In this document: positions 1-64,000 of the stretch, piece after piece
How the letters are laid out: the number at the start of each line of letters is the position of its first letter
Numbering within the stretch: the first letter of the stretch is position 1
Origin: Balanoglossus misakiensis
Lineage: Eukaryota > Animalia > Hemichordata
DNA: 64,000 nucleotides
NCBI GenBank assembly: GCA_040954595.2
Contig: CM082588.2
Coordinates: 4,466,156-4,530,155 of the forward strand
Direction: 5' to 3'
The notes under the pieces: model-generated
What the model was told of the DNA's origin: nothing
Databases searched by the model: none
Seen by the model: only the letters and a program-made list of their open reading frames with translations
Translations under genes and position numbers: made by a program

Positions 1-1064
1 ACAGAGAAAAAGACCCAGATTATTACTATAGTAGGAAGACCACAAACTGAAATTTAAGTTATGTTCTGTCCACAAACACACAAACAATATTACCACTCAC
101 TTTGCTATGATTTACAATTTAAGTATTTACATCAAATCTTTATCATACTCAAGCCCTGGGTCAATTTTATTTTAACTTATATTAATTACATGTATAAGTT
201 ATGTCATGTTTAGAAGACTTTTAAAAATCTAAATTAAGCAAATGTATAAAAGAATCAATTTTTTTTATTATTAAGGACAAAGTTGAAACCTTATCAGACT
301 GACTTTCACACAGGGCATATCTGACTTTATTTTATAATTATGTTTTTAGATTTTAATCTGAACATAATTTTGACCTGATTTTCAAATTAATCATTGCATG
401 TTAAAGATCAAATGAATGAAACAAAAGCAATTGCGATTTTATTGGCACGTTTAGCAAAATTCAACTAAACTCTAAATTTGGAACATTTCTGTGAATGAAA
501 GAAATTAAAAGCCAGTACAAAGAAAAGAATATAAAAGATGAAAGTTCAACATGGAAGGTGAATATGATAGATGATGGCGACGACTGATTCAAATTTGTCA
601 ATTTGTAAAGTTCATCAGAGAAATATTGTTTTAAGTTCCTGATGACATAACTTCATGAGCCTTTTCTCCACTTTTAAAGCAGAACAGGACAACCAATGCA
701 TATTCATCATCCACTAACTTTTGGTAGGCGGAATACATTCAGTGTATACAAAATAATCTGAAGGCACGTAAGATTTTTAAACAGACATTTGACAAATTTG
801 AAGCAGTCTTCTGTGCAAAATGTTAGCACTACAGAACAAGAATAGTCCATTGCAGGTTATCTGACAGCTTTTTGGAGACCCCCCTCATCCCCTGATTGCA
901 TAATTTATGCAGATACCAACAATTACACGGCAAAGGCTAAGACAGATAGCCTTCGCTGGTATAACACTGGTACTACCACTTTGCATCAACCCAGCTTGGT
1001 GTCTGCAAAGCATTCTTTACACTGGCATTTCTCTATGTGTAAACTCAAACTCAGGTCAACAAAA

Positions 1065-1104
1065 TGCCAGGATGTAAGGGTCACATAGGGGTCATGAAAG
1101 TGGC
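1065..1104. repeat. Dispersed repeat fragment, second copy at 61272-61311
   Basis: TGCCAGGATGTAAGGGTCACATA(G/A)GGGTCA(T/A)GAAA(G/A)TGGC; 37 of 40 positions identical between the two intronic copies. Confidence 0.7.
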
Positions 1105-1262
1105 CTGTAGGTGATGCCCAAACATTTTCTGCCAAGGTTGCTGTGTGTTTTGATTTGGAATATATGACGGCCCAGCACAGACAATCTCTGCAAAGGACTA
1201 CTTTCGCACAAGAGATGAGGTGAATGGGTCAGAGAAGCCACGCTTGGAGGATATCTACTCAC

Positions 1263-1432
1263 CCCGAGCACATTGAACCGGTGACAAATGATCCATCCCA
1301 TCAACCAGTCTATGTCATATTTGTGGTTTAGTATCACCACGCACGATTCCTTACCCAAAGCATCGAACAACGGTGCATCGGAATAAAGGATGCAATCGGT
1401 GCCAGAGAACCACTCGGCTAGATACACCATTT
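1263..1432 (-). CDS. AGPAT alternative catalytic exon B (QMVYLAEWFSGTDCILYSDAPLFDALGKESCVVILNHKYDIDWLMGWIICHRFNVLG)
   Basis: TAGCAG acceptor with pyrimidine tract and CTGAC branch-point candidate near 1457, GTGAGT donor, 170 nt, phase 1 to 0, NHKYDID motif, no stops. Confidence 0.88.
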
Positions 1433-2685
1433 CTGCTAGGACAACAAGGAAGACGGTCAGTGATATCGAGTGTGCAGGACGTGAAGTGCACCAGCCAACA
1501 GACAGTTGGAGATCTTTCATGGCGAGACTCAGTTATCTCACATGTCAAGCATGTTGCATTTGTGACCAGTTCCATGTACAAACAAATTGCACATTGACTA
1601 CCCAGTTTTCTGTGTCAATACCAAGCTAGTTACGATTGCTTGAAGAGTTTCAATCTGATTAAAATCAGATGTAGGGAACGGCAACATGTTTTTTTTTATG
1701 CTGTGTGAGGTGACAGCACAAAAAAATCCACGTCGCCATTCCCTACATCTGATTTTAATCAGATTGGAAGAGTTTGTGAGTCTGTCATGTTCTTTTTAAG
1801 TTAAAAAGTCATTGTACACGTGAAATTCTACAAAACTGGACACTGTGGCTGCGTTTCTGACTGAGTCTCGCACTGAAAAAACAAGCGACTGTCTGTTTCC
1901 TAGTCCAGGGTCTTTGGGACTCCCATACTTACACCGAGAATACGAAACCGTGAACACAACGTCCAACCCAGCAACCAATCAATTTCATAATGATGGTTCA
2001 TCATGCACAAAGCACTCTCTTTCCCCCACTGTTTGCTGTCCTCGTCGGTCTCATAGAGCACACAGTCAGAGCTAGCCCACCACTCACATGTGAACACCAA
2101 CTCTTCGTAGAAACAAACATGGGGGTTATTAGCAGTATGGAGATAGACACACCTCTCTTTTTTAATTACCGACTCTGACAGTAACAGCATCATAAACTAA
2201 ACTAGACTAACCACACATATCATCTGTGTTCAGTATCATGGTTGTCAATACTATACTACCAATGTTTGTAAACATACACAGTCTGTGTTGACAAGCTGAT
2301 CAGATGATAACCTTAACATGCCTCAATGGGAAGTACATGCAAGAGTAACTGAAACAGATTGTGAAAATATCGCAACGATTTAAAACACTACAGCCACTGT
2401 CCCTTTGAAATCTCAATCGTACCAAAACATAATGCAATCAAAACATAAAGCCATCACATCTTTTACAAGTTTGACGTGATTTCACAGATGAACACCAGAC
2501 TTACGGCTCCAATGCAGGTTCGCTAGAAAGCAGTTGACGCGTCTGCAGAGATCCTTGTGAAACGGCCAGATCACCAGCGAACAGCATTGCAGAAGGTTAA
2601 TGATGATACCACTGACGATGAAAGTGTAGCCAAACAGAAGTAGGCCCAGACACAAGATGATGGTCTTGAAAAATCCCTTAAGCAT
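1263..2685 (-). CDS. AGPAT3/4: 1-acylglycerol-3-phosphate O-acyltransferase, AGPAT3/AGPAT4 family (5' part; the gene continues beyond position 1)
   Basis: First coding exon 2685-2505 (MLKGFFKTIILCLGLLLFGYTFIVSGIIINLLQ...LHWS, donor GTAAGT, phase 1), followed by two alternative 170-nt exons (2102-1933 and 1432-1263), each with the NHx4D acyltransferase motif I. Probable 5' UTR exon ends at 4184 (donor GTAAGT). No later exon recognised in 1-1260. Confidence 0.92.
1651..1766. mobile_element. 116-bp MITE with terminal inverted repeats and a 9-bp target-site duplication
   Basis: Perfect 28-bp TIR CAATCTGATTAAAATCAGATGTAGGGAA / TTCCCTACATCTGATTTTAATCAGATTG, continuing imperfectly inward; flanked by direct repeat GAAGAGTTT at 1642-1650 and 1767-1775. 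Confidence 0.85.
1933..2102 (-). CDS. AGPAT alternative catalytic exon A (QLVFTCEWWASSDCVLYETDEDSKQWGKESALCMMNHHYEIDWLLGWTLCSRFRILG)
   Basis: AAG acceptor, GTAAGT donor, 170 nt, phase 1 to 0, NHHYEID motif, no stops. Confidence 0.85.
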
Positions 2686-4183
2686 GACTGGATCTCTCGG
2701 CTACGTCCCGGTCAAAGATGAAAGATTATAGTCTGGTCAAAGTTCTCCTGATGGAAAAGGTAGATTTGAGAATAGTTAAACAAAGAATATATCTGTTTCC
2801 TTGTATACTGGTTGTATATGAGTGCACTCAGACCACAAATGTGAGGCCAAAAAATAAATTATTATCGTATGGTGGTTCCTGATTCTCGACCTTCCCATTA
2901 GTTTTTTTCCTGAATATCAACTTACACTGAACCATTAACACAGAAAGGAATAATACCGGTAATCTGAATGTTTCTGTGGGCCAAGAATCTGCGCTACAGT
3001 ATGTCTTATAGCTCAATTCACGTACCTGCCATGTGGTGTTTTCAGTTTTTAGACTTTGAACTTTAGCACCTGACCTGTGTTCAACCATGCTAGTGTGTGA
3101 CGAATGAAATCGATATCCCTATCTTATCATGGTGACATAATGACCCTTCTCTGTAATAACCTCACATATAACATTCCGACTGGAGTTGACTAACCTGCGA
3201 CAGTTTGAACTATGATGGGAATAGTCAATACTACTTACTGGTACCTCCTGTGGTAGAATATAATGCTATTGTACAACTTTGCATGCCCTGGCAGACTGCC
3301 AGCTAGCAGGTCAAGGTGACCTCTAACAATCGCAACAGAGTGTCATGATCACAGTGAACATTTATTACACCAAGATGATCTACTTGGCTGTGCATACTTT
3401 GGTGTTGATATGTAGCATGTACATTGTATACGGTAATCATAGCTCTAATTTGCCTATCTAAAGATTTGAGAATGAGATGGCCTTCTGCAGCCCACATACA
3501 GAATGACACTGAATGATTTTTCCATTCATGATCAGGAAAAAAAAAGCGTACTGGTGATGATGTTACTTCATGCCACAAAGAAATCAAGTGAAATGTCAAT
3601 ACAACTAATCAAATTATGCTTAACATTCTAACAAATTATCCATGAGAGATACATGAAATCGATAATAGTGATCTAACATGCCTTTTGTGACTAGCTGCAA
3701 AGGTCAGTGTAGTCTGTCTAGCCCTGAATGATCACGACATCATGAAAAGTGAAATGGTTTAGCTTTTTATCAAATACCAACAAGCCCGTGTTCAAAACAA
3801 ATGCGTGAACTTGGTCGCATACCAGTGTTACTTTCATGTACATCTCAAGATGTTCATTTCGGAAGGTGGGCGTGACCGGTCGAGATCGAACACGTTCGCG
3901 TTTGTGGCACGGTGTGGTAATCGATAATCGTGGTCTTGCAACTGGTCGATTACACTGTCAACATCTTTTCGAGTACTGCTATGTAGTTTATGAGGTCACC
4001 GTTGGTTGTGAAAAGGTCAGGGTACCCACTGCAAAACTTCGCCTTGTGTGTGCAAAATGTGTAAACATCCCAGAGACTGTCATGACAGTTTTACCACTTC
4101 ATATGGTTCGTTTTACAAGATGACACGCTCTCAATATATTTATCAATATCACTTTATACCCAATCAACCCCAAAAGTACTTAC

Positions 4184-4795
4184 CAGGCGTCAACAACAAC
4201 GCGATCGCGTTGTAAATGTTAGAAGGGCAGACCACCTACCGGTATATTCTCTGCGTGATCCTGTCCTCGATTGGTATTGCCTGTAAACATACCGATTAAC
4301 GGCACCTATACAGAACACAAGTCTTTGACTATACTGTTATAATATTACACAACACAAAGTGAAATTGCTTTAGAGTGGTAAGTCAAAATAACCTGTTTGC
4401 ATGTGATATTTTCATCAGTGTGCGTACTTTCTATCTGCGATATTTTTGGAAAACGAAACGTCGCAATTTAATTGCGTCTATTCAACCGTAAAGTGGTATC
4501 GTCATTGAAGACTGGGCAGGATAAACCTGGTGTACAATATGGCTGTTTATTTATTTTCAGATTTAATAAAAAAAAATAACCATGAAGAAGCAGAATGATT
4601 CAGCTTCACTTGGATAAGTTACGCATTAGAAAACGTTAAAGTTCATAGTTTATGGCTAGTTATTACGTATACAAAACATTTTTGAAGGGTGTGTTTTTAT
4701 TTTTACTCACTTGAGGGATCATTTCTTGTTGAACTGATGCAAGACCAAGCACATTGGTACTGGGACGTGTATTCGAAGTACAGAAGAAACATCTG
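4184..4795. promoter_or_regulatory. Putative bidirectional promoter with the non-coding first exons of AGPAT (-) and YARS1 (+)
   Basis: Minus-strand donor GTAAGT after 4184 and plus-strand donor GTAAG after 4795; matching acceptors precede the first coding exons (near 2748 and 5246); CpG-enriched relative to flanks. Confidence 0.55.
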
Positions 4796-5264
4796 GTAAG
4801 GTTGCGTTGTTAAAAAATTCAACCCGATCGGTCGATGTCATAATTACCAGCTAAACATGAACATGTACATATGGGGGAAACGTCATAGCCCTGTACGAGA
4901 TCACAATCCCTGGCCCTACTGCACTGTTGTCATGTTGATTTCCTGTACCCATCAATAATAATGTACATTGCAGGGAAAGTGTGCAATTTGCAGAATGGGT
5001 GTATTACCCCCCCGTGTATATTGCTATGTACATGTATGCTGAAGTGGGTGATTGTTGCAATGTATGCTTTGGAGTAGAATTCTTTACTTATTAAACAACA
5101 CTGATTAGTAACTTATACATAAAATAGAAACATAGTTGTCACAACTGAAATTTTGATCTACACAGTGTTGCATACTTACACTCTTTGGATGCTATTTGAA
5201 ACAGTTGTTGGGTCAACATCAATTCCTTTATTTCTCCTTACCACAGGCAAACAATATTGTCACC

Positions 5265-8200
5265 ATGGCAACTGATGAAGAGGTGAAAAGGAGACATGAG
5301 TTAATCACCAGGAACTTACAGGAAGTTCTGGGAGAGGAAAGACTTCTGGGTTTATTGAAGGATAAAAGAGACATTAACATATACTGGGGAACGGCAACTA
5401 CTGGTAGGCCACATGTCGCATACTTTGTGCCAATGAGTAAAATAGCAGACTTTCTCCGTGCAGAATGTCATGTAAGTATCATTGATCTCAGTTTAGCCTT
5501 GTAAAAGTCACTTATACATACGGTAAACAGAGGTTAATATGAGTGATATGAGAAGTGAGTTAGGTACATTCATAAGTGACAAGATTCAAGATGTCCTCTT
5601 TTTGTCTCTGGTTTCCTAGGTGACCATTCTGTTTGCAGATCTCCATGCCTACTTAGATAACATGAAAGCACCATGGCAACTGCTTGAGTTGAGAACACAG
5701 TATTACGAAGTGGTGATCAAAGGAATGCTGGAGTCCATTGGCGTGCCTTTGGAAAAACTCAAGTTTGTCCGGGGTACTGACTTCCAACTGAAACAGTAAG
5801 TCTTGGGGTTCACTGTCTGCGTACTGATGTTCAATCTAAGTGTGAGTTTCATCATTGTAAAGTAGGAAGGTGTATTGTTCTTGGGACATGGTTCGAAATG
5901 AGTGACATTACTGGTACATGTACTGTATGTTTTTTAGAGAATATCAAACTATCTAACATCCTGTGGTCACTGACATGTCTGAGATATTCCAAGTCAACCA
6001 CAGCCCTTTACACAACATATCTGGTTATCATTGCAGGGACTACACACTGGATGTTTACAGGCTTTCATCAATTGTTACTGAGGTAACTATTATACCAGTA
6101 TTCAGAGAGGCTACATCAATTCATTTTCCATTTTGATCATCTAGGCACAGAACATATAATTTTGCCACTGCTTACATAGATCTCCAGATGTGGGCATTTC
6201 TGTAGACATAAACAACAAACGCTTTGTATATGATCTTTTTCTGCAGCATGATGCAAAGAAAGCTGGTGCAGAAGTTGTCAAACAAGTGGACCATCCATTA
6301 CTGAGCGGTCTGCTGTATCCAGGGTTACAGGCACTAGATGAAGAATACTTGAAAGTAGACTGTCAATTTGGTGGTGTTGATCAACGGAAGATTTTTACGT
6401 TTGCTGAGAAGGTAGGAATATATTTTGTCCTCATAGTCTCTGGTTGCATGACTGACGTGTACTTGTACGTGAAACAAACTGTCTGTGTAAAAGAAATTAT
6501 GAGTAGAATATTTATATCATGAGTGAGCATACATCAAGCTCAGTAAAAAAGTCCTGTCAAATGGTTCTGGATTCGAGACATGGAGGTACTTGTTAATATA
6601 ATTCTTCCTGTATGTGTTCTGTTCACAGTATTTGCCACATCTAGGATATGCCAAAAGAATTCATCTGATGAACCCAATGGGTAGGTCACCTTTGTCCAGT
6701 TTTTTATCCTTAAATTAATGGACATACAGTTTGAATATATTTATCATTGGTGGATGTAATAATGTAAACACTTTCTTTTGCAGTTCCTGGTTTGACGGGA
6801 GGCAAAATGAGTTCTTCAGAAGAAGTAAGTACATCCCTATTCCCAAATTGTCCATCCATCCTTCAACTGGTCCCAACCAACCACACCCGCCCATCCACGT
6901 ATCCTGTCATAACATTCATTCTACCACATCCCATATTCTTGTTCATTCTATAACTTCGACAGGAATCCAAGATAGATCTTCTAGACAGCTCTGCAGTTGT
7001 GAAGAAGAAATTAAAGAAAGCGTTTTGTGAGCCAGGCAACATAACCGAGAATGGTGTCTTATCCTTTGCCAAACATGTCATCTTTCCTCTCTTCAAAGAA
7101 GACGAAAGTGAGTCATATATCTGTATAATGTTCTGTAAGCCAGACAACTGTTTTGATGTCTACAGAACTAATGGCATACGTAGATGTACTTAGATAATTC
7201 TTGATTACTTTCCCTGTATTGTTAGAATTTTTAATCCCAAGAGATGAGAAGTTTGGTGGATCAGTAGAATACGCAGACTTCACTTCGCTGGAAGAAGCAT
7301 TTGGCAAGGAAGAAGTGCACCCTGGGGATTTGAAAAATGCTGTTGAAAAGTACCTGGGAAGGCTACTTGATCCAATCAGGAAGAAATTTGAGGAGAAGGA
7401 AATGAAGAAGCTTAACAGTTCAGCCTATCCACCTCCAGCAAAGACAAGTAAGTTTTTACCCTCTCACCTTTTTGGTGGTATGGTTGATTCCATTTGCTGG
7501 GAAATGGGGGATGAGAAGACCAAAGCTAGTGGAGGCATCATTGGGTGGAAATATTTGTCACACAGTCAGATTTTTTTGGTTGTCAGTGTTGATGTGACAG
7601 GATTGGGATATTTTTTTATTCACAGAACCTGGTAAGGGTGGTGCGAATGCGACAGTTGAGGAAGAAATCTCTCCAGCAAGACTTGATCTGAGAGTTGGAA
7701 AAGTGACATCCGTGAGAAAGGTAAAGAGGGGAGAGAAAAAGATTCATGGGAGGGAAGGGGGAGACAGGTGTGAGGAGGCAATATATGTGATAGACAAGTT
7801 TGGAATTAAGGTCTGTCACTTGTGAATCATCTACTCTGCCAGCTAGTTATTCGCTCTCATGGCATCTTCTGATTTGTCCATCAGCATCCAGATGCAGATA
7901 CTCTGTACATCGAGGAGATCGATATTGGTGGTGATGAGACGAGAACTGTCGTCAGCGGACTGGCCAAAGTTATCCCGATGGAAGAGCTTCAAGACAGACT
8001 CGTCGTCATGTTGTGTAACTTGAAGCCGCAGAAGATGAGGGGCGTGGAGTCACAGGCCATGTTGATGGCTGCTGCGAAGTAAGTTGCCACTAGGGGGCGA
8101 TGTTAAGTCTAGCGCTGTTCACCACTGGATATAAGCTTAATATTTCTCATGTATTGGCATCACTGTTATATTTTGATGTGAGGTGTCACATGTGAATACA

Positions 8201-8805
8201 CTACAAAGCATTGATACTGCTGTTGTTGTTGTTGAAAACTGTATGGGCTTTAATTTAGTCTAGCAGCAGCAAAAATAACCAGTACACATATACAAGCTGC
8301 ATAACAGAATACTGAATATATTGAGTATATTGTGTTCCCCTGTAATCAATCCATATTTGTTTTTCCTGCAGTGAGGATGTGTCGGCCATTGAACCACTTG
8401 ATCCTCCAGAGGGCAGTGCACCAGGTGACAAAGTCTTCATCGAGGGTTACGACAAAGGGACACCAGATGCTGAACTGAAACCCAAGAAGAAGATCTTTGA
8501 AAAATTACAGGTACAGTAATTTTTGAACTGGAAATTGTTCATGTTCTATAAAAGGAAATAGGACAACATAACCCCTCATGTGGATAGTAAAGGGCAAATA
8601 TTTGTTGAGCTTCATAAATATGTGTCGTGCACTTTTCCTTATCCAAATGGCAGTGCGATGTTGTTGACACTTTTTTCCATCATTCCTGTTTCAGGTGGAC
8701 TTCAGGACGTCATCGGAATGTGTCGCCGAATGGAACGGATCGCCCTTTATGACAAAACTAGGAATCATCAAAGTTAAAAGCTTAAAGGGATCAATTATTC
8801 GATAA
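5265..8805 (+). CDS. YARS1: Cytosolic tyrosyl-tRNA synthetase with C-terminal EMAP-II-like OB-fold domain, about 530 aa
   Basis: 12 phase-consistent exons: 5265-5471, 5620-5795, 6037-6082, 6247-6411, 6629-6680, 6784-6824, 6963-7107, 7226-7447, 7626-7720, 7885-8078, 8372-8510, 8695-8805. Motifs [14 protein letters not shown] (HIGH-like), [22 protein letters not shown]...HPDADTLY...[15 protein letters not shown]. Confidence 0.97.
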
Positions 8806-10583
8806 TTTATTACGTGAAAATCAACATGTCTATAAACTTCCAAAACATCACCATAAATGAAGGCAGAATCGTTTAGACCAACGTTGAAGACTGTATCTGT
8901 CATGCGTCTCATCTCAAGTCATCAAATCCAGTGGATTTATTCAGTTATCATGCGTGCATGTGTGTGAATTTATACAACAGTTTTTTATCATTTGAAAAGT
9001 ATGGCTGCAGTGTCTGTCCAGACACCAGGATCTTTCAAAGATAGTCTTCTGATAATAAAAACTGCTTGCAAACGACCATTTCAGTGGACAGCGCACAATA
9101 TTTCTTATACAAGTGACTTACACTCACCCATCCCTGTAGAGAATACACGGAGACTATAGTGGCCCTCTTACTTTGACTTGTAAAATTTGCCAAACTCCCT
9201 CTTTGGGGTCTAAAGATGGCTGTTTTGCGAACAAATCATGTATGAAACCATGGTTAAAGGAGATCTATCATTTTAGTCACTTGCATGTGTCTTCCTTTGA
9301 ATCTTACAAGATCAAACATTGAACAAGATTTTCACCCAGTTCTTATTAAATCGGAGAATGCTCAAATGCTGGCATCTTTGTAACTTTTTTTCGTTGATCT
9401 CTGTTGTGCTGTGTGTTAACAGTGAAGAGACATCTCAGTGCAGCGACAAAGATGCAACTGCCTCTTGTTTAGCCAAGCTGGACGTAGATGGCGCTAACGG
9501 AAGGGGGAGGAAGGGTCGCGGAGAGTCGTGTGTGTTGAGAGTATTCTCTCATCTGTAGTTAATAGATAAATATAACAACATACAATATCAATCAAAAAGT
9601 TACAGATTTTAAATAAACACTATTTTATTCGCCAACGTAAGCTTGATTTACTCTTCGAATTACAGGTATTCATTTTCTAAGACAGGCATAAAAGATATTT
9701 CAATGACGTGTTTTGAACTAAATTTTGAACTGGTGTCGGAGGCGGTACTCTTATTGCATAAGAATAAAAATCTCTCCATAACATACTTTGCGTATAAAAT
9801 AAAATATGAAGGTATTTTGATTTTGTGTATTTGACCTGAAAGATGAGTTGCAACTTGTTTCGGACACTTACGATTAGGATTATAAGAAAGGCTAAGCCGA
9901 CTAAGCTCCCTGGTAGGCAAAACTAAGCCCTGCTATCTGGTCCCTCGATTTTGGCCATTAAATATAATTTACGTAATACACGTTACACTATCTGTTAAAA
10001 CATTATTAATCACTTTGTTTGACTACTCTCTGAAACAGTAAACAATAATTAATAATACAAACAAATTTCAGTAAATCTGACTAGGCTTTGTAAATAATGT
10101 ACTCTATGCCGTCAAAAAATATAGAAACCAAAACAGAAAGAAGAAAACCTTGATTTCATTTAAGTGACTTTTCTTCAATGAAACCAGATTGAAGAGTTGA
10201 ACGTTGTCTTATGAAAACATTCATATGAATTCAGGCACTTCAGACGTCAACAGGCATTTCATTCTACATTGTACGGACGGAAATTCACATTTTGGCACAA
10301 TTTTTACATCACAATCCACAACTTTTCGTCATTGGTTGTGAAGTAAAGTTAAGTATCATTTTTCAGGTGAGATATACATGAAAGTTCAGTAATTGTTCTA
10401 ATCTTTCTAGTTCCAATAAAATATGCTTATGAAACGTTTTCTTTTACTTTTTGGCAAGTTAGTTTGTCGCGTAACTCCAGAGGAAATTTTCGAACCTCAA
10501 ATTGTGATATTTAATCATGATACTTCGTAATCGTTTGAAGACGAACTAGAGTCTGTGGCACAAGGCTAGTGGCCTGGAGAACT

Positions 10584-12815
10584 TCACCAGTGGTTCTGAG
10601 CCAATCGATCCAGTGTGAATCCATAGTCGTGAGACGAGACTGGTCGCTCCGGTATCGACGTTACAGATCGGTTGATGCTGTGTTGCTGCTGCCCGATGTA
10701 GACCCGCGACCAGCGCGTTTTCGCCGGCGCCGACCTCGGCCGCAGGGTCGGGAACATCACTTTCCCCGTCAGGGGATTGATGCGGTCGATGCGCGTGGGT
10801 GCGGATGCGACGCTTGAGCGACTGTTGCGCCCCGGAGTGGTGTGGAGGGTGAAACTTTGCAGCGTCGAAGTCGATTCGTCGAGTTTGCTGTTAAAAGAGG
10901 ATGATGATTGTTGTAGTTCTTGCATGTGTGAGTACGTGGTGTCGGGAGAGTGCGACAAATGCGCAAATTTGCTCGGTTTTCGACCGAGAACAACTGTGGT
11001 GTTCTTATGAAGTTCTTTCCTCAGTCGAGCCAAAATTTCCGACTTGGTTGGAGGCTGGAAAAGTCTACTGGTTGCCTGTGGTCGGCACAATTTTATCGGA
11101 TGCATTTTATGCGGGTTAAATGTTCTGTATACCATCGTCCACTCGTCCCGCGTCCCGACGCTCTCCGTGTGCGACAGGGCACTTCGGGAGCTGAAACTTG
11201 ACTGGGGACGGTGCACGTGAGACTCTCTCCCGGAGGGGAACGAACGCGGGGACTGGGGCTGCGGTCGCTGGTACCTCTGCTTCAACTCCTCCGTTTTCTC
11301 GAGAAGCGCCGACATCAAGTCCGATGCGTGTCGGTCATCGAGCACCTCCCCCGGCAGAATCGCAGATTTTTCCGTCGACACTTCGTCGAGTCTCTCCGTG
11401 CTTTCTGTGGTCGTCACCTCGGAAGTGGTAGTACTGTCGATGATGAGAAGCGGGTCGAGGGAAAGTAGGAACTCGGAGAGACGCAGCGTGCCCTTCGGGC
11501 GGTGGATTTCCAGCATCTCGTCAAGATCCTTGTCAAGGAAACCAAAACTCGACAGACATTCTCGCAAGATCTGAGGCTGTTGCCGGAATCTCTGTATCTC
11601 CCGAGCGGCGTCGAAGCGACAATCCCGGTCGACGTGGCTGTACAGGTTGTACTCTGGCATGAAGAAATTCGGACAGAATCCTTTCAGGAGACAATTTAAC
11701 ATGTCCTCCAGGAGATGGAGAACGCACACAGCCCCCGGTGTGTCCTGCCAATATGTCAGAAGATGCTTCTCACAGGCCCACAGCATGACAGTTTTAAGAT
11801 AGTACGGGTGCAGGGCATGGCGAACATTGCAGTTTTCGTCGGAGATTTTCCGGATGACCGATTTAAGGCACTGGTAGATGCCAAGCTGTTTATCGTTCAT
11901 CATCCGCATCAGTTCCTTCTCGACATGCGCAGTGCAGATGCGGAAGAGTATTCCGTCGGAATCGTAGTCCGCGGAGAGCGGCTTTGCCGTCACATGATAC
12001 CCAACCCGACGGAGGCGGTCCAGTGACCGGCGTGGCGGCCACTGTCGGCGGCGGCTGAACCAGCCTTCCGCCGCGGACGGCCATCCTTCGCACGGAACGC
12101 AGAGTACAAGATCGGCGTTGGCTTCGTGGCTTTCGGTGGGCATTTTGAAGCCGGCGTGACTTGAAATGAAAGACGTTAAGGTGTCCTGATCCAAGAGGGC
12201 TGATATGGACTCCTGGCGACACTTGTCGAAAAGTCTTTTCTGTAGCTTGGTCGACGACAAGTAGAAGTTGTTTCTATCGTCGTCTGTGAGGTAGACGACG
12301 TAGTCCTTCCAGAGGGACACCATGTCTTTCTTAACTTGGACGTGAATGAAACCCGGGAAATCTCTATTCATTTCCAGGGCCACGTTCTTTTGCTCTTCTA
12401 TGGTAACAGCGATGTTGTCCAACACGAGCATCAGGTCGACGTCGACGCCTTTCGTGTCGTCCGTCACGGTCTCGCTGTCCCCCAAGAAACTCGTTTCCGT
12501 CACCATGATGCCTTTCAGTTGAAACGGCGGCTTGTCGTCGAAGATGGCGTGGTACTTCTCCAGCAACATGTCGTGCTCGTGCTCGGAGTACGTGTCCTCC
12601 TCATCGTCCGCGTCGTACTGGTTGTCGCCATAGAAACCGTTGCCCCGCTCGTACTGCTGCACGGTGTCGTCGCTGACTGACTGGTCGTCGGGGGTCATCT
12701 CGCCGTTCGCCAAATCTGGAGCCACCCAGCACTTCCGCGTCTTCCCGTTCTTGGCGGCGACGTCACCAACTTTCAACGTCTTCTTGTCGTCTTGATTCGT
12801 CTCGCTTTCCGGCAT
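10584..12815 (-). CDS. Mab21/cGAS-like (cGLR-type) nucleotidyltransferase-fold protein, about 743 aa, with an acidic N-terminus and a long Ser/Arg/Pro-rich C-terminal tail
   Basis: Single long ORF; first in-frame ATG at 12815 (the ORF track's TTG start is preceded by an in-frame TGA). Mab21 hallmarks: DVDLMLV, DLVLCVPCEGWP...WFSRRRQWP, GYHVTAK, FRICTAHVEKELM, YYLKTVMLWACE, CPNFFMPEYNL. Acceptor at 12905-12907; possible upstream UTR exon ending at 15128 (GTGAGT). Confidence 0.85.
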   Translation of the reverse strand: MPESETNQDDKKTLKVGDVAAKNGKTRKCWVAPDLANGEMTPDDQSVSDDTVQQYERGNGFYGDNQYDADDEEDTYSEHEHDMLLEKYHAIFDDKPPFQLKGIMVTETSFLGDSETVTDDTKGVDVDLMLVLDNIAVTIEEQKNVALEMNRDFPGFIHVQVKKDMVSLWKDYVVYLTDDDRNNFYLSSTKLQKRLFDKCRQESISALLDQDTLTSFISSHAGFKMPTESHEANADLVLCVPCEGWPSAAEGWFSRRRQWPPRRSLDRLRRVGYHVTAKPLSADYDSDGILFRICTAHVEKELMRMMNDKQLGIYQCLKSVIRKISDENCNVRHALHPYYLKTVMLWACEKHLLTYWQDTPGAVCVLHLLEDMLNCLLKGFCPNFFMPEYNLYSHVDRDCRFDAAREIQRFRQQPQILRECLSSFGFLDKDLDEMLEIHRPKGTLRLSEFLLSLDPLLIIDSTTTSEVTTTESTERLDEVSTEKSAILPGEVLDDRHASDLMSALLEKTEELKQRYQRPQPQSPRSFPSGRESHVHRPQSSFSSRSALSHTESVGTRDEWTMVYRTFNPHKMHPIKLCRPQATSRLFQPPTKSEILARLRKELHKNTTVVLGRKPSKFAHLSHSPDTTYSHMQELQQSSSSFNSKLDESTSTLQSFTLHTTPGRNSRSSVASAPTRIDRINPLTGKVMFPTLRPRSAPAKTRWSRVYIGQQQHSINRSVTSIPERPVSSHDYGFTLDRLAQNHW

Positions 12816-13269
12816 GATTGTATCTTTTGATTGTGGAATCTTCAAGGCGATCTTCTTTAATACAAACGCAGCCAATCTTCACTCACTCTTCCATGGTTTG
12901 GTACCTGTAAGACAAATTCATGACAACGGGTTATTGTAACTAGAAATACCGATGAAGAAAGGTATACTGCTGTCATTATTCAACTCTACGTCATGTTTTT
13001 ATCGCTGACGTACCATGCCGGTAGGTGCATTTGTCAATGATAAACATTTGTCAAAATGAAAATAAATCACTCGACGCTGGTTTCGACCGAACGGTAACAG
13101 TCGAACTGACTTCATAGAATATACAGAACCCAGCAACGACATCCCCCGGACATGCGAGGATCAAGTAAGATTACCCGAGTAAATTTTCACATACCGATAA
13201 CAGGTGTTCTTTTTATGATGGACAACTGACCATTGACCATTATGATGGTGAAAACTTTAGACATTTAGT

Positions 13270-13410
<141 letters not shown>

Positions 13411-16400
13411 AAAAAGAAATGGCGTGCAAGAAGAAACATATATAGGATTGTACAGTAATGACAAGTGAAGGAGGAGGGGGGAGGATTGACAGAGTGTCAG
13501 GCGCGACAAATACAAAACGACTGACGTTTTCAAGTGCGAATATCAATACAGATGGATTCGTGTCCACACTGTTTGATCCCTAAGCTATCAAGTATATATT
13601 TCGCTCAGTGGATCTTTATCCATAATTCACACAAACATCGAATTCCATTATAGTATGCATCTGAACCGGCGTCACGGAAATGCTTCGCAGAAATTGATTG
13701 CATCGTTCGCTTCTCTCACACTAGTTCTCACGAGTGACAAGAACGCGCACTCGCGAGAAACCGTAACCAAGCAACGGTTGACGACATTTATCCACAACAC
13801 GTACGTTTGATATCAGGTAATTTGCGGGACTAATTATGTCGCATTCATTAATCATTCCTTCGTGCTCCGGTGAATTTTCCTGGCAATTAGCTTAACGAAG
13901 TTGGCGCCATTGTGTATCTGCCTCCAAGGTTAGCTTGCGATAACCAACAATTCTGACATCGGTGATATCCGATATTTTAAAGCAAACTTGCAAGAGGTGA
14001 AAGTTCAAGTAGAGAGTACACTATAAGAAAGTCCACTTTGGGGATTTTGTCAAGAAAATGGACCCACTTGTCTTCCTAAATACTTAGTATTCGCCATCAG
14101 TTTGTCATAAATAGACCTACATTTCAGCTTATAATGAGCTTTACATTATTATTGTTAGACGGCCATATGACTTAAATGTTTTAGTCTTTTTCAGTCAGAA
14201 ATCTAGCGTTATGTTTTAAAAGCGTGAAGAGGGCACAATAAAACGTAATCGTGCGTGTAGCTCACACTTTTTTTCGTCAAATGATAAAAATTGAACGTGT
14301 GCTACTAACAACTATGGCTGCTTTGTTGATTAACTGATGAAAGATATCGTTTGTACAGGCCAGCGGTGGGAGTTTTATAAGCTTTTATAGAAAAGGGCGT
14401 TAAAATCGGAACAACAGCAAAAAGACCCCCCTGGACTTGCAATTACAGTCCGTAAATTGTCGACAAGACCAGCCCGTCATTGTTCGTCTGAAGCTGACGT
14501 CAAAATGTAACGGAAGACGGCTACCGACATAGTGGTACGACTAGTATCCACGATATCGGGTTTACACTCAGGGCGATTCTTTACCCGATGTCATATTACT
14601 AATTCGGGGTGTTAAGTTTAGCTACAGAAACGTCCACTGTCATGCATGACTGCATAGACAGAGGTTTCCATTGCCAACTAATAAATGCATACAGGTATTT
14701 GTTATAGCGTAGCCAGCCTAAAAAAAGTATCTTAGGATTAGCTTGTAGGATAAAGTACACGGGGTATACTCACTGACCCGCTCGTTGTCATGAACAAGCT
14801 GCCGTGAAACGGCGCGTAGCGGACTGTCGCAAAAATACACGCAAGTACAAGAATACAGGGCGATCACTGCCAATGTTGAACCAGATGGTTCAAACCCCCA
14901 CATGTCGACATACTCCTATCAAACCACGGTATCAAAAAATTGCGTTACACATATGGACGAGACATGACAGAGCATAGTCGATCGGGTTCATATATATATA
15001 CAGCCGCACACACAGTGGTTGTCAACAGGTGGTGGACATATAACAAAACACTTAACACTCTCTGTGCGCGAAACATTCGTTTGATCATTTCAACTAGAGG
15101 GTCTTTACCATCTTACAGGCCACTCACCTGCTTGTTCCGTGTTCTCCAAAAACGCGATGTATGATAGCCGTACAGAAAAATGTCAGACGACCCGCTTTAG
15201 ATCGACGGGCTTCTCTTGTCACCAACAACAACGCTGTTCTATACACCAGAGCCAAACAGGGGTAAATAGCCCTATTAATAATTCATGAGAAGAGGTAACT
15301 CTATTACAACGTGTCACGTGACGGTCGTCTTTTTAAGTGTTGTATTGTCAAGTCAGCTTTGTGTTGATTGTCAAACAGATCGATCATTCAGTCGGGCCAA
15401 GCCTTTTCTCACTGAGACTCGATATTAAATTGAGGGCACGCACACGTGACCTAATAAATTATACCGAAAATATTTAGACCTATTAAAATGTCATCGGAGT
15501 GGAGAATTCAAAAAGTAATATCAATGGAAATGCTACTGAAATTAACAATTAGTTTAAAAATTGAAGTACATGTATTAACTATATATAAAACAAACTGAAT
15601 GGGATACTGATAGTTAATTTGAAACGTCATTATGGGTTGGGAGTGGGGGTACGTGTTAGTATGCTGCTGTTGACGATGCTTGATTAATTAAAACATTGCT
15701 ACGATACGCTTTAATTGGTAAACTTAGGTGTATTTTTAAACAACATTCTTATGACGCAGATGAATCGTAAACGAAATGCGTAGCGTAGTATAATTTCTTC
15801 GATCTTACGAATGCACTGAAGGTCGTGTTTTTCCATCTCGCCTGAATGAATTTACTTAAAGTTGTAATCCATCATCAGGGCGGACATACATGACTTGCTT
15901 CTCGACGCCGTTGCTATGGCGATAGCCACTACGAGGTCGCGGGGTCATTTGTCATGTCCTGATTTTCTCCGTTCTCCCGAGAGAAAAAACAGACGCACCC
16001 CAAATGTAAATCGCTGATGGCGCTTTTCACTAGTATTTTTTAAAGTTTACTGGAGCCTCTTCTCGGTGAGCAGCCAGCAGAATATAGACAACAGAATATA
16101 TTTAGATTTCAAACTTTTGTCATGTTTATGAACGCATCAGCGGCTATCGACGGTTTTGACAATAGCAAACTGGACTGTTTGTCTATATCTTGTGTATAGG
16201 GCGTACACGAAGATCGACTTGATTAAACATCATATATGAATGCTATCGCCTGAAACGATCAAGATATTTAAAAATGTAATGTGTTTGAGTTGTACTCAGA
16301 ATAAACTCTAAAAATAAACCAAATCATATAAAAATAGCGATTTTTGTCGCGTTTGAGCGACAGTGATTTGAAACATGATACTACAGGTACCCGCAGTACA

Positions 16401-17155
16401 TGAAGATCATTAGAGACAAGTGCAAATTTCGCACCGAGCCGATACGTTGTTTTAATGGTTCAAGTTTAGTTTCTGGCAATATAACTGTGACTTCTAAGAA
16501 ATAACAAATGTATATGTAAATCTGCCAGTGGGTGGAATGCTGAGGAATTTGAAAACTAAAAAAACACATTTTCAGTCAAATCTTGTTAAAAATACAAATT
16601 CGTTGCTTTTAATGTGAAACAAAACTAATTTGAAACATGTCATTACTCGCTGGTGCAAGATACGAACAATCGCGGTTCCATCTCTCTCTCATTTTTTAAT
16701 TGTGTGGTTTCAAAGCATTTTAACTATAGATGACTAAGCAAAATTTAAATGAGCAAAACCCAAAATAATGATGAACGGGTGTCTAAAATATAAGCTCTTC
16801 TTTCGAGGAATGCTTCAAGTTTTTAATAAGCACGGTTAGCGAAACCCGAAATATATAAAATAGTGGCCGTTTCACTTTTGCTTACTCATTCACGGTGTTA
16901 TAATATTTATAGCACATTTTGAGTTCAAAATGTACATCTATGAGTGGAACACTCCAGAAAATAGAAGACCCGATCGGTTGCTTTATCAGATCGGCTCTAT
17001 CTTGTAGTCTGTTAGAATCAATAAAGTCGGCTGTTGTTACATTTGTATACTGTTTGGAGGAAGGTCGTATTCTACACGGCTTCTTTACATACCTTTCGGG
17101 TCGTGCGGTAAAACTTGGCGCTGGGAGAGTGCCGTGCGGTGAAACTTGTGAATGC

Positions 17156-17327
17156 TATATATATAAACCGCGCCTCACGTCATGTCTTGTGCAACACTAT
17201 TAGACCGAGGAATGTCGGATTTATTTGTATCGTCGTCATAAATACAACTGCTTGAAGACAGACACCGTGGGACTACGGGTGAATTTATTTTGGACGGTAG
17301 AACGAAGAATACTCGATTGAATCACAG
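17156..17327 (+). promoter_or_regulatory. Putative TATA promoter and non-coding first exon of the SLC16 gene
   Basis: TATATATATAAA at 17156-17167, donor CAG|GTAAAT after 17327, CpG-rich region running into the first coding exon. Confidence 0.45.
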
Positions 17328-18539
17328 GTAAATATACTGCGTTTTGTATTCTGAATTTTACGTTGTTCGTGTGTGCGGCGTACTGGGGCTGATAACAGGA
17401 CGCGTGCGTATGACGAAATCTCCGGTCATAGACCTTGAAGACTGATATACATGCTCATTTAAAAATATTTTACAGGAGAAATAGTGGAGAGAAATCCGAT
17501 TCATCCCATTAAGACGTGTACGTGCCGTATTCACATTAGCGACACGTCAGACTACGTTTTCTATTCGGTTTCTTCCGTAGAGAACGCGTTTACAATAGCG
17601 CGCCGGCCGGCTTTTCAATGACAAAAGGAAGCCGGTATCTCGACACGTTTTGCGTTCTTGCGTACGTTGTCCGCTATATCCACTACCCCAAAAACGTCCA
17701 CCGTTTCCAAATTACATGAAAACCCCATCGATGAAATCGTATGCTTTCTGCGCGGCGGACAGTTTCATATTTTATAGCGTGAAAAATGTCCGCATTATCC
17801 GTGTCTGGCGCATGATCACTGACGTACGCAGTGACAGCCGCGCCAGACTCCCTAAGTATGTTGTCGATTTCAGATACGTTGATAATGCAACGTGCCATGG
17901 TAACGCGAACAATTGCTACAATGCGCGCTGCGTTAAGCGTTAATCGGCGGAAATCGACATGGCTTTTCCTACTAACAGATTTACCAGAAATATACACGGC
18001 ATTTCGGCCATTAGACCATAGACAGTATATAAATCATGTCTTGTCACCGTGACTTGAGACTTCAGTCTGATTTATTTTTCCGTCGTGCTGAGAATATATG
18101 TATGCCTACTTCAAGTTCGTGTTTTTTAAAAAAAAGTTAGCAGACTAACTATGCGTTACGCGGATTTTTTTTACGTTTCGATAGTTTAATAACTCGTTTC
18201 CATGTCTGGTATCTATTATAACTTGGTCTCCGTTTCAAAACTTGGCGGGCGATTGCCGGCCTCGGCGTGATTGCATCATTGTCGTTGCCACCCACAATCA
18301 GCTTGTCAATGGCATTGTTATTCAAATCAAATAAGGGATGAACCAAGCTTCCCCTTCTCACGCACATCTTTGTTCTCCACGACAGGCGCTGTACGGACCG
18401 GACGGATGGGGGATATGAACTAGCCGACCCGCCAATATTCCCCGCAAGATTTTGTTTGCCCGCAGTCGGGTCGTCCGGCGATGAGTTTCGAACGCCGGCG
18501 TTCTGACAGTCGTAGCTGTTATTGAAAAATAGACATAAG

Positions 18540-21500
18540 ATGGGGAAATTCGAGAAACACCGAGACGAGATCGAACCGGAGACGGAGCGTCGGATCACCG
18601 GCCTCCGCCCGCATCACGTCCCGCCCGAAGGAGGGTGGGGGTGGGTCGTGTGTACCGCTTCGTTCTGGACCAACGGGACGATTTTCGGGATCTTGAACTC
18701 ATTCGGAGTTCTGTTGGTTGCGATGCTGGATGATGAAACTCTCAAGGAGTCTGGAGCCGATGCTTTTAAAACATGTAAGTTTACAGACAGTGTAATTCAC
18801 ATACGGCTTTATATTATAATATGTACACGCATACACGCCATTTTCAAGACAGCACTAGAAAATTGTCCCGATCCTCATGACTTTCGTCTGAAATAATTAC
18901 TTTAAAAAGTATGTGTTTGTGAGAAGAGATATGTTTACAACGTAACGCTGGAGTCGCATTGATTAAACATGAGAATATCCATTACCAATATGTGAATTTT
19001 ACACTGACTGTCACCTTTACGCCTACGTACCCGCTGCGATCAGCTGTTATCTACAATCGACCGGCTTTTGCGCGACGCGTTGCAATCAGCTGGTCTAAGC
19101 ACCTTTTGTCCTATATGTGGTCTGTATCGTTAATTAACAATCGGGCTATTCACAAGTTCTTGTTTACTGAAACGTCTTTCCCTGATAAAGTATGAGAACA
19201 TCAACAAATATTTGGGTCCACGTCTGACATAAATAGCGACAAGAAACTCATATATGTATGTGGCCGCATTTTGTGTTTTTTTTCTCCGAAAAAGACGCAC
19301 AGTGAATGAATGAGCGTCTTCGATCATTTCTTCCCATTCGATGGTTAAGTATAATCGAGATTACATAACGATCTGCGGGTGCCGCATTGTCTTTAAACCC
19401 CAGTATTCTTTGTTGGCTTTCGAGGCCTACTAACACTGCTATTCAAAATCCCAAGTTCATTTACACGTACATACACCCTGATTTGACGGCCTGAGTTGTT
19501 CGTGCGTGTTGAATCTCGTTAACATACAATGCATATCGCCTGATTCGCTATCGCCCTTCAAACCGCATAAAATATTAATTCGCGATGCAAATTGCATTCA
19601 CGAGCCCATCCTATAAATTCATTCAGTCAAACGCTTCTATTTGGGAAAGCAATATGTGATTTATTAACTCTGCAAACCATCCCATATCTGCCTATATTGC
19701 GATAACAATTCTTCAAACTTTATTTTTCCAGACATTCTAAAGTATGCACTTATGTTTATGTCAATTTCGAAAACTTGACATTTCAGTGCGCAATCTGTGT
19801 ATTCACCCTGACCCACAAAGTCCTTAATATATGTTACCTTATCATTCACGGATCCAGGGTAGACTTTTACCAAGGCTAACTTATTCGTTTATTAAAAGAA
19901 AAGTTAATATTTGCACCATTTACTCACGGTCGATTTACTGGTAGGCCTACTGTACTAGTGCGCACATTCATGGTTTATACCCAAGTGTCCAACTTGTTTA
20001 GTGTTCCAGCCGTACGTGTTTTTCGCATTCGTTCCCGCACTAGCCAGGTAGTGTGGGAGCGAAGGCGAAAACACGTACGGATACTATTTTACCAGTCTAC
20101 CAACTTGGGTATTTCGGTGTTTTGCAATTGTCTACGTCCACATGCGTTCAGACCGCATACAGTGGCGTTGATCGTCGTGTCATGAGATACATTACAAACT
20201 GGAAAAACATATTCCTTTGGACACAGTGGTATTAATTTGGAGTTAGACGGAGAAAAATAACTTTACCACGCGTCCGGAGGGTGGGCGCGGGCGCGGGCGC
20301 GCGGGGAATGTCCTCTGCGGTATGACCCCAAGGTGAACCTTGACGTCACACAGTTTAAAGGACCGCCCACACATATAGCGCACATCGACATCGTGGCCGG
20401 GGCGCCGGCCGGTTACAAGTACTTTTACTAGTGTACATGCCCGAACAGTAAGATCATGGTCACCGTGCTTTTACATGTAGTCATATTCGACTTCAAAGAG
20501 GTCTTAAACTGTAGGAAAACGAGAGCCACGTTACATACAAGAATCCAATTACAACGCAGACATAGTCTGTAATCACGTGATGAAATTGATCCCCTGTTGT
20601 TCAGTTCAGTGAAATCACTGTCGTAATCGCTTTCACTGTACATGCCTCGGAACAAACAGACCCCACACCCTTCTAGGGTCAATGCCCTGTAAAAGTAGAC
20701 TCAAAGACGTAAGCTGTAACTCACAGGGAATCGATCCCCAAACTATACACTGGACAACGGTTACTAGTAACCGTGACTGGACAAAACACTGCATCATGAT
20801 CTTGTATACCTGAAACCCCCACACCCCTGAACTGTGTAACAATCCCATTGATAACTGTAATTCAGATGGACAGTACCACAATAATCGTGGGGGGGGGGGG
20901 GGGAGTCACAGTCTGAACTCTCGGGGAATTGTGACAGGTCAACTGTGTAATTTTGGTGGGGTGTTAAGTTGAAGGTCCCAACGTATTTTTGTTAAAGATG
21001 AAGCATAACAATAGCAGTTTATGCATGGCTGCATCAGCTGGTACTGAATGACCTTGACCATAGCAGTGGAACAAGCCTTTTTCAGTTTTCCAGAACAGTT
21101 GAACCTTGCGATTGTGATATTGCGATTGTCCATCTTATAGCCCTGTTAAAGCAAGCAAACAAAAAGATAAAAAAATTTAAACAAATAATCAAACACACAA
21201 ACACAAACAAACAAATACAAATAAAAAATAAATAAATAATAAATAAATAAATACTAATAAAAGGTATATAACTTTAATCTGAAGCTGACTGACATTGCAT
21301 AAATACACAAAAAAACAAATAATATTTTCTGTAACTTTTTAACCTTCAACCCACTTTTAAGTGGGTTTATTTTACATACTTGATAGTCAATCTTTGGAAT
21401 TGGGATGGCATTGTCCTTCAGATACTTGAAATAATCTCAACTGATTGCACTCAAGTACAAGTACTGCGTAATATACCAACCATGGTGTGTTGGATCACTT

Positions 21501-24500
21501 ACAAGGTCAAAGGTCACTCAGATTACAAGGCAACTTTGAACTCTGGTTCACCTTGGTTTTGCAATAATAATCGCTATTAATAACTATAACTAGGTGAGAT
21601 ATTGTGCTGGACAAATTGAGAACATGACATTTGGATTATTATTTCTTCATCCTGCTTTAAAAAGGACCATAAGATTTAATGATATAATATTTGCAAAGAA
21701 GCCAGCATCTTTGAATAATAGTTTTGCAGTAAGCACAGCCACCACACATGTTAGAGACTGTACAAAGTGTGGTCTTTATCAACAATATAGTAAACAATTA
21801 ATTCAAAATGTAACCCGGTGCTGAGTGTAACTTAAAATTATTGACCAACGCGTGTTCCTCTTGACTTAAGGAGGAAAATTGGTGTAATTTGGGATCAGAC
21901 GATCTGATACATCATCCATCTTGTCTCTGTTATCTGGTGTTTGTAATGGGCTTGTCATTCATAGTCTAATGTACAGCCATAGTGCATGTTGTTTGCGCCA
22001 TACATTAGGGCGAAATATTGGATAGGCCCTTTGCAGAGTTCACTTTTCTAGGAGGGTGAGCCATTGTGTGACTGTATGTCTATGGTAGTATTTGTTGTAT
22101 GGACAAGAGACTATAAAACTGTCTGGCCAGGATTTAATCAGGAAAGTCATCTGTGGGTCAAATCAGTCGTAAAATTCAAAGTTTTGGCGAACCACTCCGC
22201 CAGGTATAATCTTTGCTCTTCGAAATCCACTGAGACCAGGGGCACTAATGTGTGTGACCGTACTTTTCCATGTACGTGTTACCTGAAACATTTTTTATGC
22301 ATCGTCTGTTTTGGAATTTACCATCAATCTTTGAGACGATCACGATAGATTTGCTCATGAAATCATTGATGAGAACTGTCTTTTCATATATGTACAGGGG
22401 AGACACTTCTGAATAAAGAACAAATTTAGCAACCTATGTTTATTTACTGTTTGGGAATCCAATAAACACTTGAAAATGTATTTTTAGGTGAAGATTACAG
22501 ACTTATCTGCTTCCAGGACAATAAAATATTTATTTTTAGAACACATGTTGCTGTTTTTAACCATTAATTGGTTGTAAATTGCTGGGGTGTCTCTCTAAAA
22601 CGGGTGATAGGGGACTAGAAACCTCATTATGGTGCATTTATTGTTAATAGCAAACTATACAGGGGGCAATGGTCAACAGCAGATGATGGAAAGACTAGAT
22701 AAATGTTTGACCGCTGTTTGACCACAAAAACAAGATGTGCATTCAGTGTGATAGCTAGTTGTCAGTGGTCTTCTTAGGAAGATTTTTTTAGAAAACATGT
22801 CAGGTATAATGACTGTGGTGAACTGTTTGGAATTAATACGGAATGTCACTTTGAAATGAGACTACAATATAGTGCCTTTAAAAGTGTGAAAAAGTAAAAG
22901 TGATCGATCCAAAGAACAATAATTTTTGTTCACTTGGCCTTAAAGATGCATATCCTGCAAGTCAGGACTGGCTTTGAATGAAAGCATTCACATGTTGGTC
23001 AAGTGTATTTTTTCAGTTGACCCTTAACAAAAAGAAAAAGGAAGAGCTATGGCGGCGGAAGTCGGAAGAGTGCCCTACATACTGCGTCCGGCAGGAAAGT
23101 TGTTGCCAGGGAACCTTGCCTCATTTGCATGTTTGTATTGTTTCAAAATGGCCTTTTCAAAGTGACCTTCTTTTTCGCTCATTAAAACAAAACGCACTTT
23201 TACCTTCAGTTGCTGCATTTTGGCAATTATCTAGGTCAATTCCAGGGGGAGTGGTTCTGATTTTCATTTACATACAATGGTGGCGACGTCATTTAAATGC
23301 ATGGATGAATAGTTGTGGTAAACAACCCTATTTTTCGTACCAGCGCACAGTTTTTAGTGTCAATCAACGCTTTCTTCTCTTTGACATCATTTGAACAGCT
23401 GATGTCTGTTGTTGTGTTGTCTACATCAGAAAGAACTTGTTCCTTTGTATTATTTTTTTTCAAAAAGTTAACTGTAAGCTGTTTTCTCAACCTTTCTGTC
23501 CTGGCCTGTTGGATCAAAATAAAATTTATATGGCTAACAATATTTGCAACTGCACTCCTGAACTGAGATTAAACCCTTTCACCACCATGGTTCAGTCCAA
23601 ATCCATTGTTTTCTATGGTAAAGTTGGACCTCTACACAGAAAACCAGGGGTGAGAGGGTTATGAGTACAATCTTTATTCAGAAGTGATGGTTAATCTAGG
23701 ATAACAAACACAGAGTTGCTGAGTCAGCATGGTTGCTTTTCTATCTGATAGTCACAATGATTGATTGACATGTTGTGATAAAAATGACAAAATTACTGTG
23801 ACATATGAAAGTGTTGAATTCAGCCTCTGACAGAGTGCACTATGAAGGGGTCACACTGTCATACATGTACCTTTTCAATATTCTGAAGGCTAATAAACAC
23901 CATTTTCAGTGTGAACAGATGATCATCCGATATTGCAGATATTGTGAACTATATTTAGAAATCATGTGATGTGCAACTTGATGGTCAGCTGAGGGAATTG
24001 TCAGATTTCCGTATTATATAGCTGTGCGACACACCCCTTCCAACGCCCACTACCGGGTAGATCTCCTTCATCTGGAGCTGGGGGTGTGTGAGTGTCGCGA
24101 TTTGACGAGCGCATAGTCGGAATTTAATGAGCATGCACACGGCTTATAATTCTTGGGTTGACCTTGATGTATTTCTTAAGGAAATTTATTTTATAATCAT
24201 GTAACAGTTGAGTGGTTTTTAATTGATGACTGATTTTCCTCAGTGTACACTTGACTTTCCAAGTTTGGTAAAGCATACATGCTAAGAATGGTCCTATGAA
24301 CAGAGTGTGTGCATACGTGCATGTATGTGTGTGTTTGTGTGTAGTGCGGCTAATATATTTCATTCACATTAGTTATAGTCTGCCACTGACTACTCAGTTG
24401 AAAAGAAGTTGAATCCCAAGAGGGATCATTGAACTTTGTGGTCGCTCAGTGCTCTCTTCTGGTAAACAACCTTCATACAAAATAATAAGTAAAAATAATA

Positions 24501-27500
24501 AGCATGTTTATCGAGTTCAATCTATATGCATCTGATGAGAAATGTGATGTCGATTTTTACTTCATCTATTTTTGTCAATTCTCATTCTCTGCGTGCTTGT
24601 GCTTCTTATATCATATTCCGTTTAATTATTTCATAGTTAAATAACAACACATGATCGCCAGAGATCGATCTGACACTGTGATGTCATTGGTCCCAGAGCC
24701 CAAGGTGACACTATCATGATGCCTGACTGAGACAATTCTGATCATGCGTTCCAAAGTGTATGCATGGCTAGAAATTTCCGACAACAGACTGTCCAGCAGG
24801 CAGTCATGGACGTGATAGAGCAAAGGTTGTGGACAAGGGACACACTCAGTCTGTCTCCCAAGCCATTTGTATACAATAGTCGATCTAGATGTTGACTGGG
24901 CCAATTACAAGAAACTGATTTTTTGTTTGTATTGGCAGATCATAATACCATGGTTACTAAAAATGCTGTAATAGGGAACTAAATCTCTCAGTTTAATCAT
25001 CTGGCAGTTTTAATAAGCCAAGTCCCACAATGCACCAGTACAGGAAATGGGTGATGTAGTTCATCAAAGAATGATGTAGGGTTGAAATGTTATATCAGGA
25101 CAGAAGTATAAATTAAATTGTAATTGCAGTATTTTTGTTCTATTTTGTATCTGTGACTAATTTTATTTTATTTTTTAATTTTTATTTGTAGCGTGGGTTG
25201 GCTCACTGACTGTAGGCTTAACATTCCTGTTATCACCTTTGGCGAGTATCTTAACGGACAAACTTGGCTGCCGCAAAACTTCTCTCATCGGTTCTGTTAT
25301 AGCTTTTGTGGGCTGCATCTCCAGCTCGTTTTCCCGGAAAATTGAAATCTTATTCCTGACTTACGGTATCATTCTGGGTACCGGTTTCTCATTGACCTAC
25401 ACGCCATCTCTTGTGATCCTCGGCCACTACTTCAAGAACCGGCTGGGTCTGGCGAACGGCCTGGTCACCGCGGGCAGTGGACTCTTCACGATCGTCATAC
25501 CCATCGCGCTGGAGTACCTGGTGAAGGCGGTCGGGCTTTGGAACACGTTGCGCTTCATCAGTGGGCTCGTCTTTCTCCTCATCCCGTGCTCGCTGACGTT
25601 CAAATCTCTGCTTCCCCCGGGGCTGAACTACGGCTCGACCAGCAACCTGCGAGTTTACAGCGGATTCAAGGGCTGGGTTGCTCGCTACGTCAATGTGCAT
25701 ATTTGGAAAATCAGGAACTATATTATCTGGTGTGTTGCAGTGCCCATTGGACTGTTTGGCTATTTTGTCCCCTTTGTACATTTGGTAAGTATTATATACT
25801 TATTTTACTAAATTGTTCATTATCAGGAAATTTTATTAAATGTGAAAATGACATATGTCAAAGACTGGACAAGTGACAAGAAAATGGGTAGACAATTGAA
25901 TATGCCATCCAACTTCAAGCTGTATCTGACAAAACATGAAACAGGTGTTACTAATATCATATTTCCTGTGAGATTTATCCGTTGTCTGATTAAACCTCAT
26001 GCAACACCAGTTAAGAGAATAAACCACAATGCATGTGTGAACTTTGGTCGTTCGCAATTTTTTGTATCCAGGACAACAGTTAATATCATAATCTACACTT
26101 CTGTTCACAATACTATGCAGTAAATTATTTAGTTGACAAAAGTTAATTTTAGTGAAATATTTACTAAAATGTGGACTTTTTTCATGGTGTGATTTGATTA
26201 TATCTGATTTATCAAAATGTTAATATGGACTTCGACTTGGATTATCAGTTAGTGTTCAAATGTATTGGACTTTCTAAATGGCTGACTGGAAGAGTTTCTT
26301 TTGAGATTTTCATGTTTTGGGTAATTTTGATGAAATTTGAATTGGTTTGATCGTAGAGATGTTCAATGGAACAACAATTTTGATTTGAATTTGAACAAAA
26401 CTTTGGCGATGACTCATCTTGAGTGATGGGTGAAACCACAGTTCCTGAAGAATTAAGTGTATAGAAATTCTGAACAAATACAAGACAAGTGTACTGACAT
26501 GTATTTTCGAGTGTTTGTGCAAATCCTGTGGGAATCATTATCTCAAGGAGAACAGCAGTATCAACTGTAACAGTTTGCCTAAAGTTTTATCCGTCAATTC
26601 AAAAACCATGTAAAGATATGATTACCTGGGAGAATGTTGATTCAGTGATATCGGTAAACCTCTAGTCAGCAGAATTAATAGGCTTATTTGTTCAAAACTC
26701 AAAATAGATATAAACTTTGTACAGAATAGTCAAAGTCGGTTCAAAGGCTGATAAAGCCTTTCACAAAACCCCCAACCCCCTCCCCTCCCCCCCAATTTCA
26801 AGTGTGTGGATGGACCTGAGTCGATCTATTGCAATGTCAGGTGAACCACAATGCAGACTGGGAGGGGGGGGGGTCACCTCGGATTGGGGCGCATAATTCT
26901 ACATGTATGCTGTGGTGTGTATGGCATACATAACTAGTATGCAGGGCCAACAAATGTATAGCAGCTAGGTTATGAAGGGACATTTTCCATCAAGGTACTA
27001 GGTGGAAACAGTGGAAAATTCCTTCTTTCATATCTGCAGCCCAGTTTTGATATGCTGTACGCAAGGTCATCGAATGTGATAGAGCAGACAGACTGATAAA
27101 TCAGCTGACTGTCACTTGATTGGCTAAAGTATATTCTGGGTCATACATTTGAAATAAAGACCTTCAGCCAGAAAAGGGCCATGAAAGATTCCAGGCTATC
27201 TGTACACAAATATGCAATGTTGATAAGCTAGATACTAGGCATATTTTGTACCTCGAGGAATTGAATAAGAAATTTCAATTCAGTTCAAAACTAGTGAAAC
27301 AATAATATTTAATAGAGTTATGGAGATTCAAATAAGTAATATGAATTTCATGTGCTACCTATATGCAGGATTTTTGTGTTTCTCAGATAACTGCAGACTT
27401 TTGTTCAATATAAGGATTCCAATGGGGTTAACATACTTTTTAAAAATGTAATCTGAATAAGAATGATTTGATTATTGCCCCTAAGCTTATAATTGGATTG

Positions 27501-29019
27501 TACCACATTTTATCAGATGTTATGGAATCCTACATAATCTATAACCATTCAAACAGTAGCTATCTCGTTTAGGGTGGAGCAGATTGATTTGTGATAACTT
27601 GAACAGTAATGCAGTAACCTATCAGTTGGAGAATTAGATTTCTTTGTTTCTGCTCTGTTTTATGTAAACCTTGCAATTGTGTTTTCAATATGCATCAGAC
27701 TAGTACATCAATCTTTGGGCCAATAAAATTTAATTCTTTTATTGCACATCCCTGCACTTTGTACAATTATCAAATATTTGATTTTGGTCTAAGAAGCACA
27801 CTGACAATTGTTTTGATATAGGTGACTGTGAGTACATTATATGTGTGTAAATATAACCCACAGATTTTAGATACACAATTGTAATGCTACTCAATTTCTT
27901 TTCCATAGTAACGCCATTTCTTTATTCTTTGACAGATCAACCATCTGAAGAATGTTTTGCCAGCAGCGAACGGCGCAGTCCTGATAGGAGCGTTGGGAGC
28001 AACATCGATGGTCGGTCGATTGGTGTTCGGCAAAGTAGCGGACATTCCCCGGGTCAATCGCATCGTCCTGCAGCAAGTGTCCTTCCTGGCCATCGGCGTC
28101 ATCAGCACGCTCATCCCCATCGCCGCCTCGCACTTTGCCAGTATCATGTGCGCGGTTCTAGTCATGGGCATCTTCGACGGTTGTTTTGTGTGCATGATGG
28201 GGCCGGTGGCTTTTGATATTGTTGGTGCTGAGAATGCCTCCCAGGCGGTTGGCTTCATTCTGGGTATCATGTCGATACCACTGACTGTGGGACCCCCTGT
28301 TGCAGGTGAGTTTCCATTTTTATATTATTTTAAATGTTTGGTTTAATATTAATCATGTGCATGTATTTCATTCATTCTTTGGCTTCACTGGTTTGAATGC
28401 TCAGTGATATTCCGTGGTCGATTTTGACATCCTCTGCCGTTCATAAGAAAAGACCACAGCTGTTTACAGGCAAAGAATTATCCCCCCCCCCCCCCCCCCG
28501 CAGCGTTACATTAGTGTATTTAGCGCCCTCAATCTCATGAATAATTCTTTTGTTTTTACAGGTCTGATCTTTGATATGACGGGATCATATAATATAGCCT
28601 TCATGTTAGCTGGAGCACCGCCGATCATAGCGGCGTGCATCCTGTTCCTGATAAGGCCTGTTGAGCACATCACCCATATGCCGACGACAGAACCTCTGGA
28701 ATACTTACAGGTTTCCCGGGAAGATCTCCTGAGCATTGACACCGACACCACCAAGAGGTGGGAAATCCGGCATCATCTGTCGCCAGCGCCAAGCCACGAC
28801 AATCTTCTGCATATTAACGGTGGCATCAGCCATGCCGATAAAAAGACTGCAAACGGTATTGGAGAATCACACCACCACAATCACCACCACCACCACGGCC
28901 ATGAACTTGCTGCGAAGTTAATTAAAACGCTCAACGGTCACGTCGCTGCGGGAGAGACATCGCATCAAGCTGAAGAAGACGAAATGCTGTTGGTCTTTGA
29001 CAGGGTCACTGTGGTTTGA
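18540..29019 (+). CDS. SLC16A10: Monocarboxylate transporter family SLC16, MCT10/MCT8-like (aromatic amino acid / iodothyronine transporter clade), about 551 aa
   Basis: Exons 18540-18774, 25192-25784, 27936-28305, 28562-29019, phase consistent. Motifs PPEGGWGWVV..SFWTNGTIFGILNSFG, YTPSLVILGHYFKNRLGLANG, FGYFVPFVHL, GRLVFG, FDGCF, GPPVAG. The symbol marks the SLC16A10/SLC16A2 clade, not one-to-one orthology. Confidence 0.9.
23572..23660. mobile_element. Short MITE-like element with imperfect inverted ends
   Basis: Left AACCCTTTCACCACCATGGTT versus reverse complement of right end AACCCTCTCACCCCTGGTTT; TTAA on the left only, so no clean TSD. Confidence 0.5.
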
Positions 29020-29476
29020 TTGGAGTTGTACACACGCTTGGTGGTTGCATGTCTTTTAATACACCATGCATGAACATTAAATGGTTAATTGTCAGCCAGT
29101 TGTTGTTCTATTTTCTTTGGACAAATTGGAAGAGATTAATATATATAGAAATATGTGTTGAGAGTAAAACACCTTTACCTGCTTGTAAAAACTACACTGC
29201 CACGAGCAGAGTGTTATTTTAGGGGATCATTACAGAATTTTAAAAAGGCTGTAAAAATGATGTGCAATCATTTTACAAATAACTGCACAAGAAGCACAAA
29301 TGAAGGCAGCATTTTAATGACCACAAAAAGTGGTACATGTAATTATAGTCTGATGTTTGACACTGCATGCATAGATATATGAGCAGGCTGAGTTCTACTC
29401 AATAATAGTGTGTGTATGGGATTTAAAAAAAGTCTTAGCCAATTTATTAACAGCTAAATTAAGGAAATTTATTTAT

Positions 29477-29651
29477 TCAACCAATAGCTAGCTGGCACAT
29501 GAATGACATACATTGTACCCAATAGAGGGATGTACACCAGTTAGACTATGCAAAATTATGCATAACTCAACCAATAGCCAGTTGCTATGCAAATGGTATT
29601 GATTATGCAAATGGATTCATCGTTCAACCAATAGCCTGCTGGCATGCTAAT
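29477..29651. repeat. Degenerate tandem repeat containing CCAAT and octamer motifs in the SLC16 3' region
   Basis: TCAACCAATAGC at 29477, 29567 and 29624; ATGCAAAT at 29587 and 29605; ATGCTAAT at 29644. Confidence 0.6.
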
Positions 29652-31783
29652 GAATGTTGAATAGGGATGAATATTGCAACCTTCGTGATTTTACAATCAG
29701 GGTATAAGATGATCAGGGCATTACATGGCTCTTCAGAACTAATATATCCCCCAAAAGGCTAAACAGAATTGTTATACTGGTTTAATTGACCTGTATAAAT
29801 TTACATTAAAAGTAGTCATAATGACATTTGCTGTTTCAGAAATAGACCTAATTAGCATTTACCTGAAGACATACAGATGAAAGACAAGCACAGTTATTTT
29901 TACTGTGTTCTGTTTAAGTTAGCATACACAGTACTAAGTGTGTGGCGATTGTAGTGATTTTTGATGAAATCAAAACATTGGTGCTTTTTATCACAACTTC
30001 TCCATTTTACCCTTGGGAGTGTCAATATCGATCTCTCCACCTTGAGAATAATCTGTGGCTAAGAAATGTATTACAAGAAGTACTTGTAAAATATATGCAA
30101 CTTAGCATGTTTGAAAATATTAATCAGTTAGGGCATTGGTATTTCACGATTCTTATGGTATAGCTTCTCTTTCCACCAATCATAGATGGAACAGTAAGGA
30201 AAGGTCGAAGTAACCTTTGACCTCAGGCTATCTCCTCAGAGGAATGTACTTTGGGAAATTGTATGCACAATGTTCAAACTCTGGGAATTGTTTTTAAAAT
30301 GTCGATATTTACATTTGCCGTATTTCGTCAAATCGTGTGAGATTTCTGTGGTGAAAGTTGGTTATGTGATGTCTACATTGCATGTAAACAGTAATTTGCT
30401 TTGAAGAGAATTTGTTTCAAAGGTGTTTTCTTTTTCCCCTGCTTAGCAAGTGAAGAAAGTGAAGCATTTTCATTTGCAATTTCAGGAGAACACATTCAGT
30501 CTTAGCTTTGATACTGTAGTCTCTGAATTCCCCAAATATAGCTTTCTCAGAATAATTCTTGTGGCTTTCTTCATTTTTAACAAACTATATGAGGTAAAAC
30601 TCGTCAATCTTCTAAGAATGGAAGTTGATCAGACCGTTCCATTGAGTATTGGTGTGGGATAGGTATTGAAGGACTGTTGGGGTAGAGGTGAGGATAAGCT
30701 TTATCAGGGAAACAGGTCGTTTTTTGAAGAGTTCAACCCCAGTGTATTCACTGTAGACTTTTGACAAAGGTCTTTCCTGTACTGGATTTCCATTCTTATA
30801 TTCACATCTCAATCTATACAAACTTTTACTCAACTTTTATTTTTGTAATGAAAACTTGGCTTCACATCCAAAATGATACATAGTCAGTTCTGTATGTTAA
30901 GAATGAAATGTTGGATAATTTGAATGTTTGTTTGCTACAGCAAATGTGTGTAAATTTTAAAGTGTTTATTTTAGCATGGATACATTCAGGGGAGCAATGG
31001 TCTACCCATGACCCGTCTGTGGCTCAGTTGGTCTTAAAATGTAACTCCAGTTCTTTTATGAATAAATTATGACGTTTTAACCATATCAGAGTTGATTATG
31101 TCTGTTCCAGCCAACTTCAGATTTTGTGTGTTCCTGCTAACTTCATTGGAAGTCTGAATCTATGTATGTCGTATATGTACATCATGGTGGATGGAAAGAT
31201 GTGTATTTCGTTGGACAATATACACTGTACTATATTTGTAGTACATGTACATTGCCTTGTACGAGTTGTTAGTCTTAGAGCGCCCTCAAAGAGTGACCTA
31301 AACCATGACTTTTGTCTTTAGGGATTTTTTCTGACGTTCTAACACGCGAGTTGCGAGATACCGAATTTGATAACCCATTGCCATGCGTGGGTCTCTCTAC
31401 ATCCACACAGGTACTTACATAATGCAAATACACATAAAACGACCAAAACACTTCATATCAGGTGCAGTCACTGAGACACAAAATTCACTCGATTGACTGA
31501 AAATGAAAATATTTATTTTTATTACAGTGAAACACTACAAGCTTGCATGGACCAAGTAGATTTTGACCTGGCCAGCTAATATAATAATAACTAGCAGTCT
31601 CATTGTGGTAAAAAGTTGTTATCATCTATCTCTTTCACACAGGTAAGACCATAGGTTTATTCTACCTTACAATCTTAAAATTGACTGTTTTGAAAATTGT
31701 ATAAAAATCACACGAGATTGCTTGTCAAGAATTCTGTCATAATCTATTATACCCTGTGGCTGCCAACATTCACTGGAGAATGA

Positions 31784-34700
31784 TTAAAATGGGTGTTGCT
31801 TTTGCGGAACACATGGTTGTTCTGGAGCAAGGAAGGTAATGCGTCCCTCCAGACCAGTTATGATTGGGGATGTGGCCTCGATATATTCTATCAGTATGTC
31901 AGCGTCCAAATCACCTAAAAATAAAATAATAAAACATCAAATCAGGTCCAATAATCAATATCATGGAAGGTAAGCTAATTACCAGGAAGGAATGAAAAGG
32001 CAGTAGTTACAAAAATGTTAACATGTCCTAGGCTTAAAACTGCAAGCATGTATGATAAAGCACGCTGGCAAGGACATGGCAAACCATGCCGTTGTCGATT
32101 TCGAGGTGAAGCGCCCTCATAACTCATCTGACCCATCGATACAATGACATGTGACATGGTATCGTACAGGAACATATACAACGTTGGGTTTGCCTACCTG
32201 GAATGTGATAGGAAAGTCTCTCATCCACGATCATATCGTACCCATCTCCGCCACCAGCCATGAATGTTGGCAGGACCATTTTGTATACGGCGTTGAGGTC
32301 AAGTGGGAAAAATTCCGGAACCATGCACGCCGAACATTTAGCGTACACTTTCACAACACGTTGTCCAACTGGTTTTTCGAGGTCAAAGGTCACTCTCAAT
32401 CCTACAAGATGAAAAAATTGTGTTGATATTTTTATGATTTCCGTCTTATAAATATCCGTTAAAATTTTAACTTGTTCAGCTGTTAATTATAAATTAGGAG
32501 TAAATGTATATGTATTTCGAATGTCTATAAGCATTGTAAAAATTCAGATACTAGTAGTTCAATTGGTAGCCAGGGCAACAGAAGTTTATCTTACCCGAGA
32601 CTTGTATGAATCGGCCGTGTGGATCCTCAGGGGTGTACATAGATACAGAGTTCTCCAGCATCTTCAGAATCGTTGATCCATATATTTCCACTAAGTCATA
32701 CGTTTCTTGGTAAGGCAACACTTGCATTACATCGCCGACACTTATTGCCTCTGAAGAAAATTGAAAATTGCAAGGCAGTCAATAACACAACTTGATTCCG
32801 ATCGTTCGAGTTTGATCAATAATGTGCGGATCAATCGCTCGGGAGACTAATTGATTGGTTGGATTGACAAGTTAATTGTTTGCAATAGGTCGAGTCATAT
32901 TGAAGAACTTTCACTATAGACATTAGCGTCGGCTTCAAAGGCAAAAATGAGTTGTTTCCAATCACCCTCCCCAATAGCCATGACTAGAAACAGTTTTATT
33001 TTTTTGGCTTAAACAATGTCTGTAGCGGGAATACATACTTGGGCCTTCTATCGAACTTCGTATCCCTCCGCTGTTCATGACGGCGATGCTGACGTCACTC
33101 CACTTCGTCTCATCCGGGTGCTTCATGTTCTGGTGTATCATGGCGTCGGTGATGAGGTTTCCGATGTTGCACTCTTGCATGCGACAGGCCGGTCGAGTCC
33201 CGTCCAGAAACACCCGGGTTTTACCGATCTCTTCATAGTTCAAGGCTTTGATCGGGATTGCCCAGTGCTCAATATCTTCCAGTGTCTCCTCGTCTGTAAC
33301 AAGAATTAACACCATGATAAACGTTTAATTAATACTGTAGGATATATGTGATGATACATCGTTATCCTTTCCTTTAGATGTCTCAGGGCCAGGGCGATCA
33401 TTCCAAAATATATAGGCATATATAGGCAACGTATATAATTATTTCGAATAGATCTTACTCAGTTGGAACACAAGTCTGAAATTCAGTTCGAAATTTAAAA
33501 TCTACGAATGTATTTCCCTACCTTGTTCGACAGTGTTATCCAAAAGTATAGGATTTCCACCCCATGACGTAATATCACCCTCGTCATCAAAGGTGACCGT
33601 CAAATGACCGAGATACTTTCCAAAGGCGTAGTCCTGGACGACCAATACATTTTTCTCCGGGTTGGAAACCGGGTGGCATACAACTGGATATTCGTCGTAA
33701 GGTTCTTCGTTTGAAGGCGGTTCTCCTGGAATATGAAAATCCTAGAATTGCATGAACTGTTCAGTTTAAATTTTAAACTTCAAAATACAAGGCGTGGTGG
33801 AGAATTATTTGTACGTCTTGTCCTATTATGCCTTTGTTATGGAAGGAAATGCGGAGTTCACCAATATAAGCGCAAAGATCGCAAAATTGTCAGACATGTC
33901 ATGTATATGGTTTGATCTAACTAGATAGCGGGGCCAGATTCCCCTGTGGTTCAAACAACCCTTGCTCATGTATGTATGTTTGAAATGACAAACCTTAGAC
34001 CCACCTGTATACAGGAAGGTATTGGTATGTCCACCAACGACGATGTCGATCCCGTCCACTTGTTCTGCTATCTGTCGGTCGACCCCAATCCCAGCATGTC
34101 CTATGGCAATGATCTTGTTGATTCCCTGTGCTTTGAATTTCTCCGCTTCGGCACGGATGGACTCGATCTCTGAGTTAAATATTAGTTTCCCTGTAGGTGG
34201 AAATAGACCATTTTCCAAACCCCACGATATTGTGCGAGAGCTCGCGTGGCTGGGTAGTTTATTATTATTTAATGATCAAAACATGAAGAATTTTTTTTAA
34301 TACTACCTTAATGAAGAAACATACCTGTTGCCGCTAGACTAGGCGTCTCCGTTGTTGTGTACCCGATTATACCAACGATTTCACCACCAGGCAATGTGAC
34401 TTTTGTCGACTTGGAGAAGAGTCCGTCCAAACTCGGCTCGAAGCTGGCGTTGATGTTCGAGCTCAATACAGGGAACGTGACGTTTTTCAGGAACGGAACC
34501 ACGCCGTCGATGTCGTTGTCGAATTCGTGGTTTCCCAGTGCCTGGTGGAAGAGTGGAACAGGGTTGATTTAAAAATAGAGAGGGCCACTCAGCTGCAATA
34601 AAAAAGCAGTCGCCGTCGGAAAATTGGCGAGGAGGAGAGAGATGGAGATAGGGGGTTTGAATGTAAAGATACAGAGTATTTCTGTTCTCCATAGTACCAT

Positions 34701-35329
34701 TGCCGTAGGGTGCTTCTGACAGTGATCTCACTCCATACCCTGACTTACCATTGCATCGTAGCCGATCATTTGAGTGAAATGTGCCGCAGCTTTGCCTTTA
34801 TAATAATAGAACCAAAGGGTGCCTTGAAATTGGTCCCCACCGTCGAGCAGCAGTACGTTCTCGTGGTGATTTCTCATCTCTTTAACTTTGGTGACGATTC
34901 GGGCACTGCCGCCGTAGCACTTTCCTTCGAGCGCCGACTCGTCACTGCAGGTGCCGCCGTATTTATTGGCCTGCATGAAACGAGCGTGGATGTCGTTCGT
35001 GTGCAGGACCGTTAACTCCAAGGAGGCTGGGTAGAGAATGCGAGAGTAAAATGTTAAAGTTCCACTGTTTGTAACTTTTGGCTATTTTTACCAGTATGTT
35101 TATTCTGTGTAGCAACGTGTCTTGACATTCTAGTACAATTTGCACTTACAATCTTTCCTGAGGCTATCAAGTGCGCATAAACAACCGTCCAGCGGGACAC
35201 TAACTGTTGAAAAGGGATGTGGAACTATTACAGGCGAACAACAATGTATGCATAACGTTGGGACTTACCAACCAAGGGCGAGTATGTGCCAAGCACGGCA
35301 AACAAGATGAGAGCTATCGGTCTTCCCAT
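31784..35329 (-). CDS. NT5E: Ecto-5'-nucleotidase (CD73-like) copy 1, about 563 aa, catalytic motifs intact, no evident GPI signal
   Basis: Exons 35329-35269, 35026-34749, 34541-34325, 34190-34005, 33725-33522, 33293-33039, 32750-32595, 32401-32198, 31914-31784. Signal peptide MGRPIALILFAVLGTYSPLVAS; motifs HTNDIH, DGGDQFQG, GNHEFD, IGHAG, GGHTNT, CRMQECN, NSGGIRS, GGDGY; ends ...EQPCVPQKQHPF*. Confidence 0.93.
34202..34254. repeat. Dispersed repeat end, second copy at 54598-54650
   Basis: Both copies start AATAGACC and, 33 nt later, carry CGAGA(G/T)CTCGCGT(G/T)GCTGGG; probably one end of a non-autonomous DNA transposon. Confidence 0.5.
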
Positions 35330-36930
35330 GATGATGCGGGTCCTCTTCTAGATTCTGCACGTTGCAATGCAATAGCTCTGTTCCAGATGATATTCTCCGG
35401 GCAATGCAACACACAAAGTTCTCCCCAGCCCCTTTTAACGTTCACATTTACTCGTTAGAAATAACAGTGCATTGCTATTGGTCGAAACATGTATTCAAAC
35501 TGTCTTTTTCTGGGATGGTCTATGACAATTGGTCTACAGACCTTTTGCACACTGTCCTATGTTGCAGTGACGGGGTTCATGCATACGTGGCAAATTTTGT
35601 AGATGGTACAATTACAGAGTTTTCCGAGTTCGCTTCTGAGATCTAGGGTCTGTAGGGTTCTGTAAGAGTCTTCAATCAGACATAAGATCCCACTAAGGTA
35701 TAATCCATAACCGTCAAGGAAAGTGGTCACACATTAAAAAACTAATTTCCTTTACGGCCACGGGTCGACAGGAACTGGTTACTTTGAGAGAATTATTACA
35801 GGTGTTTCAGTATTGGTCACTAAAATTTACACATTCGGGAAGGGTCGACTAGATATTTTAGTGCCAATGCAATGTTTTGATGATCGATAGCCAAATTGTT
35901 TTCCTCACATAAATTTCAAAATTATCAGGTTAACAAAACACATACATGTACACACTCTTTGTCTGTGACTGTTTTATGAGATGCAGACCAACATTTTCTA
36001 ACACAAGGTATTTCAATAGGGCGCTAAAATAGAAAAAAACATATAATGAACAAATGAATTATCAGCTCAGGGACATTGCAGCATAATTCTGAGGGTAGAA
36101 GCTATTTTTGAACAATACAAATTTTGAGTCAACAGACTGACTCTACAGATGCTATAACCCCAGTATTTTGCCCACCCTTGTGTTAACACATATTGTTCTG
36201 TTTACATTTGAGTGTAACTTTAGAAGATTCGCATCAATTACTTTGCCAGCTCGCAAAGAGTAATAGACGAAGCTAAAATGTATCATCTTTGAAGATGATA
36301 CAATTCAGGCACCTAAGTGGCCTTTCATTTTTAGGTCTTTCGACCTCATGTTGTGGCTCACTGAATCCAACAGTATAGTCTAACATACCAATGTTTGTTT
36401 GCATACGACGGCGTGGCGAATCCATCACTTTTATTTTGGCATTTTAAAATGGGGCGAAATTAGCTCTCAATGGAAGATCCACGGGTAGTGTAGAATTTCA
36501 AACCAATAAATTATACAGCGCAACAAAGAGGTCAGTAATACACGCAATTTTGGCAGGCTGTGAATGAAAGGTGTTTACCGCAGAACTATGATGAATCGGC
36601 TTCAGGTCGAGAATCGCCCTACACTGTCAGGACAGGGCCAACTCAGTTTATGCAACGTGGCTTAGGCCTAATGAGACGATCTGGTCACTGTCCAAGTGAA
36701 GTGTATGTACATGTATATGCTAAACAGGCGTGTGTCGATTATCATAAGGTTTTAAATCATTCTCCTGGCATATCAGCATTGTTTCTGTGAAAGAACCGCC
36801 ATATCAGAAACGTCACGTGACAAAGAGAGTAGGGTTAAAATTTCAATTTAATATTTCCGCAAAAAAGCCCATAAAACGAAAGACTAAAATCACAAAACCT
36901 CATTATACAATTACCTCTTTATACACAGAA

Positions 36931-37016
36931 CTCTCTCTCTCTCACTCACTTACTTACTCACTCTCCCTCCCTCTACTCCGTCTCCCCTTTCTCGCTCTAT
37001 TTCTCTCTCTCTCTCA

Positions 37017-37047
<31 letters not shown>

Positions 37048-37050
37048 CGT

Positions 37051-37085
<35 letters not shown>

Positions 37086-37160
37086 GTCACACACACACCC
37101 ACTCTCCCATCTCCACTTAATATGTTGGGTTCTCTCTCGGTCTCTCTCCCGTCCCACCCT
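36931..37160. repeat. Compound (CT)n/(CA)n microsatellite
   Basis: Direct reading of the sequence. Confidence 0.95.
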
Positions 37161-37305
37161 CCCTCTCTCCCCCTTCTATCACTGTTTATGCTTGTGTGTC
37201 TGAATATATATATGCTACCTGTACCACCATACTTTACACACACGTGTACATATACACACACAAACACGTACACAGAATACTTACTAAGCTAAATAAAAAT
37301 TCTCA

Positions 37306-40300
37306 TCAAATGCATAATGCCAGTAAAGCCGATGTCACGATCAGCCAACAGAACATTTTCGTTTCCCCAGCTGCGCTGACGTCACAGCGAGTATCGTCAG
37401 ACGGATCGCGAAATTTAATACGCCGTTCCAAACCAATCGTTATGGGTGATTGTGATGCAATGTACTCTGTCAACACGTCAGTGTCCAGGTCACCTGGTGA
37501 GAGATACAAACAAAAAACCCGTAAAGGTGAACGTTGGGTGGCGCTGTGAATTCAAAGCACTGCCTGAAAATGTGGAAAAGGTACCAAGAGAAGTTAAAAT
37601 AACCAAAAATGTCAAAAAGTAAGCGATTTGTTCTTTTAATATAGCATCGTTGTTCTAAAGTACGAAGTAGGAATACCTGCAATGTGGTAGGAGATCCTTT
37701 CGTTTACAAGCATGTCATACCCATCCCCACCATTGGCTATGTATGACGGGAGAACGATTTTATAAACTGCGTCGTTTTCGAGAGGAAGATATTCCGGGAC
37801 GTTGCATTCCGTACACTTGGCTTCGACACTTGCAACTCGTTGTCCGACAGGTTTGCTGAGGTCATAGGTCACCAATAGTCCTGGATGTGAACAGACAATA
37901 TAGTCTCAGCATCTCTAGATTCTATGAGTCTGTCTGTCTGTCTGTCTGTCTGTCTACCAGTCCGGATCCGTCTGTCTTTCTTTCTGTCTGTCTGTCTGTC
38001 TGTCTGCATGCCTGCCTGTCCATCTGTCTGTATGTCTGTCTCATCTAATTAGTGACTTACCTGACACCTGAAAGAAACGTCCATGAAGATCAGCAGGGTT
38101 GAATTCAGACACTGATTTTTCCAGTGCTTTGAGAAGGGTTGCTCCAGTTATTTCCATTAAATCCAGCGTATTCCTGAAAGGTTGTATGCTCAATATGTCG
38201 CCAATACTTATTTGGCCTGTAAGAATTCAAGAGTATTGATTGATTAATTACTTATCCAATTATTGGGATAGTGGTTACTTAGTCAGTTGGTTAATTAGCT
38301 CTAATTACTAGAAATTGACTGGTTCATGGTCACACCACAAATGGAGTAAGCGTGATCGTTGACCTACTCGCCATATCCACCGAACTTCGTATCCCTCCGC
38401 TATTCATAAGGGCAATGCTGACGTCATTCCACTTCATTTCATCCGGGTGCTTGATATTTTGGTGCACCATGGCGTCGGCGATGAGGTTACCAAGGTTACA
38501 CTCCCTCTGTCGGCAAGATTCACGTCCGCCATCCAAAAACACGTGAGTTTTGCCGATCAACTCTTCATACAAGGCTGTGACCGGTCCCGACCATTTTTCG
38601 ATTTCTTCGGCCGTTGCATTATCTGTAATTAAAGTGACAGTGGTACATTATTTGTCGGAACGTATGTAGTTTGTTTCCTGTGGCATGATTGGTCAAATCG
38701 ATGTCACGTGGCGTGCGTTAATTTTGTGCATATACACGCATGGAGCAGAATTAATGTTTTACCAATCATCATGCAAGACCCTTTAAAATCACGCATCAAA
38801 ATGTTTCCGGTATTAGGTATACATGTATATAAAGCAAAATAGAATCATTTCTCAAATAACCTTTCTCGACACTTTTGTCCAGTAGAATCGGATTTCCTGT
38901 CCAGGAAATGACGTCACCATTTTCATCAAAAGTCACGTTCAAGTAACCGAGGTATTTTCCAAAGGCGTAGTCTTGTACAACCAGTACGTTTTTGTTTGGG
39001 TCGTTGACTGGGTGGTGAACAAGTGGGTATTGGCCGTACGGATCTTCGTTAGAAGGTGGATCGCCTGAAATGCCAATAATGCGTGTAATAACTAAAAGTA
39101 CCTTTGTTATGTTAATTATATGAGGTCTGAAATGCCAACAATGGCAATGTAATACATGTAATTGTAAGCCTCCTTTGTTATAACATATGAGGTAACATGA
39201 GGTCTGTATGACCTTTGACCTACCTGAATAGAGGAAGGTATTCGAGTGTCCACCGACAACGATATCTATCCCATCCACTTGTTCAGCAATCTGTTGATCG
39301 ACGTCTATTCCAGAATGTCCTAGAGCAATGATCTTGTTGATTCCTTGTGACTTGAATGCATCCACCTCCCTTCGAATGGACTCGACCTCGGAGCTGAAGA
39401 GCAGTCTTCCTGCCAAGTACCACGAAAGTTTAATTTGAATGGAAATGACACTAAAGTGATGTTGCCATAGTAGGGCTTGGTTAGAAGTGTGTGTGTTTCG
39501 GGGGTATGTAACTATGTATGTGTGTATTTATGATGGACGGACTTACGGATGAATGAATGAATGAATGAATGAATGAATGAATGAATGAATGAATGAATGA
39601 ATGAATGAATGAATGAATGAATGAATGAATGAATGAATGAATGAATGAATGAATGAAGGGTTTACAATGTATAGTGGTCATTTCACAATGAAAATATTGT
39701 CAGGATATACAATTATAAAGTGGTTTTGGCATTAAAATACAATAACCATGGTATACCTGGTGTTGACAAATTCGGTGTTTCAGCCGTCGTGTACCCGATA
39801 ACTGCCACAAGGTCACCGCTCGGAAAGGTCACTGTGGTGGACTTCAGGTACAAGCCTTGTATGCTGGGCTCGCCAGTGTCATTGATATTGGAGCTCAGCA
39901 CCGGGAATGTCACGTTAGTCAGGAATGGAATCAGACCTTCTATTCCGTTGTCAAACTCGTGATTACCGAGTGCCTGAAGGATTTTAAAAAAATAGCGTCA
40001 ATGACACTGTGCTACTGTTTTATTAAGTGGTGCATAAATGTATGGCCCACGTACCTACCCGCGTTTCTCAACAATTAAATAATGATCGGTATACACACAC
40101 TTGATTGAATAAAATGTAGTAGAAACACAAAGCAAAATAGTGAAAAATAGCCTGAAGGTAGTGGCCCTTTAACCCTACTCACTTGGCTCAACGTCGTCTA
40201 TGGTTGCATTCGGCATATTTGTACCTTACCCCTAATCTCGTTTTTGTGTGTGTCCTGACCCTCCCTGATGGGACAGCGATAAAAGCACACGGTCATCCTG

Positions 40301-41968
40301 TTTTTTTCAAGTCAATGTTGTTAGCAACATTGAAGTAATTGTGAAGTTGACTTGTTCATTGACGGCAAGAATTGCCTTGGTCTTTGTTTGTTTGTTCGGA
40401 CCGGTGCGTGTTCTTGCTGGACAACGGCCGTCCGTTGACTGGACGCAAATTTCTTGCCTTTGTGATGGCTAATGTGTGCGTGGAGATATTTTAAAACCTG
40501 GCATAATTTCGGCTAGCCAAAAAGGATCAACGCAGGCGTCACCTTTAACGTCCATTTTGAATTTCAAACATTGGCACTGTTGTTTTGTTCTGGTCCAAAT
40601 GTTTGGATTGTGACCTCCCTTTAAAAATGGACATCTCTGAGGAATGGCCTTGCATAAAGTACTTATAAAAGTTAGATTTTCAGGGTAAGTCGGGCACCAG
40701 TTGGCAACCGTCCCTTTCCTGGACTTATGCCAGTGCGTTTGCCGCGTACGAAGCACTGCCATCGCCGCAAAGAATTGGTGCTTTCAGGTCACTGATTGTG
40801 TGAAGAAAAAAAACACGGACACAATGAAGTCCCTGACTTGCGGAATAGGTCAACACCGCCGAACAATCCACGTTTGACGTTGCTACGTTGAAACGAGGTC
40901 TAATGAGTTGTCAAGAGTGCAAAGAAAGGTGAAAGTCATTTTGTGATGTTGTCTTCAACGATTATGGTGTTGGTGACTTTCTCGCGTTTCAAGGTTAAGA
41001 GGATTATCTCGCGTGAATGTACGCATTCAGAAACTACCTGGCCTACGTATATCAAGTGTCACTTGTTATTACGGCAAAACAGCAATGCAATTACACTGCT
41101 GCCATAACTGTTTAAAGTTGTTACCATAGGAATGCAGTGCATTAATGGTTAGCTAAACATTACAGTAGGCTAGATTACATTTAGAAGAAATTGCGGTCAG
41201 TAAGGCGGGCCAAAATCATGATATTTGAGAATATTATTCCACCAATTTTCAAATAGTAATCAAACCATGGTCCTTCCTATAGTCCGAGACAAGCACAGAC
41301 AGTTGTGTGAACTGTACTAGCCTGTGAACGGACTGGACGACCATGACATAATGGTCATGTATTATTTGATTCGAATCCCTCGAAGGCGTGGTCCTTAAGC
41401 GCTGTGCGTCTTTTCTCACATGCACCATTGAATTCACTTTTGGCTTTCCGTGTCAATGCGTCCGGATTAGTCGACTGGATGTAATTTCTGAGTACGTGTC
41501 TAGTAATTCACAAGTCTGGTAGTCAGCGTTCGTTGACTTAATGGTAAAACTGTTGACGTGCGTTAAAAAGGCATATATCTAATTATATAACCGCAATTCC
41601 ATAAATTGGCAACCGGACAATGACTTTCTCTAACTTACCATTGCGTCGTAGCCGATCATCTGTGTAAAGCGGGCCACAGCCTTGCCTTTATAATGGTAGA
41701 ACCACAGAGTGCCTTGAAACTGGTCCCCGGCATCGAGCACTAACACATTCTCCTGGAGACTTCTGATTTCTTTCACCTTGGACACAATTCGAGCGACGCC
41801 TCCGTAGCACTTCTGCTCGAGCGCGTCCTCCTCACTGCACGCTCCGCCATATTTATTGGCCTCCCTGAAACGCGCGTGGAGATCATTGGTGTGCAAAATG
41901 GTCAACTCAAAGGCAGCGACAGACGACAGGTACAACGTCGCCACTGCAGCGCACCAAATATAACCCAT
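37306..41968 (-). CDS. NT5E: Ecto-5'-nucleotidase (CD73-like) copy 2, about 579 aa, catalytic motifs intact, GPI-anchor signal
   Basis: Exons 41968-41639, 39973-39757, 39409-39224, 39064-38861, 38622-38368, 38216-38061, 37880-37677, 37493-37306. Signal peptide MGYIWCAAVATLYLSSVAA; motifs HTNDLH, DAGDQFQG, GNHEFD, LGHSG, GGHSNT, CRQRECN, NSGGIRS, GGDGY; hydrophobic tail DVSAAGETKMFCWLIVTSALLALCI*. Confidence 0.95.
37928..38040. repeat. (GTCT)n degenerate microsatellite
   Basis: Direct reading; intronic in NT5E copy 2. Confidence 0.9.
39548..39657. repeat. (GAAT)n microsatellite
   Basis: Direct reading; intronic in NT5E copy 2. Confidence 0.97.
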
Positions 41969-43076
41969 GTTGACCTACGTGTCGACAAAACCAGTCGCCA
42001 GACTCGTCAACTGTAGCAACTGAAATGATTTTCACCAAACGGAAGGAGGTGTTGTTACCTGTGCGGTATGCAATACACTGTTAGTATTACCTCTGTCACC
42101 TAAAGGCATATCACGTGATACAGAATAAAGTTAGGGTTGTAGCCTGTTTAGAAACATGACCAGACGAGAACTTTTGTATTCTCGCCGTCGCTCCGAATCA
42201 GGCTGTCACGTCTGCAAAGCACACTTTCCTTTATTCTCGAAGCCACTATAGCTTTTATATGAAGGATGACATACTTTACAAAGTAAATACAGAGGGAAAA
42301 GGAATCTGGTCCAAGTTAAGTGTTGAACAAACACGACATCGTATACAAGACCAGTTACAGCGCAGCGGTTGCTATGACAATCGCAGTGGTCTAGAGGGCC
42401 TAAAATTGTCGTCTGCTTCATTTGTGCGCCCACGTCTGCCAAAAATGACTTAGGACCATCGGATTCAATTGCAGCGATGGTGAAAACGAATTTGTTTCTT
42501 TGGGGAAATACATTATTCAGACGATAATCAAGCGTGACGTGGTTTTGAATTACATTTTATTTTTTAGTACTGACAAGATATCGTACACTAGGCGATTACA
42601 AAAGTATCATAGTATCGCTGAATTTCAGCTGACAAAAACTATTAAACTATAATTTATCACCACAATTAAAATTTCGAAACATAATTTTGTAAGCGAAATG
42701 AACTTACTCCAAGATCATGCAATGGTAACAAAAAACAATATGAGGAAACGTAATAAGTTAGGGACTGGTAAGTTTTTCAGTCCGAGGGAGGGGTCGGTGA
42801 ATGTGCTGTAGTGTATGTTAAAACGTCATCGACCCAGGCCGGAGAAACTGACCAGTCCCTTATGCCAACATATTTTCTTGCAAGTTCAATTTTCGAACTG
42901 ATCCAAACTAACTAGTTGGAATATTCCCAAGTATGGCGCGAATGCAATAATCTGAATACAAATAAAGTTCACGTCTCTCTGTCGTGGGCCTGCATTGGTT
43001 TTCTTCACAGTATGACGATCGTTCATCTTGATGCCAAGTTTTCAAATTTCGTGCAATACTCTTCTTGCTCTGTCTC

Positions 43077-46176
<3,100 letters not shown>

Positions 46177-49100
46177 CTCTGCAGCGTTATAGAGTCCAAA
46201 CTGAACAAACAGCACCGATTCACCGAACTTATGCGCTTCCTTCACTTATAAGCTGACCTCTAGGGGTGGAGCTGACCCGGCACCGCCGTCTAATATAGAC
46301 CATAGGCGTGTACTTCAGTTAAAAGTCTTGCACCCGAGTAGAGGGAACATGTGACCCAACTAAGCATTTCTACAGTCGCCCCGTCGCATGAATATGCACA
46401 TCTAGATTATTGAGTGATGGTTTTTCGCCAAAAGGACATAACAGACAGTGGTTATTCAAAATGAGCCAACCATTGCGATATCACGTTTTCTTATCGGCTT
46501 ACATAACTGAAAGATATATTTTTCGAGCTCCCAGACACACCGCCCCTAGCCGAGTTAAATTAGGGGAAACGCGAACCCGAAACAGTGAAATTTTATTCAA
46601 AGGTTAGGTCAGGCGGTAATTTAGCAGTCTTGAAAAATTATTATGTCCCGAGGGACCGTAATGATTTACATCTCCCTATTTCGGTTGAGGTTTCTTTGAG
46701 TAAATCTATCTTACCATATCGAATATTCTTGAATGACAAAAATAAGTTTGAACCGGGGACACTTTTTGACAGAAACACGGTTATTGGAAACCGTGTCAGA
46801 AAAGGGGTCCGTTGGTGGAGTTTACGCACGCGTTGGTGATCCAATACTAGGCAAGAATTGTTGATCTGTAATGTGTGAGAATTTTAGAGTATAATGCATA
46901 GCATCGAGGTACAATAGTCTATTTATTCAATGTTTAGATCCGACATGAATCGCAATGGTGAAAAGTATCGAAAATAGTCACTTCTGTCTGCAAGGTGTGC
47001 AGTGGAACTTTTCCACCCAGGTATCAGGGTATACTGGTCAATTTCGTTCTACGACTCAATGGGTTAATTTGAAGACATGAAAGATGGAGCAGTTAAATAT
47101 TGACAGTCCAGGACTGGGGAAAATAATAATGGCTTCTAAGAACCGGTGATAAAATGTAATTGGCGTGACCAAAGTCAGTTGCCAGCGATGATTAATGCAC
47201 TAGTAGAGTGATCCATGTGTCCAGCACAACCAAAACATTGCGTAAGGGTCCAGTCTGTTGTTCGAATGACCCCTGATCCATCAGCGTTATTTTTGGTCAT
47301 GGTGTAAATTTTATAGCTGTGAACGAAATTTTGGTATGGGAAGAACGTACGAAAATAGTACTCACCACCCCATGAAGCTCCACATCAATCATGTAACTTT
47401 TTATTTGTCTTAGGACGTTATATGTATTGTTTCAGTGTCTTGTAGTTGCATTGTCGTTTCTTGCAAAAATTCCGTTCGACACACTTTTGCAAACGTGAGT
47501 ATGCCCTCGCCGAGTGCATGCGGGTATGTCTATCTCAAGTCTCATAAACAATTCAAACAGGCACCTTCTTATTGTAAAATTTAGGTCAGGACTTGAATTA
47601 TTTTTAAAACAAAAACACATGGGCTTATCTGGGCACCAAGTGAAACCCCTAAAAATAAACACAAGATAAGAAAATGCGTTACTGGGGTTAATTGAGGTTA
47701 ATACTGGCGAAGCAAACACCACTATTTTTATCGTCGGTGTTTTTGCTCTCGCATTCCAATCCTCTGTTACTGTCAAAGTCAACTGCGTGTAGCTGTAAAT
47801 ATGAACGTATTGAACTCATTGACGGTGAGTTCGTGACCTTAAATACTCAGACAGGGCACATTTGTTGACATCATGCTTCCTCGTTGATAGTATGCGTGTG
47901 TGTGTCTCTCTCTCTCCAGGCGACGCAGTGTGTGTTTATAGATCAGACTGGCTAGCTTTAAGAATCTGAAACTTATCTTTCGCCACCAAACTTCCAGTAT
48001 ATAAATTTAATCACTGGGGTATGCATAGTAGTATATTAACGGAGTCCGACCTAGAATGTTTAACAGGACAAGTAACAAAAATGGTGTCCCACTCAAATAT
48101 GGCCGCCCTCATGCAAATTTTGTATGCAAATACCCACACAGATGGATAACTTATGTACCTACAATTATGTACGTTGGGCACTTCACTCCACAATATGCCT
48201 AGATTATTTTAATGATGAGAAATGAAGAATCTGTCACCAATGAATGTTGCAGTAACGCAAACGACGTCTCTGTCGTTTAATGGCCAGAATTCAAGGAATA
48301 TTTTAGAAAAGTGGAATATATTTTGAGGTCAGTACGTCGCAAAGAGTTCCAGCTCATAGGCCCCTATTTACAGGCATACCAAATCGGGCTCCTGTTTCGC
48401 AGTAAGTTAATTATCCGTGAAGCAGTGATTTTAAGTCACGCGGAATAATTTCCATTTCCTCGCGTAAGTGGAATGCGCCATGAATGATCGTGTAACGCTA
48501 TGTCATACACTGCTGAACCAGCGGAGACTGTGACATTGACGATCACTTGTGTTTTAGACGAATGGCAGGGTTCGATGGCTGCAAACGTCCTCGTTACGTT
48601 ATCCGTGCCGATTCCTTAATTTATGGGAGTGTTTACTATTCGGTTACAGATGAAAATCTTGCTCTATTTTTAGGCTTTTAATGCAGGCGATCTCACTAAG
48701 CATGGACATAACATCTGAAAAAAGTTTGTACTCGAAGGAATGTAACGCGATCGATTCACAATATGATTGGGTACTTACAGTCACAACAGAAACAAATGTT
48801 GAATTCGTGACCTCTTGCATGTCTTGCCGAAGTACTTGAATACCTCATTTCCCCATTGACATGGTTAACGGACAATTTGACTTCGAAAACGGTCAGCATC
48901 CAGAAGAAAGCATGTCTTGAAATGTGGGCGTGCTTAAAGCATAGATACTCGAGAAAATCCGTACATCTACTTATCTCCATGCAAAGAATTATCCCCGCAT
49001 TACTCGACCAGTTTCATGTAATCCCCACACAGGGAATTTAATTGTGTTGGTTTTAGTACTTCTTTCAAATCGGTTTTTGTCTCGCAAAACCCGCCAAAGT

Positions 49101-50896
49101 AATGGACGCCATACCGAGTACATGTACACGACAAACAGATTTCGTCAACAACGACCGACCGACCGTTCGTCAGTTTACGTGCTTTGATCATCAGTCATGT
49201 GGGGGGACACCTGCCAACACAACACATCCATATGTAATAATTGAATGCGCCGCCAGAGAAATATGTTGGCCTACATATTTGCAATCGCAATCCAGACCTA
49301 GTAATCGGTTCAGGGACATCTGTGACAATTGCAGTTGCTGTACGAGTAGATTATGGTCTGTTTGCGCTGGTTCCCAAGTCGGCGTTTAATTTTTCTGGGC
49401 GTATGATTTATCGGTGTTCACATATTACGTGACGAATTCGTATAATTTATGTTTGCTGTATATGCGAGAAACTTGATAAAAATATGCTGGCAGATCGGTT
49501 ATCGGATAAAGTTTGACCCATATCGACTGTGTTCTAGCGACTTCCACTCGGCGTTCATGATATTTTTAACCATGATAACCAAGTCATATTTTGCATAACA
49601 GGGACCACACAAGATGATGTTTCGCCTGAGAGAATATTGTGCACGTTTTCAAAAGACAAATCTCACACAGTGCTGCCTTCGAATCAACCAGTGTTTTGAA
49701 AATCGAGCATGTAAACTGTTGACAATCAAAGTTTTCTAAGAATATTCGGACAATTTTCTAACTCGCCATCCATTTATATATTGTTTGTTTTCAAAGTATG
49801 TCGCAGGTAAAATCAATTAATCAATTGTAAAACAGAGATCGATCTTGGTTGAATGTCCGTCAACTTTGCATCCAAGTATGGCCAATCGAGGAAATGTTTT
49901 GACCAGCGCCACCATTAGGTGGCCGTTGCATAATGAAAGGTGTACGTTTAGAGATCACCCCCAAATAAACCGAGTTGGACGTTTGCCAACTGGTTAATGG
50001 TTGTGGAGTGTTATGTGTGTGTGTGCCAAATTAGATTCTTTCACATTCTTTGAATTTCACGCGGGAATACCCTATGCTCACGCAGCTGCTGTCGAGTGCG
50101 CGAGGAATTTGTCGCCCTGTCAGCACGATTTTCCAAATCAGTTTTCTTCTTTCTTCAAGTTTGCGCGTCGAAGAAATTTTGACGACGACAAGGAATTAGC
50201 TTGAATCATTTTAATTTATGTATTAAGATTTTACAGCATATGTAGACCTCCTCATTTGATCCCCGAAGCTCCCTCTATGCCACATCTTTGACGTGACATA
50301 CAGCGCGTCCCCAGCGACGAATCTTTCAGTCTTGGCAGATTGTAGAAATATTATCATTTTCTTTACAAAATATGTAATATTCGTATCAGAAGTTCTTCAG
50401 CTTGATTACTAAATGTTCTACAAAAAAGATTATATAACATTGCAAAACTTATGTAATCAATAAATATTAAGGCCACTGAGTAGCATGAGGAAGTCTATCC
50501 GATTACGGGTTTATATATTTCCAACCACAAAAATGTCTCGACTCAACCAAAATAACAACTGTTCTCTTTAAATCAGCCATAATGTCCCAGCTGTCAAAAC
50601 ACTAACGTATATGTTTCTATGGCAACTGGCCTAAGTTCACAGTCTGGAATTAGAAGTACGTGCATGGTATGGTAAAGGAGTTTAGCTAACATGTCGGGAT
50701 AAGTCTAGCAAATACTTGGCCTTCTTGTGAGTTCTTCAAGTATATATTTTACAAACAATCCAAAATTCCGCTGTGGCAGTATATTGACCGGTTGTCGAAA
50801 TTTCATGCGATCATTCTGTACGATTAAAATATTTAGATCTGGAAATTACATCGTCGCGATGCTGTTGTCGTTCTTGCCCGCTGCGCATGCGTCCGT

Positions 50897-52660
50897 TTAG
50901 AAGACGTCATCGATGGCTTTGTTTATCTGTACGGATCTCAGGGTGAGCTTGCCGCCTTCATCTTCGAACACTCTGACGTGAATATATTCGTCGTCGCCAA
51001 CGTCAACCTGGAGAGAGTCCAAATGTACAGATCGTTTAGCATGGTAGATGAGGCTTTGGTGCTCTTTAAAGGGTGGGGTTCGTCCTGTGTGCGGCTGCGC
51101 GGTTCCATTACGACACAGTAACAACTCAAGTAATTCCTCACATGAAACAAAATAACCACAAGGAGAGAGATTTTGTGCCAAAAGGTAATCAATCAGGAAA
51201 CGAGATTCCTTGCAAACATATTTGGACAAGAAATAGACAGACGATTACTAAATTTACCACTGATCGGTGGAAACTGGATACTTGGAATGTGTCTCATGAA
51301 TATGTAAATAGGAAGAAAGAGTATCGTCCACTCATCATGAATGACGTGCGTACATGTCGAAGCACACGTCCATATATACATATACTTGTACCCATATTTT
51401 CATTTAAACGTATTTAACATACGCCCTAGGACGTTAAACTACATCAAGAACAAATACAATTAAAATGCATTTAATCCATATGGCAAGTGTCCTCCATCCT
51501 AAAACTAATGAAAATCTGACGTGTCTTTTTCACGTTCTATTAATCTAGTGCCGTAGCCTCGCATTGCAGGTTGATCGGCGCTCTGCGGGGCTCTGAGTAT
51601 CGAATGTACCCCCAGGCATGGCAAACGACAGACAAGTATGCGAGTTTCGTTGCTAGGTTACCCAGAAAAGGTTATACGCGGTACTGCAGGCATTTGACAT
51701 GTAGGCCACCTTTCCCCGAGCCAGCGTCGCCACCCCTTCTGTCCAGATGTTCACTTATCTGAGTGATAACATTAACAAAAGGATGTCTTACCTTGACTCT
51801 GAAATTCTTTCCTTTCATAACCTGCACCTGATATAGCTTCACCTTAAACGTGTCAAAGTTCATGCTGATTTTATCTTCGACTTTGGTTTGCAGCTGCAAA
51901 GACAAACATAAACAAAACAATAAACAATCTGTGACGACACAACAATTTTCTATTTGGTATGTTTTCCTATTCACGTGTAAATGAGCACCACGTCGGCATA
52001 GACTTCGAATTTCAGCCAACTGTCACGTAGACAAAACCGAATCAGCGAATGAGAACACCTCAGTCATATTAGCATAATTTATGCAAAGTATGCAAGTCGG
52101 GTATGCTCCATCGGTGCTAAAAGTTCACATTCTTCCGTGTGAGTTAGTGCTGATGAAAATCTATTCGTTTTATGGATACTGCGTCATACAGAAATTTGAA
52201 GAAGAAAAAGTAAAGTTTTGATTGACTATGTTCGCGTTTTTTACCTCATAACACAGATAGTAGCGGGTCCGCAGTGCAGTGCAGTAATAATTCCTTTGTT
52301 TTCATGTTTCAAGTCTATCAGTGTTTGAGGAAAATTATTTCCAAGAAACATTTTTGTTTCAGTTATTACTGCAACTCTTGACATCACACAAATTTGGACC
52401 AAGAATTGTCAACGTCGGGTCTATGCGCTCCAAAGAACTACATCAAATACCCTGCTACGGGTTTCGGAAATCGCCCCACCCCTCCTTCTCGTCTTACGCA
52501 TCCCGCCGTTTTGTTGATGCAACAACCTGATTACACGGAAAAGGAAAGAGAAAAAGAAAGGACAAATCGACTTATCACCTACCGTATCTAACATTTCCTG
52601 AATGGCTGGCGTCCCGGGCTCCATATTCGACCACTCCCCAAGAATAACGTGATCACTCAT
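50897..52660 (-). CDS. Stefin / type-1 cystatin-like protein copy 2, 96 aa
   Basis: Exons 52660-52583 (MSDHVILGEWSNMEPGTPAIQEMLDT), 51893-51792 (LQTKVEDKISMNFDTFKVKLYQVQVMKGKNFRVK), 51007-50897 (VDVGDDEYIHVRVFEDEGGKLTLRSVQINKAIDDVF*); TATA-like site near 52718-52724. Confidence 0.87.
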
Positions 52661-55188
52661 GTTCTCTGGCTGCAAGAAAAAAGACGAAATGAGCTCGGAC
52701 GCGTTGACCGCCTTCTCTTATAAACTCTCCTCTGTTTGTTTTGACGTTCGGTATATGCTAAGTGGCGTTATTTTCAACATATATTAAGGTAGCTGGGTGG
52801 ACCTTCGAATTCTTCAGTTCCATTTAAGCAAAGTTATTGGCGACTTCGTAAATAGAATTTCCGAAAGAATGTATCCTATAAGCTCACGGTACGCGTTTTT
52901 TCTTCTCAAGGGAGCAATTTCGATGGCGTTATGTCAACCTGCAAAACGCCAATTCCTGCTACCAAAACCGGTTTGATTTTAAGTCATATCATCGAACGAC
53001 AACACTGAAAGATTTAGCGATTTTGTGTATAACGAAACGACCACTAAAATGCATACAAGTGTGTATAAATGCGCCTCGACGCCATGTTTGTTTCGTTTAA
53101 AAAGACGTCCTCTAATTAGGATTCATACCCGCATCTTGAGCGAAAACACGTAATCCTGTTATGTTTATATTTATTGTTCAGGAAAGTAAAACCGCTACAA
53201 AAATCGAAGCGCTGAACGACAAAATGTTCAGCAAATCTGAAAAGCTCCCACCAGCCTCAGTAACTTTAGGAAACATTCCATCTACCGCGGTTGCATCCAA
53301 ATTTGTCCCTTAAAAACACACGATAGTTTACATTCTTCCTCACGTATCAGTTTCAGTATATGATCAACCGTGATTCGTGCCGAGGTACTCATGCAGTCGC
53401 CCCTATCGGATGAGTGTTTCATCCCAGAAAGACTATAGCTCGGCATATCGCGGCTACCATTGGGGAACAAATAACTCCAAACAAGGTACTTTCACCGGAG
53501 AGTAACCTTGTCAGCGTGAGTCAACCTCCAAATGACTTATCGGTAGATGACTAACTTTACACATCAAAGTAATCCATCCTTGACTTGCTGATGCGCATGC
53601 CCAACAGCCTAGTGAACGACCAACCTATTTCGAAGACCTGGTTTATATACATGTACTGGTTTACGGGGGAGCGTATATATACTAGTAATTTGCATCTATT
53701 AACAGACATTTACACGGAACTCCAGAGAAATCCGAGCGAGAATAACAAGACGTGAAGTCCTTTTCAACAGAAATGCCCCATATACAATTTGCGGTCTGCG
53801 GGGTCTTTCAAAAGTAGGTGAAAGTTTGTTTTGCTGGAAACTCTGGACATCACAGAGCAACTAAAATAGAAGGTGTTGACGAATGGACGCGGGCGGGCTG
53901 GGAAGCTGGGTCAAATATGACGACCAAAAGGCAAATCAACGACAGGGTTTGTACTGGCTGGCGATGCATGGAACCAGTCTGTACCGGCGCAACCGACACA
54001 AATGGCGGGAAGATAGTTTGAGAAACTCGAAATCGGTCACCTTTGCATTTCATAATAACGAAGACGCCATTGGTTGGTCTGCCTCATTTACTGAAATCAT
54101 TACGATCCTGTGTGGTACATCGATTACATGGATACGGAATATACGAGAGCGACACTATATTTTTATTTGCCATGTTTAAGCACATTTCAACGTCACTTAT
54201 GCAGACACTAAGATTTATGGACAAAAAATACGAGAACATTCCCGGTGCCTCCTTTCCAAACCAATTACTGTTTCAGTCCATTACATATCTGCAAACATGG
54301 AGATGCTACGATCACAAATATGTACAGGTCAGACGTCAGATGTTCTCAAGCGCGACTCGTACATGACAGCTTTACAGTTGTTCTGCGACGTGTCGTATAT
54401 GTATATTTTACGAGTTGGCAGATTATAGCCTTGCTTGTACATGTAAATGCAGACGGTAAACCTCAATAATGTAGCAAGGTTTAACGCGAACTACATCAAA
54501 AATAGAATAATTTTAGAGAGGTAATTAAAAAATAAACCGTACTGATTACGGCAAATAAACCACCCCGGCTCAGTTATACCTTTCCCCATTTCGTGTCAAT
54601 AGACCGTTTGCTGGACTCCGCGAGACTCCGCGAGATCTCGCGTTGCTGGGCCCATCGTGTTTAACAACATAAAAGATACAATTTGCGTTATACTCTGCAC
54701 CTAATCTAGTCCACCCTTCGTTTTATTAGTAGATGTGCCTCTGTCCAATAGGTCACCTTCGTGTCATCATGACCCATTATGACCTTACATCCTTGTACTC
54801 GCGTCCACCAGCGATTTAATTCCTACGTTATCAGGGGATTTTTACAGCTGCCATCCGTTTCTGTTGATAAGAATCATGAATTGACTAATGTGTTGACACT
54901 AACAGTCACGTCCGCCACTGCTAATACTGGTATTTAGACACACTATTGGTAGCTCAACAACCAGACCACCAAGTCCACTATATCAAGCATTGCCATTGAT
55001 TTTGTTTATTCATTCGAGCACTGAATCAAATCGGAAAAATGTATTTGGATATTAAATGGGTATCAGGTGGATGACAGGTGTATTCGCCAGTCATGTATAT
55101 TTGCATGTTATTGGTACTGCCACCTGTTGGGAAACTGACCGGGTGAATTGAACGGGTCAGGTGAATCTGCATATTGCAAGTGCTTCAC

Positions 55189-55531
55189 CTGTTGTTTGTC
55201 CCAAAGTGCACCGGGAAAATTAGCTAGTTCACCGAGAAATTTGACGGAGGTTATAGAAGGCTGATGACCAAGCTCTCGCTGTGACCATTTCAACTCGTGT
55301 TCAGCCAGTAGAAGTCTGAGGACTCGTTGTTGGACCTGTCATCTCAGCCAGCTCTCAGACATTTCCTGTATTTCGACAGAACCACGCGTGTACATGGACG
55401 ACTGCATCTCGACCAGCCTGTCTGCCGCCACGTGCTCTTTTTCAAGTCTTCTAACAAGCCGTCAGCTTCAGAATCGCCGGTCATAAGGTAACTGCTGAAT
55501 CCTTGATTGTAAACACTAGGTGTCATTCCGC
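55189..55531 (-). pseudogene. Possible decayed coding exon of unknown origin
   Basis: Protein-like reading bounded by CAG| and |GTGAAG, broken by a frameshift at an A-run (about 55440) and a TGA at 55344-55346; no family recognised. Confidence 0.25.
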
Positions 55532-56397
55532 CTGGAACTAGAGCCTATAAGTACCCACCATCATATTATCTGAGTTCTTAGAGATGCCTTTTGCTTGAGG
55601 CATAGCTCCAACCGAACTTTAGTGTTTATTATATCACTGACGGTTTGTAACATGGAATTTTAGCTTGCACACTGTCACGATACTCAGTGTTACGACCCGC
55701 GCCATCACAGTCTACAGTAAAGACCACTTTCTTCTTTCACAATTTAGCATCATTGATTTTACTGTCTTTAAATATCGGCAAAGTTTCCTCAGATAGACAT
55801 CAGTGTGACAATATCTAACGCGTGAGCTACTACAACTCATATTTCGTCCCAGCTCGTGTCAACACGTGAGCTAAACCTCGTTTGCCAATCAGCCGTGTGC
55901 GAGCGTTCCGTGTCCGACGTTCACATAAATTTCAACGGAACACCCACAGTTACACGTAACCTGGTCATTTTTTAGTTTCGAATGAATCGAGAGGATTAGG
56001 AAAACAAACCATATTTTTCTCTTCTAATTTCATATCTTCTTTATCGCCTGCCTTGCTACTTTTGGGTCAATTGCGCTCTGAGATAGGGTTTTAATCTTAG
56101 GGCGATGCCCCTATACATGTACATCTAATAAATTCGGACGTACACCTGGTGACCAGTTCGAACCATGTATCACGTAGCAGTTACGTGGACTAAATCGCTT
56201 TATCAGATAATTTATCAATTCAGTTGGTTTGTATCATTAGACCGTTTTTTTGTGTCTATCAGTCTTTGGGTAGATTGCCATACGCTACTGCTTACGTGCA
56301 TGAGAGTGTACCTGCCCACTTGACGTGACCCGATTTATCATTGTCCCGCTCGAACGGCAAAACATACTGACAGTTAGTCAACGGAGAGCACACGACG

Positions 56398-59300
56398 ATG
56401 CTTGCCGAAAGCAAAAGCTGCTTTTACGTCGTCCTTGCGGCATTGTTAGCCGCGTCAACGCGAGCAACCGAGCTGCATATCCTTCACACGAACGCCCAGT
56501 TTTCCCACATCGAAGAGTTCAACGCCAACGGCGCGCCGTGCTCCGGCAACGAGGAGTCGTGTTACGCGGGTGTGGCACGCCGAGTGACCGCCATCGAAGA
56601 AATACGATCGACGGTGGAGAACAGCGTGCTTCTTGACGCCGGAGACACCTTCACCGGAACGGACTGGTACTCGGTTTTTCGAGGGCAGGCCTCGGCTCAT
56701 TTCATGACCAGCCTGAACTACACAGCGGCGGTAAGTTTCAACAACCATTTACAACTCTTTACAACCCAAAATTCGTACATGTAATTTGTCATGAGTACTA
56801 TATTTACGTGTGGATTTTTAGTTGAAATATTTTGGTTCACATATTGGCAGGGTATGATATCATGATAGAAATAGTTTCGTCAGGAGCTGTGTTTTGCATC
56901 TTCATCTATCGAGAATCACTAAAAGGTGGAACACAAAATTTTGAACCAAGGAGTGGGCAGGTAATGTTTTACGCTTAATGATACTTGTTCGATCCGACAT
57001 AAACTGGGGGTATTTTCGTCGTAAACGGGGAATTACAGCAGCCATGTCTCATTGAGTGGTGATTTGATCATGTTTGCCGTGCCAGCTGTATAAGACCGGC
57101 GGTGACTAGAAATGTGGTTATCTAACCGCTGAAAAGACCTGGGGTTGCGATTTAATCGTGTTTGCAAGAAGGACACTGCGTGGAAAAGTTGATTCAACAG
57201 TTCATTAGACTGCCAGTTCTTTGTGTGATGTATTGTGTAGACGTATTGTCAGCCGCGTCAGGTATACTGCATTATTTACACTGAGAGGAACGCGTCTGTG
57301 CCGGGTTAGCAACACGGACAGCAAGGTCAAGAAATGTTACACGGCAGTTTTAATCGGTATCAGTACAGAACGGTAGTATTATCCCGCCGGATAGTGGGCA
57401 GAAATACATATATGTACAACAACACAGGAATTTTGTGACCTGGCAGATTGTCAAAATGATAAACTTGGTTGTTGCACAAAAAATATTTCTGTCGGAACAG
57501 AATTGGACCATACGTGAAAAACACAAGCCCTTACCGTGATTGAAATTGTTGCTGAATATAAAACTCGCTATCTCGGACAGTGTTGTGACGACATAAATTA
57601 TTTTGCGATATTTGTAATCTGAAAAACACGACAGGTGATATTTCTAGGTAAAATAACCCCATGAGAGGCATTGCTTACACTAAAGTACATGCCCTTGGTT
57701 CAGCCATTGTCCGATTGTAATGTTTATGCCGCTATCAATACCACATTTGACCTCGGGGAAATACTCGTCCCGAACCCCATTCCTTGTGAAAGTGCCTTGA
57801 ATAAATATCATGGTCAGTGTGTATGTCTAAAAAGAAACCAATTCTTAGGCTATAGATACTGGAGTTTCTCAAGCGTACACAACTGTACCCAGTGTTCATA
57901 CTTATTGGTTCAGTCTGGCCGTCAATAGTATCATATAGCAAAGACCAGCTTTCAATGGCATTCCAGCAAATAGGCCAATAACAGATAATAACTAGAGATT
58001 CCCCAACCGCTTGTACTTTTCAAGAGTACATTGACCTTCAAGGGAAAATGTCACACAGAGCTAAGGTGACATTTGCCAAGATTGGACTCAATCACCCGTT
58101 ATTAAATCCGCGATGACATCATTTTATTGTTCTGTTAAGTACGTATTATTTCCAGTGTTCACACAGGGCGAGCACTTTTACTTAATCCGTAAGAGACGCC
58201 CGTGGTGGTGGATGAGCTAATGCATCTTCCTCGCGGAAGAATTCAAACAACAGGGCAAACAGTGATGGGCGTGTATAGTAATTCAGGCGTCTGAGTGTAT
58301 TGAATCCTTCCCCCGTCTATCCATGATAGTGACAACCCCCTCGTATCTATTGAAATATTTCGTTGTTGTGTATATTGTACTGGTCCATCATTGACCCAAA
58401 TATCTCTTGTACTTTTAGAGCCTCGGAAAGTACGACTTCTTGGACGGTACCGATACACTTTTGGCCTTCCTGGAAAACACCACGTTCCCTGCTGTAGGAT
58501 GTAACATCAACACAACGAATGAACCTGATTTCGCCAACCACCTCATCCCGTCTGTGGTTCTGACCTTGTCAGATGACGACAGAGTTGGTATTGTGGGCTA
58601 CAGCGATGACACTATCCCGGATGCATTCCGTACAGGTGAGTTATGGCACAGTCCATCTATCACATATCACACTGTGGTTGATGTGAGCTGGTAAACACAG
58701 TGCAATCCTGGAAAAGTCACCATTTGTATTGGAATCACAACCGTGTTCTCGTAAATGAAAGGTGACCTTTACTGCAGAATAAACTAACACAAGCGTAACA
58801 TTCTTTCTATCGTATGAATGGAAAGAAAAAACTTGTACTTAACACAGAATACTTAGCCATGCATGGCAGAGCCAGGTATGCTGAGGAATGTATTACGCTC
58901 TAGGTCATGGTTTGGCAAAAATTTCCAGCGTCCAAAAATGATTTGACAGAAATTGTTACAGGGAACCACAAGCAAAGAATTTTTTGAAGAATTTGTGTGT
59001 CCTTCTTTCACTCTTTCCTTCTGTCCAAAATATATCCCTCAATCTATCCCCACCACAGAAACTTCCATTGGTCAACTGATCGGTCAAACACACACCCTGC
59101 ATTCACGAAATTTTTCTGGTACCTTTGCAGGTGATCTGATTTTCGATGACGTCATCTCTTCGGTGCAGACTGAGGTCAGCCGTCTGGAGTCTGAAGGGGT
59201 GAACAAGATCGTCGCTCTTGGATACGGTGACACAGAGCTGCACCAAGCCGTCGCTGATGAGGTTGTTGGCGTTGATGTTATCGTCTATGGCGGCCCTAAA

Positions 59301-61575
59301 ACTTTGCTCCACAATGGTAATAGCAGTAATAGTATGATATCTGACGAGATGATAATTTTCCACTCATAACGAGATATCGCCAGACTTGGCCAATTACAGT
59401 AGCAACTGGTTGCTGACCAAGTAATACAAGTCAATCTTTTTTTAACGAAACCAGAATAGGTACAGACTTTAATTTAGTGATGGGCAGCCTAGTTGTATCG
59501 CATCGTTATGCAAATTTATTTACATATACAGGTGCAGGCAATAATAGTGAATTCTTGTACATCAATACATTGTAATTGAACATTTAGCTAGGTATATATT
59601 GGAACATCGTCCATGCTTTGTTGTTCTAGAGGTTTGATACTGATGGCTCTAAAGTGAAGAAATAACCTGATTACTTATCAATTTCCAATCAACAAGTTCG
59701 TCATCATGACGAAAGTTTTGATTGATAACATGTTCTTAATGCCGATCTATATTTACACTGCAGGTGTGCCGGATGCTCCCGAAGACGAAGGTCGTGTCAG
59801 CGGCGACTACCCGACAGTTGTGAACCCAGGGAACGACCCCAAGGTCAATGTGTTAATGGTGACCGCTTACAAGTGGGGCAAATACCTTGGTCACCTCAAC
59901 GTGACGTTCGACGTCGATGGCAAAGTGGTGAATTGGACGGGAAATACATTGTTGATGGAAAAGAGCATAGAAAAGGGTGAGTGCACTCATTCGGAATAGG
60001 GTTTTTTGTTGGGCCAAGACTGCATGAACACTTGAGGTTGGCCAACTGTGACCAAATTTTTACGGGTGACCACTGGAATTCGTGAAATCTTCCAGACGCC
60101 TAACCAAAAATGTATTAATATTCAATCCAAATGTTTGTATATCTATTAACAGATTCGGATGTAGCATCGGATGTTAGCGAATGGCGAGCTGAACTTGACA
60201 CGGAACTCGCCCGAGTAATCGGCAAAACTCGCGTTCTCCTCGACGCAAGCGCAGAGACGTGTCGTCTGCAAGAATGCAACTTTCAAAATCTGCTGATGGA
60301 CGGGGTCATCCACCATTATGCAAAACGGGGTCATGAAGACATCCACTTTGCCATCGTCAACGCAGACAGTTATGACTACTACATAAACGAGACTGGTTCA
60401 GGTAAATTAACATTAGTCACATTCGAAGGCGCAACAGAGCAAAAGGCTGTCTAACGGCAAAAGTGGAAGTTATATAAGTTTACTTGAAAATTGTGTCATT
60501 AGTCAAAATTGGCCTAATTTAAACCCGAGTATCATAATGTTTTTGTGTGTGCAAATGTCCTGTATTTCAACGTTGCTGGCGCACTCGTTATTAAACTATA
60601 TGTATGGATTTCTCACAACAGGCGATGTAACCTTTGGTGATGTGTGTGCTGTGAATTTGTACTGGGAGACCATGGATATTGTTGAACTCGAGGGCAAATT
60701 TGTACGACAGGCATTCGAGAGAGCAGTTGATAACTATGACGGATACACTCAAATTGGATATTTTCTTCAAGTTTCTGGTAAGTTTCTGGAAAACGTTCAA
60801 AATGTGAGTGTGTAGTCACTGGCGGGCGCTAAATACTTGTTATTAACTTGTGGTGGTGGTGGTGGTGACGACGACAACGACGACAAATACAGAGTCCCTG
60901 GACCATGGAAGGATGTACTGCATAGGCACCGCATTGTTGAACCGTGAACAGTTCGGTTACAAAAAATAACTCTACGCGCACATTTTCATTTCCAGGAGTA
61001 CGCGTGACGTACGATATCCAGACTTGGCCGGGGCAGAGAGTGAAGGAATTATTAGTGAACTGTGCAGACTGTCGTGTGCCAGAGTACAAACCACTGGACG
61101 TCAATGCAGTCTACAAGTTTGTAACCAATAGTTACCTGGCGGGTGGAGGCAGTGGGTACAGCATGATTGGTGACAACAGACTCTCTCATTTTATAGGTGA
61201 GTACGTCATCAGATCAGTTAGTTAGTCTCACCACGGTCAATCCACAATGAAGTGACCGTCACGGTGGTAAGTGCCAGGATGTAAGGGTCACATAAGGGTC
61301 AAGAAAATGGCGTCTTGGTTAACGATGGAATAACCTGAAGAATGCTTTTCTTTCTCTGAATCACTCCAGGGGACGAACAGCACGATATCATCCAGGAGTA
61401 TATATCTGCAACGTCACCAATACTTCTTGGCGTCGAAGACAGAATTATGTTTTCTAGTGGAAGTGAGTGTCCCGAACCCGTGAGCGGAGCGATACAGCTT
61501 TCAAGCTTTCACACAGGATTATTTACATCTTTTTTACTCACAGTATTATTGTTTTTCGTCGACAATATTCATTGA
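56398..61575 (+). CDS. Ecto-5'-nucleotidase (CD73)-like copy 3, about 586 aa, predicted catalytically inactive, signal peptide and GPI-type tail
   Basis: Exons 56398-56730, 58419-58635, 59131-59316, 59764-59976, 60153-60401, 60622-60777, 60996-61196, 61370-61575; same intron positions and phases as copy 2, no stops or frameshifts. Motifs changed to HTNAQF, GKYDFL, LGYGD, GGPKT, NADSYDY; tail SGAIQLSSFHTGLFTSFLLTVLLFFVDNIH*. Confidence 0.92.
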
Positions 61576-64000
61576 TAAGTTTGCTATGGTGACAATGTAT
61601 ACGGATTATAATCGAGAAGTATTAACCGATATTATAGGCAGTTTAGGGTCGTATAACCGAAAAAGGGTAACTATTTCGACCAAAGAGTAATTGTATCTTT
61701 TTTCTGTTCTTTGTGTTGTATTTGTTTTCTGTTTCGTTCATTCTTAACCCTCAGGTAAAGTTTCGTCGTAGTTGACAAGATTCTAGTTCTCTTACTTGAG
61801 CTGTTCTGGTGGTACGTCGCCCTCTACAATATTAAAAAGAAATACTGCCGCTGATGGCGCAATTACTTCCGCTCAGTACAGCTTGTATGTGGGAACTCGC
61901 CAGAAAGACGCGTATATTAGTGGCATTTAATTTTAGGGATTGTGTTACTAAGTAAAGTTCATATGATCAACGAATTGTCATGAAGTGTTGTATACGAAGT
62001 ATGACAAGAATAAATAAATGAATGATGGATGATTAAATAAATAATTAAAAAAACAAATAGATAATTTGGTCGCAAAAACCAAATATTGTGACAATTTCGT
62101 CTCCAACACAGTGCCTAGCCAACGGCGGTATTAGTTTGACATTTTGACATCCTTCGTATGAGATCGCTCTCGCCGTTAGAGTAAAACTAATAACGAGAAT
62201 ATGAATTGAAAAGAAGCCGTAGCGTATTTTCCACCCGGATCGATTACACATTGCAGTCACGTCACAGAAAACCAATATCCGCTGACCACATATCTATGGC
62301 TTCCACAACAACGAAATGTGAAAATATAAAACCTGACAAATGAGGACACAAAACTGAATCTTTAACCCTCTCCGCGGATGCAATTAACTGCATCCTACAA
62401 AGTAGTCCAAGAAAATGCGATTGAGAAATCTGTGTATTTTGCGTATTGTATTGTTCTTGCCCTTTTTTCTGGATAGACAAAATATCATAGAAATGTCTAT
62501 ATTTCAGCCGCGGTAATCATTATAACGAGCAGCTGGTCTCCACGCACACGCGAGCAACTATGCGCCGGGCAGGCATAAAACCCGCAACGGCGGCGAAAGG
62601 GCCCTAGTTTAAACGTATTACGAGGGAATGCCGAGATAACGGCGCTAATACTAATCTCCCGTCGCCACGGCAACCAGGCAAACGATAAAATCATAGAGAG
62701 GGCAGCCGGTTGCCTACTAAGATCTGGGCTGTTAAATTGGCTTAAAACCAGCGTTCCGGCTCCGAGATCTAACTAACCGTGATGTCGCAGTGCACGCCGA
62801 AGCAGATTTGTGTCTGAGCTTATCTCTGTTTCCAATTTTATTTTACGATGGAACACAATCCATGCGGCCACGTAATTTAGTTTTATAACTTGTAATATAC
62901 TGCCTGCTAAGTTTGCCGTCACAAGAATGCAGCCGACACCGAAGCACTCCCTGAATCATGTAAGGATTCCAACACCGTTTTCTCTGGCGTTTTTTATGAG
63001 CGCGCTGCCGCAGGAAAGCAATCTCTAGGTACCTAATTTTATTTTGCGGAACGTGTTCTCAATACGGATTCGACTATTTGTAATTTGCCGCTACACAATC
63101 GGATTTTTTTACTATTTAGTGGTAACGCCTCCAGAATGGAAGCTGTAATAGCAGAACACCAAGGTTGTTAGGCGTGTCTGGTGCATGGAGTGGGTGCCAG
63201 ACGTACTGGTGTACACATGCAGACATACAGATGGGGAGGGGAGGGAGGGATGAAGGAATGTGAATATCGCAGTGTTGTGTGATGGCGAGGTTTAAAGTCA
63301 TGAACATATGTATGTAAAGACAGACAGACAGACAGACAGACGCATACAATTCTTTAGTGTATTTACATGTACACATACAGGAATATATATGGACACATTT
63401 ACAATCCAATCCAAGACCCCCACATATAAAACCCCCAAAGTCTACATGTACACGGTTTGTTTGTTAAAACATAAATTATCACCAAGGACAAACCTCAGAG
63501 AAAAAAGCCCATCACTTCTAGAAACCGCATGTTGTCACGGTAATGATGATAGTGAGACTACAAATAAAACAGTCACGCGTCGAGTGTCGGTGAGACGCAT
63601 ATCACCTAAATGCAAGTCACATAAATGGCTCAGCCAATATTTTTTGGCCAATAAAAACAACCTTTAAATTTCATTGAAATCGATTCCGTGCTGATTTAAT
63701 AACGAGGATTACGGGGTGACCAGTTTGGAATAAAAATTCTGATTTTAATAACTTGCGATCTCAATCTCGCTCTGTTTTCCATGAATTATGAAAGAGGCGA
63801 AATGAACAAGGATGAATATAGAAAAAAAAACAATTTCATTAACAGTTCCGGTTTCATTAGTGTAATTGACACGTCATCAATTATGATTCTTGGCGTTTGC
63901 ATCAGAATTCTCCACAAGTGCTTGTTAATTTCACTTCGCCAGTAAATAGGGTTCAGAACACACCTTCTGAATTAATTAGCCGGTCCCTTTGATGCGGAGA

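What the first reader, a model, noticed from the sequence alone, without database searches (positions are those of the whole stretch)
1263..2102. Tandem duplicated, probably mutually exclusive exons encode alternative active sites of AGPAT3/4
Seen: two homologous exons (2102-1933, 1432-1263), each exactly 170 nt, phase 1 to 0, open and with good splice sites, follow a single upstream coding exon that is not duplicated. Including both, or neither, shifts the frame. Known: the NHx4D motif carries the catalytic His/Asp of glycerolipid acyltransferases, and equal length plus equal phase is the signature of mutually exclusive exons. Inference: one gene makes two enzymes with swapped catalytic modules (NHHYEIDW vs NHKYDIDW), possibly with different acyl-CoA or lysolipid preference. 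That would parallel by splicing what vertebrates do with the paralogues AGPAT3 and AGPAT4. I do not know of this being described, but could not search.
Basis: partly seen in the sequence, partly recalled or inferred. Interest (0 to 1): 0.85.

Follow-up and report, generated by a model that had tools for sequence, protein, structure and literature searches.

The report
Swappable catalytic exon in AGPAT3/4 enzyme
An invertebrate gene for a membrane-lipid-building enzyme carries two intact copies of the exon holding its catalytic histidine and likely splices in one or the other, as public amphioxus gene models do, while a predicted RNA stem between the copies may help keep them apart; this is a new example of a known kind of splicing.

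Summary
Observation confirmed: two 170-nt, phase 1-to-0, open exons follow one coding exon, and joining both gives an early stop. No RNA of this species was available. Support comes from relatives. In 4 of 4 Branchiostoma X1/X2 protein pairs only this segment is swapped. An annelid/mollusc-type contig holds one whole gene with this exon twice, and both copies there are under purifying selection. New here: the two ends of the 500-nt spacer intron pair over 36 predicted base pairs (0 of 500 shuffles; 0 of 699 GC-matched controls). This leaves about 56 unpaired nt between donor and branch point, near the published ~50-nt steric limit. Corrections: both copies keep the same His/Asp pair, so the active-site surroundings change, not the catalytic residues. 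Exon A is not an AGPAT3 or AGPAT4 orthologue (p-AU 0.025, 0.004). Different substrate preference is untested. Independent versus ancient origin is unresolved. The scan noted similar cases on other DNA (LPCAT exon pair; UBR2 and dynein intron stems; unchecked notes). New member of a known kind.

The parts
2505..2685 (-). First coding exon (ATG to phase-1 donor), single copy; encodes the N-terminal membrane helices of an AGPAT3/4-family enzyme
   Evidence: one tblastn hit in the window; up to 55.5% identity to a vertebrate AGPAT3
1933..2102 (-). Exon A, 170 nt, phase 1 to 0, motif I NHHYEID
   Evidence: keeps 14 of 16 family-conserved columns
1263..1432 (-). Exon B, 170 nt, phase 1 to 0, motif I NHKYDID
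   Evidence: keeps 15 of 16 family-conserved columns
1433..1932 (-). 500-nt spacer intron between A and B (GT...AG)
1860..1906 (-). 5' arm of predicted long-range RNA stem, starting 26 nt after the exon A donor
   Evidence: I7, I8; 36 pairs with probability over 0.5
1488..1533 (-). 3' arm of predicted long-range RNA stem, ending 30 nt before the candidate branch A
1456..1460 (-). Candidate branch point of exon B (CTGAC, A at 1457, 25 nt from the acceptor); motif match only
1642..1775 (.). 116-nt MITE-like hairpin (1766-1651) with a perfect 9-bp target-site duplication, inserted in the loop of the stem
   Evidence: (I1)

Best explanation
One AGPAT3/4-family (LPLAT3/4) acyltransferase gene carries two intact tandem copies of the 56-residue exon that holds catalytic motif I, and it likely splices in exactly one, which would give two enzymes with the same His/Asp pair in different surroundings. 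Shown: exon anatomy, frame, constraint on both copies, and the same layout in relatives. Inferred steps: (1) A-only and B-only mRNAs are both made in this species (about 0.9). (2) A-B joining is suppressed because the ends of the spacer intron pair and bring the A donor to about 56 unpaired nt from the B branch point, too close for both to be engaged at once (about 0.5). Any double-inclusion message carries an early stop and would be removed by nonsense-mediated decay. (3) The swapped segment (end of the second N-terminal helix, two strands, the motif I loop and the following helix) tunes lipid-substrate preference or activity by tissue or stage (about 0.5).
For: Anatomy and early stop on double inclusion. 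4 of 4 Branchiostoma X1/X2 pairs retrieved differ only within residues 62-116 or 73-116 (25-26 differences) and are identical elsewhere. Between B. floridae and B. belcheri the two exon versions are 55/57 and 56/56 identical, against 294/323 for the rest. Locus L011 has one first exon, two copies of this exon with AG/GT ends and the same phase, then single downstream exons; L009 has the same two copies. dN/dS between L009 and L011 is 0.081/1.72 (upstream copy) and 0.062/0.64 (downstream copy). Stem: -59.6 kcal/mol, 0 of 500 shuffles as strong (z -4.2). 0 of 699 GC-matched and 5 of 2,493 total pseudo-introns elsewhere in the window reach it, all 5 in a GC-rich ORF. 35-37 pairs persist when flanking exons and introns are added. 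A MITE sits in the loop, not in the arms. Models of both amphioxus isoforms fold alike (mean pLDDT 89), with the exon starting inside a helix.
Against: No spliced read from this species was seen, and the downstream exons are outside the window. The amphioxus isoforms are database gene models; neither their read support nor their genomic DNA was seen. For B. lanceolatum only the X2 type was retrieved (2 records). The 56-nt path is slightly above the ~50-nt limit quoted in PMC5740500 and PMC7969005 (passages). The stem windows were chosen after the repeat was seen; in a blind 30x30-nt scan the stem scored only -26.1, inside the range of 14 control stretches (-20.7 to -36.7). No such end-to-end stem is found in L009 or L011 (z 0.38, 0.25), and no covariation could be tested. 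Reviews assign motif I to catalysis, motifs II/III to acceptor binding and motif IV to acyl-CoA binding (PMC4280512 passages); PMC6688108 links motifs I and III to the acceptor. Neither shows this segment setting acyl-chain choice.
Confidence: 0.8

Rival explanations
1. The exons are mutually exclusive only at the mature mRNA level (frameshift plus decay, or splicing proteins), and the intron stem is the decayed terminal repeat of an old transposon or otherwise incidental.
For: The intron has taken at least one transposon. The stem is absent in L009 and L011. [quoted passage not shown]
Against: No target-site duplication is visible at the outer arms and no other copy of the arms is in the window. 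The arms stop 26 nt from the donor and 30 nt from the candidate branch A.
Confidence: 0.4
2. One copy is a recently silenced or never-used pseudo-exon, and only one isoform is made in this species.
For: No transcript of this species was seen. dN/dS between A and B is 0.40, less strict than between orthologous copies in L009/L011. Exon B has Phe at a Trp position invariant in 31 single-copy homologues.
Against: Both copies are open, indel-free, with intact splice sites and 14-15 of 16 conserved columns after dS of about 1.5. Both forms are annotated in amphioxus.
Confidence: 0.08
3. A and B belong to two tandem gene copies, or the pair is an assembly artefact.
For: Whole-gene tandem pairs of this family exist: 11 of 63 metagenome loci. 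The window's downstream exons are not visible.
Against: Only 500 nt separate A and B, with no first-exon or downstream-exon homology in between. 46% nucleotide divergence excludes haplotype duplication. L011 shows the single-gene layout in full.
Confidence: 0.02

Closest known systems
Tandem duplicated exon substitutions in metabolic enzymes: ACSL6/ACSL1 fatty-acid Gate exons (PMC1543647, passages), ACOX1 and KHK (PMC9741552 passages; PMC8373072 passages and supplement rows)
   Same: Homologous either/or exons that cover part of the active site while catalytic residues stay conserved (stated for KHK in PMC9741552); recurrent, convergent origin is documented for the class.
   Different: A different enzyme family. 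AGPAT3, AGPAT4 and LPCAT have 0 occurrences in the one supplementary table of human events searched; no isoform activity has been measured here.
Branchiostoma AGPAT delta-like RefSeq isoforms X1/X2 (XP_035686308/XP_035686310; XP_019617143/XP_019617145)
   Same: Same gene family and same swapped segment; X1 has NHHY like exon A, and X2 has NHKY like exon B.
   Different: The window's gene is not a Branchiostoma gene (first exon 36% identical). Exon A is equally close to X1 and X2 (30/56 each) and only one column is fully concordant, so copy-to-copy orthology is not shown.
Vertebrate AGPAT3 and AGPAT4 (LPLAT3/LPLAT4) (PMC8753187, PMC4280512, PMC6688108; passages)
   Same: Same family and motif I; the exon boundaries match genomic read-through hits.
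   Different: Two genes, not two exons. They form a separate clade, and most sampled members of both carry NHNFEIDF or a one-residue variant; exon A is rejected as sister to either.
Steric-hindrance mutually exclusive exons (OGDH 4a/4b, PMC7969005 passages) and RNA-structure-controlled pairs (ATE1 R1/R3/R4, PMC7797038 passages; serpent, PMC4691838 abstract and passages; FGFR2 as cited in PMC9198270)
   Same: A short effective donor-to-branch distance or an intronic duplex keeps duplicated exons apart.
   Different: Here the branch point is at the normal 3' position and the distance would be shortened by a 47-nt duplex. No competing docker/selector partner above background was found, and nothing was tested experimentally.

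Membership tests
AGPAT3/4 (LPLAT3/4) acyltransferase | Motif I NHxxxxD | tested here: met
   Present in both exons; weak PF01553 hits below cut-off on the 56-residue pieces
AGPAT3/4 (LPLAT3/4) acyltransferase | Best named relatives are AGPAT gamma/delta proteins | tested here: met
   495 hits at E up to 0.001; of 20 hits looked up, the 13 clusters with a name are AGPAT3/4-type or hypothetical
AGPAT3/4 (LPLAT3/4) acyltransferase | Motifs II-IV and the Acyltransf_C domain | not testable with these tools
   Encoded beyond the window edge; Acyltransf_C present in the amphioxus homologues
AGPAT3/4 (LPLAT3/4) acyltransferase | LPA acyltransferase activity | not testable with these tools
   Needs an assay
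Mutually exclusive tandem duplicated exons | Neighbouring homologous exons, same phase, similar length, one gene | tested here: met
Mutually exclusive tandem duplicated exons | Junction reads bridge each exon, with no productive joining of both, in this species | not testable with these tools
   No reads were available; indirect support from 4 of 4 Branchiostoma isoform pairs
Mutually exclusive tandem duplicated exons | Both copies under purifying selection | tested here: met
   A/B dN/dS 0.40; orthologous copies in L009/L011 0.05 and 0.10
Steric-hindrance exon pairs | Donor-to-branch distance under about 50 nt | tested here: inconclusive
   The linear distance is 476 nt (not met); the unpaired path with the predicted stem is about 56 nt; branch point not mapped
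Docker/selector competing RNA structures | One site with two alternative complementary partners, conserved | tested here: inconclusive
   Candidate competing helices of -13.5 to -26 kcal/mol are within background; no close relatives for conservation
One-to-one counterparts of vertebrate AGPAT3 and AGPAT4 | One exon groups with AGPAT3 and the other with AGPAT4 | tested here: not met
   A+AGPAT3 p-AU 0.025, A+AGPAT4 0.004, B+AGPAT4 0.068; B+AGPAT3 not run

The most novel reading that the evidence does not exclude
The motif I exon of animal AGPAT3/4 has been duplicated into an either/or pair at least three separate times (this species, amphioxus, an annelid/mollusc-type lineage), while vertebrates and a rotifer-like lineage duplicated the whole gene. 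This 56-residue segment is then the switch that sets which fatty acid or lysolipid the enzyme takes. One lineage keeps a strongly conserved copy with Glu in place of the catalytic Asp, and in this species exclusion is enforced by an RNA duplex that shrinks a 500-nt intron to the steric limit.
Probability: 0.25. Interest if true: 0.72.

Novelty: new member of a known kind. Interest (0 to 1): 0.5.

Why it matters
What sets acyl-chain choice in AGPAT-family enzymes is poorly mapped. AGPAT3 sets DHA-phospholipid levels in sperm, retina and liver of mice (PMC8753187 passage), and the only solved relative found by sequence was bacterial PlsC. Isoform pairs identical except for 25-31 residues around the catalytic His are ready-made domain swaps that make the question directly testable. 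The spacer-intron stem offers a clean test of whether RNA folding alone can create steric exclusion in a long intron.

Tried and rejected
No whole genome is held for this window. No RNA holder was listed for 200-4400 (no evidence either way). Word-index searches with exon A or B alone found nothing; the profile search did. No relative in genome contigs or viral contigs. The Atlas gave no result. The whole-intron folding z of -8.8 is dominated by the MITE hairpin and was not used as evidence for the outer stem. Rfam hits on the hairpin are far below gathering score, so it is not called a microRNA. Eleven two-copy loci that first looked like exon pairs are whole tandem genes. L038 has a partial repeat of the exon's first half and was not counted. 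Nine other isoform or record pairs show no swap of this exon: Pecten, Ylistrum, Oculina, Styela, Haliotis, Mytilus trossulus, Anoplophora, Anthonomus, Patella. Six loci with flanking exons show one copy only (L007, L014, L015, L029, L036, L037, in which 25 of 63 loci were printed). Candidate competing helices did not exceed background. A FastTree grouping of A with B (0.72) was not repeated in the careful tree. AU tests reject neither A+B (0.276), A+X1 (0.464), B+X2 (0.117), L-upstream+X2 (0.217) nor L-upstream+A+X1 (0.166); L-downstream+B was not run. The window's phylum could not be fixed: it falls outside the vertebrate, amphioxus, annelid/mollusc and pancrustacean clades, unresolved. The first neutral simulation had an extra constraint and was replaced. 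The L009 and L011 intron slices were each off by one base at one end. PMC5711460 is not held.

Full report
Observation. On the minus strand, a 181-nt coding exon (2685-2505, phase 1) is followed by exon A (2102-1933) and exon B (1432-1263). Each is 170 nt with AG before and GT after, open in one frame, ending in phase 0. Either exon alone continues the frame; both together give a stop after four codons of B. They share 92 of 170 nt without a gap and 25 of 56 residues; differences fall 25, 18 and 34 on codon positions 1, 2 and 3. tblastn with three full-length homologues over all 64 kb gives one first exon, A and B, and otherwise two hits at E 0.3-0.4. The rest of the gene lies beyond the window edge.

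Family. A profile of A and B matched 495 of 1.84 billion representatives at E up to 0.001. Of 20 of these looked up, 13 clusters carry a name, and all are AGPAT gamma/delta-type or hypothetical. Genomic read-through hits show the same exon limits. Both exons carry motif I, NHxxxxD, whose His is the general base and whose Asp supports it (PMC4280512 and PMC6688108, passages). The window's animal could not be placed: its N-terminal region sits outside the vertebrate, amphioxus, annelid/mollusc and pancrustacean clades, without support for a sister.

Are both copies alive? A and B keep 14 and 15 of 16 columns conserved in 31 single-copy homologues. dN/dS between them is 0.59/1.49. In simulation, a neutrally drifting copy with half of the observed differences stays open and keeps these residues in under 0.1% of 50,000 draws. 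Against this, B has Phe at an otherwise invariant Trp, and no read of this species was available.

Evidence from relatives. A search with an alignment returned 162 proteins (120 listed), among them Branchiostoma isoforms. In 4 of 4 X1/X2 pairs (B. floridae, B. belcheri and two further Branchiostoma annotations) the proteins differ only within residues 62-116 or 73-116, that is within this exon. X1 has NHHY, X2 has NHKY. Both versions are more conserved between species (55/57, 56/56) than the rest of the protein (294/323). These are database gene models; that such models usually rest on RNA-seq is recalled, and I saw neither reads nor genomic DNA. For B. lanceolatum only the X2 type was retrieved. 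Nine other pairs from molluscs, a tunicate, a coral and beetles show no swap here.

Of 63 metagenome loci, all scanned with a profile, two (L009, L011) have two full tandem copies of the exon with AG/GT ends and the same phases. L011 shows the whole gene, with one first exon and single downstream exons. Between L009 and L011 both copies are strongly constrained (dN/dS 0.05 and 0.10). Eleven loci are whole-gene tandem pairs, and six with flanking exons have one copy (25 of 63 loci printed).

Origin. In a 58-row, 56-column tree, vertebrate AGPAT3 and AGPAT4 form one clade (100/98), the two amphioxus copies group together (95/74), both L copies fall in the annelid/mollusc clade (95/84), and A and B are unplaced. 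Exon A is rejected as sister to AGPAT3 (p-AU 0.025) or AGPAT4 (0.004); B with AGPAT4 is not rejected (0.068). The free tree favours independent duplications, but none of five alternative groupings was rejected. Exon A is equally similar to X1 and X2, and gene conversion could blur old copies. One ancient event remains possible.

How exclusion may work. The spacer intron is 500 nt. Its ends are complementary: 1906-1860 pairs with 1488-1533 over 36 base pairs with probability above 0.5, and 35-37 pairs remain when flanks are added. The duplex of the first 90 and last 110 nt is -59.6 kcal/mol. It is reached by 0 of 500 shuffles, and by 0 of 699 GC-matched and 5 of 2,493 total control stretches of the window. 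It leaves 26 nt after the A donor and 30 nt before the candidate branch A at 1457, about 56 nt in all; the steric limit is quoted as about 50 nt (PMC5740500, PMC7969005, passages). A 116-nt MITE-like hairpin with a 9-bp target-site duplication lies in the loop. Limits: the windows were chosen after the repeat was seen; a blind 30-nt scan does not single the stem out; L009 and L011 lack it; no covariation could be tested. An old transposon end is not excluded, though no target duplication or second copy was found. I give the stem about even odds of a role; the frameshift with decay is the fail-safe (inferred).

What the swap changes. AlphaFold models of amphioxus X1 and X2 (mean pLDDT 89.1 and 89.6) have nearly the same secondary structure. 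The exon covers the end of the second long helix, two strands, the motif I loop and the next helix. The nearest solved fold is T. maritima PlsC. The catalytic residues are the same in A and B, and the motif differences lie within ordinary orthologue variation. The swap therefore changes the setting of the active site, as described for KHK and ACSL6 exon pairs (PMC9741552, PMC1543647, passages). A change in substrate preference is plausible and untested; no pocket mapping was possible. In L009/L011 the upstream copy has Glu for the motif I Asp yet is conserved. That change abolishes human AGPAT1 activity (PMC4280512 passage), but 1 of 31 single-copy homologues also has it.

Literature. Ten searches were run. 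The five aimed at this enzyme family listed no paper whose title or abstract start describes an AGPAT3/4 exon swap; I saw listings only for most hits, including all five. AGPAT3/4 is absent from the human tandem-exon table searched, and 'AGPAT' from the main text of PMC5740500 and PMC9741552. Subscription papers, bioRxiv supplements and the datasets of PMC5740500 were not seen and could list it. Earlier notes of this scan describe a similar motif I exon pair in LPCAT and similar end-to-end intron stems in other genes; these are unchecked, and I had found the stem before reading them.

Verdict. A real, constrained tandem exon pair that is very probably mutually exclusive, already implicit in amphioxus annotation, apparently undescribed in the papers searched, and of a well-known class. 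Interest 0.5, from the recurrence across animals, the natural domain swap for testing lipid selectivity, and the intron stem.

Noticed in passing
L009:419-591 and L011:1650-1831: The upstream exon copy has Glu in place of the motif I Asp (NHKYETE) in both loci and is under strong purifying selection (dN/dS 0.05): possibly a low-activity or regulatory isoform.
   Followed up: partly
L009:383-398 and 726-735; L011:1616-1631 and 1980-1989: Two short intronic words are conserved on either side of the upstream exon copy (15 of 16 and 10 of 10 nt identical) and are partly complementary by eye; the pairing was not among the best predicted duplexes.
   Followed up: partly
window 1642-1775: 116-nt MITE-like hairpin with a perfect 9-bp target-site duplication; no other copy in the window.
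   Followed up: yes
proteins P0173-P0176 (Pecten, Ylistrum): Scallop AGPAT3/4 isoforms X1/X2 differ by what look like duplicated alternative last exons.
   Followed up: no
proteins P0358 and P0287 (Anthonomus): Weevil isoforms differ by homologous alternative N-terminal segments, residues 2-63, suggesting a duplicated first coding exon.
   Followed up: no
L001, L003, L004, L040, L043, L045, L050, L051, L052, L055, L059: Whole-gene tandem pairs of AGPAT3/4 with short introns (rotifer-like by my impression, not tested), with motif I NHKYDID or NHKYDVD in the first gene and NHRYEID in the second.
   Followed up: partly
window 5265-7635 (+): A tyrosyl-tRNA synthetase-like gene starts about 2.6 kb from the AGPAT start codon on the opposite strand (head to head).
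   Followed up: no
window 10584-12878 (-): A 764-codon uninterrupted ORF with Mab-21 nucleotidyltransferase and Mab-21_C domains.
   Followed up: no
window 32100-42000 (-) and 56300-60800 (+): Several 5'-nucleotidase-like gene copies (read from ORF translations; one metallophosphoesterase Pfam hit), and an MFS transporter gene at about 18500-29000 (+).
   Followed up: no

What the first reader, a model, noticed from the sequence alone, without database searches (positions are those of the whole stretch)
1490..1904. Long-range RNA stem closes the intron between the two AGPAT alternative exons
Seen: nested complementary blocks 1522-1533 (GCGAGACTCAGT) with 1860-1871 (ACTGAGTCTCGC, 12/12), 1497-1506 with 1888-1897 (10/10), 1515-1519 with 1874-1878, and a possible G-U-containing extension 1490-1494 with 1900-1904. 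In the pre-mRNA this loops out about 330 nt and brings the exon A donor (1932) to an effective 60-75 nt from the exon B branch-point candidate (1457). Known: short donor-to-branch distances and intronic RNA pairings are established mechanisms of mutually exclusive splicing. Inference: the stem blocks A-to-B splicing or biases exon choice. The effective distance is borderline, so the mechanism is not certain.
Basis: partly seen in the sequence, partly recalled or inferred. Interest (0 to 1): 0.7.

Follow-up and report, generated by a model that had tools for sequence, protein, structure and literature searches.

The report
RNA stem between twin enzyme exons
A gene for a membrane-lipid enzyme (AGPAT3/4), likely from an acorn worm, carries two old copies of its catalytic exon, and the intron between them has matching ends predicted to fold into a long RNA stem that likely tilts the choice between the copies, as a similar stem does in the FGFR2 gene, rather than physically blocking their joining.

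Summary
The stem is real. All four complementary blocks are at the stated places and beat chance (0 of 5000 and 0 of 770 shuffles; 1 of 1156 window tiles stronger). It lies between two intact, purifying-selected 170-nt copies of the AGPAT3/4 motif-I exon, in a likely acorn worm. Contigs of one sample show an allele without it. The stem folds identically without it, and its arms are single-copy. The proposed block is not supported: the effective donor-to-branch distance is 61-75 nt, above the ~50-nt steric limit, and neither site is masked. Joining A to B gives a stop five codons into B, so nonsense-mediated decay alone could enforce exclusivity. Best reading (0.4): an FGFR2 IAS2-ISAR-like bridge that biases exon choice; a neutral inverted-repeat relic remains (0.3). 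No RNA data or orthologous intron could be had. Two unrelated metagenome loci duplicate the same exon without such a stem. The scan noted a similar stem earlier in an octopus UBR1/2 gene (unchecked). New member of a known kind.

The parts
2505..2685 (-). AGPAT3/4 first coding exon (ATG at 2685; 181 nt, ends in phase 1)
   Evidence: read from sequence; open 60-aa frame; 40-55% identity to AGPAT3/4 N-termini
1933..2102 (-). Exon A, 170 nt, AG/GT bounded, carries catalytic motif I (NHHYEID)
   Evidence: one synonymous variant at 1948
1263..1432 (-). Exon B, 170 nt, duplicate of A (25/56 aa, 92/170 nt), motif I NHKYDID; read after A it stops at codon 5
1860..1904 (-). 5' arm of the predicted long-range stem, starting 28 nt after the exon A donor
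   Evidence: variant 1892 turns A-U into G-U
1490..1533 (-). 3' arm of the predicted stem, ending 33 nt before the branch-point candidate
   Evidence: variants 1509, 1510 in an internal loop, 1519 re-registers
1651..1766 (.). 116-bp palindromic MITE inside the loop, high copy, present/absent polymorphism
   Evidence: 57-nt arms 88% complementary; over 1100 contigs laid per run, depth 1e5 against 38-99 beside it, empty-site joint 1608->1767
1642..1650 (+). Left copy of the 9-bp target-site duplication (GAAGAGTTT)
1767..1775 (+). Right copy of the 9-bp target-site duplication
1455..1462 (-). Predicted branch point of exon B (CACUGAC, A at 1457, 25 nt from the acceptor); not mapped
   Evidence: only YNYURAY match within 180 nt of the acceptor

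Best explanation
The two arms are predicted to zip the intron between the twin exons into a 32-bp interrupted stem that likely works as an RNA bridge biasing the choice between exon A and exon B, while messages carrying both or neither exon are frameshifted and would be removed by nonsense-mediated decay. Shown: complementarity beyond chance, single-copy arms, independence from the MITE, two intact constrained exons, stop codon on double inclusion. Inferred: that the stem forms in vivo; that it places the 33 nt before B's branch point just downstream of A's donor, so one protein-binding element can act on both exons (the FGFR2 logic); and that it keeps A's donor from pairing inside the loop. 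The loop would absorb insertions such as the MITE without changing this geometry. The regulator and the direction of the bias are not known; favouring A is my guess.
For: Stem beyond chance and sited at both ends of the inter-exon intron, whereas intron 1 has no end-to-end duplex (-18.5, 90 of 100 shuffles as good). Mismatches cluster into internal loops between perfect 10- and 12-bp helices (P about 0.01 for scattered decay, post hoc). All 4 arm variants are mild (0, 0.3, 0.6, 1.6 kcal/mol against a mean of 2.3 for all 267 single changes) and both other haplotypes keep -49 of -51 kcal/mol. The stem stops 28 nt from the donor and 33 nt from the branch candidate and masks neither; forcing it open lowers A-donor accessibility from 0.58 to 0.33 (window allele) and from 0.51 to 0.02 (X1-like allele). 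Precedent: IAS2-ISAR form a stem that activates FGFR2 IIIb and represses IIIc (PMC2471395 passage); in SCN9A a stem shifts the ratio without loss of exclusivity (bioRxiv 10.1101/2025.08.16.670673 passages).
Against: No transcript, probing or orthologous intron was available, so neither use of both exons nor conservation is shown, and no two-sided compensatory change was seen. Paired positions are less variable than the loop (2 of 64 against 11 of 108) only at p = 0.077, and intron sequence outside the stem is as quiet (2 of 85). No Rbfox UGCAUG lies in this intron and only one UGGUG, in the 3' arm. The donor-masking helix that the stem would out-compete is within background (-9.4 and -14.0 against -10.2 +/- 1.9). 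L016 and L022 duplicate the same exon with no end-to-end stem. Transposon-like inverted repeats of similar span exist in the window.
Confidence: 0.4

Rival explanations
1. The arms are a functionless relic of an old inverted-repeat element or local foldback; exon choice rests on splice-site strength, proteins and nonsense-mediated decay.
For: Three other loci in 64 kb reach the same alignment score (5 of 1061 tiles, besides 2 on the MITE), and one, 43297-43644, has 45-nt terminal repeats around a 300-nt loop. The polymorphism contrast is not significant. The same exon is duplicated in L016 and L022 without a stem. The duplex is nearly as strong on the other strand (-47.6 against -51.2).
Against: Arms are single-copy at 80% likeness, have no second copy in the window, no target duplication beyond one chance 4-mer, block-like rather than scattered mismatches and only mild variants, and sit just clear of both splice signals.
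Confidence: 0.3
2. One reading: the stem shortens the donor-to-branch distance below the steric limit, so A cannot be joined to B.
For: The stem cuts 476 nt to 61-75 nt. Small local hairpins on either side, or a weaker branch candidate at 1482 (about 36 nt by the same count), could bring it under the limit. Structure plus steric hindrance was implicated for Dscam exon 17 (cited in PMC7969005; the paper itself was not held).
Against: 61-75 nt is above the ~50-nt threshold; natural cases are 25-41 nt and 46 nt (PMC7969005 passages; vertebrate values, none known to me for hemichordates). The donor-side hairpin loses a pair with variant 1909. Frameshift already removes A+B messages.
Confidence: 0.15
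3. The stem is an intron bridge that promotes A-to-B joining, sending a regulated share of transcripts to nonsense-mediated decay to tune enzyme level.
For: Pairings at intron ends promote splicing in fish (PMC7404189 passage); the geometry leaves both signals open; A+B has a stop at codon 5 of B.
Against: Both exons are kept under purifying selection as coding sequence, which a poison role does not need; no RNA evidence.
Confidence: 0.1

Closest known systems
FGFR2 exons IIIb/IIIc, IAS2-ISAR stem
   Same: Two tandem duplicated exons; one long-range, non-competing stem; double inclusion or skipping subject to decay (bioRxiv 10.1101/2025.08.16.670673 and PMC2471395 passages). That both elements lie in the intron between the two exons is recalled, not seen in a call.
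   Different: Here an enzyme's catalytic exon; no UGCAUG after the 3' arm; no conservation or functional data; the loop carries a polymorphic MITE.
SCN9A exons 5a/5b, ISRE1-ISRE2 RNA bridge with Rbfox2
   Same: A stem next to duplicated exons that sets the ratio rather than exclusivity.
   Different: That stem lies downstream of the second exon, is weaker (-17 to -24 kcal/mol) and has Rbfox sites beside it; decay was not the main enforcer there.
OGDH 4a/4b distant branch points; Dscam exon 17 steric hindrance
   Same: Two exons with a short donor-to-branch distance proposed as the block.
   Different: There the branch point itself is 25-46 nt from the donor; here it is canonical at -25 and the effective distance is 61-75 nt.
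Docking-site/selector competing pairings (Dscam exon 6, 14-3-3, Mhc, srp)
   Same: Intronic pairing near duplicated exons (PMC6071210 Introduction; PMC4691838 passages).
   Different: No exon is looped out here and no competing partner of either arm was found within the window.
AGPAT3/AGPAT4 (LPAAT gamma/delta)
   Same: Both exons match the family's motif-I exon with the same ends; NHxxxxD kept (PMC6688108 passages).
   Different: The named isoform sets that I aligned (two scallops, one coral) do not swap this exon; no such swap found in print.

Membership tests
Tandem-duplicated mutually exclusive exons | Two homologous adjacent exons of like length, phase and splice sites | tested here: met
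   170 nt each, AG/GT, 25/56 aa
Tandem-duplicated mutually exclusive exons | Both copies under coding constraint | tested here: met
   A 18 of 21 and B 16 of 21 family-conserved columns; A=B in 15 of 21 conserved and 11 of 35 variable columns
Tandem-duplicated mutually exclusive exons | Transcripts with one or the other, not both | not testable with these tools
   no RNA holder listed; exon 3 lies outside the window
FGFR2-type approximation stem | One stable long-range stem within the intron between the two exons | tested here: met
   predicted only
FGFR2-type approximation stem | Arms conserved with compensatory changes across species | not testable with these tools
   no eukaryote genomes served; within-sample variants inconclusive
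FGFR2-type approximation stem | Regulator-binding element brought near the upstream donor | tested here: inconclusive
   no UGCAUG in this intron, one UGGUG in the 3' arm; UGCAUG in exon A and intron 1
FGFR2-type approximation stem | Splicing changes on disruption and is rescued by compensation | not testable with these tools
   bench test
Steric-hindrance exclusive exons | Donor-to-branch distance under about 50 nt | tested here: not met
   61-75 nt with the predicted branch point; branch point not mapped
Docking/selector competing structures | One arm with two alternative partners, an exon looped out | tested here: not met
   best alternatives -30 to -32 kcal/mol, within background of 60 tiles; only 1262 nt of the downstream intron seen
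Decay-enforced exclusivity | Exon length not a multiple of three; early stop on double inclusion | tested here: met
   170 mod 3 = 2; stop at codon 5 of B
Transposon terminal repeats (outer arms) | Many genomic copies and a flanking target duplication | tested here: not met
MITE (inner hairpin) | Terminal inverted repeats, target duplication, high copy number, empty-site allele | tested here: met
   a 9-bp duplication suggests the Mutator superfamily (recalled)

The most novel reading that the evidence does not exclude
A folded intron replaces the distant branch point: the stem and its flanking hairpins hold exon A's donor too close to exon B's ordinary branch point for the two to be joined, and because the loop is invisible to the spliceosome the intron stays open to transposon traffic. 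One gene thereby switches between two catalytic-motif versions of a membrane-lipid acyltransferase, a swap that animals have invented at least twice, and MITE-plus and MITE-minus alleles in one sample give a natural test.
Probability: 0.15. Interest if true: 0.62.

Novelty: new member of a known kind. Interest (0 to 1): 0.38.

Why it matters
If functional, it adds a hemichordate case to the short list of stems between two alternative exons and gives a compact 375/500-nt system, with natural alleles, to ask whether a stem at 61-75 nt effective distance bridges, blocks or biases splicing. The exon swapped holds motif I, which contacts the acyl acceptor (PMC6688108 passage), so the two forms may differ in lipid preference; I found no report of this swap. 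The mechanism class itself is established.

Tried and rejected
No genome held for the window, so no genome-wide copy search. No RNA holder listed. Word-based homologue searches with each exon found nothing; the profile search did, with no hit above 57% identity, so no close relative's gene was seen. No solved structure matched exon B. Rfam gave only sub-threshold miRNA-hairpin hits on the MITE and one snoRNA hit at E 2.1: rejected. A 21-nt pairing of exon B's end (1270-1290) with 1557-1577 loses pairs at variants 1565 and 1572 (my reading of the pairs): rejected. A helix masking A's donor (1927-1939 with 1535-1550) is within background. Competing docking partners: none above background. U12/U2 incompatibility: donors are GTAAGT and GTGAGT types. 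Target duplication around the outer arms: one 4-mer among 240 end pairs, as chance gives. Scallop and coral isoform sets differ at their ends, not at this exon. Of 79 metagenome loci, 11 with two full hits are whole-gene tandem copies. A larger tile test timed out and was rerun on one strand. PMC3917985 and PMC5711460 were not held. Literature searches with no relevant paper: 0 hits; 2 hits, unrelated by their listing.

Full report
Observation. On the transcribed minus strand they nest into one interrupted stem of 12, 5, 10 and 5 pairs, present in the MFE and centroid of the 500-nt intron. Pair probabilities are 0.88-1.0 for the three inner helices; the outer helix falls from 0.92 to 0.72 when 1.7 kb of context is folded. 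The alignment score of the two intron halves (34) was reached by 0 of 5000 shuffles, and the best 49x49-nt duplex (-48.6 kcal/mol) by 0 of 770. Among 1156 minus-strand tiles of the same geometry one was stronger; the tile that holds this stem off-register ranked third. A looser duplex test on whole 110-nt ends was less clear: 40 of 3000 shuffles and 28 of 4612 tiles. By alignment score 7 of 1061 tiles reached 34: two on the MITE and five on three other loci. The stem is more than chance for this intron, but such stems occur a few times per 64 kb here.

The gene. Exon 1 (2685-2505, phase 1) is followed by exon A (2102-1933) and exon B (1432-1263), both 170 nt with AG/GT ends and 25 of 56 identical residues. 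Exon 3 lies outside the window. A profile of the two exons found 495 proteins at E <= 0.001. I looked up 20 of them; those with a family name are AGPAT3/4-type acyltransferases, the others hypothetical or unnamed. Single-exon fragments end at the same place. Pfam PF01553 matched both below its cut-off (15 against 23 bits). Both keep NHxxxxD, catalytic motif I (PMC6688108 passages). A matches 18 and B 16 of 21 family-conserved columns, and they agree in 15 of 21 conserved but 11 of 35 variable columns, so both stayed under coding constraint. A neighbouring transporter exon is 82% identical to Glandiceps talaboti, 69% to Saccoglossus and at most 53% to listed non-hemichordates: the host is likely an acorn worm. 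Use of either exon in RNA is not shown.

The loop holds a 116-bp palindrome (1651-1766) flanked by a 9-bp direct repeat. More than 1100 contigs per run lie on it, at summed depth about 1e5 against 38-99 over the arms and exons (depth is not a copy number). Contigs of runs X1 and X2 (one sample, one study) join 1608 to 1767 with 25 other letters between, which by eye resemble 1617-1641: an allele without the element. X2 also has a contig that matches the window into the element. This is a polymorphic MITE. Cutting it out leaves the stem probabilities unchanged. The outer arms are not its ends, have no other copy in the window and have no convincing target duplication.

Natural variants. Four listed variants fall in the arms: 1509 and 1510 in an internal loop, 1892 (A-U to G-U) and 1519 (breaks a terminal pair, but the helix re-registers). 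They cost 0, 0.3, 0.6 and 1.6 kcal/mol against a mean of 2.3 for all 267 single changes; the two other haplotypes score -49.3 and -49.0 against -51.2. Paired positions vary at 2 of 64 and loop positions at 11 of 108 (p = 0.077), but the intron outside the stem also varies at only 2 of 85. For this count I dropped the MITE, the replaced block and loop positions near contig-piece ends, where the tool lists no differences. No two-sided compensation was seen. Mismatches cluster between perfect 10- and 12-bp runs (P about 0.01 if scattered; post hoc). This is weak support for selection.

Mechanism. With the only good branch motif near the acceptor (A at 1457, 25 nt upstream) the stem shortens 476 nt to 61 nt, or 75 nt with the core helices only. 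The proposed steric threshold is about 50 nt and natural cases are 25-46 nt (PMC7969005 passages). The stem masks neither site: forcing it open lowers the unpaired probability of A's donor from 0.58 to 0.33, or from 0.51 to 0.02 in the X1-like allele, and of the branch site from 0.57 to 0.47. The helix that would then cover the donor is within background. Neither arm has a competing partner above background in exon 1, intron 1, the exons or the 1262 nt of downstream intron in view. Since 170 is not a multiple of three, B read after A stops at its fifth codon, and skipping both joins phase 1 to phase 0; decay is a recognised route to exclusivity for such pairs (PMC6071210 Introduction). A block is therefore neither indicated nor needed. 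I favour a bridge that biases the A:B ratio (0.4), then a neutral relic (0.3), a steric block helped by local hairpins or a branch point at 1482 (0.15), and a bridge that feeds A+B messages to decay (0.1).

Related loci. Of 79 metagenome loci with this exon, two, L016 and L022, carry a tandem duplicate of it; in L022 both copies lie between single exons 1 and 3. Eleven others with two full hits are whole-gene copies, and many loci are short or intronless, so 2 of 79 is a lower bound. Their exons are also 2 mod 3 in length. A 41-row tree places their copies apart from A and B, among lophotrochozoan-like rows, but with 57 columns and 11 of 38 branches well supported; independent duplication is likely, not shown. 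Their intervening introns have no end-to-end stem (75 and 17 of 100 shuffles as good). The exon pair can thus exist without this structure.

Known systems. The closest is the FGFR2 IAS2-ISAR stem, which activates IIIb and represses IIIc (PMC2471395 passage; bioRxiv 10.1101/2025.08.16.670673 passages and one section); its position between the exons is recalled. SCN9A has a ratio-setting stem downstream of its second exon. It works like these by geometry only; membership needs conservation and mutation data that I could not obtain. It fails the tests for steric-hindrance and docking/selector systems. Other papers seen as passages only: PMC4691838, PMC7404189, PMC11802352, PMC5703972. The Dscam exon 17 paper was not held. 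Searches for an AGPAT exon swap or this architecture found nothing relevant; most subscription papers are outside the library and no supplements were read.

Earlier notes of the scan. None lies near this place. One describes a long stem between twin exons in octopus UBR1/2 and one pairings around springtail pangolin exons; eight shown from this genome describe other duplicated exon sets and also call the host an acorn worm. They are unchecked and did not change my reading.

Verdict. Observation confirmed, interpretation partly supported. A real, single-copy, MITE-independent stem between two catalytic-exon copies; function plausible and untested; a new member of a known kind; interest 0.38.

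Noticed in passing
L016:419-591 and 1070-1242; L022:1650-1831 and 2790-2962: A second, likely independent tandem duplication of the AGPAT3/4 motif-I exon. The first copy has NHKYETE, with Glu for the catalytic Asp, in both loci; that change strongly inhibits mammalian LPAAT alpha (PMC6688108 passage), so it may give a low-activity form.
   Followed up: partly
L016:693-699; L022:1949-1955: Both introns have TACTAAC 107 and 123 nt after the first donor. It is a perfect branch consensus and also the complement of their GTTAGTA donors; in L016 it pairs with the second exon's donor at -32 kcal/mol, in L022 at only -12. Many AGs follow, so a distant branch point is unlikely.
   Followed up: partly
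window 1651-1766: High-copy MITE family with variable internal length among copies and a 9-bp target duplication; present/absent alleles within one sample.
   Followed up: yes
window about 1056-1109: A second multicopy element in the intron after exon B (depth thousands against 50).
   Followed up: no
window 579-601 and 789-811: 23-nt inverted repeat, 91% complementary, 187-nt loop, in the intron after exon B.
   Followed up: no
window 43297-43644: 45-nt terminal inverted repeats around about 260 nt, the strongest long-range duplex among the tiles; likely an old DNA-transposon relic.
   Followed up: partly
window 2002-2007 and 2336-2341 (- strand): UGCAUG (Rbfox-type) motifs in exon A and intron 1, none in the A-B intron or exon B; background 0.28 per kb.
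   Followed up: no
window 5269-7632 (+), 10587-12878 (-), 18516-29016 (+), 32127-41974 (-), 56371-61222 (+): Neighbours by open frames: a divergently read tyrosyl-tRNA synthetase, a 764-aa single-frame gene, an MCT10-like transporter, and several 5'-nucleotidase-like copies; names other than MCT10 are recalled from the residues.
   Followed up: no
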